Assembly: GCA_049890295.1 (NCBI GenBank)
Contig: JBMHBP010000012.1
Location: 9,983 to 73,982, forward strand
Length of the DNA stretch: 64,000 nucleotides
From: Flavobacteriales bacterium
GTDB taxonomy: Bacteria; Bacteroidota; Bacteroidia; Flavobacteriales; UBA7312
Direction: 5' to 3'
The notes below the pieces were generated by a model. That model had not been told where the DNA came from and did not search any database. It saw nothing but the letters and a program-made list of their open reading frames with translations. Shown here piece after piece: positions 1 through 64,000 of this stretch; within the stretch, counting starts at the first letter, position 1; each line of letters starts with the position of its first letter. Made by a program: the position numbers and the translations under genes.

Positions 1-721
1 TTAGTGCTTTCATAAACTCAAACTGGGTGAATTTTTGAGGGGATGCCATATTATATGGGCCTGACACAGATTCAGTGTTCAAGGCGTGACATATAAAATT
101 AGCCACATCATCAATATGAATCCATTCAAATGGCCGATTTCCTTTGCCAAACACCACACCAACACCCAGACGCATTGATAATGAAGTAGGCTGTAAAATC
201 CCCGAATTTTTAGAAAGTAATAGTGAAATTCTCATTTGTATAACACGGCTGCCCAACTGTCTGAATTGTTCTGCGGCATGCTCCCAATCTACACTCATAT
301 CACACAACCAACCTCGTCCAGCTGTGTCGGTCTCTTTACAATAGCTATCAAAAACATGACCGTAATACCCCATTGCTGATGCACTTACTACAGTTAATGG
401 TGAAATATTATGTTCTTTACACTTCTTAAAAATTAAGTTTGCAGCCGAAACACGACTATCATACATTAATTGCTTATTACGACTAGTCCAAGGCTTTATA
501 ATACTAAAACCGGCTAAATGAACAATATGATGACAACCTTCAATCGCTTTTGTATCAATTTCATTTTGGTCAATATTCCAATAAAAGACGTCAGTATTAT
601 TAACCTTATTTTTGTTGGTGGTTAAGTATACCAAATCATATTGATCAGACGGTAAAAACTTGACTAATCGCTTTGCCAAACTACCACTAGCTCCTGTAAT
701 TAATACTTTTTCTTTTGTCAT
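1..721 (-). CDS. NAD-dependent epimerase/dehydratase family protein, TIGR01777 (YfcH/SDR39U1)-like; 3' end runs off the left window edge
   Basis: Absent from the ORF track because it is open at the window edge. My translation of the minus strand from ATG 721..719 gives MTKEKVLITGASGSLAKRLVKFLPSDQYDLVYLTT...HIVHLAGFSIIKPWTSRNKQ...SASAMGYYG...GKGNRPFEWIHIDDVANFICHAL...FMKAL. I checked the first 21 codons and the last ~50 codons base by base and found no stop; the middle was translated less rigorously, also without a stop. Rossmann TGASG motif plus HLAG and WIHIDD blocks are typical of this family. The start overlaps the upstream gene stop by 1 nt. Confidence 0.7.
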   Translation of the reverse strand, partial: MTKEKVLITGASGSLAKRLVKFLPSDQYDLVYLTTNKNKVNNTDVFYWNIDQNEIDTKAIEGCHHIVHLAGFSIIKPWTSRNKQLMYDSRVSAANLIFKKCKEHNISPLTVVSASAMGYYGHVFDSYCKETDTAGRGWLCDMSVDWEHAAEQFRQLGSRVIQMRISLLLSKNSGILQPTSLSMRLGVGVVFGKGNRPFEWIHIDDVANFICHALNTESVSGPYNMASPQKFTQFEFMKAL

Positions 722-3102
722 TAAAATTCTATTAGTAATCCTACCGTAGGTAAAACAGTACCCGATTCATTAACGATTTCATAGAGTGAATACTGAGAAT
801 CGTTTTGTGCTTCAAATAATTGCTCTCCAACATCTTCATTGATGCCAAGTTCTGAAGGTAATTGTATTTTATAATTATACAGGTTTTCTACATCTAGATA
901 AGCATTCAAACTCCATTTTTTGAAAAACCATTTTTTATCTAATCGAATATCTACACCGTGTATATCGCTAAGTCGTTCGTTATTTAACAAATCATAATTT
1001 AAAACACCCTGTTGATTTACGTTCCATACTCCTTTAATACTAGATGTAGCTAAATCATATGGTGTGTAAGGTGCTCCCCCAGAGTATCGAAACTTTATAC
1101 CGAGTTCGATATTCCTTTTAAACTTTTTTCCTGCCGTGACATTCAAAATGTATCGATTATCCCATGCTGATGGTATTAATACCTCGTTTTTATCCTCAAA
1201 TTCACTTTTGTAATAGGTAAAGGATAAAATACCGTAAACTGATGAACTCAGTTTTTGTTGGGCTAATAGTTCTAATCCATAACTTCTTCCCTTAGAAATG
1301 GAAGATATATTTTCATTGCCTATTACTCCAAAATCGCCACCAAGATTAGCCAACGAAATACCTACTGAATCAGAGAATGGGTAATTATTGTAGTTCTTAT
1401 AAAAACTCTCTAGTGTTATTTTACTATAATTTGAAGGGTTAAATTCTAACCCTAGTACAGCGTGATCGCATTGAATATAATTTGCATCCTTGTTGAGGTA
1501 GTTTCCATTGTTTTCAAATCCAAGAATAGTGTATGATGGTAATTGAAAATAACGACCTAAATTAGCGTTTATACTAGATTTTCCGTTAATGTTGTAAGCT
1601 AGCGATAAACGTGGTGAAATATTAGGTGTTGTCGAATTTTCTGTAAATGAATTTCCATCGGCACGAATACCAAACGAAGTAACCAATCGATCAACTAAGT
1701 AGGTCTTACTCAATTGCATGAAAGCACCATACTTGATAAAATATAAATCTGAATTAACGATCTTATCAGTGATGACGTCACCAAATGTAATCTTTCGGTT
1801 AGTAAAATTGGTATAACTGGCGTCCTCTAAATTAAAGCCGACATTAAACTTTATATTGTTTGTTCTAAAGTTATATTCAATTCGTGATTTATTCTCTATT
1901 TCTTCGGATTCGTAATCTAAAAGCTTTTCTGAGTTCAAATCGGCATAGTCAAGATACTTTTCTGCTGAATTATTTAAATGACTTCTACTGATTACTACTA
2001 AAAGATTTGAATTGTCAAAGAATCGTTTCCAACTTGCTCCAATAGCATAATTCCATTGTTCATTGACTGGTAAGTTGTTCAAAATGTATTCGTTCTGAGC
2101 TAAAGTTTGTGGGTCGTCAATATTTTGATTAGCATCAGGATTTAAGGTAAATTCATCAATGGCAGCTAAGCCGATAACGTTTATTTTATTTTTATTATCT
2201 GGCTTATGAGTTAACTTAAATTGTATGTCATTATAAGTTGGTAAGAAGGGTAATTGAAGGGCTTGAAACAGGAATTGTAGATATGAACGCCTAACGGAAA
2301 GAAGCATAGTCGTTTTATCATCTATTGGTGTATTAATAGAGAGTCCAGCATCACTTGAACCAACCATGAAAGATCCGCTAAAGCTTTCATCACTGCCTTC
2401 TATTTGTTTTAATTCCATAATGGAGCTTAATGCGTTTCCCCTATTAGCTGGAAAAGCTCCTGAATAAAAGTCTACTTCTCTAATAAAGTTAACATTAATT
2501 ATTCCTACTGGACCTCCTGATGAGCCTTGTGTAGCAAAGTGATTGATATTTGGGATTTCTATACCATCTAGAAAAAATCGATTTTCATTAGGTGCACCAC
2601 CTCTAATGATGATGTCATTTCTAAATGATGGCGTACTAGAAACTCCTGGTAGATTAGCAATTACTTTTGAAATATCTCTATTTCCGCCTGGGCTTCGGTA
2701 AATTTCGGATGCATTAATGGTTCTTAAACTAGTTGGACTCTCTTCAGTTTTGTTAAACGTATTGGCAGTAATCTGTACCTCTTCGATAATTTGAGCGTTC
2801 TCAGTCAAGCTAAAATCAAGTCGTAAGCTTTTATTAGGTGAAAGCTGAACTTCAGTCTTTGTATTAGGATCAAATCCAATGTAAGTGCATTTAAAATTAT
2901 ATTCACCAGGAGAAAGATCCAAAAGCTCAAAATTTCCATCAATATCAGTTGTTGTACCTAGACTTGTACCGTCCACTATAATATTGGCAAATGGTATCGG
3001 GTCATTGTTTATGGAATTGGTAACTTGACCATACACTTTAACCGTTTGAGCTGAAAGCTGTTGAACTAAAAATGAAAGAAAAAATATTATTAAAAGTCTC
3101 AT
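721..3102 (-). CDS. TonB-dependent receptor with N-terminal carboxypeptidase-regulatory-like domain
   Basis: 793 aa. Signal peptide (MRLLIIFFLSFLVQQLSAQ), CarboxypepD_reg-like start (VKVYGQVTNSINNDPIPFANIIVDG), plug-like region (RGGAPNENRFFLDGIEIPN), long beta-barrel and a terminal aromatic residue (..LLIEF). Confidence 0.85.
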   Translation of the reverse strand: MRLLIIFFLSFLVQQLSAQTVKVYGQVTNSINNDPIPFANIIVDGTSLGTTTDIDGNFELLDLSPGEYNFKCTYIGFDPNTKTEVQLSPNKSLRLDFSLTENAQIIEEVQITANTFNKTEESPTSLRTINASEIYRSPGGNRDISKVIANLPGVSSTPSFRNDIIIRGGAPNENRFFLDGIEIPNINHFATQGSSGGPVGIINVNFIREVDFYSGAFPANRGNALSSIMELKQIEGSDESFSGSFMVGSSDAGLSINTPIDDKTTMLLSVRRSYLQFLFQALQLPFLPTYNDIQFKLTHKPDNKNKINVIGLAAIDEFTLNPDANQNIDDPQTLAQNEYILNNLPVNEQWNYAIGASWKRFFDNSNLLVVISRSHLNNSAEKYLDYADLNSEKLLDYESEEIENKSRIEYNFRTNNIKFNVGFNLEDASYTNFTNRKITFGDVITDKIVNSDLYFIKYGAFMQLSKTYLVDRLVTSFGIRADGNSFTENSTTPNISPRLSLAYNINGKSSINANLGRYFQLPSYTILGFENNGNYLNKDANYIQCDHAVLGLEFNPSNYSKITLESFYKNYNNYPFSDSVGISLANLGGDFGVIGNENISSISKGRSYGLELLAQQKLSSSVYGILSFTYYKSEFEDKNEVLIPSAWDNRYILNVTAGKKFKRNIELGIKFRYSGGAPYTPYDLATSSIKGVWNVNQQGVLNYDLLNNERLSDIHGVDIRLDKKWFFKKWSLNAYLDVENLYNYKIQLPSELGINEDVGEQLFEAQNDSQYSLYEIVNESGTVLPTVGLLIEF

Positions 3103-3110
3103 AGATTATT

Positions 3111-4358
3111 TTATGCTGATTGTACATCAATTATTGATATTTCTGGTAAAATACCAACCCTTCCAGGATATCCCAGATGACCAATCCCTCTATTGACATA
3201 CAAGTAATTATTGCCTTTTTGGTAAAGTCCAGCCCAATGTTTATATCGCCACTTAACTGGGCTCCACTTAAATTTACCTACTTCAACTCCAAATTGCATG
3301 CCATGTGTATGTCCAGCCATTTGCAGGTCTATGTGCTGATCAGACTTCAACACTTTACTTTCCCAATGGGTTGGGTCATGAGATAACAAAAATGTGGGAA
3401 TATTCTCTTTAGAATTTTCAAGAGCTTTGTTCAGGTCCCCGTATTTTGAGAATCTTCCTGAACCCCAATTTTCTACCCCAACAATGTTAATCTCAACATT
3501 TGATACTTTTAAAACTCTAGTTTCATTCAATAATAAATCAAAGCCCATTGATTTATGAATTGATAGCATTTCTTGAAAGCTCTCATTCCACTTACTCAAA
3601 CCTAACTCGGTTGACCTATTTAATCCAATATAGTCGGCATAGTCATGATTACCCAATACAGAGTATTTTCCATATTTTGCCTTTAATTTTTTCATTACTT
3701 CCACAAAGGGTCTGGCTTCTGAAGGAAAATTATTTACCAAATCGCCAGTGAAAACAATTAAATCTGGATTTTCATTATTTATCAAATTAACAGCCTCGGT
3801 TAGTTTACTTACACTCTGAAAGCTACCTAAATGTAGGTCAGAAATTTGTATTATTCTTAAAGGCTTTTCACCTTTAGGGTAGTTTTTAAGATTAAGTTTT
3901 ACAAAATGTTTTTTGAAATTATATCTACCAATAAGGATTCCGTAGGTTAAAAGTGAAAGTGTAACTGCTCCGAAACCAAAAGCGGTTTTTTTCAAGAAAT
4001 TTAATCTTGTAATCGGCTCAGCAACTGATGATTGGTCAGTTGACGAGAAGAGTAGTCTATATAACTGTTTGAAAAGACGAATTACATCGTCAATTATAAG
4101 CGGAAATGCAACAGTCATTTTAGATGCTACAATAGCAAAAATAAATCCAAAAATAACCACCATATATCCTGGATATAAGGTCATGTTAGAGTTGATTGCT
4201 GGATAAAAAATGGCCGCTATTGTTAAAATTGAAATCATCCAGTATAAGTATTTAACTACTGGATTTGAAACAAAATATGTTTTAAATGCCGACCAGATAT
4301 ACAGGTCAAGTGAAAGGATAAATGTTACGAATATAGTTGCGAAAATTATTCTAGCCAT
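3111..4358 (-). CDS. Membrane-anchored metallophosphoesterase (calcineurin-like)
   Basis: 415 aa. N-terminal hydrophobic helices followed by phosphoesterase motifs ISDLHLG, TGDLVN, GNHDY, GHTHG. Confidence 0.85.
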   Translation of the reverse strand: MARIIFATIFVTFILSLDLYIWSAFKTYFVSNPVVKYLYWMISILTIAAIFYPAINSNMTLYPGYMVVIFGFIFAIVASKMTVAFPLIIDDVIRLFKQLYRLLFSSTDQSSVAEPITRLNFLKKTAFGFGAVTLSLLTYGILIGRYNFKKHFVKLNLKNYPKGEKPLRIIQISDLHLGSFQSVSKLTEAVNLINNENPDLIVFTGDLVNNFPSEARPFVEVMKKLKAKYGKYSVLGNHDYADYIGLNRSTELGLSKWNESFQEMLSIHKSMGFDLLLNETRVLKVSNVEINIVGVENWGSGRFSKYGDLNKALENSKENIPTFLLSHDPTHWESKVLKSDQHIDLQMAGHTHGMQFGVEVGKFKWSPVKWRYKHWAGLYQKGNNYLYVNRGIGHLGYPGRVGILPEISIIDVQSA

Positions 4359-4387
4359 TGTTGTTAAATTTCGGCAAATGTATTATT

Positions 4388-5023
4388 TTAAAGATTAAAT
4401 TCTGGAAGTTCATTTACTCTTGCATAAGGTAAATTATCAATACCTTTTAAACTATAATAACGATTCAGCCCACCTATCCCAACAGATTGAAGTTTTTGCA
4501 AATCAATTTCATAGTTTTCATTTAGGCATGTGTCATCAATAGTTATATGCTCAATAGAGCCTATAAACAAGGAACATTGATTAATGGTAATTGGAACTAC
4601 TTCCTCTAATTTTAAACCGATTTTCAAGTGGCTTTCTTTGACAAATGGCGCATCAAATCCATCAATATATTCTTCCGTTAGTTGACATTTTTCAAACTCT
4701 GAATCCTGTGAATCAAATTTGGCAGAAGTATAATGGGCTTTAGATACAAACTGAGGGTGTACATGATTGAAAGTATAATACTTTGTTTCTAATATATTTT
4801 CATAAGTATCGCGTCTTACTTCGGTATGCGGACGAAGAAAAAAACCTAACAAAGCAGGATGACTACCTAAATGTACTACTGAACTAAAAATAGCAAGATT
4901 AGTATTTCCTTCGCCTGATTTTGTGCCAATTAAATTAGCTGGCTTAATACCAGTTATTGAATTAATCAAATTTAAACGTTTAATTCGAGGGGTTTTAAAA
5001 ATATCTTCTTTGGTTAAGTGCAT
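4388..5023 (-). CDS. Flavin reductase family protein (FMN-binding split-barrel)
   Basis: 211 aa. LNLINSITGIKPANLIGTKSGEGNTNLAIFSSVVHLGSHPALLGFFLRP matches the conserved Bacteroidota flavin-reductase-like block as I remember it. Confidence 0.6.
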   Translation of the reverse strand: MHLTKEDIFKTPRIKRLNLINSITGIKPANLIGTKSGEGNTNLAIFSSVVHLGSHPALLGFFLRPHTEVRRDTYENILETKYYTFNHVHPQFVSKAHYTSAKFDSQDSEFEKCQLTEEYIDGFDAPFVKESHLKIGLKLEEVVPITINQCSLFIGSIEHITIDDTCLNENYEIDLQKLQSVGIGGLNRYYSLKGIDNLPYARVNELPEFNL

Positions 5024-5024
5024 T

Positions 5025-5504
5025 TTAAAGGATTATTCTACTTTTTACTAAATCTTGAAAAGATAGTATATTGGTTTCCGAAAAAGTTTTAAAGGTCGTG
5101 ACATCAAAAAAGAAAATGGCATGATCACCGTGGTGCTCCATAACAGATTTTTTTTCTAACTCAAGAACCGCTGAAATATCTTTAAGTATGGTATGATCTT
5201 TCCAATTTTCTAACAAGTCGTAAGACTGTAAATACCGTTCTTTATCATAAATACGGCCGCTGACTTTACCTAATTTACGAATCACTTTAAGATTATTGGA
5301 ACTGAGTAATTGGAGAACTACTTTATCAGATTTTTCGAGATTTTTAAAGGTTTTAGAAGTATAATCTATAGCAATCATATACATCTTAGGTTTCATACTA
5401 ATTGGAGATACATATGTACAAATATTCATGTTTAGACTATTGTTATCATCATAAGTAATCAAACTATAAACTGGTGGACTAATTGTATTCCAAGGTCGTT
5501 TCAT
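5025..5504 (-). CDS. Flavin reductase-like domain protein (weak call)
   Basis: 159 aa. Size and the pattern LITYDDNNSLNMNICTYVSPISMKPKMYMIAID resemble the flavin reductase-like fold. 4-nt overlap with the upstream gene and 1-nt gap to the downstream gene. Confidence 0.45.
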   Translation of the reverse strand: MKRPWNTISPPVYSLITYDDNNSLNMNICTYVSPISMKPKMYMIAIDYTSKTFKNLEKSDKVVLQLLSSNNLKVIRKLGKVSGRIYDKERYLQSYDLLENWKDHTILKDISAVLELEKKSVMEHHGDHAIFFFDVTTFKTFSETNILSFQDLVKSRIIL

Positions 5505-5962
5505 TTTTTAAATTTTTTATCTAAGACTTTAAATCTGTAATCGAAAATTTCTTTAAGTTGTTTTTTGATCAAAAATTGATTAGCAATGTCACCCAAAATA
5601 CCAAATGGTGGGATATAGGTAACAATATCAGTCATTAAAACACCCTTGTCATTTTCCTCAAAAAAATGTTGATGATGCCACATTTTATAAGGACCCATAC
5701 GTTGTTCATCAATAAAAAAATGTTTATCCCTAACTTGTGTTATTTCAGTCACCCAATTCATTTTAATATTCAAAAGCGGGGACACTTTATAAGAAATGAT
5801 CATGCCAGGATACATCTTTTCCCTCAACTCTTCAGAGGTAATTTCAAACAACATATAATCTGGTGTTATTTCTTTTAGATTTTTTGGAGAAGAAACAAAG
5901 TCCCAAATTGTATCGATGTCAGTGTTTAATTGCTGTTTTACAGTTAATTGATAGTGCGACAT
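5501..5962 (-). CDS. SRPBCC (START/polyketide-cyclase-like) family protein
   Basis: 153 aa. N-terminal pattern ...DIDTIWDFVSSPKNLKEITP... and the overall size are typical of SRPBCC ligand-binding proteins. First gene after operator copy 1. Confidence 0.6.
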   Translation of the reverse strand: MSHYQLTVKQQLNTDIDTIWDFVSSPKNLKEITPDYMLFEITSEELREKMYPGMIISYKVSPLLNIKMNWVTEITQVRDKHFFIDEQRMGPYKMWHHQHFFEENDKGVLMTDIVTYIPPFGILGDIANQFLIKKQLKEIFDYRFKVLDKKFKK

Positions 5963-5990
5963 TAGTGGTTAAATTAGTAATTATATAATT

Positions 5991-6022
5991 TTGTATAATT
6001 ATCTTTTTATACATCTATACAA
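5991..6022. promoter_or_regulatory. Palindromic operator candidate copy 1 (TTGTATA-N18-TATACAA)
   Basis: TTGTATA at 5991..5997 and TATACAA at 6016..6022 with an 18-nt spacer. Lies 29 nt upstream of the SRPBCC start (5962, minus strand). The right arm overlaps a minus-strand TATATTTG box (6027..6020). Same arms and spacing as copies at 7262 and 14149. Confidence 0.6.
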
Positions 6023-6157
6023 ATATACGACTATGAAGTGAATTAGTTTTAAATAGGGCCATAAAAGTCGAAAACTAAATACTTTTTATAATCTTAAATC
6101 GGACATTAATTTAGTATGACGAATAATAGTTTAACAAAATTTAATTCTGAGATTAAT

Positions 6158-7039
6158 TTAATTGATAATGTCTATAAATTCATCAAGGTTTTCCATAACA
6201 ATTAGACTTTTTTCCTGTGTTAGAAAATTTATATCTAGTCCATTAGCTACTAAATAATGTTTGGCTGATGGAAAAGTTTTGTTTATATAATCCGTTGTAA
6301 AATCTAGATTACTTTTTGAAGTATTTGAAATGGAGAAAAACAAAACATTATCTACTCTTCTTTTTTCTGCTAGCTGTTGAAGTGATCCGTAAGGAATGTT
6401 ATTACCCAAATAGATGACTTCATAACCATGTTTAACAAGTAAAAATTTAGCAAACATTAATCCTATATCATGAAATTCATTTTCGGGTAAGAAAAGTAAC
6501 CAGCTTTCTTTACTGTTGATATTTAAACTAGCAGAGTCAGCAGCGGCGGACACCTTTTGCTTAACAAGTTCAGATAAGAAATGCTCTTGTGAAGGAGCAA
6601 TTCTATTAGTGAGCCAAAAAATACCGACCTTATTGAAAGCTATTAATAAAACGCTTTTATAGAATTCAATAATTCCCAATTCACGAACACCACTATCATA
6701 AGTCAAATGAAACAATTTAGAATCAAACTCTAGAGCTGATTCAATGAGTTTAGAAATATAGTAAGCCTCTTTGGATTTATTATCAGAACTGTTTTTTATA
6801 CTATCTACTTTCTGTCGTATTTCATCATCAGAAAGTTTTGAGACCACAGATATTTTGAGTCCGTTTTCAAGTAAATAATTACAGTTAAGAGCACGCACTA
6901 ATAAGTCATCAGTATAATAACGGATTTTAGTGTCAGTACGCTCGGCTTTTAAAAACCCATAACGATTTTCCCATGTTCTTAGTACAAACTTGGTAATTCC
7001 CGTTATCTGGGAAAATTGATCTATACTATACTTTGTCAT
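6158..7039 (-). CDS. carH: MerR-family transcriptional regulator with B12-binding domain, CarH/LitR-type AdoB12 photoreceptor
   Basis: 293 aa. MerR HTH (YSIDQFSQITGITKFVLRTWENRYGF). Wx9EH (WLTNRIAPSQEH, nt 6581..6616). ExHxxG (EFHDIG, nt 6461..6478), then SIS about 42 aa later and NG about 28 aa after that, which is the cobalamin-binding Rossmann signature. Confidence 0.85.
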   Translation of the reverse strand: MTKYSIDQFSQITGITKFVLRTWENRYGFLKAERTDTKIRYYTDDLLVRALNCNYLLENGLKISVVSKLSDDEIRQKVDSIKNSSDNKSKEAYYISKLIESALEFDSKLFHLTYDSGVRELGIIEFYKSVLLIAFNKVGIFWLTNRIAPSQEHFLSELVKQKVSAAADSASLNINSKESWLLFLPENEFHDIGLMFAKFLLVKHGYEVIYLGNNIPYGSLQQLAEKRRVDNVLFFSISNTSKSNLDFTTDYINKTFPSAKHYLVANGLDINFLTQEKSLIVMENLDEFIDIIN

Positions 7040-7261
7040 TTACAATATATTTTCCATTTGGAAACTTGTCAAGCCAAAAATCAAGATTGCTTAGAGACTT
7101 AAGATTTATTCTAATCTTGTCAGTATAAAAGACAATCTTTGGTGTTCTTTTCTTGATTTCCTCTATAGAAATTTTTTGCTTTTTCTTTCTAGGCATTGTT
7201 TACAAAAATTTGTTATTAGCATACACCATAGTCAGCTAATCTTAGTGCAAATATACACTTT

Positions 7262-7293
7262 TTGTATAATTATTATGTTATTTTTTTATACAA
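7262..7293. promoter_or_regulatory. Palindromic operator candidate copy 2 (TTGTATA-N18-TATACAA) in the carH / cupredoxin-FAS1 divergent region
   Basis: TTGTATA at 7262..7268 and TATACAA at 7287..7293 with an 18-nt spacer. Flanked by a minus-strand TATATTTG (7255..7248, toward carH) and a plus-strand TATATTTG (7321..7328, 22 nt before ATG 7350). Confidence 0.6.
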
Positions 7294-7349
7294 AACTTCA
7301 AATTTTTAACAAATACCTTGTATATTTGCATAAATTATTAATCAAAATT

Positions 7350-9098
7350 ATGAAAAAAGTTTATTTATTATTTTCATTGTTTTTCTTGACAATGACATTT
7401 TCTTTTGCTAGCAGCCATCAAATAAATGCTGGCGGATTTTACTACCAACCATCTTCGCTCACAGTCTCTATTGGTGATACTGTAGTTTGGGTAAACGATG
7501 GTGGAACTCATGATGTTAATGGTAATATCAATTCTCAAACGGGATCTAGCTTTAACAATCCTGAAAGTTTTAGTTCAGCCTCAACATCAGCACAAGGAGC
7601 AATCATTTATACTTACGTATTTACCATACCTGGCACATACAACTATGATTGCTCAGTTGGTAATCATGCAGCAATGGGCATGGTTGGAACAATTATAGTT
7701 GAGGATGAAACTACAGTTTTTGATTTAATTGCTAGCTCTGAAAACCACACAACATTAGAAACAGCATTATTAACTGCTGGTCTTGACGCTGCCCTAAACG
7801 GCGATGGACCATTCACTGTGTTTGCTCCTAGTGATGATGCCTTTGGCGAAATACCACAAGATGATTTAGATAATCTGTTAGCCAATGCTGCACAGCTAAA
7901 CGCTGTTTTATTACACCACGTTCATGCTGGCGAAATCTTAGCTCAAGATATTGTTACAATGAATGGTATGACAATTGAAACACTAAACCAAGATCAATTA
8001 TCTGTCACCATTGACGGCTCAACAGTAATGATTGATATGTCTACTGTTACTACACCTGACCTTATCGCCGATAACGGGGTAGTACATGTTGTTGATATGG
8101 TATTAATGCCAGAAACACTGACAACTGTATTCGATATCATAGCTGGTTCAGAAAACCACATGACTTTAGAAACGGCTATACTTGAAGCCGAGTTAGATGA
8201 TGCTTTAAACGGTATTGGACCTTTGACCGTATTTGCTCCCAGTGATGATGTGTTCAACAATCTTCCGGAAGGTACACTAACTACTTTATTAGCTAATACA
8301 AATCTTTTAACCACCATACTATTACATCATGTACATGCCGGAGAACTTCTTTCAGCTGACTTAGTTGGCATGGATGGTATGACTATTGAAACACTGAACG
8401 ATGATGAATTAACAATTACAATCGCTAATGATATTGTCAAAATTGACATGGCTACAGTAACAATTCCAGATCTTACGGCAATTAATGGTGTTGTTCATGT
8501 GATTGACATGGTACTGATGCCTGAAATTGATACCACCATAACTGTGATGGATATTGTGGATAATTCACCATCACATACAACACTAAAAACAGCTTTATAC
8601 GAAGCTGAATTAGATGATGACCTAAGAACAGAAGGTCCATTCACTGTGTTTGCACCAACTGACAGTGCATTCAATAGTTTACCTGCAGGTGCTTTAGACG
8701 ATTTATTAGATAATATCCCAGCACTTATAGAGGTATTACACCATCACGTTCATTCTGGAAACGCTATGGCTGATGACTTATCTAATGATATGATGATTCC
8801 TACCCTAAACAACGATAATTTAACTGTAACAATTGAGGGTAGTACAGTCATGATAGATATGGCAACTGTTGTATTAGCTGATTTAACAGCAGATAACGGC
8901 GTAGTACATGTTATTGATATGGTTCTTTTACCGGAATCAAATCCAACAGCAATAGATGAATTTATTTCAACCGACAAATTTTACTTATATACAATGAACA
9001 TTCTTGGCGAAAAAGTTAATAGAAATGCTAAAGACAAAATTCTTATTGACATATTTTCTGATGGTAGTTCAATCAAACGTTATAACTTGACTAAGTAA
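7350..9098 (+). CDS. Secreted cupredoxin (type-1 copper-like) domain + three fasciclin (FAS1) domains + short C-terminal T9SS-like tail
   Basis: The track ORF starts at TTG 7176. I place the start at ATG 7350 (MKKVYLLFSLFFLTMTFSFA signal peptide). Cupredoxin region has candidate Cu ligands H (GGTHDV), C (YDCSV), H (GNHAAM), M (GMVG). There are three ~137-aa FAS1 repeats (TVFAPSDDAF...NGVVHVIDMVL). The tail NILGEKV...ILIDIFSDGSSIKRY resembles a truncated Por sorting domain. Confidence 0.8.
   Translation: MKKVYLLFSLFFLTMTFSFASSHQINAGGFYYQPSSLTVSIGDTVVWVNDGGTHDVNGNINSQTGSSFNNPESFSSASTSAQGAIIYTYVFTIPGTYNYDCSVGNHAAMGMVGTIIVEDETTVFDLIASSENHTTLETALLTAGLDAALNGDGPFTVFAPSDDAFGEIPQDDLDNLLANAAQLNAVLLHHVHAGEILAQDIVTMNGMTIETLNQDQLSVTIDGSTVMIDMSTVTTPDLIADNGVVHVVDMVLMPETLTTVFDIIAGSENHMTLETAILEAELDDALNGIGPLTVFAPSDDVFNNLPEGTLTTLLANTNLLTTILLHHVHAGELLSADLVGMDGMTIETLNDDELTITIANDIVKIDMATVTIPDLTAINGVVHVIDMVLMPEIDTTITVMDIVDNSPSHTTLKTALYEAELDDDLRTEGPFTVFAPTDSAFNSLPAGALDDLLDNIPALIEVLHHHVHSGNAMADDLSNDMMIPTLNNDNLTVTIEGSTVMIDMATVVLADLTADNGVVHVIDMVLLPESNPTAIDEFISTDKFYLYTMNILGEKVNRNAKDKILIDIFSDGSSIKRYNLTK
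7713..8936 (+). repeat. Three tandem ~411-bp coding repeats (FAS1 domain units)
   Basis: Units at about 7713..8111, 8124..8522 and 8538..8936 share long blocks at both nucleotide and protein level (ENHTTLETA / ENHMTLETA / PSHTTLKTA; FTVFAPSDDAF; LLHHVHAG; DNGVVHVVDMVLMPE). Confidence 0.8.
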
Positions 9099-9123
9099 AA
9101 CCCTCAATCAATTATACAATCAT

Positions 9124-9150
9124 GGGGGAGTAATTACTCCCCCTTTTTTA
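9124..9150 (+). terminator. Rho-independent terminator after the cupredoxin-FAS1 gene
   Basis: GGGGGAGT-AATT-ACTCCCCC gives an 8-bp GC-rich stem (9124..9143) followed by TTTTTT (9144..9149). It ends 11 nt before the gpx ATG. Confidence 0.75.
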
Positions 9151-9159
9151 TATCCTATT

Positions 9160-9684
9160 ATGACTAAATACCTCCTTTTAATTATATCACTTTTAACTAT
9201 GAATACTACAATTTCTCAAACTTTTTACGACCTGTCTATCAAAGGTATTGACGGAGAAACTATCAATCTTTCTGATTACAAAGAACAAAATGTACTGATT
9301 GTAAATGTTGCCTCATTTTGTGGTTATACTTCCCAATACACTGAACTTCAAAAATTACACGACTCTTTCCCCAACTTAACCGTAATAGGCGTTCCATGTA
9401 ATCAATTTGGTTTTCAAGAGCCTGGCAATGCAAAGGAGATACAGAACTTTTGTCAAAGTAAGTATAGTATAGATTTTGTGCTCACTGAAAAAACAAAAGT
9501 TAAGGGAAAAGACAAGCATGAACTTTATAAATGGTTGACAGAAAAGAGTCTAAATGGTAAAGATGACTTTTCAGTGAGTTGGAATTTCAATAAATTCCTA
9601 GTCAATTCAGATGGCCAATTAGTAGATCATTTTGGTAGTGGAGTGTCTCCAATGGACAGTAAAATCACCAGTCAAATTAGGTAA
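9160..9684 (+). CDS. Glutathione peroxidase (Cys-type, BtuE-like), secreted/periplasmic
   Basis: 174 aa. Signal peptide, VASFCGYTSQY (peroxidatic Cys block), GVPCNQFGFQEPG, WNFNKFLV. These are canonical GPx family motifs. Confidence 0.9.
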   Translation: MTKYLLLIISLLTMNTTISQTFYDLSIKGIDGETINLSDYKEQNVLIVNVASFCGYTSQYTELQKLHDSFPNLTVIGVPCNQFGFQEPGNAKEIQNFCQSKYSIDFVLTEKTKVKGKDKHELYKWLTEKSLNGKDDFSVSWNFNKFLVNSDGQLVDHFGSGVSPMDSKITSQIR

Positions 9685-10241
9685 TGAAGAAGTTTCTGAT
9701 TGTATGTTTATCTATAATTTCGGTATTTACTATTTACGCTTTTAATGTGAGTTATGATACAAACTATACCGTAATTGAGACTATTGAATCTGTAGAAATT
9801 CGAGAATATCCAGAATCAATTTTTGCTAGCTATTATACAAATGGTTCAGGAAATAACTCTCAATTTAGAGTGCTTGCCAACTACATTTTTGGCGGAAACG
9901 ACCGTCAAGAACAAATTGGTATGACCTCTCCGGTGAATATGAAAATATCATCTGAGAATAATGAAATGTTATTCTTGATGCCTAATCGATACAATAAAAT
10001 CAATTTACCAAAACCTAATAACATCAATATCGACATAATTACCGTAGAAAAACGTAAAGTAGCTACTCTTCGGTTTTCAGGTTACTCCAATACTGATAAA
10101 GTTAATAAGAAAAAAGCTCAACTTATCGAGACTCTAAATAAACACAATATTAAACATACCAATGAGTATGAACTATTAATTTACGACTCACCATATAAGT
10201 TGCTGAACCGAAGAAATGAAGTATTAGTCGTACTACCATAA
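9684..10241 (+). CDS. SOUL heme-binding family protein
   Basis: 185 aa. YTVIETIESVEIREYPE, FRVLANYIFGGN, IGMTSPV, ATLRFSGY are SOUL/HBP family blocks. The start overlaps the gpx stop by 1 nt. Confidence 0.75.
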   Translation: MKKFLIVCLSIISVFTIYAFNVSYDTNYTVIETIESVEIREYPESIFASYYTNGSGNNSQFRVLANYIFGGNDRQEQIGMTSPVNMKISSENNEMLFLMPNRYNKINLPKPNNINIDIITVEKRKVATLRFSGYSNTDKVNKKKAQLIETLNKHNIKHTNEYELLIYDSPYKLLNRRNEVLVVLP

Positions 10242-11035
10242 TGCCAGAAGGTCCTGAGGTAAAAATAGCATCCAAATTTTATAATTCTTTTTTTAAAGAA
10301 GCAAAAAATATGTCCTTTGATATTATCAACGAATATTATGAGGTCAAATACAAAACTGTTTTTGAAAAAATCAAAAACCATCATCCTAAAGATTTTGTAC
10401 CATCGTTTACAGTGGGTAAAAATTTATTTATTCCCTTAAACAACAATTATTTATTCAACTTCCATCTTGGCATGACAGGTTGCTGGAGTCATGAAAAATC
10501 AAAACACTGCCACTTCAAAATTTCTAGTAGTAATGGTGAACTCTTTTTTAAAGACGTTAGAAAATTTGGTAAAATGAGAATACTCACTTTTGATGAATTT
10601 GCCATAAAACATTCTCCTCAGTTTGATTTACTACATGAAGATTACAATACAGAATTACATCTAACATACCTTACAGAAAAAATTACCCCCAAACGGAGTA
10701 TATGCTCTGTATTGATGGATCAAAACTGTTTTCCTGGAGTTGGTAACTACATAAAATCTGAGGCCCTATTTGCTGCAAAAATTCATCCCGAAAAAAAATG
10801 GGGACAATTATCTAAGAGAAAAAAAATAACTTTAATAGAGTTTACAAAAGAAATCATGCATCATAGTTTTCAAACTGGAGGTGCTGAACTTAAAGATTTT
10901 AAAAACCCTTTTGACCAGTCTCAATTTTCATTAAAAGTGTATGGTAAAAAAAATGACCCTGAAGGGAATGAAGTGATCAGTCAATTAACCTCTGACCAGC
11001 GTAAAAGTTGGTTCTGTCCATCCGTTCAAAAATGA
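10241..11035 (+). CDS. Fpg/Nei family DNA glycosylase/AP lyase with degenerate (zincless-type) C-terminal finger
   Basis: 264 aa. N-terminal MPEGPEV (catalytic Pro2/Glu3), H2TH-like PGVGNYIKSEALFAAKIHP. The C-terminus ...VYGKKNDPEGNEVISQLTSDQRKSWFCPSVQK retains only one Cys where Fpg has CxxC...CxxC. Confidence 0.85.
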   Translation: MPEGPEVKIASKFYNSFFKEAKNMSFDIINEYYEVKYKTVFEKIKNHHPKDFVPSFTVGKNLFIPLNNNYLFNFHLGMTGCWSHEKSKHCHFKISSSNGELFFKDVRKFGKMRILTFDEFAIKHSPQFDLLHEDYNTELHLTYLTEKITPKRSICSVLMDQNCFPGVGNYIKSEALFAAKIHPEKKWGQLSKRKKITLIEFTKEIMHHSFQTGGAELKDFKNPFDQSQFSLKVYGKKNDPEGNEVISQLTSDQRKSWFCPSVQK

Positions 11036-11391
11036 ATTACTGTGTCCATTTTATTTTTTACAATCAGGAGCTACTACTATTGAAGCGAAAAAAAACAAAT
11101 CCATTTTTTCCTAACATATGGACACCTGTCATTGGGAAAATAAAAAATAATGAACAACCTTATGATGCAATGATTAGAGAAACAAAGGAAGAAACTGATT
11201 TGATTTTAGCAAATCCCCAATTTATTAAAGAAGTCAAACACAAGGATGATACGTATTGGTTTTATCAAAGCACGACCGAAACAACTGATATCTACTTGAA
11301 TCATGAAAATGATAAATTCAGTTTCTTTAAATGTAATGAGCTACCAGAAAGTTTATGGTTACTTTTCAAAAATATAGTTGCAAAATCCTAA
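11032..11391 (+). CDS. NUDIX hydrolase
   Basis: Nudix box GKIKNNEQPYDAMIRETKEETDL (Gx5Ex7REUxEExGU with G to D at the last Gly). I prefer ATG 11032 (ATGA overlap with the nei stop) over the track start at 11008. Confidence 0.8.
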   Translation: MNYCVHFIFYNQELLLLKRKKTNPFFPNIWTPVIGKIKNNEQPYDAMIRETKEETDLILANPQFIKEVKHKDDTYWFYQSTTETTDIYLNHENDKFSFFKCNELPESLWLLFKNIVAKS

Positions 11392-13454
11392 GTCAGTCGC
11401 TTAATAATCAAAGGCAAATAGACTAGATCAAAAAACACAGCAATAATTGCACTTAAGATAGTGATTACTGAAAGTTGAGATACAGACTTGAACTCAGAAA
11501 ACATCAGTGGTAGTAAACAAAAAATAATAATAAAGGTAGTTTTTACAACAGCCGAGCCCGTTTTAGTTAGCACTAAATCCATTGCTTTTGATTGGCTAAC
11601 CCCTCGCTTGATATGATTTGAATAGGCGCTAATCACATGTATTGAGTCATCAATAATCAGTCCAAAAACTATAGTAAAAATAAAAGCGTTAGATAAACTA
11701 AAGTAAAATCCAAATGTGTGAAGAATTCCAATACAAACAAGTATTGGTGCTAGATTTGGAATAACAGCAATCACAAAGTAATTTTTATTAAAATTATTGA
11801 TTACGAAGAAAATGATGCCTATTGATAAAATGGCAATCAATAAACCAAAAATTAGCTGTTTGGTTAAATCATTGGCTAATAAATCAAATAAATACCCCGC
11901 TCCAGAATATTCAAACTTAACCTCAGGGAATACACTTTCTAAGTTGTTTAACTTACTAATTGTTTTTAGTGAACCTTCATCAGAAGATCGACAAATAAAA
12001 AAATAACTATCGGCTAGAGATTCACTTGAAAACCCCATGCTTTTAAGCAAGCTAGTATTTGATGATATATTAGAAAAATCTATTGTAAAACCCAAGTTTA
12101 TCAATTCATCTTCAATAGCTTTTAATTGCTCATAGTCTAATTCTTTTTGTTGACTAATATTGATTGATATTGGCTTTATTCCTCCAAAATGTTGATCAAT
12201 GAAGGCCGTTTGTTTGTACATGAACGACTTTTTATTTATTTCATCAGTTAAGTAGTTGTCAATTTTTACATTAAACACACCATAAACTCCTAAAGCAACT
12301 AAAAAAACCATGACAACATGAAAAGTCATTTTCTGCTGGCCCTCTTTTAAAAACATAATAAAACTAGATATAAACTGTTCTATAAACAAATAACTATTAC
12401 TTTGATTAAAGCCTTTCTCAACACTGATGGAATAAACTAATTTGGCAATAAATAAAGTAACGACTACCCCTAAAGAAGTAATTATACCGAACCGTAAAAT
12501 TGGCATAATATCGTTAGCTAAAAAGGTTAGAAAACTCATAGCAGTAGTAATTGACGTCAAGGCTACAGCCTTCCCCACCAGGTTCATTCTATTGTCAAAA
12601 AAGCCTCTTCGAGATTGCGTCAGTTTAGCTTGTTTATTGGTCAAATGCATAATATCAGAAAGACAAACAATAAAAAGAATAGCAGGAGTAACAATCATTA
12701 CCAACTCAATACCACCAAATACAATTTGTGAAATTCCTAGCGTAATTACTATACTAGCTATTACGCTCATAACAGTTAAACTTACTAAAGCTAAATTTCG
12801 AGTAATAAGCATCAGAAATAAAAAGCAAAGCGTACCGCTAATAAGAGTCAAAACAATAAACTCTTCTATAACTTTTTTTGAAAAATATAATTCACTTGGC
12901 AGTCGTCCACTAACAAATACTTCCTCTAAATTAGCGTTAATATTAGCCTTATAAAGCGATGCTATAAAGGATTTATTTTCTTCAAAAGTAGTTTCCGCTT
13001 CTTTCTCTACTAAAAAAAGTAATTTTTTTCTGTCATCAGAAATGAAATTACTAGGTGATTGTTGTAACGTTAGAAAAGAGCGGTCAAATGATTGTTGACT
13101 TTGTAAATCCAACACCCTATTGGTGATTGGAAAAAGACCTGTATTTATAATTCGCCTGTCATTAATTATACTAAATAGACGTTTTACTTGGCTTGTTTTT
13201 TTTAAAGTCGTATGAAAATTTTTGACATCATTCATATCTGTATAAGACAGACTTTCTTTGAACGATAAGCCTAAAAAAACAAGATTATTATCATCGACTA
13301 ATTTTACAGCTTCGTTGCTAAGCTCTAACTCATTGATTATTCGTTCAGAATCAAAAAATATTGTTGCAGTCGAAAGACGAAAAGCACAATATATGAAAGT
13401 CAAAACGGTTAAAACCGATAAGCTATATTTATAACGCCACAAAAACGAATACAT
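11388..13454 (-). CDS. MMPL/RND-superfamily (sterol-sensing-domain type) membrane transporter
   Basis: 688 aa. Two hydrophobic 5-6 helix bundles separated by soluble loops, the topology typical of MMPL/SSD exporters. Follows the SDR gene after a 5-nt gap. Confidence 0.65.
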   Translation of the reverse strand: MYSFLWRYKYSLSVLTVLTFIYCAFRLSTATIFFDSERIINELELSNEAVKLVDDNNLVFLGLSFKESLSYTDMNDVKNFHTTLKKTSQVKRLFSIINDRRIINTGLFPITNRVLDLQSQQSFDRSFLTLQQSPSNFISDDRKKLLFLVEKEAETTFEENKSFIASLYKANINANLEEVFVSGRLPSELYFSKKVIEEFIVLTLISGTLCFLFLMLITRNLALVSLTVMSVIASIVITLGISQIVFGGIELVMIVTPAILFIVCLSDIMHLTNKQAKLTQSRRGFFDNRMNLVGKAVALTSITTAMSFLTFLANDIMPILRFGIITSLGVVVTLFIAKLVYSISVEKGFNQSNSYLFIEQFISSFIMFLKEGQQKMTFHVVMVFLVALGVYGVFNVKIDNYLTDEINKKSFMYKQTAFIDQHFGGIKPISINISQQKELDYEQLKAIEDELINLGFTIDFSNISSNTSLLKSMGFSSESLADSYFFICRSSDEGSLKTISKLNNLESVFPEVKFEYSGAGYLFDLLANDLTKQLIFGLLIAILSIGIIFFVINNFNKNYFVIAVIPNLAPILVCIGILHTFGFYFSLSNAFIFTIVFGLIIDDSIHVISAYSNHIKRGVSQSKAMDLVLTKTGSAVVKTTFIIIFCLLPLMFSEFKSVSQLSVITILSAIIAVFFDLVYLPLIIKRLT

Positions 13455-13459
13455 ACTTT

Positions 13460-14125
13460 CTATTTTTTGATAGAAGATAATCCACCATCAAGCTGTAAAA
13501 CTTGACCGGTCATCCATGATGATTTGTCTGAAAGCAAAAATTCAATACCATGTGCAATATCCTGAGGTTGTCCAACTCTTTGTAATGGATGACGAGCATT
13601 CATTTGTTCTACCTGGGCTTCAGTTCTAAATAAACGACTTGATAATTTAGTTTGCACCACAGAAGGAGCTATACAATTCACCCTTACCTTAGGAGACCAC
13701 TCGGCAGCTAATGCACGTGCAAACCCCTCCAATGCTGACTTACACAATGAAATAGATGCATGATATGGCATACCGACAGATGCAGCAACAGAGCTAATAA
13801 ATACAACTGATGAATTTTGAGCCAATTGCTTGTGATAGTGTTTAAGAATTTTAATTAATCCTAATACATTTATTTCGTAATCAGTCTGAAAATCAGACAA
13901 TTTTAAACCAGAAAATGGTCTTAGGTTAATTGAACCAGGAAAATATACTAAACCATCTAAATCACCTGAAATATCTGGAAATGTGGATTCATCCTGAATG
14001 TTCACTTGGTGTTGTCCAGGACTTGAAGGATTGGAAGTAAACTGAATAAATTCTGTTTTAGTTCCGCTAATTTCTAAAAGGCTTTTAGCTATTTCACTAG
14101 AAGCACCAACGAGTAATATTTTCAT
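13460..14125 (-). CDS. Short-chain dehydrogenase/reductase (SDR), atypical catalytic-Tyr spacing
   Basis: 221 aa. MKILLVGASSEIAKSL Rossmann start, ISSVAA, CIAPSVVQT, and C-terminal WMTGQVLQLDGG typical of classical SDRs. The expected YxxxK region reads PYHASISLCKSAL. Confidence 0.8.
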   Translation of the reverse strand: MKILLVGASSEIAKSLLEISGTKTEFIQFTSNPSSPGQHQVNIQDESTFPDISGDLDGLVYFPGSINLRPFSGLKLSDFQTDYEINVLGLIKILKHYHKQLAQNSSVVFISSVAASVGMPYHASISLCKSALEGFARALAAEWSPKVRVNCIAPSVVQTKLSSRLFRTEAQVEQMNARHPLQRVGQPQDIAHGIEFLLSDKSSWMTGQVLQLDGGLSSIKK

Positions 14126-14148
14126 TTTTCTTGCAAAGCTAATACTTT

Positions 14149-14180
14149 TTGTATAATTTTGACAATGTAAATTTATACAA
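14149..14180. promoter_or_regulatory. Palindromic operator candidate copy 3 (TTGTATA-N18-TATACAA) in the SDR / PTPS-folE-crt divergent region
   Basis: TTGTATA at 14149..14155 and TATACAA at 14174..14180 with an 18-nt spacer, inside the 56-nt gap between ATG 14125 (minus) and ATG 14182 (plus). The left arm overlaps a plus-strand TAATTTTG box (14154..14161). A minus-strand TAGCTTTG box lies at 14141..14134. Confidence 0.6.
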
Positions 14181-14181
14181 A

Positions 14182-14598
14182 ATGAAAAAAGTTAAAGTAA
14201 TTCGTCGTGAACGTTTCAACGCTGCCCACCGATTATTCAACCCTAACTGGTCGGATAAAAAAAACGAAAGTGTTTTTGGCAAATGTTCAAACAAAAATTG
14301 GCACGGTCACAACTACGAGTTATTTGTCACTGTTGAAGGCACTATCGACCCAGAGACTGGCTACGTTATTGATCTCAAAATTTTGAGTGACATCATCAAA
14401 AATAATGTTGTAAACAAAATGGACCACCGAAACCTTAATCTAGAAGTTGACTTCATGAAAGGTGTGATTACTACAGCTGAAAATATAGCCGTTAAAATAT
14501 ACGAACAGATTGAAAAAGAAATCAAGGCTACTAACTGCAATCTCTACAGTGTGAAACTCTACGAGACTGAAAATAATTATGTGGAGTATTATGGATAA
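14182..14598 (+). CDS. 6-pyruvoyl-tetrahydropterin synthase / QueD family (COG0720) enzyme
   Basis: I place the start at ATG 14182 (MKKVKVIRRERFNAAHRL...); the track start at 14149 is a TTG inside the operator. Motifs FNAAHRL and C-x5-HGH (CSNKNWHGHNY), and the C-terminal ETENN block. Confidence 0.85.
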   Translation: MKKVKVIRRERFNAAHRLFNPNWSDKKNESVFGKCSNKNWHGHNYELFVTVEGTIDPETGYVIDLKILSDIIKNNVVNKMDHRNLNLEVDFMKGVITTAENIAVKIYEQIEKEIKATNCNLYSVKLYETENNYVEYYG

Positions 14599-15277
14599 AA
14601 AACAAAACGAAAATATCGCTCACATCATAGAACTAAATCCTGAATTAAAAAATATTGGTTTTGCCGATGGTATAAATATTGGAGGTGCACTCAATAGTGC
14701 GGAGAAGGAAGTAATGATTAAAAAGGCAGCTCATAAATTTGGAGAGTTTTTAGATGCATTAGGTTGCGACTGGAAAAACGACCCTAATTCTAAAGAAACA
14801 CCAACAAGAGTTGCCAAAGCGTATGTCAACGATTTGTGGGCCGGACGATATAATCCATTTCCTAAAATAACCACTTTCCCCAATGACGATTATGATGGCA
14901 TCATTTTTGAGGGAAATATTCCTGTAATATCTATGTGTTCTCACCACCATCAAACCATTATGGGCAAAGCACATATAGCCTATATTCCAAAAATCAACCA
15001 TAAGATAATAGGATTGAGTAAGCTCAACCGAATTGTCGAACATTACTCCAGGCGTGGTGCTATTCAAGAAAACTTGACAGTACGCATTCACGATGCCATC
15101 AATAAGATAGTTGAGAGTAACAAGGGAGTTGCTGTAATGATTGAAGCAACTCACAATTGTGTTCAATGTAGAGGTGTAGGCCATAAAGGAACAACAATGA
15201 AGACTTCTAAATTAACTGGAGAGTTCATAGAATCGAACAAAACAAGAAATGAATTTTATGAATTTATCAAGTCTTAA
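14579..15277 (+). CDS. folE: GTP cyclohydrolase I (FolE type 1)
   Basis: 232 aa. TPTRVAKAY, zinc ligands in SMCSHHHQ and ATHNCVQCRGV. Alternative start at ATG 14591. Overlaps the upstream gene end. Confidence 0.9.
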   Translation: MWSIMDKKQNENIAHIIELNPELKNIGFADGINIGGALNSAEKEVMIKKAAHKFGEFLDALGCDWKNDPNSKETPTRVAKAYVNDLWAGRYNPFPKITTFPNDDYDGIIFEGNIPVISMCSHHHQTIMGKAHIAYIPKINHKIIGLSKLNRIVEHYSRRGAIQENLTVRIHDAINKIVESNKGVAVMIEATHNCVQCRGVGHKGTTMKTSKLTGEFIESNKTRNEFYEFIKS

Positions 15278-15279
15278 AT

Positions 15280-16758
15280 ATGGGTAAGGTTTCAGTCATA
15301 GGAAGTGGATTTTCAGGCTTAAGTACGGCGGCATTCTTGGCAAAAGATGGGCATGAGGTTTCAATTTTTGAAAAAAACAATACCATAGGAGGTAGAGCTA
15401 GACAATTTAGTGCCAATGGATTTATTTTTGATATGGGTCCAAGTTGGTATTGGATGGCTGATGTTTTTGAAAAATTCTTTCATCAATTTGGAAAAAAACC
15501 CAGTGACTATTTTGATTTAGTACAATTAGATCCAGGCTTTCAGATCATTTTCGACCAAGATCATACAATGGAAATTTCGTCGAATTGGGATGACGTTTGC
15601 GAGTTATTTGAATACTTTGAAAAAGGCTCTGCAGATAAGCTAAATGCATTTATGAAAGAAGCCGAATACAAATACGACATCGGCATCAATCAATTAGTGT
15701 ACGAGCCAGGGCTGTCATTATCAGAAGTCTGCAAACCTGAAATTTTCCTCAACGTATTTAAACTTCAAGTTTTCACTTCTTACAGAAAGCATGTAGCTAA
15801 ATATTTTAAAAATCCTTATTTAAGATCACTTTTAGAGTTTCCTGTTTTATTTCTAGGAACAGCACCCAATCAAACCCCCGCTTTGTATAGTTTAATGACT
15901 TACTCCGGCATCAAAAAAGGAACCTTTTATCCAATGGGTGGTTTTGGGAAAGTTATTGATGGCTTTAAACAAGTATGTGTCGAACAAGGGGTTTCTATTT
16001 TCACAGACGAGGCCGTGCAGTCAGTGAACATAAAGGACAGAAAAATTCAGTCAATACAAACAAGCCAAAGAACGTTTGAAACTGATGTTCTGATAGGATC
16101 GGCCGATTACAGCCATGTAGATAATAAAATTCTACCCAAAGAATACAGTAATTACAAGGCATCCTATTGGGAGAATAGAACTTTCTCGCCATCTAGTTTG
16201 TTATTTTATGTAGGAGTCAATAAAAAAATAAATAAACTCATTCATCACAATTTATTTTTTGATGAAGATATTGAACAGCATACTAATGAGATATATAAAA
16301 ACCCACAGTGGCCAAAACAACCTCTTTTTTATGTTTGCTGCCCTTCAAAGACAGATCCAGAAGTAGCTCCAGAAGGAAAAGAAAACTTATTCTTTTTAAT
16401 GCCAATAGCTCCCGGCCTTCAAGATACCGAAGAGATTCGCGAAAAATATTTCAAAATAATGCTAAAGCGTCTAGAAAAATATACGGGACAAAGCATAGAG
16501 GACGCTATTGAGTACAAAAAGAGCTACTGCGTTAATGACTTCGTTTCTGATTATAATGCTTATAAAGGCAACGCCTATGGCTTAGCTAACACGCTTATGC
16601 AAACTGCTAATTTGAAGCCTAAAATCAATAATAAAAAAATATCAAACTTATTCTACACAGGACAACTTACTGTACCAGGACCCGGTGTCCCACCTTCAAT
16701 TATTTCAGGACAGGTGGTTGCCAAACATATTGTAGATTCTAAACTTCTTTCATTATGA
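15280..16758 (+). CDS. crtI: Phytoene desaturase
   Basis: 492 aa. FAD dinucleotide fold VIGSGFSGLSTAAFLAKDGHEVSIFEKNNTIGGRA and C-terminal FYTGQLTVPGPGVPPSIISG, typical of CrtI. Confidence 0.9.
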   Translation: MGKVSVIGSGFSGLSTAAFLAKDGHEVSIFEKNNTIGGRARQFSANGFIFDMGPSWYWMADVFEKFFHQFGKKPSDYFDLVQLDPGFQIIFDQDHTMEISSNWDDVCELFEYFEKGSADKLNAFMKEAEYKYDIGINQLVYEPGLSLSEVCKPEIFLNVFKLQVFTSYRKHVAKYFKNPYLRSLLEFPVLFLGTAPNQTPALYSLMTYSGIKKGTFYPMGGFGKVIDGFKQVCVEQGVSIFTDEAVQSVNIKDRKIQSIQTSQRTFETDVLIGSADYSHVDNKILPKEYSNYKASYWENRTFSPSSLLFYVGVNKKINKLIHHNLFFDEDIEQHTNEIYKNPQWPKQPLFYVCCPSKTDPEVAPEGKENLFFLMPIAPGLQDTEEIREKYFKIMLKRLEKYTGQSIEDAIEYKKSYCVNDFVSDYNAYKGNAYGLANTLMQTANLKPKINNKKISNLFYTGQLTVPGPGVPPSIISGQVVAKHIVDSKLLSL

Positions 16759-17594
16759 AACATATTTTCGATAACGTATCCGATAGATGCAGTAAACTAA
16801 CAACTATAGCCTACAGTACCAGTTTTAGTTTTGGTATTAAAGCATTAGATAAAAAACTACATGCACCAATATATGGTATTTATGGCTTTGTTCGATTTGC
16901 TGATGAAATAGTAGATACCTTTCATGAATACGACAAGCATCACCTATTTAATAAATTCAAAGAAGATACCATTGAGTCAATAGATAGAAAAATAAGCTTA
17001 AACCCTATCCTCAATAGTTTCCAAAAGGTAGTCCATGACTATAATATTGAATGGAATCTTATTAATACCTTTTTAGATAGCATGCAAATGGATCTTGATG
17101 AAGAACAGGCATACGATTCCGACAAGTATAACAAATATATATTAGGGTCTGCTGAAGTAGTCGGTTTAATGTGCCTAAAAGTGTTTGTAGACGGTGATGA
17201 AGATGCATATACAAAACTTAAGCCAAGCGCGATGAGTTTAGGCTCAGCATTCCAAAAAGTTAATTTTTTGAGAGATGCTAATAGCGACTTTAACAACTTA
17301 GGAAGAACCTACTTTCCAGATGTTAATATGCTAAACTTTAGCGAATCAGACAAAGCAAAAATTGAAGCCGATATACAATTTGACTTTCAAGAAGCTTTGG
17401 AAGGAATTAAACAATTACCATACAGTTCAAGAGGTGGTGTTTATCTAGCTTATATTTATTATTACAATTTATTTAGAAAAATTAAGTCCTTACCATCCTC
17501 TAAAATATTAGAAGAAAGAATTCGAATTCCAAATGCTGATAAGCTTGCGCTGATGGCCCAATCAATGATAAAAAATCAATTGAATTTGATATGA
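16755..17594 (+). CDS. crtB: Phytoene synthase
   Basis: 279 aa. YSTSFSFGIKAL, YGFVRFADEIVD (first Asp-rich motif region), SAEVVGLMC, FQKVNFLRD. 4-nt overlap with crtI. Confidence 0.9.
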   Translation: MKHIFDNVSDRCSKLTTIAYSTSFSFGIKALDKKLHAPIYGIYGFVRFADEIVDTFHEYDKHHLFNKFKEDTIESIDRKISLNPILNSFQKVVHDYNIEWNLINTFLDSMQMDLDEEQAYDSDKYNKYILGSAEVVGLMCLKVFVDGDEDAYTKLKPSAMSLGSAFQKVNFLRDANSDFNNLGRTYFPDVNMLNFSESDKAKIEADIQFDFQEALEGIKQLPYSSRGGVYLAYIYYYNLFRKIKSLPSSKILEERIRIPNADKLALMAQSMIKNQLNLI

Positions 17595-18052
17595 AAGTAT
17601 GTATTTCAATACTTCTCCTCTTTTTATCTAAGCTTGCCTTAACACAATCATCCAAAACAACTGAGCTTCGTGAACTCTTTGTCACCGCTCATACTGAAGA
17701 GGAAACGTGTATTAAGCTATTTAAATTAACTGAAAATACCGATTTGAAAGAAAATTCATTAGCATACGCATATCATGCAGTCGCTAATATGTTATTAGCA
17801 AATTACGCTTTAAATCCATTCAAAAAATGGCACTATTTTAAAGTTGGTAAAGAAATGCTTGAAAACGTAATTATTCAAAACCCAAAAAATATTGAAATTC
17901 GTTTTTTGAGGTACTGCATTCAAATGAATTCACCAGTATTTTTGGCCTATCAAAGTGATCTAGAAACAGATAAAAAAATTATATCCTCAAGCATTTATAA
18001 TCAGCCTAAACACTTACAATCATTTATTAACCCCATATTTAACAATCTATAA
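17591..18052 (+). CDS. Hypothetical signal-peptide protein embedded in the carotenoid operon
   Basis: 153 aa. Hydrophobic N-terminus (MKVCISILLLFLSKLALTQS). The composition looks helix-prone, though no structure prediction was run. ATGA overlap with the crtB stop (17591..17594) and 1-nt gap to idi. No family recognised. Confidence 0.6.
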   Translation: MKVCISILLLFLSKLALTQSSKTTELRELFVTAHTEEETCIKLFKLTENTDLKENSLAYAYHAVANMLLANYALNPFKKWHYFKVGKEMLENVIIQNPKNIEIRFLRYCIQMNSPVFLAYQSDLETDKKIISSSIYNQPKHLQSFINPIFNNL

Positions 18053-18053
18053 T

Positions 18054-18593
18054 ATGAATTCGCAAGTTATTTTAGTTGACAAGAAAGATAATCCTATTGG
18101 TATTATGGACAAGCTAGAAGCTCATGAAAAAGGGCTTCTACACAGAGCTTTATCTGTTTTTATTTTCAATTCTGAAGGCAAGATGCTTATACAGCGACGA
18201 GCTTTAACGAAATATCACACACCCGGCTTGTGGAGCAATACTGCATGTAGTCACCCAATGATTGGAGAAGAAACGATAGATGCAGCCCGAAGACGTTTAA
18301 AAGAAGAGATGGGTTTGACAACAAATTTGACTTTTTCATTTAGTTTTTTATATGAAGCAAGTTTTATAAATGGCCTCACTGAAAATGAATTAGATCATGT
18401 TTATTTAGGCTTCTCAGATGATAAACCTGAATTTGATAGAAGAGAAGTTTGTGACTATAAATACATGAGTACCGAAGAGCTTGAAAAAGACGTTAATGAC
18501 TTTCCAGAAAAATATACCCCATGGTTTAAAATATGCCTCAAGAAAGTATTAGAAAGCAAATACTATTTTCAAAAAAATGCATTAATTGCTTAA
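18054..18593 (+). CDS. idi: Isopentenyl-diphosphate delta-isomerase, type 1 (Nudix fold)
   Basis: 179 aa. LHRALSVFIFNSEGKMLIQRRA, WSNTACSHP (catalytic Cys), ENELDHVY. Confidence 0.9.
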   Translation: MNSQVILVDKKDNPIGIMDKLEAHEKGLLHRALSVFIFNSEGKMLIQRRALTKYHTPGLWSNTACSHPMIGEETIDAARRRLKEEMGLTTNLTFSFSFLYEASFINGLTENELDHVYLGFSDDKPEFDRREVCDYKYMSTEELEKDVNDFPEKYTPWFKICLKKVLESKYYFQKNALIA

Positions 18594-18602
18594 TTTTGTA
18601 CT

Positions 18603-19040
18603 ATGAATTGGTTGATGAGTTTGCTAATAATTTTTACAACTTTTTGGGTAATGGAGTTTGTTGCATGGGCTACTCATAAATACGTCATGCACGGCTTTTT
18701 ATGGAACTTACACAGAGATCATCACCAAGTAGATAAACACAAAAAGTTTGAAAAAAACGATGCATTTTTTCTGATTTTTGCCTTACCGGGGGCCGTTTTA
18801 ATGATGTCTGGATCATATTTTCTACCAATAGGTATTGGTATTACCCTTTACGGTTTTGCTTACTTTATAATTCACGAAGTATTTATTCATCAGCGTATCA
18901 AATTACTTAGAAATACGAACTTACGCTATTTTAAAGCCATCAGAAGAGCTCACAAAATTCACCACAAAAATCTAACTAAAGAAAACGGCAGTTGTTTTGG
19001 GATGTTGATTGTTCCTCTAAAGTACTTTAAAAGGTACTAA
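18603..19040 (+). CDS. crtZ: Beta-carotene 3-hydroxylase
   Basis: 145 aa. His boxes HKYVMH, HRDHH, HEVFIH, HKIHH in a small 4-TM protein, the classical CrtZ layout. Confidence 0.9.
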   Translation: MNWLMSLLIIFTTFWVMEFVAWATHKYVMHGFLWNLHRDHHQVDKHKKFEKNDAFFLIFALPGAVLMMSGSYFLPIGIGITLYGFAYFIIHEVFIHQRIKLLRNTNLRYFKAIRRAHKIHHKNLTKENGSCFGMLIVPLKYFKRY

Positions 19041-19297
19041 TATTTAGCTATCAACAAACTCTTTTAGAAGGATTACTAGCATTAAGATATTAGGTAAGCC
19101 AATCTATTTTATTACTATCTTCAATTTGTAGTTTTAGTCAATCTGAGAATAACTATCAAAAATTTAATCTTTATTAGAGCCTAAGCTGTTTTAAGAAGTA
19201 TTTTGAGCCTTGTATGAAATTGATAGACATAAAAAAAGTTATTCCACTAAGAAGTTTTTTATTTTAATTATTTTTGCTAGGCTAAGTTGAATTAAAA

Positions 19298-19678
19298 ATG
19301 AAAAACTTCCTAATTATATATTTCCTTTTACTAGCATGTAACTCACAAAGTTTTCTTATTTCATCAAGCTATCAAGATTGGGTGGGCGGCCTAAAAGAAT
19401 CTGGATCTGGCACTAATTTTAACTTCAAAATAGTTGCTCCAGCCAGTCAATCAAATTTTTCTATTGAAACTGTTTATGCACATGAACGTCTGCTTCGCTT
19501 TAATGTCTTACCTAAATCCTTCGAACGTGGTGACACACTCATTATTAGTGGTTATAAAAGCGAACAGAATTGGCAGTCTGAGGGCTTATCGGCTAAAATT
19601 GAATATTTATTGAATGACAGATTAAACTCAATAGCTATTAATGAGATGACAAAATTGGAAAAATTATATTATCCCTAG
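19298..19678 (+). CDS. Hypothetical lipoprotein
   Basis: 126 aa. Lipobox LLLACN. No family recognised. Confidence 0.5.
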   Translation: MKNFLIIYFLLLACNSQSFLISSSYQDWVGGLKESGSGTNFNFKIVAPASQSNFSIETVYAHERLLRFNVLPKSFERGDTLIISGYKSEQNWQSEGLSAKIEYLLNDRLNSIAINEMTKLEKLYYP

Positions 19679-19714
19679 AAAAATAAACAAATTTATAACT
19701 AAAACTCCCTAAGT

Positions 19715-20143
19715 ATGAAAACTAAATCACCCCTATGGTTTTGGATAGTTACAACACTTATTCTATTATGGAATAGTATGGGTATACTTTCTTTTTTTGG
19801 CCATATATATGTCTCAAAATTCGGCATAGAAGAATTATCAACTAGCGAACAAGCCTTGTACGCTGAGTTTCCACTATGGACTTTTTTGATTTTTGGTCTA
19901 GCCGTTTCTACTGGCTTTTTTGGATCTATTGGTTTACTCCTTCGTAAACATTGGTCATATAGCATGTTCATGCTATCGATTTTAGCAATTATACCACAGA
20001 TGGTCCATAATGTATTTTTCACAAGTTCAATAGAGGTATTTGGCTTAGCCCAAACCATAACTATGCCTATACTCGTTATCGTATTTGGAGTATTTCTCAT
20101 TTGGTTTTCAAAACGTTCAGTTTATAATAACTGGTACAGATAA
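19715..20143 (+). CDS. Hypothetical 4-TM membrane protein
   Basis: 142 aa with four clear hydrophobic segments. Preferred over the overlapping minus-strand ORF 19699..20100. Confidence 0.55.
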   Translation: MKTKSPLWFWIVTTLILLWNSMGILSFFGHIYVSKFGIEELSTSEQALYAEFPLWTFLIFGLAVSTGFFGSIGLLLRKHWSYSMFMLSILAIIPQMVHNVFFTSSIEVFGLAQTITMPILVIVFGVFLIWFSKRSVYNNWYR

Positions 20144-20182
20144 AGCGTGTAAAAGTTAGTTAAAGCAATTATCTTTGCAGAC

Positions 20183-21694
20183 ATGCAAAACACTAAAACA
20201 GTTCTAATGATATTAGATGGCTGGGGACACGGAAGTCAAGACGCCTCAGATGCTATTTTTTCTGCCAAAACACCGTACATTGATTCCCTTTATAACAAAT
20301 GGCCTAACAGCGAACTACAAACTGATGGACTTGCTGTGGGGCTGCCTGAAGGTCAAATGGGCAACTCAGAAGTAGGACATCTCAATATAGGAGCAGGAAG
20401 AATCGTTTATCAAGATTTAGCCAAAATTAACAAAGCATGTGATGAAAACAGCTTAGAGAGTATGCTTAACTTACAGATTGCTTTTCAATATGCTAAAGAA
20501 AACTCTAAACCCTTACACCTCATGGGCTTAGTTTCAGATGGTGGAATCCATTCCCATTCCAATCACCTTTATGAGCTGTGCCGACTAGCCGAAAAGGCTG
20601 GAGTCAAAGACGTATTTATACACGCTTTTACGGATGGAAGAGACACCGACCCAAAAAGTGGAAAAAGATTTTTAGCAGCCTTAGAAGATAATTTACATGG
20701 GGCAAAGATAGCCACAGTTTGTGGTCGCTACTATGCCATGGATAGAGATAACCGATGGGAACGAATCAAATTAGCTTACGATTTGTTAACCAAAGGTAAG
20801 GGCAAGCCAACAACGAATATTTTACAAAGCATAGAGAAATCCTACCAAAATAATACCAGTGACGAATTTATTACCCCTATAGTCCACACGAACAACGGAC
20901 AGCCAATAGCTACCATCAAAGAAGGTGATGCTGTTATATGCTTCAATTTTAGAACCGATAGGTGTCGTGAAATTACAACGGCACTTACTCAAAAACACAT
21001 GCCAGAATATGACATGCAACCCCTAAAGTTACATTATACGACTATGACGATGTACGATAAAACCTTTAAAAACATCAATGTTATTTTCGAGAAGGACAAC
21101 CTTAATAACACACTTGGCCAAATTATTGCAGAAAATGGATTGAAGCAAATTCGAATAGCTGAAACAGAAAAATATCCCCATGTCACCTTTTTCTTTTCAG
21201 GCGGTAGGGAACAAGAATTTGAGGGGGAAAAGCGACTCATGGCCAATTCACCCAAAGTAGCAACCTACGACCTACAACCCGAAATGAGTGCCCATGAAAT
21301 TGTCAATTTGATTGTGCCAGAACTTGAAAACCAAAGTACTGACTTCATATGTCTCAATTTTGCCAACCCCGACATGGTTGGTCATACTGGCGATTATGAA
21401 GCTATTAAGACGGCAGTTGAAACGGTGGATACATGCACTAAGAAAGTAGTTGAAACGGCTATCAACAACAACTACGCTGTACTCATTATTGCTGATCATG
21501 GAAATGCCGACTATGCCATAAATTCCGATGGTAGTCCAAACACTGCCCATACTACTAACTTAGTGCCTTGCTTTTTGCTAAACACTCAGCATACTACAAT
21601 TAAAAATGGTAAATTAGGCGATATTGCCCCCACTATACTCACACTAATGGGAATTGATATTCCACAAGAAATGACTGGACAAACATTACTATAA
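20183..21694 (+). CDS. gpmI: 2,3-bisphosphoglycerate-independent phosphoglycerate mutase
   Basis: 503 aa. LMILDGWG, GNSEVGHLNIGAGR, HLMGLVSDGGIHSH, ADHGNA. Confidence 0.95.
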   Translation: MQNTKTVLMILDGWGHGSQDASDAIFSAKTPYIDSLYNKWPNSELQTDGLAVGLPEGQMGNSEVGHLNIGAGRIVYQDLAKINKACDENSLESMLNLQIAFQYAKENSKPLHLMGLVSDGGIHSHSNHLYELCRLAEKAGVKDVFIHAFTDGRDTDPKSGKRFLAALEDNLHGAKIATVCGRYYAMDRDNRWERIKLAYDLLTKGKGKPTTNILQSIEKSYQNNTSDEFITPIVHTNNGQPIATIKEGDAVICFNFRTDRCREITTALTQKHMPEYDMQPLKLHYTTMTMYDKTFKNINVIFEKDNLNNTLGQIIAENGLKQIRIAETEKYPHVTFFFSGGREQEFEGEKRLMANSPKVATYDLQPEMSAHEIVNLIVPELENQSTDFICLNFANPDMVGHTGDYEAIKTAVETVDTCTKKVVETAINNNYAVLIIADHGNADYAINSDGSPNTAHTTNLVPCFLLNTQHTTIKNGKLGDIAPTILTLMGIDIPQEMTGQTLL

Positions 21695-21696
21695 TT

Positions 21697-23088
21697 ATGG
21701 AACATATTAATCAATACATAGAAGAACACAAAAACCGATTTATTGAAGAACTACTAGATTTACTACGTATACCTTCTATAAGTGCCGACCCAGCCTACTT
21801 AAAAGACGTATACAACTGTGCACAGGCCGTACATGACCATTTAGTGAAAGCAGGGGCTGATAATGTCGACATTTGCCCAACCAAAGGCTATCCCATTGTT
21901 TACGGAGAAAAAATAATAGACTCATCACTACCAACTGTACTTGTGTATGGTCATTACGACGTCCAACCCGCTGACCCTTTAGAGTTATGGGAAAGTGGTC
22001 CATTTGAACCAATCATCAAAGCCACTGACATCCATCCCGATGGTGCCATCTTTGCACGTGGTGCTTGCGATGATAAAGGACAAATGTATATGCACATCAA
22101 AGCATTTGAACTGATGATGCGTACCAACTCACTGGCCTGTAATGTGAAATTCATGATAGAGGGCGAAGAAGAAGTCGGTTCAGACAATTTAGGTGACTTT
22201 GTCAAATCCAACAAAGAACGACTGAAATGCGATGCCATACTTATCTCTGATACTGGTATTATAGCCAACGATACTCCCTCCATTACGACTGGATTAAAAG
22301 GATTAAGCTATTTAGAAGTGGAAGTGACAGGCCCTAACCGCGATTTACATTCGGGATTGTACGGCGGGGCCGTGGCCAACCCCATCAATATTTTATGTGA
22401 AATGATAGCCTCTCTAAAAGACGAAAATAATCACATTACTATCCCTGGTTTTTACGACAAAGTCGTAGAGCTGTCAGACCAAGAAAGAGCGGATATGGCT
22501 AGGGCACCTTTTTCTTTGGCAGATTATAAAAAAGCTTTAGACTTAGGCGATGTTCATGGAGAAAAGGGTTACACTACTATGGAAAGAACAGGCATACGCC
22601 CTACTCTAGACGTTAATGGTATTTGGGGTGGCTATACTGGCGAAGGAGCCAAAACAGTCATTGCATCAAAGGCCTATGCTAAAATATCCATGCGACTAGT
22701 TCCTAATCAGCAAGATGAAGAGATTACACAATTATTTGAATCTCACTTTAATCGTATTGCCCCAAAAAGTGTTAGTGTAAAAGTTAAACCACATCATGGT
22801 GGAGAACCATATGTTGCTCCTACTGATAGTCCAGCTTATCTAGCAGCAAGCGAGGCTATGGAAAGTACTTTTGGTAAAAAACCTGTGCCAATAAGAAGTG
22901 GTGGTAGCATACCTATTGTCGCTTTATTTGAAGAAGAACTAGATGTAAAGTCTATTTTGATGGGCTTTGGACTAGATAGCGATGCTATACATTCCCCTAA
23001 TGAACACTATGGTATTTTTAACTTCCTAAAGGGAATAGAAACTATTCCACACTTTTTCACTAACTTTAAACGTTTGATGACAAAATAA
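21697..23088 (+). CDS. M20 family dipeptidase (ArgE/DapE/CNDP-like)
   Basis: 463 aa. VYGHYDVQP, ARGACDDKG, IEGEEEVGS, HSPNEH. Confidence 0.85.
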   Translation: MEHINQYIEEHKNRFIEELLDLLRIPSISADPAYLKDVYNCAQAVHDHLVKAGADNVDICPTKGYPIVYGEKIIDSSLPTVLVYGHYDVQPADPLELWESGPFEPIIKATDIHPDGAIFARGACDDKGQMYMHIKAFELMMRTNSLACNVKFMIEGEEEVGSDNLGDFVKSNKERLKCDAILISDTGIIANDTPSITTGLKGLSYLEVEVTGPNRDLHSGLYGGAVANPINILCEMIASLKDENNHITIPGFYDKVVELSDQERADMARAPFSLADYKKALDLGDVHGEKGYTTMERTGIRPTLDVNGIWGGYTGEGAKTVIASKAYAKISMRLVPNQQDEEITQLFESHFNRIAPKSVSVKVKPHHGGEPYVAPTDSPAYLAASEAMESTFGKKPVPIRSGGSIPIVALFEEELDVKSILMGFGLDSDAIHSPNEHYGIFNFLKGIETIPHFFTNFKRLMTK

Positions 23089-23093
23089 CACTA

Positions 23094-23954
23094 TTGAGGC
23101 AGTTATTATTCATATCGATACTTTTTTTAATGGCATGTGCTAAAGATCAGCCTATTTTAGTAGGTGATAATGTAGCACCACCTGATCAAACTATTGATAG
23201 GGTTGTCAAAGAAAATTACATCAATAAACTATACATCAGCTTACTAGGTAGAGAACCAAACTCAACTGAATTTGATGAAGCCAACACCCTTTTAGGTAGC
23301 GAAGTTTCTTTACAAAGCAGAGAACAAGTCATTGATATAATTCAAGGCAATGAGGAATATTATATTAATTTATATAGAGTTTTCAGACAAGACTACCTCA
23401 ACGGAGTAGACACCACTCAAATCAGAGATGATTATATAATCCTATTCGAAAACTTATTGGAAAATGAAAGTAACCCTTTTGTTATTGAAGAGTTTGAAAA
23501 AATATTGGACAGACTATATCTTTTGAGTCGTTCGGCAGATGATCTTATTTCCGGTCAAGCCAACGTAGTAGAAATTCATCAGCGATGCGTCAACAATGAA
23601 CTCTATGATGAAATAAACATGGGAAGCTTTAATTATGTGGTTTCCATCTTTCAAAACTTTTTACACCGCTATCCGACCCAATCTGAACTAGAAAACGGTA
23701 TCATAATGGTAGATGGCGAACAAAGTATTTGTTTTGAGCAAAATGGCGATAGTAAAAATAACTTTAACGCCTTATTTTTCGAATACGACGGCTACTACGA
23801 AGGGCAGATAGTTAGTGTTTACAACAAACTTTTGTTCAGAGACCCCAATACCATAGAAATAAGTGAGCTAATTCAATTGTTCAAAGCAGACAAAGACTAT
23901 CAAAAACTCCAAAAAAGAATACTAACTACCGATGAATTTTTAGGCATAGAATGA
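23094..23954 (+). CDS. Hypothetical lipoprotein with DUF4214-like repeat motif
   Basis: 286 aa. TTG start as in the track, because an ATG start would delete the signal peptide. Lipobox FLMACAK. INKLYISLLGREPNSTEFDEANTLL resembles the DUF4214 Y..lLgR.p...e motif. Confidence 0.5.
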   Translation: MRQLLFISILFLMACAKDQPILVGDNVAPPDQTIDRVVKENYINKLYISLLGREPNSTEFDEANTLLGSEVSLQSREQVIDIIQGNEEYYINLYRVFRQDYLNGVDTTQIRDDYIILFENLLENESNPFVIEEFEKILDRLYLLSRSADDLISGQANVVEIHQRCVNNELYDEINMGSFNYVVSIFQNFLHRYPTQSELENGIIMVDGEQSICFEQNGDSKNNFNALFFEYDGYYEGQIVSVYNKLLFRDPNTIEISELIQLFKADKDYQKLQKRILTTDEFLGIE

Positions 23955-24445
23955 AAACCTCTGTTTACATATTTTTGACCCTAACTCTACTTGTTTTTTC
24001 TTCTTGTTCAAACGACGACCCCTACTTTCTATTTGAGGTTGACAAAGTAGAGGTTGAGCAAACCAATGCCGACAAAAATCGCTTAAAAACAGACATTGAG
24101 TTTGTTTCTATTGCCTTCAATGATTTATATGGCACCAATATTCCTCAAAACCAATTAGAAGAAATCATCACCTCATATAAATCGTTCGGCGACAAATCTT
24201 TAGTCATTGAATTAATTATCAAGAAGTTCATTCTAGACGAAGGAAGTGCTATTCCAAATTTACTTCGTATCTCTAGAGAAAGTGTAGAGCTATTTGTGGT
24301 AGAGGCCTACGAAAAACTATATAACAGAACGCCAAATGCCTTTGAAAAGTGGCACATGACAGAGTTAATTATGAACAACAGCAGTGTGGATGCAGAAATG
24401 GTATATTTCTCAATGATGACTGCCAACGAATACAGATACTACTAA
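23951..24445 (+). CDS. Hypothetical lipoprotein (DUF4214-like motif, weak)
   Basis: 164 aa. Lipobox VFSSCSN. AYEKLYNRTPNAFEKWHMTELI. ATGA overlap with the upstream gene. Confidence 0.5.
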   Translation: MKTSVYIFLTLTLLVFSSCSNDDPYFLFEVDKVEVEQTNADKNRLKTDIEFVSIAFNDLYGTNIPQNQLEEIITSYKSFGDKSLVIELIIKKFILDEGSAIPNLLRISRESVELFVVEAYEKLYNRTPNAFEKWHMTELIMNNSSVDAEMVYFSMMTANEYRYY

Positions 24446-24446
24446 T

Positions 24447-25751
24447 ATGAAAAGACGTTCATTCATAAAAAAGACGGCCCTAACGGCAGCAGCTAGTTTT
24501 GCTGTTCCATATATTTTACCATCTGGACGCTTATTTGCTGCCACTGGTGCTCGAAAAGCCAATCATGTAGTTTTATGTCTCTTTGCGGGTGGAGTAAGGA
24601 GTTTAGAGTCTCATAAATTTTCCAATGGTAACTTCGGAAATATGATGCCCTACACTTTTACTGGTGGCGTAGAAAATCTAGCAGGCGTTGATATAGGTAG
24701 TGCTTTAGGATTACCCTCCGGACAAAGCTTACAAGAACAGGGAACATTGTTTTCTAATATGAAAATGAAAAACGGCCCAACTGGTCATTATAATGGACAC
24801 GCTACTTTAATGACTGGCGTTTATACCGATACTAACCTCAACATCAATGCCAATCCACAATACCCAACGGTATTTGAGTTATACAGAAAACACAACTCAC
24901 CTTCTATGAGTGCCTTAAACGCTTGGTGGGTATCCAACTCCTTAGGACCCTATCCTCAACTTAATTATAGTACAGATCCTAGCTATGGTGCTAAATATGG
25001 GGCAAATCACATTCAACCGATGAGTTTCATTTACTCAGGATATGAATCGATTTATACAACTGGCAATTCGCTGCTCAACAGTCAATCAGAATCTATCAGC
25101 ACCTTAAAAGGGTTTTGTGACAACAACTTCAACAGAGACTTTGCAAATAACAGTGGGGTTGTGAATACTGCCCAGGACAAGGCTCTTTTAGAAGCCTTTA
25201 TCCAAAATAACTTTAACAAAGCAATAACAGGTCAGTTGAACGATCCTTGGGGCCTAGGACCAGATATTTATAATGGCGATATGTACACCATGTACTTCGC
25301 TGAAGAAATCATCAAAGAGTTTCAGCCAGAACTATTGGTAGTGAATATGCAAAATGTCGATGCTGCACATGATGATACTACCGATTATTTAAATAATCTA
25401 AAACGAGCCGATTATGCCCTAGCCCATTTATGGCAAACCATACAAAACACGCCTGGTATGGAGAATACTATTTTAATAGCTGCCCCTGAGCACGGCCGAA
25501 ACCTTGAAACCAACGGCGTGGTAGACAGCTTTGGTAGAGAAGGCACTGACCATACTGGCGACGACATGAGTAGAGAGGTCTTTTGTATGATGTTAGGCCA
25601 TCAAACCGATGCTTTTGTCAACAGTGGTTTATCAGTGAACGCTGATTGCGAAACCATCGACATTGTTCCCACCATAGCCAATATTTTGGGCTTTGACAAC
25701 GACATACCTGGACAACTCAGTGGGCGATCACTCAATGAAGCATTTAGTTAA
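24447..25751 (+). CDS. Tat-signal alkaline-phosphatase-superfamily protein (DUF1501-like)
   Basis: 434 aa. Twin-arginine signal MKRRSFIKKTALTAAASFA. C-terminal HGRN...GTDHTGDD...IDIVPTIANILG is sulfatase/AP-superfamily-like. The N-terminal metal-site block is divergent. Confidence 0.55.
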   Translation: MKRRSFIKKTALTAAASFAVPYILPSGRLFAATGARKANHVVLCLFAGGVRSLESHKFSNGNFGNMMPYTFTGGVENLAGVDIGSALGLPSGQSLQEQGTLFSNMKMKNGPTGHYNGHATLMTGVYTDTNLNINANPQYPTVFELYRKHNSPSMSALNAWWVSNSLGPYPQLNYSTDPSYGAKYGANHIQPMSFIYSGYESIYTTGNSLLNSQSESISTLKGFCDNNFNRDFANNSGVVNTAQDKALLEAFIQNNFNKAITGQLNDPWGLGPDIYNGDMYTMYFAEEIIKEFQPELLVVNMQNVDAAHDDTTDYLNNLKRADYALAHLWQTIQNTPGMENTILIAAPEHGRNLETNGVVDSFGREGTDHTGDDMSREVFCMMLGHQTDAFVNSGLSVNADCETIDIVPTIANILGFDNDIPGQLSGRSLNEAFS

Positions 25752-26686
25752 TGATGAAAAGAATTCATAGTATATACTTTATTTTGACTCTAGTATCAGG
25801 CGTGCTATTATGGAGTTGTGGAGAAGATATTCCAGAACCCTATAACCCCTATAGTGAAATCATTTATCCCATAGAAAGTAATCCTGTGGATAATTCTAGC
25901 CCAAACTCACTAAGTCGCACCCACAATGAAGTCTTTGAGCCTAAATGTAATGTGTTAGGCTGCCATGATGGTAGTTTCGAACCCGATTTTAGAACACCTA
26001 TCAGCAGCTACTCTACATTAGTGTACCATTCTATAAAGAAGAATAATGCCGATGAAGAGTTTGAGTACAGAGTCATTCCTTACGACACTGCCAACTCAGT
26101 ACTGTGGGAACGTATTACTAACTGTTGCTTTGTGAACGAAAACGATCGAATGCCACAAGATAATATCGGTATTTCAATGCCTCAAGAGTCTATCGATCAA
26201 ATCGGCAATTGGATAATGGCCGGTGCACCTGACTTGTTCGGAAATGTAGCTGAAGAGCCCAATACACTGCCAAACATAATGTATGCATCGTTTTTTGATG
26301 TGGATTACGATACCAATTACACTAGTAACAGAGTAGATGATGAATGGTATACTCCCTTTATTTTACCCCAAAATACTGATATAAATGTAGTGGTAACAGT
26401 CGAAGATGACAATGTGCATAATTTGAATTTATTGTACAATACTTTGAAAATATCCACAGACATTAATGATTTTTCTAACGCCCAAGAATTTGTAGCCAAC
26501 TGTTTAGACAACGAAGAATTTGATTATCCTTTTCTGTTGACGCTCAATACTTCTGACTTTAATACCGATCAACAATATTTTGTTCGCTATTATACCAAAG
26601 ATAGTCCTAATGGACAATTGGCAGAATACCCTGAAACAGAAGACGAAAGTTATTATAAATCTATATGGTCATTTATTCTAGAGTAA
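25751..26686 (+). CDS. Lipoprotein with planctomycete-cytochrome-C-like (PSCyt-like) domain carrying CX4CH
   Basis: 311 aa. Lipobox LLWSCGE. CNVLGCHDGSFEPDF...VIPYDTANSVLWERIT...DRMPQDN..ISMPQESIDQIGNWIMAGAP follows the C..CH ... vvPG.p..S.L..ri ... MPP ... ls..ei..l..WI..GA pattern I associate with PSCyt domains. Confidence 0.5.
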   Translation: MMKRIHSIYFILTLVSGVLLWSCGEDIPEPYNPYSEIIYPIESNPVDNSSPNSLSRTHNEVFEPKCNVLGCHDGSFEPDFRTPISSYSTLVYHSIKKNNADEEFEYRVIPYDTANSVLWERITNCCFVNENDRMPQDNIGISMPQESIDQIGNWIMAGAPDLFGNVAEEPNTLPNIMYASFFDVDYDTNYTSNRVDDEWYTPFILPQNTDINVVVTVEDDNVHNLNLLYNTLKISTDINDFSNAQEFVANCLDNEEFDYPFLLTLNTSDFNTDQQYFVRYYTKDSPNGQLAEYPETEDESYYKSIWSFILE

Positions 26687-27123
26687 CATACGGTCTAATT
26701 TGCATAATACTATGGCTACTTGTGAGTGCTTGTGGTTCTGACGATGATATTATTTTATCAAATGTTCCTAACTTAAGTTTTAACTCACTTAGTCCAACCT
26801 CAGTTCAAGAGTTTGATGGGCCAATTACCTTTACAGTAGATTATGAAGACGGAGATGGGGATTTAGGCGAAAATGATCCTAACGTCAAGAACTTATACTT
26901 AAAAGACAATAGAAACGGTATTATATATGAATATCGCCTGCAGCAATTAGCCCCCGAAGATTCAAACATTCCAATCACTGGCAGCTTTGATATTGTCTTG
27001 AACAACACTGCTATTACAAACGGCAGTAGTGAACAAAGTGCCACCTTTGATATTTACGTGGTCGATAGAGAAGGTAACCGAAGCAATACTATTACATCAG
27101 ATCCACTAAATATTTATCAATAA
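26665..27123 (+). CDS. Hypothetical lipoprotein (Asp/Gly-rich loop, beta-sandwich-like)
   Basis: 152 aa. Lipobox LLVSACGS. DYEDGDGDLGENDPN loop. Overlaps the upstream gene end. Confidence 0.5.
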   Translation: MVIYSRVTYGLICIILWLLVSACGSDDDIILSNVPNLSFNSLSPTSVQEFDGPITFTVDYEDGDGDLGENDPNVKNLYLKDNRNGIIYEYRLQQLAPEDSNIPITGSFDIVLNNTAITNGSSEQSATFDIYVVDREGNRSNTITSDPLNIYQ

Positions 27124-27134
27124 CACTTTAAATC

Positions 27135-27635
27135 ATGACAACCTACTTTAAGGAAGAACAATATTTTAGACAGCCATGGCTGTGGTTAGTCATATTATTT
27201 TTTCCTGCCTTTTCACTATATGGAATATACGAACAAGTCATGCTAGGTAACCCAATTGGTGACCAACCGTTAAGCGATGAAGGAGTAATCAGTTTTTCAT
27301 TATTAGTAGGTTTAGGTTTGCCTGTGTTATTTTGGTTTATGAAGCTAAAATTGAGAGTGACCGAGCAAGGATTACATTATCAATTCTTTCCTGTTCACTT
27401 CAAAGAGCGACTGATTCCTTTTGAAGATATCAGTCACTACAAGGCCAGAACCTATTCGCCGCTCAAGGAGTTTGGCGGTTGGGGCATTCGCTTTGGTTTT
27501 GAGAGTAAAGCCTACAATGTAAAAGGAGATAAGGGCTTGCAATTGGAATTAACTAATGGACGAAAGGTGTTGTTTGGCAGTCAAGATCATAAGGCTTTAG
27601 AAAAAGCTATGAAGAAAGCCCAAAAAGCTAGTTAA
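27135..27635 (+). CDS. Hypothetical 2-TM membrane protein with PH-like C-terminal domain
   Basis: 166 aa. Two hydrophobic helices followed by a soluble domain (GWGIRFG...KGLQLELTNGRKVLFGS). Confidence 0.5.
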   Translation: MTTYFKEEQYFRQPWLWLVILFFPAFSLYGIYEQVMLGNPIGDQPLSDEGVISFSLLVGLGLPVLFWFMKLKLRVTEQGLHYQFFPVHFKERLIPFEDISHYKARTYSPLKEFGGWGIRFGFESKAYNVKGDKGLQLELTNGRKVLFGSQDHKALEKAMKKAQKAS

Positions 27636-27996
27636 GGTTACAATCTTCCTCCTTACAGTGTAATGGAATAATTTGACGCTTTACAGCTAGTTCGTTATAG
27701 CACCAATGCCCTATCCTACTCACTTTTAGCACAAAGAAAAGAGGCACAAGCCACCACAATAATGGCAAGCGCAGTAGTATTTGCCAAATACTATCAAAAC
27801 CATAAAAAACAATTGAATGCCGATTGACAGAAGCTATGACTTTCAAAGCCTGTTCCTTACGAACTAGATTACCTTGGTAAAGACGAATATCAGCTTGTTC
27901 AATCTTATGAAAAATATCCAATCGTTTTAGTAAGCCACCAAAACGTACACAGATGGGACACCACGAATCTATATAAATAAATAACAAACTCACCAT
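27628..27996 (-). CDS. Thiol-disulfide oxidoreductase DCC (DUF393) family protein
   Basis: 122 aa. N-terminal YIDSWCPICVRFGGLLKRLD matches the DxxCxxC...D signature of the DCC family. Confidence 0.6.
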   Translation of the reverse strand: MVSLLFIYIDSWCPICVRFGGLLKRLDIFHKIEQADIRLYQGNLVRKEQALKVIASVNRHSIVFYGFDSIWQILLRLPLLWWLVPLFFVLKVSRIGHWCYNELAVKRQIIPLHCKEEDCNLN

Positions 27997-28151
27997 GCAA
28001 AATTAGTGAAAAAAAGTACTAAAAGTATTTTAGCCAACATAGTATAAAAGACATATTATCGCAGCCATTTTACAATAATCCACAAGATTGTTTTAGATCA
28101 TATAGGCTGAAGTAAAAGCCATCTAGCAAAAATTTCAACATACACATCAAA

Positions 28152-28820
28152 CTACTTTGCCCTGACTCCAGCTACAAATTCTTTGAGGTAAAAAGGCTCA
28201 TAATAGGCTAAGTCTTCAAAATCTTTTTTTGAAAATTTTTGAAAGGCTAGTTCTAGCATCCCCCTAGCTGAAGGATAAATACCCAATTCAAAATAAGCGT
28301 TGGAGTGTGTAAGGACTTGTTGGCATTTGTCAGCACCATCGCCAAAGAAAAGAAGTGGATATTTTTCTAATTCTTCAGCAAAGCTATCTTGGTCTATAAC
28401 TTTTGCTGTAATGGGATTTTGTATGCTTCCAAATAAGGCACAATAGACTTCCATACGTCGTGCATCTATCATAGGACACATTATTTTCATTGGATGTTTG
28501 TCTATCATCAGTTGTGCCATGGCCTCAAGGGTTGATACCGAGATAAGTGGAATTTCTAGAGCATAGCATAATCCTTTGGCTGTAGAAAGGCCTATTCTCA
28601 AACCTGTATAAGATCCTGGCCCTGAACTGAAAGCTATAGCATCTAAATCCTGTTGACTTAAACCATTTTGTGTTAAAACCTCTTGAATAAAAAGGGTTAG
28701 CTGCTCTGAATGGGAATAGCGTTCAGAGACTTCTTCATGACATCCTATCAATTGACCATTTTTGGACAATGCTACTGAACAGCTTTTGGTAGCCGTTTCT
28801 ATGTTAAGGATATAACTCAT
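28152..28820 (-). CDS. tsaB: tRNA threonylcarbamoyladenosine (t6A) biosynthesis protein TsaB
   Basis: 222 aa. ILNIETATKSCSVAL, AFSSGPGSYTGLRIGLSTAKGL. Confidence 0.9.
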   Translation of the reverse strand: MSYILNIETATKSCSVALSKNGQLIGCHEEVSERYSHSEQLTLFIQEVLTQNGLSQQDLDAIAFSSGPGSYTGLRIGLSTAKGLCYALEIPLISVSTLEAMAQLMIDKHPMKIMCPMIDARRMEVYCALFGSIQNPITAKVIDQDSFAEELEKYPLLFFGDGADKCQQVLTHSNAYFELGIYPSARGMLELAFQKFSKKDFEDLAYYEPFYLKEFVAGVRAK

Positions 28821-30094
28821 TGAACAGAAATGGAGAAAGTGCTTTTTCTATCTTGGTCAGATTGGTTGGTTTTTAATACTTTACTATCGTCTTCTAGCAA
28901 ACGAGAAACAGCACTATAAGGGCCAGAAATAACTTCTTGATTTTCTTCTAAACCACTTTTGATTTGTATGTACTCATCGTCTTGAATACCTGTTGTTACT
29001 TGATATAAATTGGCTTGAGCATTTTCGTATGCAAATACGCATTCTATTTTTTCATCGTTTTCAGAGGTGTCTTTTCGGGTAGTTACGGCTTGAATAGGTA
29101 AGGACAGTACACCATAAGCTCTTTGAGTCTGGATTTCTACAGTAGCTGTCATACCTGGTCTAAAAGATACTTCATCAATAATCCTAACTTTAACTTCAAA
29201 GTTGGTTACCTGATCGGCACTGACCCCCATGACGTTGGCGGAGTTGGCAATTTCAGACACCAAACCCTTAAACTCTTCCCCCAGAAAAGCATCAACTTCT
29301 ATATGGGCTGTATCGTTTAAATTGACATTATTTATATCGTTTTCGTTAACCTCAACAGCTACCTCCATAAGCTTCAAATTAGCTAAACGTAATAACTCTG
29401 TGCCGGCCATCTGAGCTGTACCAACAACACGCTCTCCTAATTCTACATTTAATCTTGAAATAGTGCCTCCAATAGGAGCATGTATATTCGTCTTATTTAA
29501 GTTCTCTTTAGCTTCACGTAAAGAGGCCTTGGCACTAGTTACCATAAATTCTCCATCTTCAACACTAAGTTGAGCAACTTTAAAAGATGCTTCTATCTTC
29601 TCATATTCTGATTTAGAAATAGTTCCGTTATTAAATAAAATTTTATTCCTATTGTAATTGGATTGGCTTTCTTCTAATTGTGCCTTAGCCTTTTCTAATG
29701 AGGAGTTAGACGTGTTTAATGCTGCCTGACTTCGTTCTAAAATTGATTGATAAGTATCTGGTTTTATTTTTAGTAACAGATCTCCTTTCTCTACCACATC
29801 ACCTTCTTTAACATATAGGCTAACTATCTCACCAGAAACATCGGGCGAAATTTTAACCTCCGTTTCTGGTTGTATTTTTCCGCTAGCGGAAACAGTTTCT
29901 ATAATATCACGCTTTTCTACTTGTTCAGTGTTCACGCTAATGGGTTTTTCGGCAGATATCCAGCCAACTTGCTGAGCTATAAATATGAATAAGGATATTA
30001 TACCAACTACTAAACCTAATAGTTTCATGAGTTTATGATTATTTCTTCTTCCAAAATAATATAAAACAGCTCCTGCGATTATAAATAGTATCAT
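28817..30094 (-). CDS. Efflux transporter periplasmic adaptor (HlyD/MFP family, MacA-like)
   Basis: 425 aa. N-terminal anchor, lipoyl-like GKIQPETEVKISPDVSGEIVSLYVKEGDVVEKGDLLLKI, long coiled coil, IHAPIGGTISRLNVELGE. Confidence 0.85.
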   Translation of the reverse strand: MILFIIAGAVLYYFGRRNNHKLMKLLGLVVGIISLFIFIAQQVGWISAEKPISVNTEQVEKRDIIETVSASGKIQPETEVKISPDVSGEIVSLYVKEGDVVEKGDLLLKIKPDTYQSILERSQAALNTSNSSLEKAKAQLEESQSNYNRNKILFNNGTISKSEYEKIEASFKVAQLSVEDGEFMVTSAKASLREAKENLNKTNIHAPIGGTISRLNVELGERVVGTAQMAGTELLRLANLKLMEVAVEVNENDINNVNLNDTAHIEVDAFLGEEFKGLVSEIANSANVMGVSADQVTNFEVKVRIIDEVSFRPGMTATVEIQTQRAYGVLSLPIQAVTTRKDTSENDEKIECVFAYENAQANLYQVTTGIQDDEYIQIKSGLEENQEVISGPYSAVSRLLEDDSKVLKTNQSDQDRKSTFSISVQ

Positions 30095-30097
30095 TGT

Positions 30098-31462
30098 CTA
30101 AAATGTTAAAGGTTCGCCCATGTAAAAGTCAAGCATTTTAACTTTAAAAATATAATCATACTTTGCTTGTAACAAATCTGTTTCTGCTCTAAACAATACG
30201 TTTTTAGCATTGTTATAATCGTAAGTTGTTATGAGCTGTAGATCATATTTTTCTTGGGTATATTGAAAGGATTCCTCGTGAAAATCGACAGTTTTTTTTG
30301 AGGCAATATATTTTTTATGGCCAGCCAAAGCGTCATAATGTGCTTGTTCAACTGTTTTTCTAATACTGTTTTTGGCTTCCTGCAAACTATATTGTGACTG
30401 AAGTACGTTTATTTTTGCATTAGCAATAGTTGTATTAGTCATCCAAGCATTAAACAGTGGAATAGATAAGCTCAAACTAATAGATTGGTTTAGGTTTTCG
30501 TTTAACTGATCATTGAACGGGAAATCTTCATACATAGGAGTTGTTGGTGGGAGAGCTAATGAATCATAAACTAATCGTTTACTTGCTGACGAATAGGCTG
30601 TTCCCATACTGGCCGATATACTCAATCGCGGACTTCTACCCCCTTGAGCTATGGCTAATGAACGCTCTGCACTTTTCATTTTAAACTCAGAACTTTTTAG
30701 TTGGGGTAAAGTTGCTAGAGCCTTGGAATATATCTTATCAATATTTTCTGACTTATGTTCTTCTGACGGCTCTACTTTCAAAGCTTGTATTTCAAAAGAT
30801 TCCTCAGAGGATAGTTCTAGTAATTGTTTGAGATTTAGAAGTGCAATATCCCGCTGGTTTTCGGCATTTATAAGCTGTAACTCTTCTTGTGCTTTTTGTG
30901 CTTCTGTATTGAGTAATTCACCCCTTGGCAAACTTCCTACCTCTACCTTTTTACTGATTCGTTGAACTTGAAGTTCAGAAATATCAACTTTTTGTTGATT
31001 GACTAATACTAAATCTTGATTGTAAAGTAATTGTAAATAGGCTGTAACAATATTGACTGAAATATCATTGGCTATTTTTACCGCATCGTATTTTGAGGCT
31101 AGATAATCAAAATTATTTTTTCTGATAGTATTTAAATTTTGAAATCCATTGAATAGGGTTACTGTTGAATTTATACCAAAATTATTATTACGAATTCTGT
31201 CAACGGTTATTTGGTTAGTTACTGGGTCTATATTTCTTCCAAAATTAGTATTATCAGAAAGGCTTCCGTTTAGATTTGGAAGTATATTCATTTTAGACTG
31301 AAACAATAATTGCTTAGAAACTTTAGAATTTAAATTGGCTTTTTTTATGGTCAGGTTATTATTCTGAGCGTAGTTTAAGCATTCTTCTAAAGTCCATATT
31401 TTTTGAGAAAATGCATGTAATGCAAACGTGCAAAAAAGGAATAAAAGAGTTTGCTTTCTCAT
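30098..31462 (-). CDS. TolC family outer-membrane efflux protein
   Basis: 454 aa. Signal peptide, LEECLNYAQNNNLTIK start, two repeat halves with coiled-coil segments, C-terminal FYMGEPLTF. Confidence 0.85.
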   Translation of the reverse strand: MRKQTLLFLFCTFALHAFSQKIWTLEECLNYAQNNNLTIKKANLNSKVSKQLLFQSKMNILPNLNGSLSDNTNFGRNIDPVTNQITVDRIRNNNFGINSTVTLFNGFQNLNTIRKNNFDYLASKYDAVKIANDISVNIVTAYLQLLYNQDLVLVNQQKVDISELQVQRISKKVEVGSLPRGELLNTEAQKAQEELQLINAENQRDIALLNLKQLLELSSEESFEIQALKVEPSEEHKSENIDKIYSKALATLPQLKSSEFKMKSAERSLAIAQGGRSPRLSISASMGTAYSSASKRLVYDSLALPPTTPMYEDFPFNDQLNENLNQSISLSLSIPLFNAWMTNTTIANAKINVLQSQYSLQEAKNSIRKTVEQAHYDALAGHKKYIASKKTVDFHEESFQYTQEKYDLQLITTYDYNNAKNVLFRAETDLLQAKYDYIFKVKMLDFYMGEPLTF

Positions 31463-31484
31463 ACATCAACTATTTAGGGGCCGT

Positions 31485-31715
31485 TTATATCTTGGCTTTC
31501 AATCGCTTATTGTATCGTACCCAAACAAAGGCTACAATACCAAGAGCTATATAAGGCATTGCCATAAGGTATAAAATGCCGTCGTTTAGACCAGCACCAA
31601 TACTACTTCCTCCTTCAATATTACTTTCAACAACTGATTTACACATCGCACATTGTGCTACAGTTTGAGTAACTGAAAATATAGTTAGGATAATAGAAAT
31701 GAATACTGTTTTCAT
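31485..31715 (-). CDS. Small membrane-anchored CxxC protein (unknown function)
   Basis: 76 aa. Signal peptide, QCAMCK directly after the predicted cleavage site, Gly-rich segment, C-terminal TM helix and a basic tail. Confidence 0.5.
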   Translation of the reverse strand: MKTVFISIILTIFSVTQTVAQCAMCKSVVESNIEGGSSIGAGLNDGILYLMAMPYIALGIVAFVWVRYNKRLKAKI

Positions 31716-31725
31716 ATAAAATCGA

Positions 31726-32259
31726 TTAATAATATGGTATCATAAATATATAAACCATTACACCTGTAATGGCAACATACATCCAAATGGGATAAGCCCA
31801 CTTGACAATATTAAGGTGTTTCTTAAACTCCCCTGTCATACCTCTGTAAATAGCCAAAAGTGCTAAGGGTATAATAGGTACTGAGAGTATAATATGTGAT
31901 ATAAGAATAAAAAAATATGTTGGTCTTAACCAACCTTCTCCTCCGTAAGGAACGGGAGAGTTAGAAAGTTTAGAGATAACATAAGAAATCAAAAACACTG
32001 CTGATAGTAAAAAAGCACTAACCATCGATATTCTATGAAGAGTAATGTTTTTATTTTTAATCAATACAAAACCAACAAATAAAAGTACAGCTGTAGAACC
32101 ATTCAATACAGCATGAAAAAAGGGTAATGATTTTACGTTTATGCTACCAAAAGAAACTCTTAACTCATCTGGTAAAAACATTAGTGCTGCTACTGCTATG
32201 GGTATAATGATTGACAGTGCAACAATAAGTGGAATTATTACCTTGTCATTTTTGTTCAT
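31726..32259 (-). CDS. DUF420 family membrane protein (cytochrome oxidase-associated)
   Basis: 177 aa. 4-5 TM helices with FHAVLNGSTAVLL and HRISM blocks. Sits after SCO, as is usual in flavobacterial oxidase clusters. Confidence 0.7.
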   Translation of the reverse strand: MNKNDKVIIPLIVALSIIIPIAVAALMFLPDELRVSFGSINVKSLPFFHAVLNGSTAVLLFVGFVLIKNKNITLHRISMVSAFLLSAVFLISYVISKLSNSPVPYGGEGWLRPTYFFILISHIILSVPIIPLALLAIYRGMTGEFKKHLNIVKWAYPIWMYVAITGVMVYIFMIPYY

Positions 32260-32929
32260 CTTTTACCTTTTTTGCAAGATTGTATTCTGCCATTAAAACC
32301 TCTATATCATCGATAAGAAGACCAACTTCATAATCACTTGTGCCATCGTAAACACCTACATTATTACCATTATCATCTTCTCTTGCTCTTATACGGCCTT
32401 CTTTATCTACCAAAACAAAATATTCTGAATGTAAAAATCCACCCTCAGCGGTACTATCTTGCATAGCACTAACGAAATAATACTTTGCAATATTGTAAAT
32501 ATCTTGTCTATTGCCAGTTACAAAATTCCAATTGCTTAGATCTGCTTCCATTGTTTTGGCGTATTGCATTAGCACTTCAGGTGTATCATACTCAGGGAAT
32601 ACTGAGTGTGAAATAATTTTGAAACCAGGATACATAGCCATTTTTTGCTGTATCCTTCTCATGTTGTAAGTCATTACTGGACAAATTGTAGGGCATGTAG
32701 TGAAAACAAAATTGGCTAGATAAATATTACCCTCATAATCTGAACGACTTACTGTGTCGCCTGACTGATTTATAAATTCAAAGTTAGGTATTGTATAATA
32801 AGTAGAATCTTCCTGATTCATTACATATGGTAAATGCACAAAATTATGATTGCCATAACTTAAAAAAATATAAACTGCTGAAGGCACAACAAGTATAAGA
32901 GCTGCTAATAACCCTTTATATTTTTTCAT
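32246..32929 (-). CDS. SCO family copper chaperone / thioredoxin-fold protein
   Basis: 227 aa. FVFTTCPTICP (CxxxC copper site) and a downstream His (GFLHSEYFVLVD). Confidence 0.85.
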   Translation of the reverse strand: MKKYKGLLAALILVVPSAVYIFLSYGNHNFVHLPYVMNQEDSTYYTIPNFEFINQSGDTVSRSDYEGNIYLANFVFTTCPTICPVMTYNMRRIQQKMAMYPGFKIISHSVFPEYDTPEVLMQYAKTMEADLSNWNFVTGNRQDIYNIAKYYFVSAMQDSTAEGGFLHSEYFVLVDKEGRIRAREDDNGNNVGVYDGTSDYEVGLLIDDIEVLMAEYNLAKKVKDEQK

Positions 32930-32932
32930 TTC

Positions 32933-33250
32933 CTAAAGAGTAAGAAATACAAAATGTCCCTCTGTAAGCAGAATGAACATTAGGTATGGAATTAATACTA
33001 CGGCTGGTAATAAAATCGATAGTTTAAGCCCTTTTACTTCATGTCCTAGGTGCATAAACTCCATTACAATATAGGCTGCTTTGATGATGGTTAGGATGAT
33101 GAAGATTAGGTTCAATAAAGTTGTTCCTAAAAATGAATTATCGATTAAAACACTAGGTTTTATAATCCCTAATATTACCTCAATTGCTGTAACAATAAGC
33201 AAAATCCAAAATACTTTCCAAATCCACCAAGTTCCTGTTTGTTCTGACAT
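32933..33250 (-). CDS. Cytochrome c oxidase subunit IV family protein
   Basis: 105 aa. 3 TM helices, KAAYIVMEFMHL block. Confidence 0.7.
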   Translation of the reverse strand: MSEQTGTWWIWKVFWILLIVTAIEVILGIIKPSVLIDNSFLGTTLLNLIFIILTIIKAAYIVMEFMHLGHEVKGLKLSILLPAVVLIPYLMFILLTEGHFVFLTL

Positions 33251-33269
33251 AATAATAAATTTTAATTCG

Positions 33270-34193
33270 TTATACTAGATAAAAGAATGTGAATACGAAG
33301 ACCCATACTAGATCTACAAAGTGCCAATATAAGCCTGCTTTTTCAACCATTTCATAGTGCCCTCTTTTTTCATAGACACCCTTAATCACGTTAATAAAAA
33401 TGATAATTAAAATAACAACCCCACTAAATACGTGAAAACCATGAAAGCCTGTTATGAAGTAAAAGAAATTTGCAAATAACTGATGACCATATTCATTATG
33501 TATAAGATTAGCTCCCAGTACTACTTCGGCATTATGTAAATAAGCCATAGAAGCTTCATTACTCACAATTGTTTTATCGGCTAATCGAAGTCCTAGGTCT
33601 GGGCGACTAGATAAGGCTGTTTTGACCTCTACTATGGAAAAATTAGTGTTAGGATCATAGGAATCCTGACCTACTAAATCATACAAAGAATAAAAATGTG
33701 AGTTTTCATCTACAACATGAATGATTTCATGATTTGGTAATTTTATACCGCCTTTATCACCATGAATGAAATGCCCCCACTCCCAAGCTTGGGAACCTAA
33801 GAAGGTAAAACCACCAAAAATGGTTAGTGCCATCCATAGTATGACGCCTTTCTTGTTATTTTTATTTCCTTCATTTACAGCCAAAACCATTGTTACTGAA
33901 CTCATGATGAGGATAAAAGTCATCAAAGCAACGAATAGTAATGGATGCTCTCCTTTCAGGTAGGGGAAATGAGTAAATACATCTTCAGCTACTGGCCATA
34001 AGTGGGCATACTTAAACCTCATAAATCCATATGCTGCTAAGAAGCCTGAAAATGTTAGTGCATCAGAAACAAGGAAAAACCACATCATTAGTTTACCGTA
34101 ACTAGCAGACATTGGTTTATCACCTCCGGACCAGGATTTGTTTTCTGTTGTTGTAATGTTCGCCATTTTTTCTTGGTTTGAAAAGTTGTGCAA
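33270..34193 (-). CDS. Heme-copper oxidase subunit III
   Basis: 307 aa. Polytopic, with FITGFHGFHVFSGVVIL and YWHFVDLVWVFVF. Confidence 0.85.
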   Translation of the reverse strand: MHNFSNQEKMANITTTENKSWSGGDKPMSASYGKLMMWFFLVSDALTFSGFLAAYGFMRFKYAHLWPVAEDVFTHFPYLKGEHPLLFVALMTFILIMSSVTMVLAVNEGNKNNKKGVILWMALTIFGGFTFLGSQAWEWGHFIHGDKGGIKLPNHEIIHVVDENSHFYSLYDLVGQDSYDPNTNFSIVEVKTALSSRPDLGLRLADKTIVSNEASMAYLHNAEVVLGANLIHNEYGHQLFANFFYFITGFHGFHVFSGVVILIIIFINVIKGVYEKRGHYEMVEKAGLYWHFVDLVWVFVFTFFYLV

Positions 34194-34195
34194 TA

Positions 34196-34762
34196 TTAAT
34201 GATTAAATAATAAAAATAGGAATAAATAAAGCCATAAAAAGTCTAAAAAATGCCAAAAAATAGCACATAACTCTACCCCTAGGTGGTCAGTACTACTATA
34301 TTTTCCTAACTTCATTTTTACAGCAGTAAAGCCTAAAGCAAAAATTCCACCAAAGAGATGAAAGAGGTGCATTAAGGTAATTACATATAAAAACGATCCT
34401 GAGGCATTACTTCCAGGACCTGTAAAATAAACACCGTTTTTGTATAGCATCTGCCAAGTCAAATACTGCGATAAAGCAAAAATTAAGCCCAGAACTAATG
34501 TATAAATAAGGCCTTTGTAGGCTTTTTCACTATCATCAGTTTTTATATTTTTTTTGGCCCAGTGCATAGTTAAACTAGACAGCAAAATGGCTGCTGTACT
34601 AATATAAAACCAAATAGGAAAGTCAAAATCTAACCAGTTACCTTCGGCTTTTCGAACCACAAATGCACTCGTTAGGCCAGCAAAAATCATAGCCATACTT
34701 ATCATAGATATCCATAGTAATGGTTTTGCTGATTTCTTTTTTTGTTCTTCAAATGTTGTCAT
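34196..34762 (-). CDS. Heme-copper oxidase subunit III family protein (second copy)
   Basis: 188 aa. LMHLFHLFGGI and IFWHFLDFLWLYLF. Confidence 0.8.
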   Translation of the reverse strand: MTTFEEQKKKSAKPLLWISMISMAMIFAGLTSAFVVRKAEGNWLDFDFPIWFYISTAAILLSSLTMHWAKKNIKTDDSEKAYKGLIYTLVLGLIFALSQYLTWQMLYKNGVYFTGPGSNASGSFLYVITLMHLFHLFGGIFALGFTAVKMKLGKYSSTDHLGVELCAIFWHFLDFLWLYLFLFLLFNH

Positions 34763-35613
34763 AATAATGTATCTAAAACGTAAATCAATTGTAATAATGG
34801 TAAATGGATGAATGAGGCAAACATTAGCTTTTTTGCATCCTCATCTTTCAAAGTTTTAAAAAGGATAAGTGACTTTGTAAAAAACCATAACCCTAATAAA
34901 ATCAATACTAACATAGCAATATATGATAGCTGTAATTGACCTGTAAAATCAAATACTGGCAATACTGATAGTGGAATTAAGAATAAGGTGTAAATCAGAA
35001 TTTTTACAGCAGTATTTTTATCCTTTCCTGAGGGTAACATTTTAAAGCCTGCTCTCTTATAATCTTCGTCACTTACCCATGCTATAGCCCAAAAATGTGG
35101 AAATTGCCACAAAAACTGTATGGCAAATAAAATACCTGATTCTATGGCAAAATTATTACTTACTGCTACCCAACCCAGCATAAAAGGTATTGCTCCTGGA
35201 AATGCCCCCACAAAAACTGAAAATGATGTTTTTTGCTTAAGTGGAGTATATGACAAAACATACAGTAACATTGACAATAAGCCAAAGCCACCACAATAAA
35301 GATTAATCATAAATAATGATAAAACACCTAAAGTGCCCATTATCAAAGACAACCAAAAAGCTTGTGATACAGTTATTCTATTTTTAGGAAGGGGTCGATC
35401 TGATGTACGTTTCATCAGTTTATCTAAGTCTTTTTCAATAACCTGATTAAAGCCATTTGATGAGGCTACTACCAAAAGACCACCTACAATGAGGAAAACC
35501 AAATCGGCCTTATTGTAAAGTCCTCCAGCAATAAAATAACCTGCAATTGCTGAAAAAACAACACTAACGGTTAATCTAATTTTTGAGAGCTGTAGAATGT
35601 CGCTTAATGACAT
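34759..35613 (-). CDS. cyoE: Protoheme IX farnesyltransferase (heme O synthase)
   Basis: 284 aa. NQVIEKDLDKLMKRTSDRPLP and YTPLKQKT UbiA-family motifs. Confidence 0.9.
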   Translation of the reverse strand: MSLSDILQLSKIRLTVSVVFSAIAGYFIAGGLYNKADLVFLIVGGLLVVASSNGFNQVIEKDLDKLMKRTSDRPLPKNRITVSQAFWLSLIMGTLGVLSLFMINLYCGGFGLLSMLLYVLSYTPLKQKTSFSVFVGAFPGAIPFMLGWVAVSNNFAIESGILFAIQFLWQFPHFWAIAWVSDEDYKRAGFKMLPSGKDKNTAVKILIYTLFLIPLSVLPVFDFTGQLQLSYIAMLVLILLGLWFFTKSLILFKTLKDEDAKKLMFASFIHLPLLQLIYVLDTLL

Positions 35614-35742
35614 TTTATATATAATTGATTATTAGTTAGTTATAACAAAATATTTGTTAAAATTATTCCTATGTAAATTTATTGATTTTTTGAAATATTA
35701 AATGACTGAAACATTAAATATTTACAACTATTTAGAAAGAGT

Positions 35743-37320
35743 CTAAAAATCATTGTAAGTGTTACTCAAATCTGATTTGAGGGAGAAAAATAAATATTGA
35801 TTTTTTGAATTAGTAGTGAGGTCTTCAGCTAGACGGTTTGTAATACCCAATTCTAGTTTTAAATTGGTCATTGGGTTAATCAAATAACCTATTCTCACAT
35901 CTGTATGCTGTAAATGAGTGGTATTGCCTTGAGCAATTTCATTTCCGAAATCATTTCTATTTTGGTTATACGAATAAAAGATATCAGACCCATAGTTAGT
36001 AGTATCACCTTCTAGTTGAGCTCCTAGTCGAGCCAATACAATTTTCAAATCGGCACTCCAGCGATCTTTCCTATAGCGAATGATAGTTACGTTTTCAATA
36101 AAGCTAGCCCCAAATGGATGAGCTAAGGGTTGTGCAAAATGTGCATAATTAAGTATGGGTTTAAGATGGCTATAAGTGAAAGGCCTAACAATATTCAATT
36201 CTGACTGTAAACTTAAGTTGTCAAAACCAAATAAATCAAAACATTTAAAGCCTATTTGCCCGCCGTATTTATTAGCCCAATAACCGTTTTGAGCTTTTAA
36301 TTGTTTAAGGGTGAATTCATCGAGTAAAAACTGACCATACAAATGTGCTAGATTAGTTAATTTATACTTGAGTCCTAGACCCATAACCGCATTTCCGTGC
36401 CTTGAATATCCAATAGAATATTCTACAGGACGGTAAAAAATAATTGGATTTAAGTAATTAACATCAAAAACATGGCCTAAACTATCTTCACCTAACATTA
36501 TTGACTCAAACAAATTGATAGTCAAACGACTACCTATATTAGCACTCAAATAATGTATGGCACTAAATTTTTTCTTACTTATATCGTAACCTCTGTCCCA
36601 ATCGATATGCTGCATGCTAGAGAACAAATTAACGTATTTAAGCCTCCAAAAGGTGGTAGTGAGTTTAAAGTATGGATAGTTAAAAGCATTATCAGATAAT
36701 AAAAGTGATCGATAACCATCGCCAAAAAAGTGCTTGCCATGACCAAATTCTATATTAAAGAACTGGCTAGCATTATAGTTTACATAGGCATTGGCGTGGT
36801 ATAAATCAATAATGGAGTCTTCCAAGAAAATAGTTCGTTTTACCATTCCCTGACCAGGTAAAACAAATTGATTATTTAAAATAAACTGCTGAATATAATC
36901 ATTAGTAAAGGCTTGAAGTTCATGAAATGCTGTATAAAAGGTGGTCTTATTTCCTATTCTTCCTTTCAGTTCAATACCTCTGGAGTTTATATATCGATTA
37001 ACAGCATCATTACCAATTTCAAAGTGAAAGAGCGGATTCAAATAAAGCTCATAATCATCGGTCTTTACGAAAAGTAAATTATCATTTAAAAAGTTATTTA
37101 AAACTATACTCTTGCTGTTAAATGAGCTATTCAATTGATAAAAAGAACTATCACTTTGAGATAACTTTAAGGGCTTAATAGAGGTGTGGTTTCTAACACC
37201 TATTTCGTGCATCTCTTTTTCAATATTAGCCAAATAGTTATGACTTAAAGAGCTATTGTATTGAGAAATGGCTGAGTTGCAGAAACTGAATACTAAAACT
37301 AGAGTAAGTAAAACCTTCAT
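35743..37320 (-). CDS. Outer-membrane beta-barrel protein, capsule-assembly Wzi-like / RemB-like (tentative)
   Basis: 525 aa. Signal peptide, alternating beta-strand pattern, C-terminal aromatic residue (..YNDF). Located at the edge of the polysaccharide locus. The family call is from memory only. Confidence 0.4.
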   Translation of the reverse strand: MKVLLTLVLVFSFCNSAISQYNSSLSHNYLANIEKEMHEIGVRNHTSIKPLKLSQSDSSFYQLNSSFNSKSIVLNNFLNDNLLFVKTDDYELYLNPLFHFEIGNDAVNRYINSRGIELKGRIGNKTTFYTAFHELQAFTNDYIQQFILNNQFVLPGQGMVKRTIFLEDSIIDLYHANAYVNYNASQFFNIEFGHGKHFFGDGYRSLLLSDNAFNYPYFKLTTTFWRLKYVNLFSSMQHIDWDRGYDISKKKFSAIHYLSANIGSRLTINLFESIMLGEDSLGHVFDVNYLNPIIFYRPVEYSIGYSRHGNAVMGLGLKYKLTNLAHLYGQFLLDEFTLKQLKAQNGYWANKYGGQIGFKCFDLFGFDNLSLQSELNIVRPFTYSHLKPILNYAHFAQPLAHPFGASFIENVTIIRYRKDRWSADLKIVLARLGAQLEGDTTNYGSDIFYSYNQNRNDFGNEIAQGNTTHLQHTDVRIGYLINPMTNLKLELGITNRLAEDLTTNSKNQYLFFSLKSDLSNTYNDF

Positions 37321-37367
37321 ATAAGCAAAAATACTAAAAGAATTATTAGTTGAACGTTAGTAAAAAA

Positions 37368-38477
37368 TCAAGAGATTAAAGGAATATATTGTTTGGCGAT
37401 ATCGTCCCATGAATAATTTGTTTTCATAGTCTGAATAGCATTGACTGAATAATTTTTTTTCAAAGATTCATCTTGAATAAGGGTGTTGATTTTTTGGGCT
37501 AAATCGGTTGGATTTAAGGATTGGAAAATGGACCCATTATTTTCATCAACAATTACTTCTTTGAATGGAGGTATATCTGAAACTACCACAGGAATACCAT
37601 AAGACATAGACATTAATAAAACACCACTCTGAAAAATGACTTCGTAGGGAAGAATCATAGCATTTACGGCTTTGAAATAAAGCTCTCTCTTTTCCTCGGT
37701 AATATAATTTACATCTAAAAGAACTCTATCACTAATATTTAGTCGATCTATTGCTTCTTGGTATTGATGAAAATTTACTTTTCCACTACTGCCTGCTATA
37801 ATTAAATGTATACTATTGTCAATTGCAGGCATAGCATTTAGCAGAACATCTAGTCGCTTAGTTGGCTTAAGTCTACCAAAAAATAGAATGTAATGGCGTT
37901 TTGGGTCAAGATTTAGTTTTTCTCTAGCAATATCAGTAGAAATTGATTGATCAGGCAATGTAAGAAAAGCTCCATGTTTAATAATTCTCAATTTAGAGTG
38001 CAGACTTTCTTTGATGAGCGGCAGTATAGACTGCTTTGAAAACTCGTTATGTACAATGATATATTTTGACCATTTCTCATATATCAACCAGTGAAAAATC
38101 CGATTATCTTGGTTAGTAAAAGAAGAAACATCATGAGCAATGGTGATAATTTTTAACCCAAATACTTTTGATATAAAATATGTCAAAAAAGCCATCATGT
38201 GGGTAGAAAACACGTGTACAATTATTGTATTTATATCATGTCGTTTGCAATGAAAACAGGTCAATAACATCCCCTTTAAAAAGTTAATAGTTTGGGAAAG
38301 TTTTGAAGAAAACATTACACCAAAGTATGACTTGGTAATTACTTCTGAGTTTTCTACTTCAAAGTTGGAGTAAATATATGGCTTGACAGCTTGTTTTTGA
38401 AGTGAAATGGCTAGTGAATAATCATAATGATTCATTCCACTTTTGATTCCCACAGGGTCTATAATTCCTATTTTCAT
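37368..38477 (-). CDS. Glycosyltransferase family 4 (GT-B)
   Basis: 369 aa. FFGRLKPTKRLDVLL, and the E-x7-E region (YEVIFQSGVLLMSMSYGIPVVVSD). Confidence 0.8.
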   Translation of the reverse strand: MKIGIIDPVGIKSGMNHYDYSLAISLQKQAVKPYIYSNFEVENSEVITKSYFGVMFSSKLSQTINFLKGMLLTCFHCKRHDINTIIVHVFSTHMMAFLTYFISKVFGLKIITIAHDVSSFTNQDNRIFHWLIYEKWSKYIIVHNEFSKQSILPLIKESLHSKLRIIKHGAFLTLPDQSISTDIAREKLNLDPKRHYILFFGRLKPTKRLDVLLNAMPAIDNSIHLIIAGSSGKVNFHQYQEAIDRLNISDRVLLDVNYITEEKRELYFKAVNAMILPYEVIFQSGVLLMSMSYGIPVVVSDIPPFKEVIVDENNGSIFQSLNPTDLAQKINTLIQDESLKKNYSVNAIQTMKTNYSWDDIAKQYIPLIS

Positions 38478-39313
38478 TTCCAGTGACTTAAATCAGTTTT
38501 AAGTAATGACTCTAATTTCCCTATGTCTTCTAAGTAATAGTCTTTCAAAACTGTAGACATGTGTTCAGAAACTTTAGGTTTTTCTTTTTTTGAAAAGACT
38601 AATTTTTTGATGCGTTTTATATTCTGTTTTGTGAAAATTATATTAAAACTTTTCCTTAACCAATCAAACTTATAAAGAAATGCAACTAGAGTGTTTGAAG
38701 GTAAAACAAACGGATTTTGTATGGAATAGTTCAAACTTAAATTATCGACATTCAAGAAATCAAATACCTCTTTCATTACTAATGAAGTGTCTTTTTTGAA
38801 ATCGTCATAAAATAAAATTTTCACATTCTCTTTTCCAAATGCTGTGATGTAACGTTTTACTTGATCATGATATAAACCTAACTCAAAGTATTGCTGAAAA
38901 AATTGAGGGTACTTTTCTTGGCATTTAAAAATATGATCAAACTCTAAATGGCAATATCCCAGTCGACTATCCATTAAATAATGAGAAAAAGCACGTTCAA
39001 TTGGCTGACGTAACATTATGATAATTTTAGCGTCCTTGTTATAATCTTTAATGCGTTTGGGGACATCTTGGTAAAAAAGATAAGAAACACTTGCCTCGCC
39101 TAAAATAGGTTTAGTTTCATCAAATAGCTTCTCGTAATCTTTTGAGTTTTGTATGGATTTAGAATTATAAAATAAGGATGATACTTCTCGGCATGAAAAG
39201 AAGTCTGGTTCTTTAATAGAACTCATTGATACCTGAGTGTGCTGATTAAGGTAATGATGCAAGGAGGTGGTTCCTGCTTTTGGGGCACCGACTATGAACG
39301 TATTGACTTTCAT
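38474..39313 (-). CDS. Sulfotransferase family protein
   Basis: 279 aa. 5'-PSB loop FIVGAPKAGTTSL and 3'-PB motif MLRQPIERAFSHY. Confidence 0.8.
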   Translation of the reverse strand: MKVNTFIVGAPKAGTTSLHHYLNQHTQVSMSSIKEPDFFSCREVSSLFYNSKSIQNSKDYEKLFDETKPILGEASVSYLFYQDVPKRIKDYNKDAKIIIMLRQPIERAFSHYLMDSRLGYCHLEFDHIFKCQEKYPQFFQQYFELGLYHDQVKRYITAFGKENVKILFYDDFKKDTSLVMKEVFDFLNVDNLSLNYSIQNPFVLPSNTLVAFLYKFDWLRKSFNIIFTKQNIKRIKKLVFSKKEKPKVSEHMSTVLKDYYLEDIGKLESLLKTDLSHWK

Positions 39314-39314
39314 A

Positions 39315-40217
39315 TTACATTTTTAAACCTTTAAAATAGGAGGTTTGTATTAAACTTAATACTTGCCAATTTTTATTAAAATTTCTACTAAAAAAGAATC
39401 TAAACATTAAATAAAACCATAAATAAATAATCATTAAATAAGACAATAAATCCTTTTGTTTTTTTAGAAAGTATACATGATTTTTACTATTCTGCTTGAT
39501 AAAAAAGGGACTATAAAATTGAGAGCCTTTTGCAGTTCTAGATTTCGTTAAACTTCCTATTTTGTGAAAAAACTCAATGTTGTGAATGTATCTGACTTCA
39601 TGTTTATTATTCAATTTAATTCGATAAAAGAAATCCGTGTCGTCGAAGTAAACAAAAAATTTTTCATCCATGAGACCGACATCCTCAAAAACCGTTTTAT
39701 GTATTAATGCACAGCATGTCGGTGCATATTCTATAACATCATCACTATTATATTGGCCTTTATCTAATTCACCTTGCCCTCTATGATAATTTAATTTTGC
39801 TTTCCAAGGATTATAAAACCCTCCTGCAAACCAAATCTCATCTTGGTTGTCATAATATTTCATTTTAGGCACAATCACACTTGATTTATAACGGTGATAA
39901 CCATCGATCAGTTTTTCAAATAAGGCTGGCTCAAACTTTGTGTCATTATTCATCAGAAGTATGAAATCACAATCCTGTTCCATTGCTAATTTAATACCCT
40001 GATTATTAGCCGCTGCAACGCCTACATTTGTCTTATTTTCAACCAGAATTTGGTTAGAGTCAAGATGTGCTTTGATAAGCTCCACCGAATTGTCTGATGA
40101 TGCGTTATCTATATAAATAGTTTTGAAATTGCTATGAGTCTGAGCAGAGAGAGAACTAAAAAAATCGGCTAATACTTTTTCACTATTATATGTTACACTA
40201 ACTACGCCAATTTTCAT
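39315..40217 (-). CDS. Glycosyltransferase family 2
   Basis: 300 aa. VVSVTYNS, IDNASSDNS, LLMNNDT (DxD-like), C-terminal TM segment. Confidence 0.85.
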   Translation of the reverse strand: MKIGVVSVTYNSEKVLADFFSSLSAQTHSNFKTIYIDNASSDNSVELIKAHLDSNQILVENKTNVGVAAANNQGIKLAMEQDCDFILLMNNDTKFEPALFEKLIDGYHRYKSSVIVPKMKYYDNQDEIWFAGGFYNPWKAKLNYHRGQGELDKGQYNSDDVIEYAPTCCALIHKTVFEDVGLMDEKFFVYFDDTDFFYRIKLNNKHEVRYIHNIEFFHKIGSLTKSRTAKGSQFYSPFFIKQNSKNHVYFLKKQKDLLSYLMIIYLWFYLMFRFFFSRNFNKNWQVLSLIQTSYFKGLKM

Positions 40218-41347
40218 TTCATCAACCCCTTTTCTTTTAGCTCTAGAATAGACTGTTCATAATTATCAGATTGAATCTCTTGTTTTTTCACCCATTCAAC
40301 AAATAAACTGACACCTTCTTTAAATGAAGTTTTAGGTTGAAAACCTAGTAGCTTACTTATTTTATTTATGTCAGCTTTGTTATGACGGATATCTCCCAAT
40401 CTATATTCTCCACTTATGCGAATGTTAATATCAGATTGATAAAGTTGTTTTAAATTTTGAGCCACCTCTTCTACTGTAGTGGCTACTCCTGAACCAACAT
40501 TCAACGCTATATTTTGAGGAACTGTTTTTTGGATTGAAAGGATAGTTGCATCAATAACATCATCTATGTATACAAAGTCTCGACTCTCTTGACCATCTTC
40601 GAAAATATTGATATCATTTTTATTCAAAATTCGTGTTGAAAAAATGGATAATATTCCTGTATATGGATTGGATAGTGATTGTCCAGGGCCATATACATTT
40701 TGATACCTCAATGCTATTGCAGAAATATTTAGACTTTGACAACTTACCAAAACCATTTGTTCTTGAGTATTCTTTGTAATCCCATATATAGATTCAGGAT
40801 GAATTTTTGACTCCTCATCAGTGCTAATAAGTTCTAATGGTTGCTCACAGACATCACACATTGGATCAAATTTACCTTGCGACAAATGATCATTTTTTCG
40901 CTGATGAGGATAAACAAACCCATGATCTTCACAACGGTATTTCCCTTCGCCATAGATGGCCCTTGAAGAAGCGACAATAACTTTTTTTACGTTATGATTT
41001 GAGTTGGTGAGTATATCCAGCATATTAGCAGTACCTACACCATTTGTATTTACATACTTTTCAACTTGGTACATGGATTGCCCAGTACCTGTCTCAGCTG
41101 CTAAATGAACGATTATATCTTGATTTGTTATAGCGTTTTGCCAGTCAGACTTATTGACAACATCACCGTAAATAAAATTAACCTTTTCTTTTATCGATTG
41201 ATATAAGAATGAGTTTTCAGGATTATCTGAATGTATTTGTGGTGAAAGATTGTCTAAAACAGTAACTTGATGACCCAACTCTATTAAGCGCAATGCTAGT
41301 CGCGAACCTATAAAGCCTGCACCTCCTGTAATTAATATTTTATCCAT
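40214..41347 (-). CDS. NAD-dependent sugar epimerase/dehydratase with CxxH...CxxC insertion
   Basis: 377 aa. ITGGAGFIGSRL, SSRAIYG, YGITK (YxxxK). A ~50-aa insert lies between them and contains CEDH and CDVC. Confidence 0.85.
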   Translation of the reverse strand: MDKILITGGAGFIGSRLALRLIELGHQVTVLDNLSPQIHSDNPENSFLYQSIKEKVNFIYGDVVNKSDWQNAITNQDIIVHLAAETGTGQSMYQVEKYVNTNGVGTANMLDILTNSNHNVKKVIVASSRAIYGEGKYRCEDHGFVYPHQRKNDHLSQGKFDPMCDVCEQPLELISTDEESKIHPESIYGITKNTQEQMVLVSCQSLNISAIALRYQNVYGPGQSLSNPYTGILSIFSTRILNKNDINIFEDGQESRDFVYIDDVIDATILSIQKTVPQNIALNVGSGVATTVEEVAQNLKQLYQSDINIRISGEYRLGDIRHNKADINKISKLLGFQPKTSFKEGVSLFVEWVKKQEIQSDNYEQSILELKEKGLMK

Positions 41348-42549
41348 CTAAACTTATTAAAAAAATAAATCCCACCAGACATTACAAATGTTAAGAAAAA
41401 AGGTCTTAACAATAAGGGTTCAGTCATAAGGGATATAATAATAAAAATAAAAAACCATTTTCTTTTTTCCAAGACAAACTGTTGCTTAAACAACATTAAA
41501 AGTACAATTAATGTAAACGGAATTCCTGTAGCTGCCAGAAAAAACATCACTGAATTTGTAGAACCTTTACTTCTATTTGAAAAGTCAAGAGCATTTAGAT
41601 TCAAAGAATAGGCTGTAAATTGGCGAACTTCTATATATTGCTCATCATCTAGTCCTACACCTGTTAAGGGGTAATCTTTTAGTAAATAGAAAGGCTGAAC
41701 TAAATCAAAAAAACGAGCTTGAAAAGAATACCTGCCATCTCCAGATACTTTGTCACGGATATTATCGACAGTAACGAAGTATATGCTAACAAGTATTAAG
41801 AAAATTACAGGAGTGAAATAGATATTTCTTCTAACTGAACTAAAAAAATAAATTACTATCTGTAACAGTAATACTAACAATCCTGTAGTTGAAAATGTAG
41901 TTAAAAGACCAATTAGGATTAGCCAAAATAATAGGCCTCTTTTTTTATAAATAAAGGCCTCAATAAAGAACAAAAGATTAAGATATATCTGTAAAATACC
42001 TGGCTCCCAAAAAATACCTTGATTTCTGATCATATCAAACCCAAAGAATGAAATTGAATGAGTATCTAAATAATAAAAAAGATAAAAGAATGTTTGACAA
42101 TTGTATCGCTCATTACTGATTTCAAATAAAAAAGGTTTGATCAATGGGTAAGCCAAGAAATTAATCAAGGAATGAAAAAGAGCGAGTCTAAGAACAACAT
42201 ATAAATGGGGTATAAATTTTGACTGATTTTGACCTCTAGAATAATACAATGCTGCAAAAACTGACGATAGAAATATCACAAAACTGGCTAAGAGTTTTTG
42301 GGATGACTGAGGGGTTATAGCAAATACATAATTTATAACTAGAAGTAGTGAAAACAAACCAAAAAGCTGAACTATTTTTATGACTTCACTTTTGAAAATA
42401 TTTTTAAAAAATAAAAGCCCTGCAAATACTACTAATATAGTGTACAGCATTTCCTTTCTAAAAAAAACAAATAAAAGACTTCCTGCTGATAACGTTAGTA
42501 AAAGCATGGGTAGCCAATCGAAATTATATTTTTTGAAGCTTAAATTCAT
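41332..42549 (-). CDS. O-antigen polymerase/ligase-like (Wzy-type) membrane protein
   Basis: 405 aa. About 10 TM helices with one larger loop. Context is between transferases and the flippase. Confidence 0.65.
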   Translation of the reverse strand: MNLSFKKYNFDWLPMLLLTLSAGSLLFVFFRKEMLYTILVVFAGLLFFKNIFKSEVIKIVQLFGLFSLLLVINYVFAITPQSSQKLLASFVIFLSSVFAALYYSRGQNQSKFIPHLYVVLRLALFHSLINFLAYPLIKPFLFEISNERYNCQTFFYLFYYLDTHSISFFGFDMIRNQGIFWEPGILQIYLNLLFFIEAFIYKKRGLLFWLILIGLLTTFSTTGLLVLLLQIVIYFFSSVRRNIYFTPVIFLILVSIYFVTVDNIRDKVSGDGRYSFQARFFDLVQPFYLLKDYPLTGVGLDDEQYIEVRQFTAYSLNLNALDFSNRSKGSTNSVMFFLAATGIPFTLIVLLMLFKQQFVLEKRKWFFIFIIISLMTEPLLLRPFFLTFVMSGGIYFFNKFRWIKY

Positions 42550-43139
42550 TCCTTAACTTCAAGCCAGCTATTATGTTTCTGATCATATCGTTTTATCACT
42601 TTTGCAGGTGACCCAACTGCCATACTATAATCGGGTATATCTTTAGTAACTACTGAATTTGCACCTATTATACATTGTTTTCCTATTTTAGAGGATATAA
42701 CGCATACATTTTCACCAAGCCAAGTACCTTCTCCAATCTTTACCTCTTGTTTAAACCCTAGCCCTTGGTTTTTATATGGCAAATTCCCATTTCTAAATTC
42801 ATGAAAATTATCAGCTATATAAACATTATCTGCTATCAAAACATTACTTGAAATATGTATGTTTTTTAACGCTACTATATGCACATTTCTGCCAATGTAC
42901 GTATTTGAACCTATGAAAAGCTTTTCATTGTTACCACCTACTTGTTTATCATCGAGTGCCAATAACCAGGCGTTTTGTTTGACAAAAACGTTTTCATCAA
43001 TGGAAATAAATTGTGCTCCATTTATTGAAATTGGCATACAAAGCGTAGATTTACTTCCTAATTTTTTAAACGAACTTTTATAAAGTAGAGTAAATGCTTT
43101 ATCGCGTAATTTTTTTAAATAGTTATGAATTGTCTCCAT
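42546..43139 (-). CDS. Hexapeptide-repeat (LbH) acyl/acetyltransferase
   Basis: 197 aa. Repeated [LIV]-G-x4 hexads (IGSNTYIGRNVHIV, ISSNVLIADNVYIAD, IGEGTWLGENVCVIS, IGANSVVTKDIP). Confidence 0.75.
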   Translation of the reverse strand: METIHNYLKKLRDKAFTLLYKSSFKKLGSKSTLCMPISINGAQFISIDENVFVKQNAWLLALDDKQVGGNNEKLFIGSNTYIGRNVHIVALKNIHISSNVLIADNVYIADNFHEFRNGNLPYKNQGLGFKQEVKIGEGTWLGENVCVISSKIGKQCIIGANSVVTKDIPDYSMAVGSPAKVIKRYDQKHNSWLEVKE

Positions 43140-44058
43140 CTTTTAGCCAATTTACATTTGCTGAAGGCAAAAGATCCTTCAACATACTAACATCTTTACT
43201 AAAATACGTTTTTAACTTATTGTTGGTCTCTTCTGTCAATAATACTTTTGATTTTGTTAGATTTTTTCGAACAACAATTTCTTTCAAAAGTCTAGTTTTT
43301 TCTTTTCCAATAATGCTGTAAAAGGTATCTTTCAAAAATGATATAGCCGATATCTGTTGTAAGAAGTTGTTTAGCCATTTATTTTTTGGCACCCCTGTAC
43401 TCTTTTTGTTGACTAAGAAGTTAGAAGGTTTGAATGATGAATCTATACCCAAAAATTCAAAGATTTCAACTAAACTACCATCTATATCATTTATAAATTG
43501 TTCAAAAAATATAATTTTCACATCATCAAATTGTTCTTGAAAGGCTTTTACCTGATTGGCATAAGCACTCAAGCCTAAATAATGCCAAAATGAATTATAC
43601 CCTTTTGAAATTCTATTTGCTTCTTCTTGAATAGCTTGCTCGAAACTTAAGTCTTCAACACTAGAAAGATTGTGCTGGTAATTTGAAAAAGCTCTATCAA
43701 TTGGGTTCCTTAATAAAATTAGAATTTTAGGCTTATTATTACCAATAGCTTTTAATTTTGGTATTACCTCTTCATAATGGTAGAGGTATTGAGTACTTGA
43801 ATCACATAAAATTTTTTCAGTTCTATTTTTATAAAGGTTCAAATAGTCTTCTTCATTTAATACAGAACTCCTCAATAAATATGGTTTTATTGGATCAGCA
43901 TCACTAATATTCTGAATGGTATCCTTTATAAAAAAGCGTGGTTCTTTATCTGGAATACATATATCAGGGTGTTGATTTAAATAATGGTATAAGGAAGTGG
44001 TTCCAGATTTTGGAGCTCCTACAATAAATAAATTGGGATACGTCTTCATTTGAACCAA
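43123..44058 (-). CDS. Sulfotransferase family protein (second copy)
   Basis: 311 aa. FIVGAPKSGTTSL and LLRNPIDRAFSNYQH. Confidence 0.8.
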   Translation of the reverse strand: MVQMKTYPNLFIVGAPKSGTTSLYHYLNQHPDICIPDKEPRFFIKDTIQNISDADPIKPYLLRSSVLNEEDYLNLYKNRTEKILCDSSTQYLYHYEEVIPKLKAIGNNKPKILILLRNPIDRAFSNYQHNLSSVEDLSFEQAIQEEANRISKGYNSFWHYLGLSAYANQVKAFQEQFDDVKIIFFEQFINDIDGSLVEIFEFLGIDSSFKPSNFLVNKKSTGVPKNKWLNNFLQQISAISFLKDTFYSIIGKEKTRLLKEIVVRKNLTKSKVLLTEETNNKLKTYFSKDVSMLKDLLPSANVNWLKDGDNS

Positions 44059-45377
44059 GGTATGTAAATAGTATAAAAATTAAACTCTTTTTTAATATAA
44101 ATTATCATTAAAATATTCCATAAAATACCGCTAACAGCACTAGCTATTGCAGCGCCGTTAATTCCATAAATAGGAATTAAAAAATAATTTAGTGAAATAT
44201 TAATTATAGCCGCGAGGATAAGTATGTTTTGAAAAATAGTTTGCTTTCCAACCATTTGAAGAAATGTACCAACTGAGCCTGAAATAGCACTAAACATTTT
44301 GCCTGTGGAAAGCATTATTAAACTAAAAGCAGCAATGGTAAACTCTTCACCAAACATACTTAATATGAGCTCTGGCAATATTAAAAATAATAGGAGAACT
44401 GGCATACTTATCCAAAAAATTGTTTTGGTTGACTGTTTTACTATTTTCTTTAATGACTCTACATCTCCAGAAGAATGTAATTCTGAAAATTTTGGTGCTG
44501 CTATACTATTCACTGACATTAATCCAATGTATGAAAGCATGGACAATTTTAACGCTATACTATAAATACCTACCTCTTCTGAAGATCTCATATTCGCTAG
44601 CATAAATAAATCCACTTTTCCCATTATCAACATCATAGATTGACCCAAAAGTAAGGGGAATGAAATAGTCAATAATTCTGATGTAGATAAAGGTGTTTGT
44701 TCTGAATTAGTACCAACTTGAATGTTTTGTTTTAAGGTAAACCAAAAGACATAGGACGCTAAAGTCATTATTATAACACTAGCCACATAAGCATAAATCG
44801 GTAAACTATTATCGGAAATAAAAAAAGAACAAGCTACTAATGTTAATAATGTAAATAATGAAATGGAAACATTATTTAAAAAGGAAAATGAAAGCATCTT
44901 TTTTAAGCCGCGAATAGCCTGCACATTCATATAAAATAAAACTAATGGAATAAATGAAAAAGACACTATCAGTAAATAGTCCTTCTCTAAATTCATAAAA
45001 GCAGCCACATTATTCGAAAAGAACAATAATACTAATGTTATAAGTACAGCTACTATACTGACGATGATAATAGATTTAGTGTATAACTTGTCTATTAATT
45101 GAGAAGAGTTTAACTGAATATATTTCGAAATAAATCGCACCAATGCTGTATCAACACCTAATCTTGAAATGATACTTAAAATTTCTACAATTAAAAGGGC
45201 AGTAACATACTGACCAAAAATATAAGCACCATACTGATTAGTAATATAAATAGCTAACACATAACCAATAACTAATCCTACAATTTTAAGAATGAAAGTA
45301 CTTGATGCCCCTTTAATTAATTCAAAGAAATGATTATCGGTAGAAAGCTTCGAATAATATGATTTTAACTTGTTCAA
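44046..45377 (-). CDS. Polysaccharide flippase (Wzx, MOP superfamily)
   Basis: 443 aa. About 12 TM helices, typical Wzx size and position at the head of the locus. Confidence 0.75.
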   Translation of the reverse strand: MNKLKSYYSKLSTDNHFFELIKGASSTFILKIVGLVIGYVLAIYITNQYGAYIFGQYVTALLIVEILSIISRLGVDTALVRFISKYIQLNSSQLIDKLYTKSIIIVSIVAVLITLVLLFFSNNVAAFMNLEKDYLLIVSFSFIPLVLFYMNVQAIRGLKKMLSFSFLNNVSISLFTLLTLVACSFFISDNSLPIYAYVASVIIMTLASYVFWFTLKQNIQVGTNSEQTPLSTSELLTISFPLLLGQSMMLIMGKVDLFMLANMRSSEEVGIYSIALKLSMLSYIGLMSVNSIAAPKFSELHSSGDVESLKKIVKQSTKTIFWISMPVLLLFLILPELILSMFGEEFTIAAFSLIMLSTGKMFSAISGSVGTFLQMVGKQTIFQNILILAAIINISLNYFLIPIYGINGAAIASAVSGILWNILMIIYIKKEFNFYTIYIPWFK

Positions 45378-45388
45378 GGAATAATTGA

Positions 45389-46138
45389 CTAATAATCGCT
45401 ATTACTTTTTTTATCATTCAATATGACCAAGGCTGATGAAGTACCGATTCGTCGAACACCCGCATCAAGCATTTTATTGAAGTCAGTTAAATTTCTAACT
45501 CCACCTGAGGCTTTTACAGGTAATGGTGCAGAATGGCTGACCATTAATTGTATAGCGGCTACAGTTGCACCACCAGACTTACCATTAGGTAATTGATAGT
45601 ATCCTGTTGAAGACTTTACAAAAACAGTTTTAGCTTGTTCTGGGCCAAAACTTGCCAAAACTAAATCTCTTATCAATTGACAAACAGAAATAATTTCTTG
45701 ATCACTCAATGCTGCTGACTCAATAATCCACTTTGTAATTTTTTTATTTTCTAAGCACAAAGTCGTACAGCGAAGAATTTCTTCTTTTAGATAGGTCCAT
45801 TTTTTTTCTTTAATCAAGGAATAATTCAAAACAATATCAATTTCATCGGCTCCTAGTTCAATGGCAGATTGAATTTCTTTTTCTTTTTGATTAATGGTTG
45901 ATTGCCCTAAAGGAAAATCGATTACAGTACCAACAAGCAGTTGACTATTATTTTCTTGAACGTATGTATTGGCTAATTCAATATGTTCTTGTCTTATCAT
46001 GACCAACTTGAATTTGTACTCTATAGCTTCCAGAATAAATGATTTGAGAGAATCAATATATTCAGATTCGGAACAATCAGACTGCTCTAAAGTCTTTAAA
46101 AAAGTTGAGTCAAAATACTTACAAATTGAATGATCCAT
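45389..46138 (-). CDS. deoC: Deoxyribose-phosphate aldolase family protein
   Basis: 249 aa. DIVLNY, FVKSSTGY, PVKASGGVR (Schiff-base Lys region), IGTSS. Confidence 0.75.
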   Translation of the reverse strand: MDHSICKYFDSTFLKTLEQSDCSESEYIDSLKSFILEAIEYKFKLVMIRQEHIELANTYVQENNSQLLVGTVIDFPLGQSTINQKEKEIQSAIELGADEIDIVLNYSLIKEKKWTYLKEEILRCTTLCLENKKITKWIIESAALSDQEIISVCQLIRDLVLASFGPEQAKTVFVKSSTGYYQLPNGKSGGATVAAIQLMVSHSAPLPVKASGGVRNLTDFNKMLDAGVRRIGTSSALVILNDKKSNSDY

Positions 46139-46155
46139 AAAAGCCTTGTTTTGAG

Positions 46156-46188
46156 AAATAAAAAAGGCTCACCCTAAGATAAGCCTTT
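46156..46188 (-). terminator. Putative terminator downstream of tonB
   Basis: On the minus strand, AAAGGCT-N12-AGCCTTT (7-bp stem) followed by TTTATTT. The loop is large, so support is moderate. Confidence 0.45.
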
Positions 46189-46205
46189 AAAATCATTAAA
46201 GTTGT

Positions 46206-46877
46206 TTAGTTTAATTTGAAACTAATCGGCACGTTGTATTGTACCTTAACAGGTTTGCCTCTTTGTTTTCCGGGTCGGAATTTTGGCATACTTTTAACTA
46301 CTCTAATTGCTTCTGCATCAAGGTATTTATCAACACCTCTCAACACCTTTGCATTGGTTACTAAGCCTGATTTATCTACAACAAAACTGACAAATACTCT
46401 ACCTGTTATATTATTTTCTTTTGCAATTGGTGGATACTTAGTTTTTCTAGCAATGAACTGCATAATCTTTGTCTGAGTACATGTTTCATCGTTGCAACCT
46501 TCAAAACGAGGCATATCTTCTACCACCATAAAAATTTCATCAGTAGTTTCTTCTTCTTCTTCAATGACCTCTAAATCTTCATCAGATTCTGTATCTTCAA
46601 TTTCAACTTCCTCTACCTCTTCTTCGTTTTCCACAATCACAATTTCATCAGGCGGAGGTGGGGGTGGTGGGGGTGGTTTTTCTTCTCGGAAAGTATTTTC
46701 AATTTCTTCTTCAAAGTCAGCTTCTAACACTAAATCACCAAGCGATGAGATAACCTTTTCGTAGGTTCTGTATTCGAAAGCTCCAAGAACTAAAAGAAGA
46801 GAAACTGCTAAGCCAATCTGCATGAACAGACCTCTTTTTTTCTCCAAGTCGGCTTTTGGGTGTTTCTTTGGTTCCAT
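46206..46877 (-). CDS. tonB: Energy transducer TonB
   Basis: 223 aa. N-terminal anchor (GLFMQIGLAVSLLLVLGAF), PPPPPPPPP and acidic spacer, C-terminal TonB domain (GRVFVSFVVDKSG...PGKQRGKPVKVQYNVPISF). Confidence 0.85.
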   Translation of the reverse strand: MEPKKHPKADLEKKRGLFMQIGLAVSLLLVLGAFEYRTYEKVISSLGDLVLEADFEEEIENTFREEKPPPPPPPPPDEIVIVENEEEVEEVEIEDTESDEDLEVIEEEEETTDEIFMVVEDMPRFEGCNDETCTQTKIMQFIARKTKYPPIAKENNITGRVFVSFVVDKSGLVTNAKVLRGVDKYLDAEAIRVVKSMPKFRPGKQRGKPVKVQYNVPISFKLN

Positions 46878-46900
46878 ACTTTTTTAGTTTCACAACAAAT

Positions 46901-47278
46901 TTAAACTTTTTTACAAGATTCAAAAGTGCTTAAAAAGGGAATTTTTGGAAAAAAATAAATCCCTAATAAAACTCCTATTGAATCGGCGATAAGATCTAAT
47001 ACACTGAAGTTACGTTCAATAAAGATTAAAGCTTGACTTAGTTCTAGAAGTAGCCCATAAAGTATTAATCCAATAAATACTAAACGTGTATTGAGGTGTG
47101 AATGTTGTCTGTGATGTGAATAAACTAGAATAACATAAGCTACGAAAAAGATGAAGGCATGAACCAGCTTATCAATATGAAAAACGTTAAAAATATGATT
47201 GCTTGGGACTTCAGATCCCGGCAGGGCATGCAATACAGCTATAAAAATTAACCAAAAGTAGGCTAAAACACGAGCCAC
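46901..47278 (-). CDS. VanZ family membrane protein
   Basis: 125 aa. 4 TM helices, DKLVHAFIF and DLIADSIG motifs. Confidence 0.7.
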   Translation of the reverse strand: MARVLAYFWLIFIAVLHALPGSEVPSNHIFNVFHIDKLVHAFIFFVAYVILVYSHHRQHSHLNTRLVFIGLILYGLLLELSQALIFIERNFSVLDLIADSIGVLLGIYFFPKIPFLSTFESCKKV

Positions 47279-47655
47279 TAAGCAATAAGCTCTTTGTATT
47301 GTTCATCAGAGAGTAATGTTTCAATCTCTGAAGCATCACTTAACTTAATCTTAATCATCCAGCCTTGACCATATGGATCAGAATTTACTAACTCTGGCGT
47401 ATCTTCTAATTCAGAATTAAAACTTATCACCTCACCTGATAATGGCATGAATAAATCGGAAACAGTTTTCACTGCTTCAACAGTTCCGAAAACGTCTTCT
47501 CTTTCAATATTTTCGCCTTCTGTTTCAATTTCGACAAATACAATATCGCCTAGCTCACTCTGGGCAAAATCAGTAATACCGACTAATGCTATATCTCCTT
47601 CAACTTTTACCCACTCGTGGTCTTTTGTAAATTTAAGATCTGATGGAATGTTCAT
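47278..47655 (-). CDS. gcvH: Glycine cleavage system protein H
   Basis: I place the start at ATG 47655 ([16 protein letters not shown]). Lipoyl-lysine motif VEAVKTVSD. Confidence 0.95.
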
Positions 47656-47691
47656 TTTTAAAAATTTAAAGTACAAAAATACAATCTTTTT

Positions 47692-50600
47692 TTATTGTGC
47701 TAACGTAAATCTAACACTAAAACCTCCATTAGTAACTGCTGATGGGAAACTGTTGGAGACATAAGGATTTGTCATTACTTTATCAAAGAATAATCTTAAG
47801 TTAAATCTACTACTTACAACATAATCAGCTGTAAATTTGAGTGACAAAACACTATTACCGCCAGTAATTTCTTCAACGTTTTCCTCAAGTTTACGAATCA
47901 CTACTTTGTTGGAACGTATGGAAAAATCAAGCTTAAGATCTAGATCTGAACTGATCTTTCTTTGTCTTCCGGCTGCTCTAACATTGAAAGCTAACTCCTT
48001 GATTCTATAGCCTGTACCTACCACTAATTCGTTTGAGGCCCTATCAGTAAGCTGATTATTACTCAAGCCTAAACTTAAGGTACGTTCTTTTTTGATTTCA
48101 AATCGTGCAGACAGACTATTTTTAAATGTCATATCTATTTTAAATAAGGGATTCAAACTCTCCCTTATTGAAACCTGATTGATTTCATATTTTTCATAAT
48201 AATTCAATGTAGCTTCGTTTATAGCTGTAGGCCACTGCTCAAAACCTTCTTCATAATCTAAGCTACTCACATAACTACCTACGCTGTAGGTCGATTTATA
48301 AGAGTGACTTAGAGTTATGGTATTTACACGCTTTTTTATCCAGCTAAGATTTCTTAAACCATCAAAGGTTATACGCCAATTTGGCAAAGGAATATTAGGA
48401 AATTTATTTAATCCTACAGTAGTGGGGCTTTTACCGGAGTAAGCAGCTATAAATGCAGGAATTAAGACCTCTTGAGAAGTGCTTTGATAGCCGAGTGGAT
48501 ATTGAGTACTATCAACAATAGAGTTGTCGTAAGGGTTTTGGATAGCTAATCGTTCAGCTATAATCTTTCTGTAATCTCTAAAGTTTTGGAAAGTTTGATT
48601 AGAATGATCATCAGAATCACCAATAAATGCTGTATTCCAGCTTATAAACGAAATACTATGACTACCATTTTCTATACTATTGAACGATGAATAATCACCA
48701 ACAAAATCATCGTATCTAAAGATTTCTTGAGTATTATTTGATTTTGAACGATTTGCAGTTAGCTCTATTCTAAAACCTTTGATGGGCTCTACTGTACTTC
48801 TTAAATTTATTGTTTCACTATTGGTCAGTCTAAAAAACTGGTTCAAACTAGAATTAGTGGTAATCCATCCTTCACGAGAACTTAATGATCTTATATCTAT
48901 ACTTTGACTACCTAAAGCAAATGGAATACCTGGTGCCATACTTTGCCAATCTTGACCAAAGAAATGTGGTTTTTTATTGAACCCAGGTAATACTATACCT
49001 TGATTTTGTCTGTACGAAATTGAGGCATTTTTTACCAACATGGTCATTCTCAAAATAGAGTTAGCTATTTTTTTAAAAGAAAATTTGACTGAATCTTGAA
49101 CCACTTCATTAGGTAATCTTATGTTTTCTCTACTCACACCTCTTTCTCTGCCTCGATTAGAATTGTTTTTATTCAATTTTTTTAGAAATGGAACTTTATT
49201 GTAAAGCTGAGTAAAATTAAGGGTTGTATTAATTTGTTTGTTATTACTGTTTTGGATAGTATTTCCTAGTTCTTGAACACTTAAAGGAGCTGCTAGCCAA
49301 TCATAATTGGCGGTATATTTAGTGTTCATATTAATCCATGAAGTTAATGGAAACTTATTCAAAGGCACATTATAACTAGCATTAACAGAATGATGATATA
49401 GGGTTGGACGACCAAAATTCAATATATTATTCCAAACAGAATCTCGTTTGGCTACATATAAAGGATCTGTTTTATCATATTCACCTAAAGGCTCGTCTAT
49501 ACTAGCTGAATTCCTGACCTTAAACTCTGTTTTTAGAGTCCGTGTTAAATCGTATTTAATACTGTAATTTCTATTCCATACAAATGATTTATTATAGTAT
49601 GGGGGCAGAATAAAGTTAGGATTATTTAGATTTCTGAATTGAGTTTTATTAAAGTATCTATCCAAATCGGTTTGGAAGCTTATGGACTTGGGTAAAACAT
49701 AAAAGTTGAAATCCTTGATGAGAGCAAAATATTTATTTCTAAACAGTTTTACTTTCCTAAATGGCTTGATGTTCTTAGGTTTTGCCGAGTAATTATAATT
49801 CAACGACAATTTAGAATTGACTGTTGTTCTTTCTTTTAAATTTACATTTTTTGAAAAGGTTTCATTTCTTGAATATGTGGCTGAAAAATTTTCTATATCA
49901 TACACTTTACTTTTTTTAGCAGCAGCGTTAGCTTTATTTTTTCTTACATTAGTAAAGTTAATCGATTTACGTTTTGTTAAATCCTGAGCAATTTCTTTAA
50001 GTTCTTCTTTTTCTTGTTGAGTTTGGAGTTCATCTAGTGAGGCTTTTAAAGTTATATCTGGATCTAAAGGATTAAACTGAGGGTTTTGAATAGCCTCCGA
50101 AACACCGACATACATAGGGATTTTTACCGCGGCTTTTTTTCCAAAGAAATTTCCAAGGGCAAATGAAGATGAAATATCATATTGGTAAGCATCGTGCTTT
50201 TGTCGTGCTGTTAGACTTTGATCTATACTTCCAAAGCCAATAGTACTCATACTACCAGTTACATTAACATTGGCAAAATCGGCTAATCGGGCATTAAGTC
50301 TTGCATTAGCCGCGTAGCCGCCTTGCTCATCGAAGTCGGTCAATCGCAATTCGTTTAGCCACACTTCACCACACTTTGGGGTACCATCGTCGGTGCTGCT
50401 AGAGTTTGCTGTGCCCTTTTTAGGATTCCTAAGTCCTAACATAATGGTTTTAACCTGACTCAAATTAGGATTACCCACTACTGTTATTTGAGAATTGGTA
50501 CCACTAAAAGGGTCTGTAGTACTAGAATGAGACCCCTCTCGAACAGCTTGATTACGTTGGCGTTTGGTATTAAGTAATTCTTCAAATGTGATATCGAGTT

Positions 50601-53600
50601 CATTAGCGATTGGCCATATCAAGTCCTCATCTAATTTTGACACGCCCCATGGAGTTACCTTTAGTGGTATTTCATACTCATAGAAGTTGTCATTAAAGTC
50701 AGTCCCCAAGCGAATAAATAGTGATAAATCATCATCAGATAGGGTCAACTCATCATCTCCTGAAGCCTCGGCATGAACATACATTTTTAGTCGTTTGTAG
50801 GTTCGGAAATCATTGTTAAATGTTTTGTAGGCAGCACGTGAGTCACCATCTTCAAGTTCACAAACTTTTAATACTAATGACTGTTCGTTTTGACGTCTAG
50901 CATAAGTGGTTGTATTGTCAACTTCTTGAACAATTCCAGGTGGTAAAACATAAGGAATTGGTACTTTCTCACCGTTTTCTTCAATATTTACTACTGAAAC
51001 ATCAAATGAAGTGTTAGTGGCGTTATCATTTGGAACATACTCGCCCTCAGCCTTCAAATCAAAATTATATCTACGCCACTCTCCCCTTACTAATTCTAGC
51101 GTTGCAAATCGTAAAACTACAGCTTGCTCAAAGTCCTTCAAAATCATACGCATAAAACGAATGGACTTGAAATCTCGAATTGATCCAACAATTTTATCAG
51201 CTTGTTGAACCGGTACTTTAAATTGATACCATTTGATTGGCCTATCGCCCTGAGCAGTATTGGCGTTAGTTTCTTGAATATCCGTGACATAACTCTCTCC
51301 TACCTGCATATTAGGATAGATAGGTATACTATAATGGTAATAACTTTCAGATTCGTTTAAGGTATTATCAAAGTTAATATCTTCCGTATTTGGAATAGTG
51401 GTTGACATAGTAGGTATGGGATCAGGGATAGCTGAATTTCCATCTACTCCAGAAAAATATTTATAACGATTGATAATTGAAGCACTTTGATCGTCCAAGT
51501 CATCACCTAAAAAGTATCTGTAATTATCTGAAGATGGATCGTCAATAGCAAGAGCGTAGGCTTGACTATTAGTTCCATAAATATCACCTATCTTTTGAAT
51601 ATAAGCCGTATCGAAAAAAGCTTGCTCATCGATATCTCGAAGACCATCCAAACCAACATCTTGAAACTCTCTTGAGGCTGCATCAACATCAAATGAATTA
51701 GTTAATGCAAAATTTGTGGGCATTCTACCCCACACACTACTGGTGTCATCAACATTTTCCAGTACTGCTGATGATGGTAAACCGTTCTCAAAACTTTTAA
51801 AACCGTCTTTTAAAACATCTTCTGAAATATTACCAAGATTTAAAATCAGTGTTCCACCACTTTGGTTTTCAGAATCGTCATGAAAAGGGTCCATCATCCA
51901 AAATTCAATAAACTCAATATTTTGAGTTTCAAAGTCGGTAGTTTCCAATTTCCGCATGATACCAGACCACCTGTCACCAGGGTTTAGTAAGTTACCTGAA
52001 GTGGTAATATTTTGTGTGTCAAAATTATAAGGTCCACGTTCTGTTGGATTGTAATATAGGTTAAGTACAGGTAGATTTGAAACTTGTGTAGCGTACTCTG
52101 GATCTTTATTAGGGAAAACCTCTTTTTCTAGAACTTCTCTAACATTATGATTAGATAATTGATTATTATCATTAGCAATGTGTGCCGGTGTAGTGCTAGT
52201 GTTTCTATAAAAAGTAGGATCAATATTATACCATGACAATAGGCCTCTGTTAGCTCCCGAATTGAGGTTGCCTAGCCTTGGAGATTGATTGGCTAAGGCT
52301 GACTCTGGAAATAAATTAGGATCATTGGGTAAACTAGCTAAAAACCACGCCCCAGGATTTTTAATATCCACGCCGATACTACTGGCCTCAAAATCATCTA
52401 TGTAAGCGTTTCCAGACTCGCCTATTACTCTTGGATGACCAGGAATAAGGTGAGCAAACTCACCCTGTGCCGTAAACATGGATTTCTCTTTTGTTTCTAG
52501 AAAAGGCAAAAAGTCTACAATTTTTGTCAACAGACTTGATTCACGTCTATAGGTACCGTCCAATCCCCAAATGGTATTTGAAATGGGCTCATCACCAGTG
52601 TTAACTTTTCTGGTGTAAGGTTTTTCAGTTAAGTTTAGAATAGTTCCTCCAAGCAAGAAATCATCTGAAATACGGTAATCGACATGTGTACCAACTAGGG
52701 TTTTTCGTTGTAGTCCTAATGAATTACTTTCCACTGAAATACGTATTGGCGTACCTGACAATAAAATACCTTCGTTGATGATGTTCACCTTACCCATTGA
52801 GTAATTAACCGTAAAGTCTTTTCCTTCTTCAAGTCGTAAACCACCGGCTGTAACTACTACTGATCCTTGTTCAATTGAAAAAACACCTAAATATATTTCA
52901 GCACCAGATTCTGATTGATAACTACCTTTAATTCTGAACTTATTAAACTCAGGGAACTGTTGGGCGATGGTAATGGTTGAATCGTACAATTCATCATAGA
53001 CATATTGATTAGCAATATCTGTATTTTCAAAAGTGTTTCTCAAATCTTCCCCAAATGGCTCTAAAACAGGGAATATAATTTTACCATTTGAAGTAATGAT
53101 ATTTATGCCTGGCAAGAAATCAAAAATTCCATCTGAGCGATTGTTCTGTTGGGCATCCAATTGATCAAGTTTTAATAGTTTGATAATTGGCGTATTAAAA
53201 AACCCTTCTTCTGGAATGTAGTTGGTAATCGTTCCATTATCTCGAGTGTTTTCAAAGACAACATCAAGATAAAACTCTTTGGAACTAATGTTGTAAGCCC
53301 CTAGGGAATAGATATTTTTCATCATCAAATCCCAGTTTGGCAGTTGGGGGGAAAAGCTTAAGTTTTTTAATAACTTAACATATAATGAACTGGGTGCTGA
53401 GGGACCGTTAGAAGTAAATTCTCCAACTTGATAGGTCTCACTACCTATGGTATACTGATAGGCTACGGCCAAAACTTCATCAGGGCCAATTACACTGTTC
53501 AACGATATATAGCCCAACTGAGGATGAAAGGTGTATTCGGTAGGGTTCAACAATCGTGCCCTTTCCAATTTTTCGTAATCTTGTGATCCTAAAAAATTGG

Positions 53601-54837
53601 GGTAGTTGGTAGAGTTGAACACACTATTAACTTGATTTATATTTCTTAGGTTCGGACCCTCAGCAAGCATTTGCTGATACAGGGTATTGTTATCATTATC
53701 AGGGTAAGATAAATCTGGATTATCAGAGAAAAGAATAGTGTTATACATTTTCTCTTGTGACTCTCCTAAATCTAAAAAAGCTAATATGTTTCGATTATTT
53801 TCTACAGTCCCTGTTTTATTCGTTACCCAAACCTCAATTTTTGTAATATTTACAGGCGAGTTGATAAAAGGTAAATTAGACATCGCCTCGTTATATTTTG
53901 ATCTAAAATAATGTGAGATGAAAAAGTGCTTGTTACTTTCGTATTGATCAGCATAAATATCGTACTCTGTAGTTTGAGCACCTCCTTCAACGTCAATAAC
54001 CTTTGAATTACTTTTTTGCTCCGAGAAAATGGTAGTTACTGTAGCACGACCAAATTGCAATTGTGTTTTAAGTCCTAATAGACTTTGACTACCATTAATC
54101 AAGGTGCCGTTTAGAGGTAGGCCTACATTACCGATTTCAATTTTTTTAATAATTTCATCTTCTTCGCCTTCATATTCCAGCTTTATTTTGTTGTCAAAAT
54201 CAAATATTGCCTCAGTGTTATAGTTGGTATTCAGCTGAAGTTTATCCCCAATTTTTCCAATAACATTCATTTGAATTTTTTGCTTGAAATCAAAGCTAGT
54301 ATTAGCCTGTCTATCTAGCGGAAGAGCATTGTTTTGTGTTTTGTTGTGTTTAACGGAAAAAATCAGTTCCGCCGATCCTTGAGGGCGTATGTCGACCGTA
54401 CTATTACCAAAAATTCGATCGAAAACCTCTCCTCCAATATCTATACTTAAAGGTCCTTTATTTTGATTTTCAGCGTTTAGTGAAGGGCTAGATATTTTTT
54501 CTTTCCAGTATTCTAATATTGAATTATTGACATTATAATTGTCATATTCTTCAAAGGTCAAAAAAGAAGGGTTGCTTAATCTGAAACCATTGTTTGTTTG
54601 TTCAACACTGTAAAGTTTACTTTCAGGATCGTATTCAATAGTTGGCTTCAAAAAGCTTGGGTTAGCTAAGTAAAAACCACTAGAGGGTTGTTCTAGAGGA
54701 GACGACCAATTTTCTGTAACTGGAATATCAACTTGCAGACTATTATTTTCAGACTGGGCAAAAGTACATTTTGCTAGTGCTAAAAACAACAAAAAGCACC
54801 AAGGTGCCAGAAATACATTGATACGGTTTTGAATCAA
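47692..54837 (-). CDS. sprA: T9SS outer-membrane translocon / gliding motility protein SprA (Sov)
   Basis: 2381 aa, a giant beta-barrel protein with a signal peptide. Size, composition and the conserved ruvA-sprA-gcvH neighbourhood are characteristic of SprA in Flavobacteriia. Confidence 0.9.
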   Translation of the reverse strand: MIQNRINVFLAPWCFLLFLALAKCTFAQSENNSLQVDIPVTENWSSPLEQPSSGFYLANPSFLKPTIEYDPESKLYSVEQTNNGFRLSNPSFLTFEEYDNYNVNNSILEYWKEKISSPSLNAENQNKGPLSIDIGGEVFDRIFGNSTVDIRPQGSAELIFSVKHNKTQNNALPLDRQANTSFDFKQKIQMNVIGKIGDKLQLNTNYNTEAIFDFDNKIKLEYEGEEDEIIKKIEIGNVGLPLNGTLINGSQSLLGLKTQLQFGRATVTTIFSEQKSNSKVIDVEGGAQTTEYDIYADQYESNKHFFISHYFRSKYNEAMSNLPFINSPVNITKIEVWVTNKTGTVENNRNILAFLDLGESQEKMYNTILFSDNPDLSYPDNDNNTLYQQMLAEGPNLRNINQVNSVFNSTNYPNFLGSQDYEKLERARLLNPTEYTFHPQLGYISLNSVIGPDEVLAVAYQYTIGSETYQVGEFTSNGPSAPSSLYVKLLKNLSFSPQLPNWDLMMKNIYSLGAYNISSKEFYLDVVFENTRDNGTITNYIPEEGFFNTPIIKLLKLDQLDAQQNNRSDGIFDFLPGINIITSNGKIIFPVLEPFGEDLRNTFENTDIANQYVYDELYDSTITIAQQFPEFNKFRIKGSYQSESGAEIYLGVFSIEQGSVVVTAGGLRLEEGKDFTVNYSMGKVNIINEGILLSGTPIRISVESNSLGLQRKTLVGTHVDYRISDDFLLGGTILNLTEKPYTRKVNTGDEPISNTIWGLDGTYRRESSLLTKIVDFLPFLETKEKSMFTAQGEFAHLIPGHPRVIGESGNAYIDDFEASSIGVDIKNPGAWFLASLPNDPNLFPESALANQSPRLGNLNSGANRGLLSWYNIDPTFYRNTSTTPAHIANDNNQLSNHNVREVLEKEVFPNKDPEYATQVSNLPVLNLYYNPTERGPYNFDTQNITTSGNLLNPGDRWSGIMRKLETTDFETQNIEFIEFWMMDPFHDDSENQSGGTLILNLGNISEDVLKDGFKSFENGLPSSAVLENVDDTSSVWGRMPTNFALTNSFDVDAASREFQDVGLDGLRDIDEQAFFDTAYIQKIGDIYGTNSQAYALAIDDPSSDNYRYFLGDDLDDQSASIINRYKYFSGVDGNSAIPDPIPTMSTTIPNTEDINFDNTLNESESYYHYSIPIYPNMQVGESYVTDIQETNANTAQGDRPIKWYQFKVPVQQADKIVGSIRDFKSIRFMRMILKDFEQAVVLRFATLELVRGEWRRYNFDLKAEGEYVPNDNATNTSFDVSVVNIEENGEKVPIPYVLPPGIVQEVDNTTTYARRQNEQSLVLKVCELEDGDSRAAYKTFNNDFRTYKRLKMYVHAEASGDDELTLSDDDLSLFIRLGTDFNDNFYEYEIPLKVTPWGVSKLDEDLIWPIANELDITFEELLNTKRQRNQAVREGSHSSTTDPFSGTNSQITVVGNPNLSQVKTIMLGLRNPKKGTANSSSTDDGTPKCGEVWLNELRLTDFDEQGGYAANARLNARLADFANVNVTGSMSTIGFGSIDQSLTARQKHDAYQYDISSSFALGNFFGKKAAVKIPMYVGVSEAIQNPQFNPLDPDITLKASLDELQTQQEKEELKEIAQDLTKRKSINFTNVRKNKANAAAKKSKVYDIENFSATYSRNETFSKNVNLKERTTVNSKLSLNYNYSAKPKNIKPFRKVKLFRNKYFALIKDFNFYVLPKSISFQTDLDRYFNKTQFRNLNNPNFILPPYYNKSFVWNRNYSIKYDLTRTLKTEFKVRNSASIDEPLGEYDKTDPLYVAKRDSVWNNILNFGRPTLYHHSVNASYNVPLNKFPLTSWINMNTKYTANYDWLAAPLSVQELGNTIQNSNNKQINTTLNFTQLYNKVPFLKKLNKNNSNRGRERGVSRENIRLPNEVVQDSVKFSFKKIANSILRMTMLVKNASISYRQNQGIVLPGFNKKPHFFGQDWQSMAPGIPFALGSQSIDIRSLSSREGWITTNSSLNQFFRLTNSETINLRSTVEPIKGFRIELTANRSKSNNTQEIFRYDDFVGDYSSFNSIENGSHSISFISWNTAFIGDSDDHSNQTFQNFRDYRKIIAERLAIQNPYDNSIVDSTQYPLGYQSTSQEVLIPAFIAAYSGKSPTTVGLNKFPNIPLPNWRITFDGLRNLSWIKKRVNTITLSHSYKSTYSVGSYVSSLDYEEGFEQWPTAINEATLNYYEKYEINQVSIRESLNPLFKIDMTFKNSLSARFEIKKERTLSLGLSNNQLTDRASNELVVGTGYRIKELAFNVRAAGRQRKISSDLDLKLDFSIRSNKVVIRKLEENVEEITGGNSVLSLKFTADYVVSSRFNLRLFFDKVMTNPYVSNSFPSAVTNGGFSVRFTLAQ

Positions 54838-54867
54838 AATAGGATAACTTATTGGCTGGCAAAAATA

Positions 54868-55449
54868 TTACATTTTTTTGAGCACTCTTTTCACCAATTC
54901 TTCTACTTCTAAATTCGAATTGTTTTGCAATTCTTTGTCAATAACTTTTTCAACCCCAGCCTTAGAAAAGCCAAGCATTGTTAATGCCGATAACGCTTCT
55001 TCTTTAGTAGTATTGTATGAAAGACCTGAAGAATCTGCAGCTATTTCTAATGATCCGACCTTGTCTCTTAGGTCAAGTATGATGCGTTGGGCGGATTTAG
55101 CCCCAATACCCTTAACACTTTTTAATGTATTGACATCTTCTGTAAGAATGGCCTGCTGAATTTCTTGTGGCGTAAGCGACGACAATACCATTTGAGCTGT
55201 GCTAGGCCCAACTCCTGAAACTGAAATCAGATGGCGAAAAAGCTCGCGCTCATCTTTGTCGAAAAAGCCAAATAAGGTGTGAGAATCTTCCTTTATAGAC
55301 AAATGTGTAAACAAAGTACATTGCTCATGGTTGCCTAATTTTGAAAAAGTATGTAAAGATATTCTCAAGAGATAGCCAACTCCACTACAGTCTATAATGA
55401 CATAGGAAGGGTTTTTCTCGGTTAATCTTCCGTTAATGTGTGTTATCAT
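54868..55449 (-). CDS. ruvA: Holliday junction branch migration complex subunit RuvA
   Basis: 193 aa. MITHINGRL, FGFFDKDERELFRHLISVSGVGPSTA, KGIGAKSAQRIILDL (HhH motifs). Confidence 0.95.
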   Translation of the reverse strand: MITHINGRLTEKNPSYVIIDCSGVGYLLRISLHTFSKLGNHEQCTLFTHLSIKEDSHTLFGFFDKDERELFRHLISVSGVGPSTAQMVLSSLTPQEIQQAILTEDVNTLKSVKGIGAKSAQRIILDLRDKVGSLEIAADSSGLSYNTTKEEALSALTMLGFSKAGVEKVIDKELQNNSNLEVEELVKRVLKKM

Positions 55450-55543
55450 TATTATAAATTTATTTCAATGTGAGTAAAAAGCTTCAGCAGACATAAGCTA
55501 CATCTTGCTGTGTTTGTTTGGTCAAAGATAGAGCTATACTACA

Positions 55544-55569
55544 AATAAAAAAACCGGCATAAAAGCCGG
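55544..55569 (-). terminator. Rho-independent terminator downstream of the 236-aa T9SS cargo gene
   Basis: The minus strand reads CCGGC-TTTTAT-GCCGG followed by TTTTTTTTATTT (plus-strand hairpin arms at 55554..55558 and 55565..55569). Confidence 0.6.
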
Positions 55570-55593
55570 CTTAAATTTTTGTTTGTATTAGCC

Positions 55594-56304
55594 TTATCGA
55601 TTAATAACTAAACGTTTAATTTCGGTCAGTTGTCCATCTACATAAATATTAGCGAAGTACAAACCATTGGGCGTGTTACTAACGTCAAACTTTAACTTAC
55701 CTTCTTGGTTTTTTAGATGTTTAATTTTAACCACATTCCCCAGCATATCGGTCACTACAATTTTTGCCAAAGTATAGTTACTGGCAAAGGCGTAGTCTAT
55801 ACTAGTCAATGAGGTAGTTGGGTTAGGATGAAAATTTGAAAATGTGCCAGAGGTTTTGGATTCAATCGAAGATGTCACAACTGAATAATTGACGATAGCA
55901 CAGGCTGAATCGGTAGGATTATCAGCATCAAACGCACAATATTTTATGGAAGCATAAGCAGGATCAACACCTTGATTATCAAAATGAACTTGAAAACTAC
56001 TTACATCAACTTGCTGAGGGCTGAATGATTTAGGTTCGGGTGAAACGCTAATATTTGCTGGATAACAGGCGGTCCAACAAAAATAATTTCTAGTACCTTG
56101 AGTAGCAGAAATAAGCTGTCTAGAAACTTTGATATCTATTGTTTCATTAGAAACGTTTTGAATAGTAATCTCTGTTCCTAAATCACCTAAAATTGATGTA
56201 GAATTACTTTCGTTAACATTATTTTCATGAGGCTCAACGGTAATACTCTGAGCAAACAACTGACCACATGACAATAAAAGTGAGAATAGTACAAGGTGTT
56301 TCAT
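55594..56304 (-). CDS. Hypothetical secreted protein with T9SS type-A C-terminal sorting domain
   Basis: 236 aa. Signal peptide. The last ~80 aa, FHPNPTTSLTSIDY...VVTDMLGNVV...PNGLYFANIYVDGQ...KRLVI, match the Por_Secre_tail (TIGR04183) pattern. Confidence 0.7.
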   Translation of the reverse strand: MKHLVLFSLLLSCGQLFAQSITVEPHENNVNESNSTSILGDLGTEITIQNVSNETIDIKVSRQLISATQGTRNYFCWTACYPANISVSPEPKSFSPQQVDVSSFQVHFDNQGVDPAYASIKYCAFDADNPTDSACAIVNYSVVTSSIESKTSGTFSNFHPNPTTSLTSIDYAFASNYTLAKIVVTDMLGNVVKIKHLKNQEGKLKFDVSNTPNGLYFANIYVDGQLTEIKRLVINR

Positions 56305-56478
56305 AGTCCAAATGTTTTAACAAAGATAATAAAGATATGCGTTAATTAGAGTTTTAACTTATTAAATTTGAGGGGTTTGAACGCGTAAGAAATTAAAATA
56401 TTAATCTTTGAAAACGGACAAAATTGAATTCTTTATTTTTATCTTGGTAGACGTAAAATCTTAAAACCTCTATTTAAA

Positions 56479-58005
56479 ATGATAAAAGCTTCCCTTATTA
56501 TTACTCTAATTTTAAGTTCAATTATGGTCAAAGCTCAACTTCCTAACGGCAGTTTTGGACCTAATTTTACAGTTTCCGATATCAATGGCAACACCCATAC
56601 TTTATATGACATTCTCGATAGCGGCTACACGGTTGTAATGGATTTGAATGCCACTTGGTGCCAGCCCTGTTGGAATTATCACCAAGGTGGTGAACTAGAG
56701 ACCTTGTGGGAAGAACATGGACCTGCGGGTTGGCCAGGTGTCAGTGAAAACACAACTGATGATGTATTTGTTTTTATGATAGAGTCCGATAACTCAACTG
56801 GAATGAGTCATTTAGATGGTACCGCCGTTAGCTATACATATGGCGATTGGATTACTGGTACAAGTTTTCCTATTGTAGATGATTACAGCGTTTCTCAAGC
56901 TTACGAACTTAGCTATTATCCTACAGTCTTCACAGTATGTCCTAACAGAAGAATAACCGAATCTGGTGCCCTATCAGCGTCAAATCATTATAACACCGTT
57001 GGTCAATGTATTGATGCACAAGAAGGAAAAAATATAGCCATTTATGATTACTTAGGAGAAACTACTACCTGCGATACCGAAGTACATGTAAAAGCTAATT
57101 TTCAAAATATGGGAACTCAGGCAATTAGTGACTTTACAGCCGAAATATTTGAAGGTACTACCTTGTTGGGCTCACAACAATACAACGGTAATCCTATTGA
57201 GCAATATAGCGTTGTAGAATTAGATTTTGGCACTATCAATGTTAGTGGTTTCAATGCCAATATTCAATTAAAAACACTAACGGCCGATGATATGTTGGAA
57301 AGCGATAATTCATTAAGTCAAACCATTGAAAAAGCTAGCATAGGTACCGAAACTATGAATTTGAAAATTACTACCGATAATTTTGGTTCTCAGGTAAGTT
57401 GGAAAATCAAAAATGATCAGGACAGCGTAGTCGCTAGCGGAGGGCCCTATTCCAATTCATCCAATACTACAACATACGAACCCATTGTTCAAGACGATGA
57501 GGACATAAGCTTTTCAACTAGTGGTTGTTATTATTTTGAGGTTTATGATAGTCAAAACAATGGCATGTACAACAGCCCTGCTCACGACGACGGCCCTACT
57601 TTTTTTAGATTAATAAGTAATGGAATAAATGTTGTTGAAATTTTTGGTGATGATTATACCAATACTACTAAACAGAAGTTCATCTATAATTCATCAGCAT
57701 CAATGGACGAAAAGTGGAAAGTAGTAAAAACTTCCGTTTATCCTAACCCTACATCTGGAATGAGTCACTTAAAGCTAGTTAGTAAAGAAGAAATGAAAGG
57801 GGTAGAGCTTTGCATTTTCAACCTACTTGGTGAAGAGATGTCAAAGCAAACCATAAATTTCAACACTGGCGAAAATACCATTCCATTAAATTTAAATGGC
57901 TATAAGGATGGTATCTATAATATTAAACTAGAGTCGTCTAAGTTAAACATATCGCACAAACTACTTCTTTTAAATCAACAATCTTCTTTTTTTACTAAAA
58001 AATAA
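56479..58005 (+). CDS. T9SS-targeted thioredoxin-fold protein (WCQPCW), paralog 1
   Basis: 508 aa. Signal peptide; redoxin-like N-domain with NATWCQPCW (Cys codons 56659..56661 and 56668..56670) and a cis-Pro loop YYPTVF; beta-sandwich middle modules; C-terminal VYPNPTSG...FNLLGEE...DGIYNIKL sorting domain. Confidence 0.75.
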   Translation: MIKASLIITLILSSIMVKAQLPNGSFGPNFTVSDINGNTHTLYDILDSGYTVVMDLNATWCQPCWNYHQGGELETLWEEHGPAGWPGVSENTTDDVFVFMIESDNSTGMSHLDGTAVSYTYGDWITGTSFPIVDDYSVSQAYELSYYPTVFTVCPNRRITESGALSASNHYNTVGQCIDAQEGKNIAIYDYLGETTTCDTEVHVKANFQNMGTQAISDFTAEIFEGTTLLGSQQYNGNPIEQYSVVELDFGTINVSGFNANIQLKTLTADDMLESDNSLSQTIEKASIGTETMNLKITTDNFGSQVSWKIKNDQDSVVASGGPYSNSSNTTTYEPIVQDDEDISFSTSGCYYFEVYDSQNNGMYNSPAHDDGPTFFRLISNGINVVEIFGDDYTNTTKQKFIYNSSASMDEKWKVVKTSVYPNPTSGMSHLKLVSKEEMKGVELCIFNLLGEEMSKQTINFNTGENTIPLNLNGYKDGIYNIKLESSKLNISHKLLLLNQQSSFFTKK

Positions 58006-58056
58006 TTATAATTTAAAGAAATGATTAAATTTGTAAACAACTTTAAAAATACTATT

Positions 58057-59607
58057 ATGAAACAATTTATACCCATGTTATTAGGTCTATTAATGTTAGT
58101 TTTTACATTAGACTCCAATGCTCAGTTAGCAGATGGAACTGTCGTGCCTAATTTTACCACTACAGATGTTAACGGCAACCCTCACGATTTATATGAATAT
58201 TTAGATGCTGGATATACAGTTATTGTTGATATCAGCGCTACTTGGTGTGGACCTTGCTGGAGCTACCATGAGGGTGGCGCATTTGAAGAAATATGGGAAG
58301 CCCATGGACCAGCGGGCGAACCTGGTGTTAGTGAAAATACAACAGATGATGTAGTTATATTGTGGTTTGAAGGTGATCCAGGCACAGCAGAAAGTGAATT
58401 AGAAAATAGCACATTGGGTAATTGGCTAGAGCCAAATGGAAATGCCGTTAATTTTCCTATAATGAATGATAATAATGTTGCTGATTTTTTTGACTTATCA
58501 TTTTACCCAACAATATTCACAATTTGCCCAAACAAAAGAGTTAAGTTGACGGGACAACTCAATGCCACACAACACTATGCTGAATTAGGTAATTGTGAGC
58601 AACCAGTAGAAGGTACTAATGCTGCTTTAACTTCAATGAGCTCTAATATTTCTGCCGTTGGGTGTGAAGCTAGTGCTTCAGGTTCACTTTCTGTTGTCGT
58701 TCAAAACTTTGGAACTTCAACGATAAATTCATTTACCGTTGAAGTAATCGGTAATGGTCAAACAATAGCTTCAGAAGATTTTAATGGTTCTTTAGATGTC
58801 TTTGAAACAACTGAAATTGATTTTGGAAATATTACAGTTGAAACAGAAAATATTGAAATCACTATTACTTCTTCGGACGATGATGCTGAAGATAATACAC
58901 TTACAGAATCTTTTCAGTTCAATACTGGTGAAACTGAAGAAACAGTAACGATTAAATTTCTAACCGATAACTTCGCCAGTGAAACCTATTTAGAAATAAA
59001 AAATGAACTTGGTGAAGTAGTTTGGACTGAAGGAAATGAAAGTGTAGAAGGAAACTATAATACTGGAAATGAAGATGCTCCAACAGACCCAACAACACCA
59101 CTAGCTAACAATACCTCATACGAATGGGATGTAAACCTTACATCTTTAGATTGCTATACTTTCTTTATTGGTGATTTCTTCGGTGACGGACTTGATGCTT
59201 CACAATGGGGTGGTACAAACGGTTCATGGTCGATCGAAAATAATAATGGAGTAGTTATAAGTCAACAAACCGTAGCTAACTTCGGTGGTTCTGATCAATC
59301 CTCTTTCCTAAATAAAGTAGCTGCAGACCCATCTAGTATAGAAGAGTCATTTGCACAATCATTAGCAGTTTATCCAAACCCTGTACAATCAAATACTACT
59401 ATCTCATTTAACTTAAAAGAAAGCTCAAAGGTTAGATTAGATGTATTAAACGTACTTGGAGAAACACTAATCTCATCTAATTATCCAATGAATGCTGGCA
59501 ATAATACTATCGACCTAAACGTTGATAAGTTAACTAGCGGTGTTTACTTTGCCCACCTAACAATTAATGGTGAAACTAATACAGTAAAACTTACCGTTAG
59601 CAAATAA
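58057..59607 (+). CDS. T9SS-targeted thioredoxin-fold protein (WCGPCW), paralog 2
   Basis: I prefer ATG 58057 (MKQFIPMLLGLLMLVF...), with ATG 58021 also possible. SATWCGPCW (Cys codons 58246..58248 and 58255..58257), FYPTIF cis-Pro loop, C-terminal VYPNPVQS...LNVLGET...SGVYFAHL sorting domain. Collinear with paralog 1 over the whole length. Confidence 0.75.
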   Translation: MKQFIPMLLGLLMLVFTLDSNAQLADGTVVPNFTTTDVNGNPHDLYEYLDAGYTVIVDISATWCGPCWSYHEGGAFEEIWEAHGPAGEPGVSENTTDDVVILWFEGDPGTAESELENSTLGNWLEPNGNAVNFPIMNDNNVADFFDLSFYPTIFTICPNKRVKLTGQLNATQHYAELGNCEQPVEGTNAALTSMSSNISAVGCEASASGSLSVVVQNFGTSTINSFTVEVIGNGQTIASEDFNGSLDVFETTEIDFGNITVETENIEITITSSDDDAEDNTLTESFQFNTGETEETVTIKFLTDNFASETYLEIKNELGEVVWTEGNESVEGNYNTGNEDAPTDPTTPLANNTSYEWDVNLTSLDCYTFFIGDFFGDGLDASQWGGTNGSWSIENNNGVVISQQTVANFGGSDQSSFLNKVAADPSSIEESFAQSLAVYPNPVQSNTTISFNLKESSKVRLDVLNVLGETLISSNYPMNAGNNTIDLNVDKLTSGVYFAHLTINGETNTVKLTVSK

Positions 59608-59631
59608 GGATAATTTGCTAAACACAAAAAA

Positions 59632-59671
59632 GGTCAGTAGATTAGCAAAACTAATTTTCTGACCTTTTTTA
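59632..59671 (+). terminator. Rho-independent terminator after the paralog pair
   Basis: GGTCAG (59632..59637) pairs with CTGACC (59659..59664), with inner ATTAG/CTAAT pairing, followed by TTTTTT. Confidence 0.75.
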
Positions 59672-59696
59672 TTAATTAAAAAACCGAACAATTACT

Positions 59697-60188
59697 ATGA
59701 AAAAATTGCTTTTTGCCATTACACTACTTTGTTTTTCTGTAAGTGCTTTTTCTCAAAAAAGAACACTTCCAAAAGTAGATTTAAAAACATTAGACAACGC
59801 TACTATAAGTTCTTCTAGCTTTGACAATGATGGACAACCTATAGTCATCAGCTTTTGGGCTACTTGGTGTAAACCCTGTATTAAAGAATTATCAAACATT
59901 GCCGAGATATATGAAGACTGGCAAGATGAAACAGGTGTAAAAGTTATAGCTATCTCAATTGATGATGCTAGAAATATGTCAAAAGTAAAACCCAAAGTAA
60001 ATGCCGAAATGTGGGAGTATGAAGTGTATTGTGATCCCAACAGCGATTTCAAAAGAGCTATGGGAGTTGGAGGCGTACCGCATACATTTTTACTCAATGA
60101 CAAAAAAGAAATTGTTTACCAACATACTGGCTATAAAGATGGAGATGAGTATGAATTATTTGAAAAGATTAAGCAATATTCTAAATAA
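59697..60188 (+). CDS. TlpA-family periplasmic thiol-disulfide oxidoreductase
   Basis: 163 aa. Signal peptide, ISFWATWCKPCIKELS (Cys codons 59868..59870 and 59877..59879), GVPHTFLLN cis-Pro loop. Confidence 0.85.
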   Translation: MKKLLFAITLLCFSVSAFSQKRTLPKVDLKTLDNATISSSSFDNDGQPIVISFWATWCKPCIKELSNIAEIYEDWQDETGVKVIAISIDDARNMSKVKPKVNAEMWEYEVYCDPNSDFKRAMGVGGVPHTFLLNDKKEIVYQHTGYKDGDEYELFEKIKQYSK

Positions 60189-60191
60189 AGT

Positions 60192-61844
60192 ATGAAAGCA
60201 ACATTTTATTTACTTCTCTTAATTCCTTTTTTAAGCTTTTCACAAGATAATAATCAGGGAGTCATCCAAGGTGATTTTAATTTTACGGCCCAAACTTATT
60301 ACGAAGATTCAACTATCAATGCTAGCCTAGTAGATGAGTTTATGCTCATGAATGGCTACGCTAACATTCTTTACAGCAAAGGTAACTTTATAGCTGGTGT
60401 TCGTTATGAAAGTTATATGAATACCTTGCAAGGTTTCGACACTAGATATAACGGGCATGGTATTCCATATAGATTTGCACAGTATAATGTTCACGGTTTA
60501 GATATCACAGTCGGTAATTTTTACGAGCAATTTGGAAGTGGTATTATTTTTAGAAGTTATGAGGAAAAAAACTTAGGTATTGACAACGTTATGGACGGAA
60601 TTCGCCTAAAGTACTCCCCATTACAAGGGCTAACGCTAAAAGGCTTTGTGGCTAAGCAACGTCTTTATTGGGAACATGGCCCAGGAATTATACGCGGTAT
60701 TGATGGTGAATTTAACCTCAACGAAGCATTCATATCACTAGAGAATAGTAAAACAAGAGCCATTTTTGGAGGTAGTTTTGTAAGTCGCTTTCAAGAAGAT
60801 AACAATCCTGTGTATAACCTTCCTGAAAACGTAGCTGCCTATGCCGTCAGAACTAGTTTAAGTAGAGGGAAAATAGCCTTTAACTCTGAGTACGCTTATA
60901 AGTACAATGATCCTGCTGGCGGTATTACCTTTAATAATTATGCTCCTGGCATGGCTCTAACCTCTAACCTTAGCTACTCCCAAAGAGGATTAGGTATACT
61001 TTTAGAGGCCCACAGAGTAGATAATATGGACTATCGATCCAAGCGGGGTGCCTCGCTCAACGATCTTACACTTAACTACATTCCGGCCATAAGTAAACAA
61101 CACGTCTACACCCTTGCAGCATTTTATCCTTTTGCGACCCAACCATTGGGAGAGTTAGGCTTTCAAGGACAAATCAATTATACCTTCAAAAAGAAAAGCA
61201 AAATTGGCGGCAAATACGGCACTCAACTTACCCTTAATTATTCCCGAATAAATGCTCTAAACAGAGGCTCGTCATTATTGACTGAAAGTGGTAGCCATAC
61301 GCCCATGTTTTTTAGTATTCAGGGAGAAGAGCTGTTTTTTAGAGATTTTAACGTTGATATTAAAAAGAAACTCAATAAAAACGTTAAAATTAATGTGAAT
61401 TACCTCGATATCATTTACAACAAAGATATCATTGAAGGAAAGAGTAATGGTAAAGACATACATGCCAGAATTGGAATTTTAGAAGTCAATTATAAACTAA
61501 AACCCAAACATACCATACGCAGTGAGTTTCAATACCTTTCGGTGGACAAAAGCGATAAGTATTATCAAGATCAAGGTGATTGGCTAATGGGATTAGTAGA
61601 ATACACAATATCACCTCATTGGTTTTTCGCCTTTATGGACCAATATAATGGCGGGTACACCAGCGAAGAAAAAACGTACGATGCCGTACATTATTTAAAT
61701 ATTAGCTGTGGCTACTCCAAAGGCACCAATCGATTTGAACTAGGCTATGGTAAAAAACGAGAGGGTATTTTTTGTGTAGGTGGGGTATGCCGAAACGTAC
61801 CTTCCTCAAATGGCTTTACTCTATCTATAACTTCAAGCTTTTAA
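60192..61844 (+). CDS. Outer-membrane beta-barrel protein, DUF6029-like
   Basis: 550 aa. Signal peptide; AGVRYESY...TVGNFYEQFGSGIIFRSYEEKNLGIDNVMDGIRLKY and C-terminal FCVGGVCRNVPSSNGFTLSITSSF match my memory of the DUF6029 family. 3-nt gap from tlpA. Confidence 0.65.
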   Translation: MKATFYLLLLIPFLSFSQDNNQGVIQGDFNFTAQTYYEDSTINASLVDEFMLMNGYANILYSKGNFIAGVRYESYMNTLQGFDTRYNGHGIPYRFAQYNVHGLDITVGNFYEQFGSGIIFRSYEEKNLGIDNVMDGIRLKYSPLQGLTLKGFVAKQRLYWEHGPGIIRGIDGEFNLNEAFISLENSKTRAIFGGSFVSRFQEDNNPVYNLPENVAAYAVRTSLSRGKIAFNSEYAYKYNDPAGGITFNNYAPGMALTSNLSYSQRGLGILLEAHRVDNMDYRSKRGASLNDLTLNYIPAISKQHVYTLAAFYPFATQPLGELGFQGQINYTFKKKSKIGGKYGTQLTLNYSRINALNRGSSLLTESGSHTPMFFSIQGEELFFRDFNVDIKKKLNKNVKINVNYLDIIYNKDIIEGKSNGKDIHARIGILEVNYKLKPKHTIRSEFQYLSVDKSDKYYQDQGDWLMGLVEYTISPHWFFAFMDQYNGGYTSEEKTYDAVHYLNISCGYSKGTNRFELGYGKKREGIFCVGGVCRNVPSSNGFTLSITSSF

Positions 61845-61847
61845 ATT

Positions 61848-62648
61848 ATGAAATCAACGTTTTTCACGCTATTTACAGCTGTTTTATTTATAACTTCATG
61901 TGACAAAATAGAAAAAGAGGACTTTCTACAAGGAGATAGTAGCGGCACTGTCGATACTACGACGATTGTAAAAAAAGCGCTTATAGAAGACTTTACGGGG
62001 TATAGGTGTAACAATTGCCCTCAGGCCGCTGCTGAACTGCATGCTATTGATTCTCTTTTTGAAGGTAAAATAGTAGGTATAGGTATTCATGTAGGACTTT
62101 TCGCTACACCTTCAGGGAACTTTACGACTGATTTTAGAACAGAAAGCGGTAATGAGCTTGATCAAGTCTTTGATGCATCAAATAATGGACTTCCCATTGG
62201 CATGGTAAATAGAAAAGGGTATCCAAGTGCAGTTTTAAGTCAATATACCGAATGGGCTAGCATGATACCGGACATTTTAAATGAGCCAGCTACAGTAGCT
62301 TTAAAATTATCTGAAAGCAATAATCAAATTACAGTCGAAGCAAAAAAATTAACAGAAATATCAGGAAATTTAAAATTAGTGGTGTGTATCACTGAAGATA
62401 ATATAATTTACAAACAAGTTGATGGCTCAACATTAATTGAGGACTATGAACATGATCACGTACTTAGAACGCACCTTAATGGTACTTGGGGTATTGATAT
62501 TACACTTGACAATGACTACACTAGCTTTAACTATGATTTTTCACTAGAAAACGACTGGGTTCGAAGTAACTGTAATGTCATTGCCTACGTATACAACGAT
62601 AGCAATAAAGAAGTATTACAAGTTGAAAAAATTCATCTCATAGATTAA
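61848..62648 (+). CDS. Omp28-related outer-membrane lipoprotein (thioredoxin-like, CNNC)
   Basis: 266 aa. Lipobox FITSCDK. ALIEDFTGYRCNNCPQAAAEL (Cys codons 62007..62009 and 62016..62018), then GIGIHVG. Confidence 0.65.
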   Translation: MKSTFFTLFTAVLFITSCDKIEKEDFLQGDSSGTVDTTTIVKKALIEDFTGYRCNNCPQAAAELHAIDSLFEGKIVGIGIHVGLFATPSGNFTTDFRTESGNELDQVFDASNNGLPIGMVNRKGYPSAVLSQYTEWASMIPDILNEPATVALKLSESNNQITVEAKKLTEISGNLKLVVCITEDNIIYKQVDGSTLIEDYEHDHVLRTHLNGTWGIDITLDNDYTSFNYDFSLENDWVRSNCNVIAYVYNDSNKEVLQVEKIHLID

Positions 62649-62659
62649 ACACCTTAATA

Positions 62660-63631
62660 ATGTATAAAATCTTAACTTTAATCTTGTCACTTACACTTTC
62701 AGTATCTTCTTTCGGGCAAGGCGTTATATTAAATAGTTCAGAAATAGAAAATGCTAAAAGCTTTCTAGAGGCCTATTTTAGACCAGTGGGAAGTAGTATA
62801 GGTGCAGGTTTAAACAACGGTTGGTACAATACTGCTAAACCCCATAAATTAGCTGGTTTTGACGTTAGTCTGACACTAAATTTAGTTAGTATAACTGACG
62901 AGACAAAATTTTTTAATGTTAATGAACTTAATAATTTTAGTAGTCTGTCAGAAAGGACGCCCACCGTTTTAGGTAATGGAGAAGGTGCTACAATTACCTA
63001 CGATAATAATGAAGGTATTTCTGGAACCTTTACTATGCCAGATCAAGATGTTGAAATTACAGCCGTACCAATTCCTACTTTAAATGTTGGTATTGGCTTA
63101 ATAAAAGGTACAGAGTTGACTATCCGCTATATTCCAGATTATGAATTTGATATGGGTTTTACAGGCAAAGGAACTATTGGCTTGTATGGTGGTGGTATAA
63201 AACATGACATATTACAATGGCTGCCAGTTGTTGACAAACTACCTTTCGATTTATCGGTACAAGCAGCTTTTAGTCAATTAAACACCTCGTTTGAAGTAGA
63301 AAGTCAAAGTGTTAAACAAGAAGTAGGATTAAATGTTAATGCAAGCACATATAATTTAATTCTTTCTAAAAAGTTTTCTGTACTCACAGCGTATTCCAGT
63401 GTTGGCGTAAATAATAGTAAATCACATTTTGTATCAAACACTAATTTTAGATTAGGAAGTACTGAAGTAATTGACTTTAATATTCCACTAACATTAGATT
63501 TTGAGAAGCAAAGTGAAATTCAGGCAGCTTTAGGAGTTCGCCTCAAATTAGCTATTTTTACACTTTATGCTAATCAAACATTTTCGAAATACCCCATCAC
63601 TTCTGCTGGTATTGGGTTAAGTTTTAGATGA
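62660..63631 (+). CDS. Outer-membrane beta-barrel-like protein (DUF6588-like, tentative)
   Basis: 323 aa. Signal peptide, GAGLNNGWYNTAKPHKLAGFDVSL block, C-terminal ..GIGLSFR. Confidence 0.45.
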   Translation: MYKILTLILSLTLSVSSFGQGVILNSSEIENAKSFLEAYFRPVGSSIGAGLNNGWYNTAKPHKLAGFDVSLTLNLVSITDETKFFNVNELNNFSSLSERTPTVLGNGEGATITYDNNEGISGTFTMPDQDVEITAVPIPTLNVGIGLIKGTELTIRYIPDYEFDMGFTGKGTIGLYGGGIKHDILQWLPVVDKLPFDLSVQAAFSQLNTSFEVESQSVKQEVGLNVNASTYNLILSKKFSVLTAYSSVGVNNSKSHFVSNTNFRLGSTEVIDFNIPLTLDFEKQSEIQAALGVRLKLAIFTLYANQTFSKYPITSAGIGLSFR

Positions 63632-64000
63632 GACCATTAATTTTCATACTCACTTTACTTCTTTGTAGTGTCAGTACTTTCAGCCAGAACTTTAAAGCTG
63701 GAGCAATTGCTGGCATTAGTACCTCGCAAGTTTCTGGTGATCAATTAGGAGGATTTAATAAAGTAGGTGTCAAACTAGGTACTTATGTGAATCACCCCAT
63801 CAATGCAGGGACCAGAGGCGAATTATCTATATATTATATTGACAAAGGAAGTAATGATTTAAAGAGTAATTATAAGATTGATTTGTCATACGTTGAAACT
63901 TCATGGTGTTTGCAGAAAACATCCAAAGGATTTATATATGAAGCGGGGCTATTATTTGGTGTACTTGTAGATGGTAAAATTTACGATATTTATGGTTATG
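63628..64000 (+). CDS. Porin-family outer-membrane beta-barrel protein, 3' end off the right window edge
   Basis: Absent from the track because it has no stop in the window. My translation from ATG 63628 (ATGA overlap with the upstream stop) gives MRPLIFILTLLLCSVSTFSQNFKAGAIAGISTSQVSGDQLGGFNKVGVKLGTYVNH...GVLVDGKIYDIYGY, open to position 64000. Confidence 0.6.
   Translation, partial: MRPLIFILTLLLCSVSTFSQNFKAGAIAGISTSQVSGDQLGGFNKVGVKLGTYVNHPINAGTRGELSIYYIDKGSNDLKSNYKIDLSYVETSWCLQKTSKGFIYEAGLLFGVLVDGKIYDIYGY

Follow-up and report, generated by a model that had tools for sequence, protein, structure and literature searches.

Three exact copies of a 32-bp palindrome, TTGTATA-N18-TATACAA, lie in promoter regions of the window (the whole 64,000-nt stretch of DNA analyzed here), and we propose, with a probability of roughly three in four, that they are operators of the AdoB12 photoreceptor-repressor CarH encoded at 6158-7039. 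The initial annotation of this DNA had put the palindrome forward as a candidate CarH operator. That reading, made on sequence grounds, is supported by a copy that precedes the transcription unit of carH in 30 of the 31 testable loci, by the fit of the half-site TATACA to the recognition unit of the family and by the lack of any other transcription factor domain among the ORFs scanned in the window. We infer CarH as the binder and, likewise, repression as its action, B12 and light as its controls, and its oligomeric state.

Occurrence and conservation of the palindrome

Exact matches occur in the window at 5991-6022 (O1, extended 5990-6023), 7262-7293 (O2), and 14149-14180 (O3). The chance expectation is 0.01 per window, and none of 100 dinucleotide-shuffled sequences contained three or more copies. 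As initially annotated, the three copies have identical arms and an 18-nt spacer, share the extension TTTTGTATAATT...TATACAAA, and are all intergenic. The window holds no further copy with one or two mismatches, and 13 additional matches with three mismatches were found against 13.8 expected, so the mismatch distribution is bimodal, with sites that are either perfect or noise. Nor does the motif behave as a recurrent feature of AT-rich DNA: in 552,712 nt of flavobacterial DNA (33% GC) from related loci, the arm pair occurs in 39 exact copies, every one with a spacer of 18, and in none at spacers of 5 to 17 or 19 to 25. Everted or direct orientations of the pair are close to zero in the same DNA, where no direct-repeat arm pair was found at any spacing except for a copy offset by 8 bp that forms a -7 box.

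The palindrome can be described as two inverted units in an 11 + 10 + 11 bp layout. A symmetrized logo yields 1.2 to 2.6 bits per arm position and approximately 0 bits in the spacer center, and T26, A29, C30, and A31 are conserved in at least 95% of the 55 sites. Direct repeats hidden in the spacer were considered and dismissed, since the logo contains neither a C nor an ACA signal phased 11 bp inward from the arm. This agrees with the earlier observation that the site differs from tandem 11-bp direct repeats.

For comparison, we collected 30 further marine Flavobacteriales carH loci, whose CarH proteins are 80 to 40% identical to that of the window. Of the 31 testable loci, 30 have the palindrome (with at most two mismatches) ahead of the carH transcription unit, over a range of CarH identity from 40 to 100%, and it keeps this place in rearranged loci that carry an SDR-SRPBCC-carH operon. 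Throughout these loci the arms stay unchanged and the letters of the spacer vary. Conservation upstream of orthologs was also apparent when the intergenic region between the small ORF and the cupredoxin gene was aligned with MAFFT for 12 species, blind to the motif: apart from the start codons, only the pair of -7 boxes and both arms are invariant. The palindrome adjoins the same gene families even where gene order has been rearranged. As the comparison loci were picked by carH homology, a metagenome scan with the pattern TTTGTATA-N18-TATACAAA is the sole unbiased set; it returned at least 120 loci and supplied new candidate targets but is noisy and lacks a clean false-positive rate. Among the matches listed, about 25 adjoin regulon-type genes and the majority are chance or in-ORF matches on gut, soil, and other contigs. 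The families that recur beside the palindrome, in the metagenome scan as well, are the small ORF, SDR, SRPBCC, PTPS, crtI, cupredoxin, and YceI.

These data bear on whether the palindrome could be a coincidence of divergent AT-rich promoter words (the TTTG of the -33 element and the TAnnTTTG of the -7 element) or a MITE-like repeat. The arms do contain TTTG, -7 boxes preceded by TTG (TTGTATATTTG) look like arms, and the genome has a GC content of 33%. However, the right arm TATACAAA is a -7 box on neither strand, the chance expectation is very low, and from species to species the sites lie at orthologous positions and differ in their spacers, rather than lying at variable points of insertion. 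We therefore regard this explanation as effectively refuted by the shuffles, the strict spacing of 18, and the 12-species alignment.

Promoters and genes beside the three copies

All sites overlap or abut matches to the Bacteroidota -7 consensus TAnnTTTG, taken here as predicted promoters, and the geometry is conserved. The four -7 boxes initially annotated (TATATTTG three times and TAATTTTG once) are present at the positions given below, and the gene annotations made at the same time stand after Pfam analysis; the operon extents are those that we infer.

The SRPBCC operon (4388..5962, minus strand) has its -7 box, TATATTTG (6027..6020, minus strand), partly inside O1. The operator thus spans approximately -10 to +25 relative to this promoter, and its spacer contains an additional near-arm, TATACAT, at 6009-6015. 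The same overlap between arm and -7 box recurs at the orthologous sites of loci L001-L008 and L019. The operon comprises genes for an SRPBCC protein (5501-5962) and two flavin-reductase-like proteins (5025-5504 and 4388-5023); its ORFs overlap or nearly abut, and it may extend on into a Metallophos gene (3111-4358) and a TonB-dependent receptor gene (721-3102).

O2 lies in a divergent promoter region, between the small-ORF-carH operon on the minus strand and the cupredoxin-FAS1 operon on the plus strand. On the carH side, 6 nt separate its proximal arm from the downstream -7 box TATATTTG (7255..7248, minus strand). This promoter does point toward carH, as initially described, but an intervening conserved basic ORF of 56 aa (7026..7196, minus strand) had been overlooked; its last 14 nt overlap the start of carH, and O2 consequently heads a small-ORF-carH operon of which this ORF is the first gene. 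An operator copy precedes the ORF in every clade, even where it is unlinked from carH. No Pfam family matched the 56-aa ORF, and its AF2 model, of moderate confidence (pLDDT 71), gave no significant PDB fold match (best Foldseek E=0.35). An exhaustive profile search of a 50%-identity library retrieved about 15 matching small-protein clusters, as well as weak repeat-protein matches to the C-terminal stretch "W..K.PNGKY". The encoded protein may be a new partner of the light switch.

On its other side, O2 faces an operon at 7350..11035 (plus strand) that encodes a cupredoxin-3xFAS1 protein (7350-9098), glutathione peroxidase (GPx; 9160-9684), a SOUL protein (9684-10241), and an Fpg/Nei glycosylase (10241-11035), and the linkage between palindrome and cupredoxin gene is conserved among related loci. 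O2 had been placed at about -33 of both divergent promoters. For the cupredoxin-FAS1 promoter, this does not hold in the window: a gap of 27 nt separates the operator from the -7 box TATATTTG (7321..7328, plus strand) that follows it, so the site lies at -42 and beyond, upstream of the -33 region rather than at it. It does hold in some relatives, as the orthologous site is only 13 nt from the cupredoxin -7 box and covers the -33 region in L005-L008 and L019. Because of the 27-nt gap, control of this promoter by O2 is less certain in the window, and the placement is weak for simple occlusion.

This spot is where CarH, as a member of the MerR superfamily, would likeliest bind as a MerR-style activator or dual regulator, since all of O2 lies beyond the upstream end of the cupredoxin core promoter, a more activator-like position. 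Against such a role, the sites are 32 to 34 bp long and range from -50 to +25, whereas MerR-type activation uses a palindrome of about 20 bp fixed in a long -35/-10 spacer; furthermore, the L005-L008 and L019 sites approach the -7 box over the -33 region, and the characterized CarH/LitR proteins are all repressors (PMC9304148; PMC9758184). We consider activation at some promoters improbable and favor repression by CarH.

O3 occupies the 56-nt gap (14126-14181) between SDR (minus strand) and PTPS (plus strand), the size of which had been given correctly. The PTPS -7 box TAATTTTG (14154-14161, plus strand) overlaps the left arm, the PTPS ATG begins 1 nt past TATACAAA, and the SDR -7 box TAGCTTTG (14141..14134) lies 7 nt outside the left arm. 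This layout is repeated in L002, L004, L005, L007, L008, and L019. The minus-side operon (11388..14125) carries the SDR gene (13460-14125) and a gene for an MMPL-family membrane protein (11388-13454), and the plus-side operon (14182..19040) comprises PTPS, folE, crtI, crtB, an ORF of 153 aa, idi (NUDIX), and crtZ. The palindrome is linked to SDR in at least 15 loci, including the unbiased metagenome matches L085, L086, L131, and L142, and it stands upstream of PTPS or straight upstream of crtI in L012, L014-L016, and L052. Other clades have the operator ahead of YceI, cupredoxin, and PAS-UbiA genes as well as a rhodopsin-blh operon; L150 and L151 carry exact palindromes 32 nt before the start of the rhodopsin gene, and L020 has a degenerate version.

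The proximity of O3 to the PTPS start codon also raises the question of an RNA hairpin that would act in 5′ leaders, on translation or stability, or as a terminator. Such a hairpin would end 1 nt ahead of the PTPS ATG, and the predicted stems are 10 bp long, their z-scores ranging from -1.7 to -2.9. Yet their energies amount to only -5 to -8 kcal/mol, and two-sided compensatory changes were seen at 0 of 68 variant arm positions, the pair being broken in 56. Moreover, the small-ORF/cupredoxin copy would escape transcription, as it lies upstream of both -7 boxes. Given these weak energies, the lack of compensatory change, and the finding of neither a T-run nor an Rfam match, we rejected a hairpin or terminator as very improbable. 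The operator position relative to the -7 box is constant within each promoter class and differs between classes (approximately -50 to -19, -17 to +15, and -10 to +25), and such class-specific variation matches the prediction of repression by occlusion.

The CarH protein and its proposed mode of action

The protein encoded at 6158..7039 (minus strand), the proposed repressor at O1 to O3, combines an N-terminal MerR winged-helix domain with a B12-binding module. Pfam assigns MerR_1 (PF13411) to residues 4-70 with E=6.1e-14, and the B12-domain matches are below threshold (PF02607, 22.1 bits for a cutoff of 23; PF02310, 22.1 for a cutoff of 32.1). In a phmmer search, residues 4-233 align with Thermus CarH (TtCarH, 5c8d) at E=2.4e-13 (approximately 2e-13 for 5c8d/3whp), with the DNA-binding domains of the two proteins in register. 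Both signature motifs, Wx9EH (W142-x9-E152-H153) and ExHxxG (E188-x-H190-x-x-G193), are present; their six named residues, which are invariant in 16 orthologs and 9 distant ones, match the W/EH/H positions in the alignment with TtCarH. All orthologs share an unchanged recognition-helix stretch, LRTWENRY, that resembles VLRQWERRYGF of TtCarH. The protein thus has the MerR winged helix, the TtCarH-like B12 module, and the Wx9EH motif with a histidine as lower axial ligand that are expected of a CarH. The family is large in marine metagenomes, with more than 5,600 clusters (90% identity) at E≤1e-20 among 8,000 candidates scored, and the best 120 matches to a profile of distant CarHs were again all uncultured marine sequences. 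The window itself comes from the metagenome-assembled genome of an uncultured organism.

CarH had also been described as the only DNA-binding regulator in the window. Consistent with this, Pfam detected no other transcription factor domain in the scanned ORFs of at least 90 aa, a scan that left aside the 2381-aa ORF at 47692-54837, ORFs shorter than 90 aa, and several ORFs for which no family was returned; none was detected among the called genes of L148-L151 either. The half-site TATACA fits the CarH unit nnnnTnnACAn, a consensus from PMC9304148, and each arm, (A)A-n-T-TATACA-A, conforms to this recognition unit. TATACA also fits the class II LitR half-site TGTA(C/T)A (PMC9758184).

An unlinked regulator, for instance a factor responding to photo-oxidative or singlet-oxygen stress, could instead bind the palindrome, with carH merely a member of its regulon. 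Genes of general antioxidant defense and repair (GPx, SOUL, and Fpg), plus YceI, are indeed among the targets, and since the light and stress genes all cluster in one island, the linkage between palindrome and carH may be partly nonindependent. On the other hand, the half-site equals the CarH/LitR family unit, the palindrome stays ahead of the carH unit despite rearrangements in 30 of 31 loci, and the domain searches of the ORFs scanned in the window and of the called genes of L148-L151 yielded no other candidate. We judge an unlinked regulator unlikely and consider CarH the probable binder.

Under CarH control, AdoB12-bound CarH oligomers would, in the dark, dock a pair of winged-helix domains onto the inverted TnnACA units. 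The bound units would be TTTGTATAA and TTATACAAA, of 11 bp each, separated by 10 nonspecific bp and 25 bp apart from center to center. Depending on the promoter, the occupied 32- to 34-bp site would extend over the -7 box, the -33 region, or the start of transcription, and RNA polymerase would thereby be excluded. In the light, photolysis of AdoB12 would disassemble the oligomer and derepress five transcription units of about 20 genes in total: small-ORF-carH, cupredoxin-FAS1-GPx-SOUL-Fpg, SRPBCC-flavin reductases, SDR-MMPL, and PTPS-folE-crtIB-idi-crtZ. As the characterized class I CarH operators are all tandem direct repeats, the inverted arrangement would call for a different placement of the DNA-binding domains. 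A more far-reaching joint reading would have the palindrome define a new mode of CarH-DNA recognition, in which a two-fold-symmetric domain pair (possibly one head-to-tail dimer) contacts inverted units 25 bp apart, and a cis-element of a B12/light regulon in very abundant uncultured marine Flavobacteriales that includes rhodopsin-blh in some clades. We advance this joint reading tentatively, with more doubt than confidence. In the literature searched, we found neither a flavobacterial CarH operator nor work connecting CarH with proteorhodopsin.

CarH serves as the paradigm of B12 photoreceptors and as an optogenetic tool. A strictly spaced inverted-repeat operator would mean that the oligomer sits on DNA in a different geometry, and it would extend the known plasticity of the family. 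The palindrome would also allow a light/B12 regulon to be read straight from uncultured genomes, spanning carotenoids, pterins, periplasmic cupredoxin/FAS1 and YceI proteins, flavin enzymes, and DNA repair, with rhodopsin-blh in one clade. CarH control predicts that B12 scarcity would lock the target genes on, and light sensing at the transcriptional level in marine Flavobacteriia becomes experimentally addressable through a defined 34-bp site. If the joint reading is true, it would explain by a concrete mechanism, tied to the availability of B12, how light induces proteorhodopsin in Flavobacteriia.

Comparison with known operators

Classical MerR operators, such as those of MerR, CueR, and SoxR, are palindromes of about 18 to 22 bp within a 19- to 20-bp -35/-10 spacer, from which transcription is activated by DNA distortion; CarH lacks the coiled-coil dimerization helix of MerR. 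The flavobacterial site resembles them as a dyad-symmetric site for a MerR-type winged helix, but it measures 32 to 34 bp and its position varies from approximately -50 to -19 to approximately -10 to +25, which sets it apart from classical MerR activator sites.

For the class II LitR proteins of Pseudomonas (PplR1/PmlR2), the operator is T(G/A)TACA-N12-TGTA(C/T)A (PMC9758184). It is likewise bipartite and widely spaced, and TATACA and TGTATA are among its hexamers; as the Pseudomonas hexamers are themselves palindromic, their orientation is ambiguous. These repressors bind over the -35 element or between the transcription start site and the ATG, and their light regulon contains folE/folM and stress genes, a precedent for folE (PMC9758184). 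The spacer, however, is 12 there and strictly 18 here, and the Pseudomonas proteins lack the Rossmann B12 domain and receive the light signal through a LOV partner, whereas the CarH studied here keeps the AdoB12 ligand residues, including the histidine. In light of the spacing and this ligand, the palindrome differs from a class II LitR operator, compatible as the hexamers are.

The class I CarH proteins are close relatives. In common with them, the flavobacterial protein has a MerR winged helix, a four-helix bundle with Wx9EH, and a Rossmann domain with a histidine ligand. The sites share TnnACA within an 11-bp unit and a total length of about 32 to 33 bp (3 x 11 in Thermus). Class I operators overlap core promoter elements, the regulator is autoregulated, and crt genes are targets (PMC9304148), all of which is predicted here as well. 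The host here is instead a member of the Bacteroidota, with -33/-7 promoters, and the proposed regulon is much broader, with pterin, cupredoxin-FAS1, YceI, SRPBCC, and SDR genes and, in some clades, rhodopsin. Class I operators in Thermus thermophilus, Bacillus megaterium, and Myxococcales (CarH/CarA at Pcrt) consist of 3 to 5 tandem direct 11-bp repeats (PMC9304148). In place of such a tandem array (2 to 5 units with an 11-bp period), the palindrome has two inverted units 10 nonspecific bp apart with no central repeat. Judging by sequence, it is very probably a CarH site, and its inverted layout is unlike every CarH site described so far. A parallel is the pI/pII operator of Myxococcus xanthus CarA, which overlaps the -35 element, is bound by a CarH paralogue, and was once read as inverted repeats; it was later reinterpreted as direct repeats, its palindromes being neither conserved nor required (PMC9304148), whereas in the flavobacterial sites the inverted repeat is itself the conserved feature.

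A strictly spaced palindrome in the window and in related genomes

Searching the 64-kb window for TTGTATA-N18-TATACAA returned exactly three exact matches, at 5991-6022 (O1), 7262-7293 (O2), and 14149-14180 (O3), where dinucleotide-preserving shuffles predict 0.01 exact copies per window. No extra copy appeared in the window with one or two mismatches permitted, and the 13 extra sites found with three mismatches were at chance level (13.8 expected); the signal therefore consists of three perfect sites over noise. These results confirm the three palindromes described in the initial annotation, in both sequence and position. The extension shared by all three, TTTTGTATAATT...TATACAAA, was likewise found as claimed, as were the -7 boxes and the gap of 56 nt between SDR and PTPS. 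The surrounding gene annotations were borne out by Pfam, which identified SRPBCC with two flavin reductases; a MerR and B12-binding regulator (carH, 6158-7039, minus strand); cupredoxin with three fasciclin domains (cupredoxin-FAS1), GPx, SOUL, and Fpg; MMPL and SDR; and PTPS, folE, crtI, crtB, NUDIX idi, and crtZ. As claimed for a single DNA-binding regulator, no further transcription factor domain was detected in any scanned window ORF of at least 90 residues. The SRPBCC-flavin reductase genes are followed on their own strand, after gaps of 29 and 8 nt, by genes for a calcineurin-like phosphoesterase and a TonB-dependent receptor (CarboxypepD_reg and Plug; 721-4358, minus strand), which may be part of a light-controlled SRPBCC transcript. 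Elsewhere, a 2,381-residue ORF lies at 47692-54837 (minus strand), with a polysaccharide synthesis cluster including two sulfotransferases around it (37-46 kb).

A CarH-profile scan of a genome collection yielded 27 loci (L001-L027) from distinct marine Flavobacteriales species, with CarH proteins 80-40% identical, and contig look-ups added four further carH loci. Across the window and L001-L027 (552,712 nt), the arm pair occurred 39 times at a spacer of 18 and never at spacers of 5 to 17 or 19 to 25, while everted or direct arm pairs were essentially never seen; seven cases at spacer 26 came from a -7 box TTG-TATATTTG mimicking an arm 8 nt upstream. Symmetrised, the logo for 55 sites reads tTTGTATAA-n-TTT-N8-AAA-n-TTATACAAa, with no information at the spacer centre and no ACA signal at an 11-bp phase from the arms. 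When the small-ORF/cupredoxin intergenic DNA of 12 species was aligned with MAFFT blind to the motif (alignment A4), invariance was confined to both -7 boxes, both arms, and the start codons. The proposal passed the two computational checks named in the initial annotation, on motif density in AT-rich DNA and on conservation upstream of orthologs.

Promoter position and nature of the site

Operator positions were counted from -7 boxes predicted by sequence inspection and matches to TAnnTTTG, the Bacteroidota -7 consensus. At the small-ORF-carH promoter, 4-6 nt lie between the proximal arm and the predicted box downstream of it (operator at about -50 to -19); the corresponding distance at the SDR promoter is 7 nt. 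At the PTPS promoter, the box TAATTTTG overlaps the left arm and 1 nt separates TATACAAA from the ATG (about -17 to +15), and at the SRPBCC promoter the box TATATTTG and the arm share TTG, so that the operator reaches downstream (about -10 to +25). For cupredoxin-FAS1, the distance from the upstream arm to the box is 13 nt in L005-L008 and L019 and 27 nt in the window, L002-L004, and L009-L011, making control of this promoter in the window the weakest link. Operator position is conserved within a promoter class and differs between classes, which is compatible with steric repression. MerR-style activation, which requires a fixed site position inside the promoter spacer, does not match this variation.

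An RNA hairpin was also considered. The 42 distinct variant sites contain 68 variant arm positions; in no case did both sides change, and 56 disrupt the potential pair. Hairpins predicted from the sites have little stability (-5 to -8 kcal/mol), the palindrome matches no Rfam family, and in the small-ORF/cupredoxin region it lies upstream of both -7 boxes. Sequence and not pairing is conserved, the signature expected of a protein-binding DNA site.

CarH and its candidate targets

Residues 4-233 of the window CarH align with Thermus thermophilus CarH (5c8d; E = 2.4e-13). W142-x9-E152-H153 and the His ligand in E188-x-H190-x-x-G193, the defining residues of AdoB12 photoreceptors, are invariant in 16 orthologs and nine more distant ones, and the recognition helix stretch LRTWENRY is invariant in all orthologs and near the Thermus sequence. 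Marine metagenomes contain a very large number of family members. The arm and its inner flank, (A)A-n-T-TATACA-A, fit the canonical 11-bp CarH unit nnnnTnnACAn (PMC9304148), giving an operator of inverted unit, 10 bp, and unit (32 bp in total).

Of 31 testable loci, 30 have a site with at most two mismatches upstream of the carH transcription unit, including loci where carH has been relocated into an SDR-SRPBCC-carH operon. We put the probability that CarH binds and represses through the palindrome at roughly three in four; the main rival, that it is the site of an unlinked stress regulator, seems unlikely. The reading of a CarH operator and light regulon is supported as far as sequence analysis reaches. 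Going beyond the existence and conservation of the sites and their overlap with predicted promoters, we infer that two DNA-binding domains related by two-fold symmetry would occupy the two inverted units, leaving the central 10 bp unread. In the dark, AdoB12-CarH on O1-O3 would block five transcription units (small-ORF-carH, cupredoxin-FAS1, SRPBCC, SDR, and PTPS/crt); in light, photolysis would disassemble the oligomer and derepress all five, with CarH autoregulated via O2.

The first gene of the carH operon, overlooked in the initial annotation, is a conserved, lysine-rich 56-residue ORF (MPRKKKQKISIEEIKKRTPKIVFYTDK...FPNGKYIVNDKV; 7026-7196, minus strand) between O2 and carH that overlaps the carH start by 14 nt. 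It belongs to no Pfam family, resembles no known fold significantly, and is represented by only some 15 clusters in a representative library of 1.8 billion proteins. Homologs (52-68 residues) lie downstream of an operator copy in every clade and are unlinked from carH in L015-L018, L021, L022, L082, L110, L126, L131, and L134. In its 5' leader, the block ACACCATAGTC / GACACTATAGTC (7221-7233, plus strand) is kept in the window, L002-L006, L008, and L019 and absent in L009-L011 (alignment A4). Separately, L001-L004, L007, and the pattern-scan match L115 carry a 133-136-residue gene between carH and SRPBCC (e.g., L002 10875-11285), with no Pfam match, divergent from SRPBCC and sharing its operator; it is missing from the window, where 135 nt of non-coding DNA are left (6023-6157).

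Recurrent motif neighbours are the small ORF (also when unlinked from carH), cupredoxin(-FAS1), SRPBCC, SDR, and PTPS or crtI. An unbiased but noisy metagenome scan for TTTGTATA-N18-TATACAAA found these families again among the matches listed, which also included, as new candidate targets, YceI (exact site in 7/7 loci), a 164-residue cupredoxin, pterin-4a-carbinolamine dehydratase, DUF2452, and PAS-UbiA. An unrelated palindrome, TTTGTATACAAAATTGTATTATTGTTTATACAAA, which fitted the search pattern by coincidence, recurs in gut metagenome contigs L043, L046, L057, L058, L068, L091, L104, and L111; it is found next to a 539-540-residue gene (adjacent in six of the eight) and has the look of a separate conserved regulatory site in gut Bacteroidota-like contigs.

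In L150 and L151 (a contig from Tara Oceans and one of 295 kb), the CarH homolog lies inside a light island of cryptochrome/photolyase, YceI, cupredoxin, PTPS, folE, Pterin_4a, PAS-UbiA, and SDR genes. Exact sites are found ahead of YceI/cupredoxin and PAS-UbiA, and one with two mismatches ahead of the SDR-carH operon. Only 32 nt separate a further exact operator from a downstream Bac_rhodopsin gene, itself followed by blh (BCD) (L150 13488-14273; L151 14216-14247); in the related L020, the equivalent place holds a 2-mismatch site (16284). This suggests CarH control of proteorhodopsin in one clade of three genomes, a lead rather than a result; the literature searched yielded no CarH/LitR-proteorhodopsin link. 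Downstream of carH in L150 (9118-9430), nothing comes after another exact operator except a 7-codon ORF and roughly 270 nt of non-coding sequence, which ends in a terminator-like hairpin, GGTCAAG...CTTGACC, with a T-run (about 9384-9428). The stretch has no Rfam match and may encode a light-induced small RNA or micro-ORF.

Comparison with known systems

Full-text literature searches found no described operator for any Bacteroidota CarH; in papers on Chryseobacterium, where light induces carotenogenesis, and on a flavobacterium producing zeaxanthin, only an adjacent MerR/B12 gene is mentioned. The proposed site is supported as a CarH-family operator of inverted, strictly spaced units in Bacteroidota, and would define a broad light/B12 regulon. 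Class I CarH/LitR operators (Thermus, Bacillus, Myxococcales) consist of three to five tandem direct repeats; in the three-repeat Thermus operator, similar in length to the 32-bp flavobacterial site, one head-to-tail dimer touches the outer DR1 and DR3, and palindromes proposed earlier for CarA later proved dispensable (PMC9304148). The flavobacterial site has the recognition unit in common with this class but not its direct repeats. Pseudomonas class II LitR binds T(G/A)TACA-N12-TGTA(C/T)A and has a light regulon including folE/folM and photolyase (PMC9758184); wide bipartite sites and the pterin link therefore have precedent, although the spacer is 12 there and 18 here, and the Pseudomonas regulator lacks the Rossmann B12 domain and senses light via a LOV partner.

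What the first reader, a model, noticed from the sequence alone, without database searches (positions are those of the whole stretch)
6158..7039. MerR regulator carries the complete CarH-type adenosylcobalamin photoreceptor signature (Wx9EH + ExHxxG)
The 293-aa product has a MerR HTH, then W142-x9-E152-H153 (WLTNRIAPSQEH, nt 6581..6616, verified by reverse-complementing the DNA). It also has E188-F-H190-D-I-G193 (nt 6461..6478, verified), followed by SIS about 42 residues later and NG about 28 residues after that. Established knowledge: Wx9EH in the four-helix bundle plus ExHxxG...SxL...GG in the Rossmann domain are the diagnostic residues of CarH/LitR AdoB12-dependent light sensors. The gene sits within 8 kb of crtI/crtB/crtZ. 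The inference is that this bacterium senses light through B12 and de-represses the neighbouring operons.
Basis: partly seen in the sequence, partly recalled or inferred. Interest (0 to 1): 0.6.

Follow-up and report, generated by a model that had tools for sequence, protein, structure and literature searches.

The report
B12-type light-sensing repressor with palindromic operators
This gene from an uncultured marine flavobacterium encodes a relative of CarH, the vitamin-B12 light sensor. It probably switches on about 27 kb of pigment, DNA-repair and antioxidant genes in the light through a conserved 30-bp palindrome, so it is an expected kind of regulator with some unusual details.

Summary
ORF 6158-7039 (-) encodes a 293-aa MerR-type protein with W142-x9-E152-H153 and E188-x-H190-x-x-G193 at the stated nucleotides. 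These residues align column for column with W131/E141/H142 and E175/H177/G180 of Thermus CarH. The modelled B12-binding domain superposes on the CarH crystal structures (TM 0.85-0.88, 2.5 A). The 'SIS' and 'NG' elements are not conserved, so the signature is not complete.

New here is a palindrome, TGTATA-N18-TATACA. It occurs exactly three times in the window (5992, 7263, 14150), each time in a promoter region. It recurs 47 times (0.05 expected) beside carH homologues in 27 related loci, even where gene order is rearranged. Its arms are the TnnACA core that CarH proteins recognise, but they are inverted rather than tandem.

The predicted regulon covers carH itself, a conserved 56-aa unknown protein, two carotenoid operons, photolyase, folE/PTPS, Fpg and glutathione peroxidase.

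The family lacks the His after Trp (TtCarH His132) and the R176-D201 salt bridge.

Verdict: a CarH/LitR class I-type repressor, almost certainly B12-binding and probably light-responsive, and a variant of a known kind. B12 binding and the light response are untested, and B12 supply could not be checked.

The parts
6158..7039 (-). carH/litR-like gene, 293 aa: MerR winged-helix DNA-binding domain, then a four-helix bundle, then a Rossmann-type B12-binding domain
6830..7030 (-). DNA-binding domain (aa 4-70). The recognition helix is R21-T-W-E-N-R-Y27, against RxWERRY in characterised CarH/CarA.
   Evidence: Pfam MerR_1 E 6e-14. The helix is invariant in all related loci. The RxWERRY motif is from PMC9304148.
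6581..6616 (-). Wx9EH motif (W142...E152-H153), predicted to cap the adenosyl group. The residue after the Trp is Leu143, not His.
6461..6478 (-). ExHxxG (E188-F-H190-D-I-G193). H190 is the predicted lower axial cobalt ligand.
7026..7196 (-). Conserved 56-aa ORF of unknown function. Its end overlaps the carH start codon by 14 nt, so it is probably co-transcribed with carH. In other genomes it always follows a palindrome, even when it is unlinked from carH.
7263..7292 (.). Palindrome O2, TGTATA-N18-TATACA. It lies 66 bp upstream of the small-ORF/carH unit and 58 bp upstream of the divergent cupredoxin-fasciclin gene. It is the candidate autoregulatory operator.
5992..6021 (.). Palindrome O1, 30 bp upstream of the ATG at 5962. 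That ATG opens a tightly packed minus-strand operon: SRPBCC-like gene, two flavin reductases, phosphoesterase, TonB receptor, epimerase, photolyase, crtD-like gene, cruF, lycopene cyclase.
14150..14179 (.). Palindrome O3. It fills the 56-bp gap between the divergent SDR-MMPL unit and the PTPS-folE-crtI-crtB-orf-idi-crtZ operon. Its left arm overlaps a TAATTTTG -7-like box.
1..5962 (-). In-window part of the O1 operon: SRPBCC-like 5501-5962, flavin reductases 5025-5504 and 4388-5023, metallophosphoesterase 3111-4358, TonB-dependent receptor 721-3102, and the start of the epimerase gene at 1-721. It continues beyond the window into photolyase, crtD-like, cruF and lycopene cyclase genes.
7350..11391 (+). 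Unit divergent from carH: secreted cupredoxin plus three fasciclin domains (7350-9098), glutathione peroxidase (9160-9684), SOUL haem-binding protein (9684-10241), Fpg DNA glycosylase (10241-11035), NUDIX (11032-11391).
11388..14125 (-). SDR (13460-14125) and MMPL/RND-type transporter (11388-13454), transcribed leftwards from O3.
14182..19040 (+). PTPS (14182-14598), GTP cyclohydrolase I (14579-15277), crtI (15280-16758), crtB (16755-17594), orf153 (17591-18052), idi-type NUDIX (18054-18593), crtZ (18603-19040).

Best explanation
The gene encodes a class I CarH/LitR-type regulator. This is a MerR-family repressor whose C-terminal domain holds adenosylcobalamin between a four-helix bundle (W142, E152, H153) and a Rossmann module (H190 as the lower cobalt ligand).

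In the dark, the B12-loaded protein oligomerises. The minimum is a head-to-tail dimer whose two DNA-binding domains reach half-sites 24 bp apart. It then sits on the 30-bp palindrome TTTGTATAA-N-TTATACAAA, which overlaps or adjoins the core promoters at O1, O2 and O3.

Light breaks the Co-C bond, the oligomer loses its DNA-binding geometry, and five transcription units are de-repressed:
- small ORF and carH
- the cupredoxin-fasciclin, GSH peroxidase, SOUL, Fpg and NUDIX unit
- the SRPBCC to photolyase to crtD/cruF/crtY operon
- SDR and MMPL
- the PTPS, folE, crtI, crtB, idi and crtZ operon

Shown here: domain architecture, motif alignment, fold match, and the conservation and promoter placement of the palindrome.

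Inferred: B12 binding, light sensitivity, oligomeric state, that CarH is the protein binding the palindrome, and repression rather than activation.
For: Sequence and fold.
- MerR_1, B12-binding_2 and B12-binding occur in the CarH order.
- The best NCBIfam model is TransRegCarH.
- The best PDB hits are TtCarH/LitR, with W/EH/ExHxxG in the same columns.
- The AF2 model has pLDDT 84. Its B12-binding domain matches TtCarH B12-binding-domain (CBD) crystal structures at TMt 0.85-0.88 and rmsd about 2.5 A over about 200 residues.
- The six signature residues are invariant in 30 homologues and present in more than 95% of 383 wider relatives.

Operator.
- TGTATA-N18-TATACA occurs 3 times in the window against 0.29 expected for gaps of any length from 6 to 24. 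All three are at N18 and all three are intergenic.
- Over 565 kb of window plus related loci there are 47 exact sites against 0.05 expected. There are 0-1 at every other spacer length except N26, which has 7. Control palindromes give 0-1.
- The arms and spacing are conserved while the inner 18 bp drift.
- The sites track carH, the small ORF and the crt, photolyase and SDR promoters through rearranged gene orders and down to 40% CarH identity.
- Each arm, TATACA, fits the TnnACA core of the 11-bp repeat bound by characterised CarH proteins (PMC9304148).
- The recognition helix RTWENRY is invariant wherever the palindrome occurs.
- The half-site spacing of 24 bp is close to the 22 bp between DR1 and DR3. 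One TtCarH head-to-tail dimer contacts those two non-contiguous repeats, which lie two 11-bp units apart (PMC9304148).

Regulon content. It is photoprotective: carotenoids, photolyase, folE, Fpg and glutathione peroxidase. This resembles the light regulons reported for LitR proteins (PMC9758184). In Dokdonia MED134, crtBI and the adjacent MerR regulator are light-induced (bioRxiv 10.1101/2023.12.25.573297).
Against: - There is no biochemical evidence at all.
- The GG element of the classic B12 motif is absent and the SxV/T element is off register.
- The Pfam B12 domains score just below their gathering thresholds. The NCBIfam CarH equivalog scores 79 bits against a cut-off of 400.
- Leu143 replaces TtCarH His132, which is reported to be critical for light-driven tetramer disassembly (PMC10442372).
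- F189 and N214 replace the R176-D201 salt bridge, whose disruption abolishes TtCarH tetramers (PMC8221060).
- The operator is an inverted pair, whereas characterised CarH operators are 3-4 tandem direct repeats. No such tandem array exists here.
- The window contains no B12 uptake, adenosylation or riboswitch element, so the cofactor supply is unverified.
- O2 lies upstream of, not over, the predicted core promoter of the cupredoxin-fasciclin gene.
Confidence: 0.7

Rival explanations
1. The protein is a CarH homologue that binds B12, but light is not the direct release signal. Lacking the upper-axial His, it may stay assembled after photolysis. It would then need a partner to leave the DNA, or it would report B12 availability rather than light. 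The partner could be a light-induced antirepressor, in the way CarS acts on CarA/CarH in Myxococcus. The co-transcribed 56-aa protein is the obvious candidate.
For: - Leu143 is invariant. There is 1 His among 377 motif-bearing relatives.
- TtCarH H132A stays mostly tetrameric in light (PMC10442372).
- The 56-aa ORF overlaps the carH start and is always preceded by a palindrome.
- CarS-type antirepression is a known precedent (PMC8156234, PMC9304148).
Against: - The adenosyl-capping Wx9EH motif, which defines AdoCbl-dependent photoreceptors as opposed to CarA, is intact and invariant.
- PMC9304148 says only that many, not all, CarH homologues have the His.
- The 56-aa protein is strongly basic at its N-terminus, unlike CarS, which binds the repressor's DNA-binding domain. 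It has no detectable fold relatives.
- The regulon content is specifically photoprotective.
Confidence: 0.13
2. The palindrome is the site of another regulator, or is part of a special promoter. CarH binds elsewhere or controls only a subset of these genes.
For: - The arms are flanked by T/A-rich sequence that resembles Bacteroidota -33 (TTTG) and -7 (TAnnTTTG) promoter elements.
- No binding data exist.
- The operator architecture differs from every characterised CarH operator (PMC9304148).
Against: - A strict 18-bp spacer with two-fold symmetry is typical of an oligomeric transcription factor, not of a sigma factor.
- The arms equal the TnnACA CarH core.
- In every informative related locus, a palindrome with at most one mismatch precedes the transcription unit that contains carH.
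- The invariant recognition helix parallels the invariant arms.
- No other regulator gene is conserved in these loci.
Confidence: 0.12
3. The motifs are a chance resemblance, or a degenerate B12-independent relic of the CarA type or of class II-V LitR types.
For: The Pfam B12 domains fall below their gathering thresholds. GG is missing.
Against: - CarA lacks the Trp, and class II LitR lacks the Rossmann module (PMC9304148, PMC9758184). Here both are present.
- The signature residues are invariant across hundreds of relatives, and the fold matches the CarH B12-binding domain at TM about 0.87.
Confidence: 0.03

Closest known systems
Thermus thermophilus CarH (LitR; PDB 5C8D/5C8E/5C8F, 3WHP), the structural paradigm of class I AdoB12 photoreceptor-repressors
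   Same: - Same three-module architecture.
- W131/E141/H142 and E175/H177/G180 correspond to W142/E152/H153 and E188/H190/G193.
- The B12-binding-domain fold matches at TM 0.85-0.88.
- The recognition helix is RxWE(R/N)RY.
- The R149-D178 interface pair corresponds to K160-D191, and G192 to G205.
- It controls carotenoid genes.
- The DNA half-site core is TnnACA.
   Different: - Only 22-25% identity.
- The linker between the DNA-binding and B12-binding domains is about 15 residues longer.
- His132 is Leu143 here.
- The R176-D201 salt bridge is F189/N214 here.
- GG is absent.
- The operator is two inverted half-sites 24 bp apart, instead of three tandem 11-bp direct repeats.
- The predicted regulon is much larger and is reached directly, without an LdrP-type intermediate.
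Bacillus megaterium CarH and the myxobacterial CarH proteins (M. xanthus, Cystobacter)
   Same: They are AdoCbl-dependent repressors defined by Wx9EH plus the B12 motif. Their oligomeric states are plastic: tetramer, dimer, or two dimers on the DNA. This makes a dimer-on-palindrome mode plausible (PMC9304148).
   Different: All of them bind arrays of three to five tandem direct repeats or pseudo-repeats. None is reported to use a two-half-site palindrome with an 18-bp spacer.
M. xanthus CarA (the B12-independent paralogue) with its antirepressor CarS
   Same: It is a MerR-type repressor whose operator contains inverted repeats. A small light-induced protein (CarS) relieves repression.
   Different: CarA lacks the Trp of Wx9EH, which is intact here. 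The 56-aa protein here has no detectable similarity to anything in Pfam or NCBIfam and is basic.
Class II LitR of Pseudomonas (PplR/PmlR with short LOV partners)
   Same: The light regulon includes photolyase and folE, as predicted here (PMC9758184).
   Different: Class II proteins keep only the four-helix bundle and sense light through a LOV partner. This protein keeps the full B12-binding domain.

Membership tests
CarH/LitR class I (AdoB12-dependent photoreceptor-repressors) | N-terminal MerR-type winged-helix DNA-binding domain with an RxWERRY recognition helix | tested here: met
   Pfam MerR_1 covers aa 4-70 (E 6e-14). The helix is RTWENRY, with one substitution (R to N), and is invariant in the family. 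The protein also hits the CarA DNA-binding domain 2jml.
CarH/LitR class I | [quoted passage not shown] | tested here: met
   W142...E152-H153 aligns with TtCarH W131...E141-H142. It is invariant in 30 homologues and present in 141 of 146 representative clusters of at least 200 aa.
CarH/LitR class I | E/DxHxxG with His as the lower axial cobalt ligand | tested here: met
   E188-F-H190-D-I-G193 aligns with TtCarH E175-R-H177-E-I-G180. It is invariant.
CarH/LitR class I | The rest of the classic B12 motif: x41-SxV/T-x22-27-GG | tested here: not met
   S236-I-S238 comes after x42, and a gapless alignment puts the invariant F235 opposite the Thermus Ser. The GG position is N266-G267 here and N/T/K-S/N/E/D in relatives. 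The Ser register is inconclusive without coordinates. GG is clearly not conserved.
CarH/LitR class I | The B12-binding domain has the CarH fold: a four-helix bundle packed on a five-stranded Rossmann module | tested here: met
   The AF2 model has pLDDT 84.3. Foldseek against TtCarH B12-binding-domain chains gives TMt 0.85-0.88 and rmsd 2.4-2.7 A over about 200 columns. The full-length top hits are 5c8e and 5c8d at E 4e-16.
CarH/LitR class I | Operator of at least three tandem 11-bp direct repeats (nnnnTnnACAn) overlapping the promoter | tested here: not met
   A search for 3 x TnnACA at 11-bp phase gives 2 hits with one mismatch against 0.99 expected, both far from the cluster. Two inverted TnnACA arms with an 18-bp spacer are found instead.
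CarH/LitR class I | Light-state and oligomer determinants of TtCarH: His132 as upper ligand, the R176-D201 salt bridge, and G160/G192 at the dimer-dimer interface | tested here: not met
   His132 corresponds to the invariant L143, R176 to F189, and D201 to N214. The G160 region is a variable loop. R149-D178 corresponds to K160-D191 and G192 to G205, and these are retained (PMC10442372, PMC8221060). These features are mechanistic rather than definitional.
CarH/LitR class I | AdoCbl binding, dark-state oligomerisation and DNA binding, and release by light | not testable with these tools
   This needs purified protein: UV-vis, SEC and EMSA, each with and without light.
CarH/LitR class I | Genomic association with carotenoid and photoprotection genes | tested here: met
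   crtI, crtB, idi and crtZ lie on one side. Photolyase, crtD-like, cruF and lycopene cyclase genes lie on the other. The association is conserved in related loci.
NCBIfam NF052513 TransRegCarH (equivalog) | Score at or above the curated cut-off of 400 bits | tested here: not met
   79.2 bits. It is the best-scoring model but lies far below equivalog level.
CarA (B12-independent paralogue) | Loss of the Trp and flanking residues of Wx9EH | tested here: not met
   The Trp and the full motif are present, so this is not a CarA.
Class II LitR | Only the four-helix bundle is present, with no Rossmann B12 module | tested here: not met
   The Rossmann module is present and modelled.

The most novel reading that the evidence does not exclude
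This protein stands for a very large, experimentally untouched branch of B12 photoreceptors in Bacteroidota: 618 clusters (at 50% identity) with E<=1e-30. The branch would work differently from the Thermus paradigm.

- It has no upper-axial His and no R-D dimer salt bridge.
- Its linker is longer.
- It binds as a two-fold symmetric AdoCbl-dependent dimer, or as a tetramer using only two DNA-binding domains, to a two-half-site palindrome.
- The conserved, co-transcribed 56-aa protein may be an obligatory partner, as an antirepressor or adaptor.

If so, light control of pigmentation and DNA repair in abundant, B12-scavenging marine flavobacteria would depend on an external vitamin.
Probability: 0.2. 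Interest if true: 0.6.

Novelty: new variant of a known kind. Interest (0 to 1): 0.4.

Why it matters
CarH-type B12 photoreceptors are well understood in only a handful of bacteria (Thermus, Bacillus and the myxobacteria). This gene belongs to a huge clade found in Flavobacteriales/Bacteroidota MAGs wherever sources name the organism. Its members are annotated only as 'MerR family regulator'.

The conserved palindrome gives a concrete, testable operator. It also gives a way to read light regulons directly from marine metagenomes. Here it ties together carotenoid synthesis, photolyase, pterin synthesis and oxidative-damage repair in one island of about 27 kb.

Residues held to be critical for light-driven disassembly in Thermus CarH are consistently absent in this clade. 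This makes the clade a natural test of how general that mechanism is.

The predicted dependence on adenosylcobalamin would also link photoprotection in marine flavobacteria to vitamin B12 supply in the ocean.

None of this overturns current understanding. The existence of such a regulator next to crt genes is expected.

Tried and rejected
- Rfam scan of the whole window: no hit, so no cobalamin riboswitch.
- B12 uptake, adenosyltransferase or B12-dependent enzyme genes in the window: none. The TonB receptor in the operon is SusC/RagA-like at its N-terminus, not BtuB-like. The rest of the genome could not be reached.
- Canonical CarH operator (three tandem 11-bp TnnACA repeats): chance level.
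- TTGTATAATTAT with two mismatches as a stand-alone motif: not enriched, 35 hits against 34 expected. Only the paired arms at N18 are significant.
- Sigma-70 promoter and terminator scan around carH: not above the shuffled background, and the wrong promoter type for Bacteroidota.
- The 56-aa ORF: no Pfam or NCBIfam family. Its 236 homologues are all 'hypothetical'. The AF2 model is of modest quality (pLDDT 72) and has no significant PDB fold match (best E 0.2).
- Literature: no paper in the held library describes a Bacteroidota CarH or this palindrome. Jost et al. 2015 is not held.
- MAFFT misaligns the C-terminal 60 residues with TtCarH. The GG mapping therefore rests on strand position in the model, not on the alignment.
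Full report
**1. The observation**

ORF 6158-7039 on the minus strand encodes 293 residues. A script places WLTNRIAPSQEH at residues 142-153 (nt 6581-6616). It places EFHDIG at 188-193 (nt 6461-6478), SIS at 236-238 and NG at 266-267.

Pfam finds MerR_1 at residues 4-70 (E 6e-14). It also finds B12-binding_2 (97-165) and B12-binding (186-241), each at 22.1 bits, just under their gathering scores. The best NCBIfam model is the CarH equivalog, but at 79 bits against a cut-off of 400.

The same protein sequence occurs in a Flavobacteriales MAG (GCA_049889755.1), in a TARA Oceans scaffold and in four other assembled read sets. The window has 34% G+C.

**2. Is it a CarH relative?**

The best hits among solved structures are Thermus thermophilus CarH/LitR (3whp, 5c8d; E 2e-13). 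In the HMMER alignment the query's W...EH and ExHxxG lie in the same columns as 'vgeaWhrgeigvaeEH' and 'gErHeiG'. I rebuilt the Thermus sequence from the printed alignments and verified its C-terminal 65 residues against 5c8a. I then aligned it with family members. This gives:
- W131, E141 and H142 correspond to W142, E152 and H153.
- E175, H177 and G180 correspond to E188, H190 and G193.

All six residues are invariant in 30 homologues of 51-81% identity.

An AlphaFold model built on that alignment has mean pLDDT 84. Foldseek against the PDB returns only CarH entries at the top. The B12-binding domain superposes on TtCarH B12-binding-domain crystal structures at TM 0.85-0.88 (normalised to the target) and rmsd about 2.5 A over about 200 columns.

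By the published definition a CarH homologue has both Wx9EH and the classic B12 motif (PMC8156234, PMC9304148). On that definition the protein qualifies, except for the tail of the B12 motif:
- The Ser of SxV/T is off by one. The invariant F235 sits opposite the Thermus Ser in a gapless alignment.
- The GG position is N-G here and not conserved in relatives.

It is not a CarA, because the Trp is present. It is not a class II LitR, because the Rossmann module is present (PMC9758184).

**3. Surroundings**

All genes from 1 to about 19,040 belong to one photoprotection island.

Downstream of carH on the same strand is a tightly packed operon:
- SRPBCC-like 153-aa gene
- two flavin reductases
- metallophosphoesterase
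- TonB-dependent receptor
- epimerase

Beyond window position 1 the operon continues with photolyase, a crtD-like desaturase, cruF and lycopene cyclase.

Divergent from carH lie these genes:
- a secreted cupredoxin with three fasciclin domains
- glutathione peroxidase
- a SOUL haem-binding protein
- Fpg
- a NUDIX protein

Further on come SDR-MMPL, and divergent from those PTPS-folE-crtI-crtB-orf153-idi-crtZ.

The rest of the window holds SprA, a sulfotransferase-rich polysaccharide cluster, cytochrome oxidase assembly genes and T9SS substrates. It has nothing to do with B12. Rfam finds no riboswitch.

**4. A candidate operator**

Reading the intergenic DNA showed TGTATAATTAT repeated on both sides of carH. 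A gapped search for TGTATA-N6-24-TATACA gave three hits against 0.29 expected. All three have exactly 18 bp between the arms and all three are intergenic: 5992-6021, 7263-7292 and 14150-14179. The window has no one-mismatch site. The two-mismatch sites are scattered over the window away from these three promoter regions.

I fetched 27 loci encoding relatives (40-80% identity), all from uncultured Flavobacteriales, Cryomorphaceae or Crocinitomicaceae. The palindrome recurs in nearly all of them. Over 553 kb, spacer N18 gives 47 exact sites, every other spacer from 4 to 40 gives 0 or 1 (N26 gives 7), and ten composition-matched control palindromes give 0-1. A first-order Markov simulation over 565 kb (the same sequences plus L035) expects 0.05 exact and 3.4 one-mismatch sites. 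Observed are 47 and 23. Of the 47 exact sites, 37 lie outside ORFs, although only 13% of the sequence is outside ORFs.

The arms and the spacing are fixed while the inner 18 bp drift. The symmetrised consensus is TTTGTATAA-n-TTT...AAA-n-TTATACAAA.

A tblastn map shows that the sites follow the genes, not the positions. A site precedes each of these:
- carH, or small ORF plus carH
- the SRPBCC/photolyase operon
- the crt operon and the divergent SDR-MMPL unit
- the cupredoxin-fasciclin gene
- the small ORF, even where it is unlinked from carH (L021-L024)

In the most distant lineage (L027, L028, L035) one-mismatch versions lie between crtI and carH and in front of the small ORF. In every informative locus the transcription unit containing carH is preceded by a site.

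**5. Why CarH is the likely binder**

Characterised CarH proteins recognise 11-bp repeats with the core TnnACA, through a recognition helix RxWERRY (PMC9304148). Each arm here, TATACA, is a TnnACA. The helix is RTWENRY and is invariant in every locus that carries the palindrome. No other regulator gene is conserved in these loci.

What differs is the architecture. There are two inverted half-sites 24 bp apart centre to centre, instead of three (Thermus) or four (Bacillus) tandem direct repeats. A search for tandem triple repeats finds only chance hits elsewhere in the window.

In the Thermus complex, one head-to-tail dimer contacts the non-contiguous repeats DR1 and DR3 (PMC9304148). With 11-bp repeats these are 22 bp apart. 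A head-to-tail dimer spanning 24 bp is therefore geometrically reasonable. The linker between the DNA-binding domain and the B12-binding domain is about 15 residues longer here, which could allow the inverted orientation. This paragraph is inference.

**6. Promoter placement (pattern-based inference)**

- At O3 the left arm overlaps a perfect Bacteroidota -7-type box (TAATTTTG), 21 bp before the PTPS start codon.
- At O1 a TATATTTG box abuts the arm, so the palindrome would cover roughly -6 to +24 of the photolyase operon promoter.
- At O2 a TATATTTG box lies 8 bp from the arm on the carH side, so the site would cover the -33 region of the small-ORF/carH promoter. This implies autoregulation.
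- For the cupredoxin-fasciclin gene, O2 lies further upstream, so its control is less certain.

These positions fit repression by promoter occlusion, as for known CarH proteins.

**7. Departures from the Thermus mechanism**

- The residue after the Trp is Leu143 and is invariant. In Thermus it is His132, which becomes the upper cobalt ligand after photolysis. In a 2023 study it is required for tetramer disassembly, because H132A stays mostly tetrameric (PMC10442372).
- The R176-D201 salt bridge of the head-to-tail dimer is F189/N214 here, both invariant. The D201R mutation abolishes Thermus tetramers (PMC8221060).
- The second proposed pair, R149-D178, is kept as K160-D191. G192 is kept as G205 (my residue mapping).

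An exhaustive profile search finds 7,465 clusters at E<=1e-3 and 618 at E<=1e-30. Among 377 motif-bearing relatives from three searches, only one has His after the Trp. At least 97% keep the lower-axial His. Where sources give names, they say Flavobacteriales, Vicingaceae or Bacteroidota, 'MerR family transcriptional regulator', and occasionally the KEGG label 'light-induced transcriptional regulator'.

The missing His is therefore a property of a very large clade, not a quirk of this gene. PMC9304148 notes only that 'many' CarH homologues have that His.

**8. The 56-aa ORF**

Window 7026-7196 (-) encodes MPRKKKQKISIEEIKKRTPKIVFYTDKIRINLKSLSNLDFWLDKFPNGKYIVNDKV. Its end overlaps the carH ATG by 14 nt. 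It is conserved at the protein level in 19 of the related loci. It has 236 database homologues, all unnamed, and no Pfam or NCBIfam family. Its predicted small alpha/beta fold has modest confidence and no significant structural match.

It is a consistent member of the predicted regulon and often sits next to carH and the SRPBCC-like gene. Its role is unknown. A partner or antirepressor role is a speculation worth testing.

**9. Comparison and novelty**

In function and family, this is a class I CarH/LitR-type regulator. The regulon content parallels reported light regulons. Photolyase and folE appear in Pseudomonas LitR regulons (PMC9758184). In the flavobacterium Dokdonia MED134, crtBI, the adjacent MerR regulator and photolyases are light-induced (bioRxiv 10.1101/2023.12.25.573297). 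I did not show that the MED134 regulator is an orthologue.

I found no paper in the held library on a Bacteroidota CarH or on this palindrome. My recollection, unverified, is that reviews list Bacteroidetes among the phyla with CarH homologues.

I therefore rate it a new variant of a known kind. The regulator type is expected. The predicted operator design and the systematic absence of Thermus-type light-state residues are the new elements, and both are computational.

**10. Limits**

- There is no biochemistry.
- B12 supply is unverified, because only 64 kb plus flanks of the genome were visible.
- Promoter assignments come from consensus patterns.
- The oligomeric state is unknown.
- The mapping of the SxV/T Ser is unresolved without coordinates.

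**Confidence**
- CarH-family membership by sequence and fold: about 0.9.
- B12 binding: about 0.8.
- The palindrome is its operator: about 0.75.
- The whole light-derepression model: about 0.7.

Noticed in passing
window 7026-7196 (-); homologues in L007-L018, L021-L025, L027, L028, L035: A conserved 56-aa basic protein overlaps the carH start by 14 nt. It has 236 homologues, all hypothetical, with no Pfam or NCBIfam family and no significant fold match. It is always preceded by the palindrome, even when it is unlinked from carH.
   Followed up: yes
window 5501-5962 (-); next to carH in L018-L028 and L035: A 153-aa SRPBCC-like protein is the most constant neighbour of carH across rearranged loci. 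Its Polyketide_cyc match is sub-threshold (E 3.6e-4) and it has no NCBIfam match. It may be a lipid- or carotenoid-binding partner.
   Followed up: partly
window 14182-15277 (+): The PTPS (queD-like) and GTP cyclohydrolase I genes are fused to the front of the crtI-crtB operon, directly behind palindrome O3. Pterin synthesis is thus co-regulated with carotenoids, which recalls folE in Pseudomonas light regulons and could supply photolyase antenna pterins.
   Followed up: partly
window 7350-11391 (+): The unit divergent from carH combines a secreted cupredoxin with three fasciclin domains, glutathione peroxidase, a SOUL haem-binding protein, Fpg glycosylase and a NUDIX protein. It looks like an oxidative-damage set. 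The cupredoxin-fasciclin gene stays next to carH even in relatives at 40% identity (L029-L033).
   Followed up: partly
window 721-5504 (-): Two flavin-reductase-like genes, a membrane metallophosphoesterase (YaeI/LpxG-like) and a TonB-dependent receptor with a CarboxypepD_reg N-terminal domain sit inside the photolyase/carotenoid operon. Their role in a light response is unclear. The receptor is not BtuB-like.
   Followed up: partly
P0241-P0506: The wider clade has 7,465 clusters at 50% identity, with RIWEKRY- or RIWEQRY-type recognition helices. It keeps Wx9EH and the lower His but almost never has His after the Trp (1 of 377). In about a quarter of representatives the Gly of ExHxxG is replaced by Ser, Ala or Leu.
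   Followed up: partly
window 5992-6021: O1 carries an extra TATACA inside the spacer, reading TGTATA-N10-TATACA-TC-TATACA. Across the loci, 7 sites show a second TATACA at N26. There may be a third half-site at some operators.
   Followed up: no
window 17591-18052 (+): A 153-aa ORF with no family match is conserved between crtB and idi in nearly all related crt operons (labelled orf153).
   Followed up: no
window 35743-45377 (-) and 47692-54837 (-): A polysaccharide biosynthesis cluster with two sulfotransferases, a Wzy-type polymerase and a flippase lies next to the 2,381-aa gliding/T9SS protein SprA. It is unrelated to the finding.
   Followed up: no
window 56479-60188 (+): Two thioredoxin/AhpC-like proteins carry T9SS C-terminal sorting domains (508 and 528 aa). 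A 163-aa thioredoxin-fold protein follows them. Secreted redox proteins of this kind are unusual.
   Followed up: no

What the first reader, a model, noticed from the sequence alone, without database searches (positions are those of the whole stretch)
7350..9098. Unusual fusion: type-1-copper cupredoxin + three tandem FAS1 adhesion domains + T9SS-like tail, placed directly under the putative light operator
The mature protein starts with a ~95-aa plastocyanin-like domain with a plausible T1Cu ligand set (H in GGTHDV, C in YDCSV, H in GNHAAM, M in GMVG). Three recently duplicated ~137-aa fasciclin repeats follow (nt 7713..8936, long identical blocks), then a short Por-sorting-like tail. Cupredoxins are electron carriers and FAS1 domains are cell-surface adhesion or matrix modules. 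I do not recognise this combination on one secreted polypeptide as a described architecture. Its promoter shares operator copy 2 with carH, suggesting light-dependent display of a redox-active copper protein at the cell surface.
Basis: partly seen in the sequence, partly recalled or inferred. Interest (0 to 1): 0.6.

Follow-up and report, generated by a model that had tools for sequence, protein, structure and literature searches.

The report
Light-controlled secreted blue-copper fasciclin protein
An uncultured marine flavobacterium encodes an exported protein that joins a blue-copper electron-transfer domain to three fasciclin domains, and its promoter carries the same conserved operator as the vitamin-B12 light sensor CarH and the carotenoid genes, so it is probably made in the light; the family is widespread in ocean Flavobacteriales but nobody has studied it.

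Summary
The ORF is real (7350..9098, 582 aa). It has a Sec signal peptide and a cupredoxin domain with all four type-1 copper ligands (H54, C101, H106, M111), which are invariant across the family. The AF2 model of that domain (pLDDT 94) matches pseudoazurin and plastocyanin. Three canonical FAS1 domains and a conserved ~50-aa tail follow.

- The FAS1 repeats are old (59-66% aa, 61-65% nt identity; longest exact run 17 nt), not recent.
- The tail matches no T9SS CTD model. However, it replaces the canonical type-A CTD found on paralogues, and it occurs on unrelated exported proteins. SprA is in the window. It is a probable but unproven sorting signal.
- The architecture is not rare. There were 245 loci in marine Flavobacteriales MAGs. 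NCBI calls it "fasciclin domain-containing protein". I found no paper on it.

The light link is well supported. The palindrome TGTATA-N18-TATACA occurs three times in the window: upstream of carH and this gene, upstream of an SRPBCC/flavin-reductase operon, and upstream of a pterin/carotenoid operon. In 854 kb of window plus related loci it occurs 48 times at N18 and never at spacings 11-17 or 19-25. It follows this gene even where carH is elsewhere. CarH keeps the Wx9EH and B12 motifs.

The molecular function is unknown. Verdict: a new variant of known kinds, of moderate interest.

The parts
7350..7409 (+). Sec (SPI-type) signal peptide, residues 1-20 (MKKVYLLFSLFFLTMTFSFA|SS)
   Evidence: Read from the sequence. 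An equivalent n/h/c region is present in orthologues, and the mature N-terminus starts at cupredoxin strand 1. The cleavage site is inferred, not predicted by a tool.
7410..7703 (+). Cupredoxin (type-1 copper) domain, residues ~21-118. Ligands are H54, C101, H106 and M111; the loop is C-X4-H-X4-M.
   Evidence: Pfam PF00127, 40.5 bits. phmmer against PDB plastocyanin gives E 2.5e-8 with the ligands aligned. The ligands are invariant. AF2 pLDDT 93.9, with Foldseek hits to pseudoazurin and plastocyanin at TM ~0.7.
7710..8120 (+). FAS1 domain 1
   Evidence: Pfam PF02469. phmmer against PDB matches TGFBIp, periostin and Rhodobacter Fdp.
8121..8534 (+). FAS1 domain 2
   Evidence: Pfam PF02469. 66% aa identity to domain 1.
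8535..8939 (+). FAS1 domain 3
   Evidence: Pfam PF02469, best stretch 408-528. 59% aa identity to domain 1.
8940..9098 (+). Conserved ~50-aa C-terminal tail (consensus Y.Y.iNlLGe.V.r....ilIDIysnG.s.KRyNl.K) plus the stop codon. Probable C-terminal sorting module; not a recognised T9SS CTD.
   Evidence: Conserved, with invariant G, D, G and K. No Pfam or NCBIfam hit. hhalign against type-A CTDs gives 1.3%. It replaces the canonical CTD of paralogues and occurs on unrelated exported proteins.
9124..9150 (+). Intrinsic terminator after the gene (8-bp G+C-rich stem, 4-nt loop, T run)
   Evidence: Terminator scan. A hairpin plus T run sits at the same position with a different sequence in L001-L006, L011 and L012.
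7263..7292 (.). Palindromic operator TGTATA-N18-TATACA (two inverted TnnACA half-sites), lying between the divergent promoters
   Evidence: Three sites in the window against 0.19 expected. 48 hits at N18 and none at N11-17 or N19-25 in 854 kb. Present upstream of this gene in 14 of 17 complete short-tail orthologues and in 0 of 33 CTD-bearing paralogues.
7321..7328 (+). Putative Bacteroidota -7 promoter box (TATATTTG, consensus TAnnTTTG) for this gene. The mirror-image box for the minus-strand transcript is at 7246-7253.
   Evidence: Read from the sequence. Conserved in the orthologous intergenic regions. The consensus is from my own knowledge of Bacteroidota promoters, so this is an inference.
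7026..7196 (-). Conserved 56-aa small ORF upstream of carH, overlapping it by 14 nt
   Evidence: Conserved protein with synonymous DNA changes in eight loci. No Pfam hit.
6158..7039 (-). carH-like gene: MerR HTH (RTWENRY), Wx9EH at residue 142, ExHxxG at residue 188
   Evidence: Pfam MerR_1 passes its cut-off; B12-binding and B12-binding_2 match below theirs. The best NCBIfam hit is TransRegCarH at 79 bits, below the cut-off. Motifs are conserved in 15 orthologues. Motif definitions come from PMC9304148.
5992..6021 (.). Second copy of the operator, upstream of the SRPBCC / flavin-reductase-like operon (5962 downwards, -)
   Evidence: The same position is occupied in L001-L006, L011 and L012.
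14150..14179 (.). Third copy of the operator, immediately upstream of PTPS-folE-crtI-crtB-(153 aa)-Nudix-crtZ
   Evidence: The same position is occupied in L001-L004 and L006.

Best explanation
The gene encodes an exported protein with two modules. A type-1 (blue) copper cupredoxin head sits on a stalk of three FAS1 domains, and the protein ends in a short conserved tail that probably acts as a sorting signal.

Proposed regulation:
1. In the dark, an adenosyl-B12-loaded CarH oligomer binds the palindrome TGTATA-N18-TATACA. This site lies between the divergent promoters of (small ORF + carH) and this gene, and binding represses both.
2. Light destroys the cofactor, CarH leaves the DNA, and the gene is transcribed.
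3. The same operator controls two other operons: an SRPBCC/flavin-reductase operon and a pterin + carotenoid (crtI, crtB, crtZ) operon.
4. A conserved terminator ends the transcript, so downstream genes are read only by read-through. These are a glutathione peroxidase, a SOUL haem-binding protein, Fpg/Nei and a Nudix hydrolase.

Proposed export and role:
- The product crosses the inner membrane by Sec.
- It is probably handed to the type IX secretion system (SprA is in the window) through the short tail.
- In the envelope or at the surface, the copper domain carries out one-electron chemistry as part of the light / photo-oxidative-stress response. The FAS1 array serves as spacer, adhesion or hydrophobic-ligand module.

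Shown here: the domains, the ligands, the fold, conservation of the operator and its linkage to carH and crt genes, the CarH motifs, the terminator, and the portability of the tail.

Inferred: copper binding, light induction, T9SS dependence, surface location and the redox role.
For: - Domains and ligands.
- Synteny carH <> CuFAS-GPx-SOUL-Fpg-Nudix is identical in L001-L006, L011 and L012. carH is also divergent and adjacent in L008, L009, L021 and L057.
- Operator: three sites in the window against 0.19 expected. 48 hits at N18 and none at N11-17 or N19-25 in 854 kb.
- The operator is present upstream of the gene, or of GPx plus the gene, where no carH lies within 6 kb (L007, L016, L019; L010 and L013 run off the contig).
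- The operator also precedes carH where carH is 4 kb away (L015, L042).
- The half-site TATACA equals the TnnACA core of characterised CarH repeats (PMC9304148).
- CarH motifs RTWENRY, Wx9EH, ExHxxG and SxT are conserved.
- The third operator precedes crtI, crtB and crtZ, the classic CarH target.
- The terminator is conserved in position.
- Tail: canonical CTD in 33 paralogues against the short tail in 17 orthologues. The operator accompanies only the short-tail group (14 against 0).
- The short tail also occurs on an esterase-like protein and other exported proteins.
- SprA and canonical CTD cargo are in the window.
- Precedents for light or photo-oxidative induction of FAS1 proteins: PMC9897461 and PMC10147662.
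Against: - No expression, secretion or copper data exist.
- The tail fails every profile test for a T9SS CTD. It is only ~40-50 aa, whereas the canonical CTDs aligned here (A4) span ~85 aa. AF2 does not model it with confidence.
- The operator is an inverted pair, not the tandem 11-bp direct repeats of characterised CarH proteins. CarH binding to it is therefore assumed.
- CarH scores far below the NCBIfam equivalog cut-off (79 against 400).
- No electron donor or acceptor for a surface cupredoxin is known in Bacteroidota.
- Three short-tail orthologues lack the exact palindrome (L014, L017, L020).
Confidence: 0.55

Rival explanations
1. It is a periplasmic electron carrier. The protein is exported by Sec but stays in the periplasm, where the cupredoxin shuttles electrons as pseudoazurin or plastocyanin do. 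The FAS1 domains and the tail would be docking or oligomerisation modules, not a secretion signal.
For: The closest solved relatives are soluble periplasmic or lumenal carriers. The tail matches no T9SS CTD model. The two genes immediately downstream (GPx and SOUL) begin with hydrophobic, signal-peptide-like N-termini (read), which would fit a periplasmic stress module.
Against: Paralogues with the same cupredoxin(+FAS1) architecture carry canonical type-A CTDs, so the module is normally T9SS cargo. The short tail is portable between unrelated exported proteins, as sorting signals are. Multi-FAS1 proteins in these bacteria usually end in PF18962.
Confidence: 0.2
2. It is an AstaP-like photoprotective carotenoprotein. 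The FAS1 domains would bind the cell's own xanthophyll (zeaxanthin, from the co-regulated crtI, crtB and crtZ genes) and hold it in the envelope as a light filter or singlet-oxygen quencher. The copper domain would be an accessory.
For: FAS1 can bind carotenoids in a hydrophobic tunnel lined by residues conserved across FAS1 generally, and AstaP is induced by photo-oxidative stress (PMC10147662). This gene shares its operator with the carotenoid operon. AstaP structures are detectable relatives (8c18, E 3.8e-6).
Against: The repeats are much closer to adhesion-type FAS1 proteins (TGFBIp, E 1e-56) than to AstaP. Carotenoid binding is described as a green-algal neofunctionalisation, and a cyanobacterial homologue did not bind. 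I did not map the determinant positions. This idea does not explain the invariant copper site.
Confidence: 0.1
3. It is an adhesin or matrix protein and the light link is incidental. The palindrome would serve carH autoregulation or another transcription factor, and the gene would simply sit beside carH. In that case the protein is one more FAS1 surface adhesin with a copper-binding or structural head.
For: Multi-FAS1 T9SS proteins are very common in marine Bacteroidota and are usually read as adhesins (PMC2668756). The operator differs from known CarH operators in geometry.
Against: The operator stays with the gene when carH is not adjacent (L007, L016, L019). It is absent from all 33 CTD-bearing paralogues. 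In L008, L009, L021 and L057 two operators lie between carH and the gene; one overlaps a -7-like box and the other lies in the leader. The other two sites in the window precede carotenoid and photo-stress genes.
Confidence: 0.12

Closest known systems
Plastocyanin / pseudoazurin / amicyanin (single-domain type-1 copper cupredoxins, Pfam PF00127)
   Same: The fold matches (Foldseek TM 0.64-0.74). The His-Cys-His-Met ligand set is aligned. The size is ~100 aa.
   Different: The ligand loop is C-X4-H-X4-M rather than the C-X2-H-X4-M seen in the aligned Synechocystis plastocyanin. It is fused to FAS1 domains and a sorting tail. It scores far below the NCBIfam equivalog cut-offs (plastocyanin 38 against 87.9; pseudoazurin 28 against 110). 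It belongs to a large Flavobacteriales subfamily used as a module on many exported proteins, including arrays of up to 12 copies.
Multi-FAS1 surface proteins (TGFBIp, periostin, Rhodobacter Fdp; Bacteroidota FAS1 + PF18962 proteins)
   Same: Canonical FAS1 repeats in tandem. Secreted. Repeat number varies between orthologues, from 1 to 5 by motif count; L020 shows six on reading its sequence.
   Different: It has an N-terminal copper domain, a short non-canonical tail in place of PF18962, and lies under the CarH-type operator.
Photo-oxidative or light-induced FAS1 proteins: AstaP of Scenedesmaceae, the fasciclin gene next to the xanthorhodopsin operon of Sphingomonas glacialis, and the Azospirillum brasilense fasciclin-domain protein
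   Same: A FAS1 protein whose expression is tied to light or photo-oxidative stress and to carotenoid genes.
   Different: Those are single-FAS1 proteins without a cupredoxin and under other regulators (LOV-type, RpoE-type). Carotenoid binding has been shown only for AstaP.
CarH/LitR adenosyl-B12 photoreceptor regulons (Thermus thermophilus, Bacillus megaterium, Myxococcales)
   Same: A MerR DNA-binding domain with an RxWExRY-like helix, Wx9EH, and the B12 His motif. It is autoregulated and linked to carotenoid genes. The operator half-site is TnnACA, and the operator overlaps promoter elements.
   Different: The operator is an inverted pair with a fixed 18-bp spacer, not 3-4 tandem 11-bp direct repeats. 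The regulon includes an exported copper/FAS1 protein, pterin genes and SRPBCC/flavin-reductase genes. A 56-aa ORF is translationally coupled to carH.
T9SS type-A C-terminal domain (TIGR04183 / PF18962)
   Same: C-terminal position on Sec-exported proteins of a T9SS-bearing organism. Rich in beta-strand-type residues, with a basic C-terminus. Interchangeable with the canonical CTD on the same cargo architecture.
   Different: It is about half the length and lacks the 'PNP' N-terminal motif. No HMM or HMM-HMM similarity is detectable.

Membership tests
Cupredoxin, type-1 copper (Pfam PF00127 Copper-bind) | Profile match above the curated cut-off | tested here: met
   40.5 bits against a gathering score of 21.2 for the whole protein; 43.5 bits for the N-domain alone.
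Cupredoxin, type-1 copper (Pfam PF00127 Copper-bind) | His, Cys, His and Met ligands at the homologous positions | tested here: met
   H54, C101, H106 and M111 align with the plastocyanin ligands. They are invariant in the family.
Cupredoxin, type-1 copper (Pfam PF00127 Copper-bind) | Greek-key beta-sandwich fold | tested here: met
   AF2 pLDDT 93.9 and pTM 0.85. Foldseek probability 1.0 to pseudoazurin, plastocyanin and amicyanin. Ligand geometry could not be measured because the tool returns no coordinates.
Cupredoxin, type-1 copper (Pfam PF00127 Copper-bind) | Binds copper, with a ~600 nm charge-transfer band and a small A-parallel EPR signal | not testable with these tools
   Needs a recombinant N-domain.
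Plastocyanin / pseudoazurin proper (NCBIfam equivalogs TIGR02656, TIGR02375) | Score above the equivalog cut-off | tested here: not met
   38.2 against 87.85, and 27.8 against 109.85. It is a cupredoxin but not a member of these named carriers.
FAS1 / fasciclin (Pfam PF02469) | Profile match above the cut-off, per domain | tested here: met
   Three stretches, 311.6 bits in total. Full-length alignment to TGFBIp FAS1 domains.
T9SS type-A C-terminal sorting domain (PF18962 / TIGR04183) | Profile match of the C-terminal residues | tested here: not met
   No hit at E<=10 in Pfam or NCBIfam. My own HMM of 26 canonical CTDs does not hit it at E<0.01. hhalign probability 1.3%.
T9SS type-A C-terminal sorting domain (PF18962 / TIGR04183) | C-terminal module on Sec-exported cargo in an organism with T9SS machinery | tested here: met
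   A signal peptide is present. SprA_N at E 1e-188 on 47692..54837. Canonical CTD proteins at 55594-59607.
T9SS type-A C-terminal sorting domain (PF18962 / TIGR04183) | Secretion depends on the tail and on T9SS | not testable with these tools
   Indirect evidence only: the tail replaces the CTD on paralogous architectures and occurs on unrelated cargo.
CarH (AdoB12-dependent photoreceptor repressor) | MerR-type DNA-binding domain with an RxWERRY-like recognition helix | tested here: met
   Pfam MerR_1, 52 bits. RTWENRY at residue 21, conserved in 15 orthologues.
CarH (AdoB12-dependent photoreceptor repressor) | Wx9EH motif together with D/ExHxxG...SxT/V B12-binding motif (PMC9304148) | tested here: met
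   WLTNRIAPSQEH at residue 142, EFHDIG at 188, then SNT. The Pfam B12-binding domains match only below their cut-offs.
CarH (AdoB12-dependent photoreceptor repressor) | NCBIfam equivalog NF052513 above its cut-off | tested here: not met
   79.2 bits against 400. It is a distant member of the family, not an equivalog of the modelled CarH.
CarH (AdoB12-dependent photoreceptor repressor) | Operator of three or four tandem 11-bp direct repeats nnnnTnnACAn | tested here: not met
   The conserved element is two TnnACA (TATACA) half-sites in inverted orientation, 18 bp apart. The total span of ~32 bp is similar to three repeats.
CarH (AdoB12-dependent photoreceptor repressor) | Light-dependent and B12-dependent release from DNA | not testable with these tools
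   Needs EMSA in dark and light, or transcript measurements.
AstaP-type carotenoid-binding FAS1 | Closer to AstaP than to generic FAS1, with the AstaP-specific tunnel-exit residues | tested here: inconclusive
   AstaP (8c18) scores E 3.8e-6 against TGFBIp at E 1e-56. I did not map the determinant positions (56, 57, 111, 138 of AstaPo1) because I had no AstaP sequence to align.

The most novel reading that the evidence does not exclude
Open-ocean Flavobacteriales would use a B12/CarH light switch to send to the envelope or cell surface a device with two functions. A FAS1 array would be loaded with the co-induced xanthophyll, as in AstaP. A blue-copper centre would take or give single electrons to photochemically produced oxidants. 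Export would go through a previously unrecognised minimal (~40 aa) type IX sorting signal, distinct from type-A and type-B CTDs.
Probability: 0.1. Interest if true: 0.8.

Novelty: new variant of a known kind. Interest (0 to 1): 0.55.

Why it matters
Heterotrophic marine Flavobacteriales are major consumers of algal carbon in sunlit water, yet their light responses beyond rhodopsins and photolyases are poorly mapped.

This locus gives a compact, testable CarH regulon. It has a sharply defined operator (TGTATA-N18-TATACA) that can be used to predict light-regulated genes in hundreds of uncultured genomes.

Its most conspicuous member is an exported blue-copper/FAS1 protein of unknown role. If light induction and secretion are confirmed, that would add an extracytoplasmic redox component to the bacterial photo-oxidative stress response. 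It would extend CarH operator architecture from direct to inverted repeats. It would also define a short portable sorting tail that current T9SS cargo predictors miss.

Tried and rejected
- Full-length AF2 with 25 orthologues gave mean pLDDT 55.5, with the N-domain and tail below 50. It was not usable. I replaced it with an N-domain model.
- A profile search with the tail alignment in the 5.8-billion-protein collection returned only 18 short fragments and not even the known full-length proteins. It says nothing about cargo diversity. I searched the fetched loci with my own HMMs instead.
- hhalign of the tail against canonical CTDs found no relationship.
- TRF found no DNA tandem repeat in the FAS1 region, so I rejected the recent-duplication idea.
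- The outer TATACA/TGTATA motifs at 7252 and 7320 looked like extra half-sites. They are not conserved in L002-L006, where only the -7 boxes are, so I read them as promoter elements.
- Literature searches for cupredoxin + fasciclin, fasciclin + plastocyanin + Flavobacteria, and T9SS + cupredoxin found nothing on this architecture. The co-mentions are lists of plant cell-wall proteins.
- I found no paper describing a CarH operator in Flavobacteria.
- I rejected membership of plastocyanin or pseudoazurin proper on the NCBIfam cut-offs.
Full report
**1. What is there**

The ORF starts at ATG 7350 and ends at 9098, giving 582 aa. The list of ORFs shows a longer TTG-initiated frame from 7176. Its N-terminal extension is simply the translated promoter region. 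The same artefact appears in some database gene calls, such as 'MQIYTFCIT...'.

- Pfam finds Copper-bind PF00127 at residues 23-118 (40.5 bits against a cut-off of 21.2). It finds three Fasciclin PF02469 domains at E 4e-94.
- NCBIfam gives only sub-threshold hits to plastocyanin, halocyanin and pseudoazurin. This is a cupredoxin but not one of the named carriers.
- The N-terminus (MKKVYLLFSLFFLTMTFSFA|SS) is a typical Sec signal. The mature chain begins at cupredoxin strand 1.

**2. The copper site**

- phmmer against PDB sequences aligns the domain with Synechocystis plastocyanin at E 2.5e-8. H54, C101, H106 and M111 fall on the four ligands.
- The ligand loop is C-X4-H-X4-M.
- All four residues are invariant in 25 full-length orthologues and in 27 diverse N-domains.
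- An AF2 model of residues 21-124 is confident (pLDDT 93.9, pTM 0.85).
- Its best solved neighbours are pseudoazurin, plastocyanin and amicyanin (TM 0.64-0.74, probability 1.0).
- Copper binding itself is inferred. I could not inspect ligand geometry because the tool returns no coordinates.

**3. The FAS1 repeats**

- They are canonical and align end to end with the FAS1 domains of TGFBIp, periostin and Rhodobacter Fdp.
- They are 59-66% identical to each other in protein and 61-65% in DNA, with a longest exact run of 17 nt. TRF reports nothing.
- Copy number varies from 1 to 5 among orthologues by motif count. Reading the L020 sequence shows six repeats. So the array is evolutionarily plastic.

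**4. The tail**

- The last ~50 residues are conserved across the family. The consensus is Y.Y.iNlLGe.V.r....ilIDIysnG.s.KRyNl.K, with invariant G, D, G and K.
- They match no Pfam or NCBIfam model at E<=10.
- An HMM I built from 26 canonical type-A CTDs does not hit them.
- hhalign between the two alignments gives 1.3% probability over 11 columns.
- On profile evidence, then, this is not a type-A CTD.

Three observations still point to a sorting role:

- Paralogous proteins with the same cupredoxin (+FAS1) architecture end in a canonical CTD, for example L022, L029 and L035.
- The short tail also closes unrelated signal-peptide proteins. These are an alpha/beta-hydrolase-like protein in L068, two other proteins in L065 and L063, and a cupredoxin + Cys-rich protein in L060.
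- The window encodes the T9SS translocon SprA (SprA_N, E 1e-188) and three proteins with canonical CTDs next to it.

I treat T9SS dependence as plausible, at roughly even odds. It is not shown.

**5. How common it is**

- The full-length search found dozens of 90%-identity clusters with PF00127 + PF02469. They fall at 57-72% identity and ~580 aa, with longer versions up to ~1000 aa.
- Scanning one genome per species with the N-domain found 245 loci. All 80 that were listed come from uncultured aquatic, mostly marine, Flavobacteriales/Bacteroidota MAGs and single-cell genomes.
- A 96%-identical protein is in NCBI as 'fasciclin domain-containing protein' (MGC6471224.1). Relatives occur in Tara Oceans assemblies.
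- The cupredoxin module has 128 50%-identity clusters at E<=1e-30 and 1023 at E<=1e-10. It is used alone with a CTD, on giant multidomain proteins, and in tandem arrays of up to 12 copies.
- The architecture is therefore common in its lineage and already sits in databases. I found no paper about it.

**6. Regulation**

Gene order:

- The upstream divergent gene (6158..7039) is CarH-like. It has a MerR HTH and sub-threshold B12-binding domains. It carries RTWENRY, Wx9EH (residue 142), EFHDIG (188) and SNT. These are the motifs that define AdoB12-dependent CarH (PMC9304148), and they are conserved in 15 orthologues.
- Between carH and this gene lies a conserved 56-aa ORF (7026..7196, -) that overlaps carH by 14 nt. 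The true intergenic region is therefore 7197-7349.

The operator in the window:

- That intergenic region holds TGTATA-N18-TATACA at 7263-7292.
- It is flanked by mirror-image Bacteroidota -7-like boxes: CAAATATA at 7246-7253 for the minus strand and TATATTTG at 7321-7328 for this gene.
- The same palindrome occurs at 5992-6021, upstream of an SRPBCC protein and two flavin-reductase-like genes.
- It occurs again at 14150-14179, directly upstream of PTPS-folE-crtI-crtB-(153 aa)-Nudix-crtZ.
- That makes three N18 sites in 64 kb. The N15-30 pattern is expected 0.19 times by chance and matched four times; the fourth match has a 28-bp spacer.

The operator across related loci:

- Across the window and the 80 loci (854 kb), spacing N18 occurs 48 times. 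Spacings N11-17 and N19-25 never occur.
- The gene order FlavRed-FlavRed-SRPBCC-carH <> CuFAS-GPx-SOUL-Fpg-Nudix is identical in L001-L006, L011 and L012.
- carH is also divergent and adjacent in the more distant L008, L009, L021 and L057. There, two operators lie between carH and the gene. One overlaps a -7-like box (TTATACATTTG) and the other lies in the leader.
- The operator is kept upstream of the gene, or of GPx plus the gene, where no carH lies within 6 kb (L007, L016, L019). L010 and L013 run off their contigs, so carH there cannot be excluded.
- The operator also precedes carH where carH lies 4 kb away (L015, L042).
- Among complete ORFs, short tail with operator = 14 and short tail without = 3. 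Canonical CTD with operator = 0 and without = 33.
- The CarH-linked genes and the short-tail genes are therefore one subfamily, distinct from the CTD-bearing paralogues.
- In L014, L017 and L025 the neighbour is a 219-aa MerR (RSWEERY) without the B12 motifs. It resembles class-II LitR, and the exact palindrome is absent.

Relation to known CarH operators:

- The half-site TATACA is the TnnACA core of characterised CarH repeats. Those repeats are tandem and direct, and this pair is inverted.
- I conclude that the gene belongs to a CarH-type light regulon (about 0.75). The caveat is that CarH binding to this palindrome is inferred.

**7. Transcript end and neighbours**

- A G+C-rich hairpin with a T run follows the stop codon (9124-9150).
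- A hairpin plus T run sits at the same place, with different sequence, in all eight syntenic loci. The terminator is therefore functional and conserved.
- The GPx start lies ~10 nt after the T run, so the downstream genes can be reached only by read-through or from a promoter inside this gene. These are GPx, SOUL, Fpg/Nei and Nudix.
- The products fit a photo-oxidative-stress module. They comprise two further proteins with signal-peptide-like N-termini (GPx, SOUL) and two DNA/nucleotide-sanitising enzymes.

**8. Mechanism and rivals**

- Best-supported reading: dark repression by AdoB12-CarH at the palindrome, then light induction. Sec export follows, then probable T9SS sorting through the short tail. 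The protein would then do one-electron copper chemistry in the envelope or at the surface during light stress, with the FAS1 array as spacer, adhesion or ligand module.
- Rivals: a periplasmic carrier (0.2); an AstaP-like carotenoprotein (0.1); an ordinary adhesin with an incidental operator (0.12).
- Precedent for the carotenoprotein idea: FAS1 can hold carotenoids and AstaP is photo-stress-induced.
- Precedent for light-induced FAS1: a fasciclin gene is light-induced beside a xanthorhodopsin operon in Sphingomonas glacialis. That paper also cites an Azospirillum fasciclin protein linked to photo-oxidative stress.
- Against the carotenoprotein idea: the repeats here are far closer to adhesion-type FAS1 than to AstaP, and a cyanobacterial homologue did not bind carotenoid.

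**9. Verdict**

- The object is a new variant built from known kinds. These are a cupredoxin, FAS1 domains and a CarH regulon, together with a non-canonical sorting tail and a non-canonical operator geometry.
- Interest is moderate (0.55). The regulon and the tail are directly testable and useful for annotating uncultured ocean Flavobacteriales. The protein's molecular role remains open.

Noticed in passing
window 7026..7196 (-): A conserved 56-aa ORF (MPRKKKQKISIEEIKKRTPKIVFYTDKIRINLKSLSNLDFWLDKFPNGKYIVNDKV) lies upstream of carH and overlaps its start by 14 nt. It is conserved with synonymous changes in eight syntenic loci and has no Pfam hit. It could be a CarH partner or antirepressor.
   Followed up: partly
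window 5992-6021, 7263-7292, 14150-14179: Three copies of TGTATA-N18-TATACA define a putative CarH regulon. Its members are SRPBCC + two flavin-reductase-like genes; small ORF-carH / cupredoxin-FAS1; and PTPS-folE-crtI-crtB-(153 aa, no Pfam hit)-Nudix-crtZ. The inverted geometry differs from the tandem direct repeats of characterised CarH operators.
   Followed up: yes
window 9124-9150 (+): A strong intrinsic terminator sits directly after the gene and only ~10 nt before the glutathione-peroxidase start codon. Its position, but not its sequence, is conserved in L001-L006, L011 and L012. This implies attenuated read-through into GPx-SOUL-Fpg-Nudix.
   Followed up: partly
window 47692..54837 (-) and 55594-59607: A SprA (T9SS translocon, 2381 aa) gene is followed by three genes whose products end in canonical type-A CTDs. 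The organism therefore uses the standard signal as well as the short tail.
   Followed up: partly
L068 1228-2259, L065 3541-4992, L063 3334-4293 (-), L060 1214-2176: The short ~40-aa tail (…iLGr…f.i.IY.DG…K…) also ends unrelated signal-peptide proteins. These include an alpha/beta-hydrolase-like protein and a cupredoxin + Cys-rich protein. It is a candidate unrecognised C-terminal sorting signal of marine Flavobacteriales.
   Followed up: partly
proteins P0143, P0147, P0265, P0269; loci L056, L064, L078, L072, L080: The same cupredoxin module occurs in tandem arrays (9 copies in 1452 aa; 12 in 3670 aa). It also occurs on giant multidomain T9SS cargo and, as a ~200-aa protein, alone with a CTD. 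Secreted blue-copper modules appear to be a general feature of these bacteria.
   Followed up: no
L014 629-1288, L017 124-783, L025 4584-5243: In three more distant genomes the regulator next to the cupredoxin-FAS1 gene is a 219-aa MerR (RSWEERY helix) lacking Wx9EH and the B12 motif. It resembles class-II LitR, and the exact palindrome is absent.
   Followed up: no
window 7614-7616 (residue 89): Residue 89 is Tyr here (IYTYVF) but His in the 96%-identical protein and in nearly all orthologues (IYTHVF). Some paralogues also have Tyr. Its significance for the copper site or electron path is unknown.
   Followed up: no
window 9160..10241 (+): The glutathione-peroxidase and SOUL haem-binding homologues downstream both begin with hydrophobic, signal-peptide-like N-termini. 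An exported GPx/SOUL pair travels with the cupredoxin-FAS1 gene in several arrangements (L007, L015, L016, L042).
   Followed up: no
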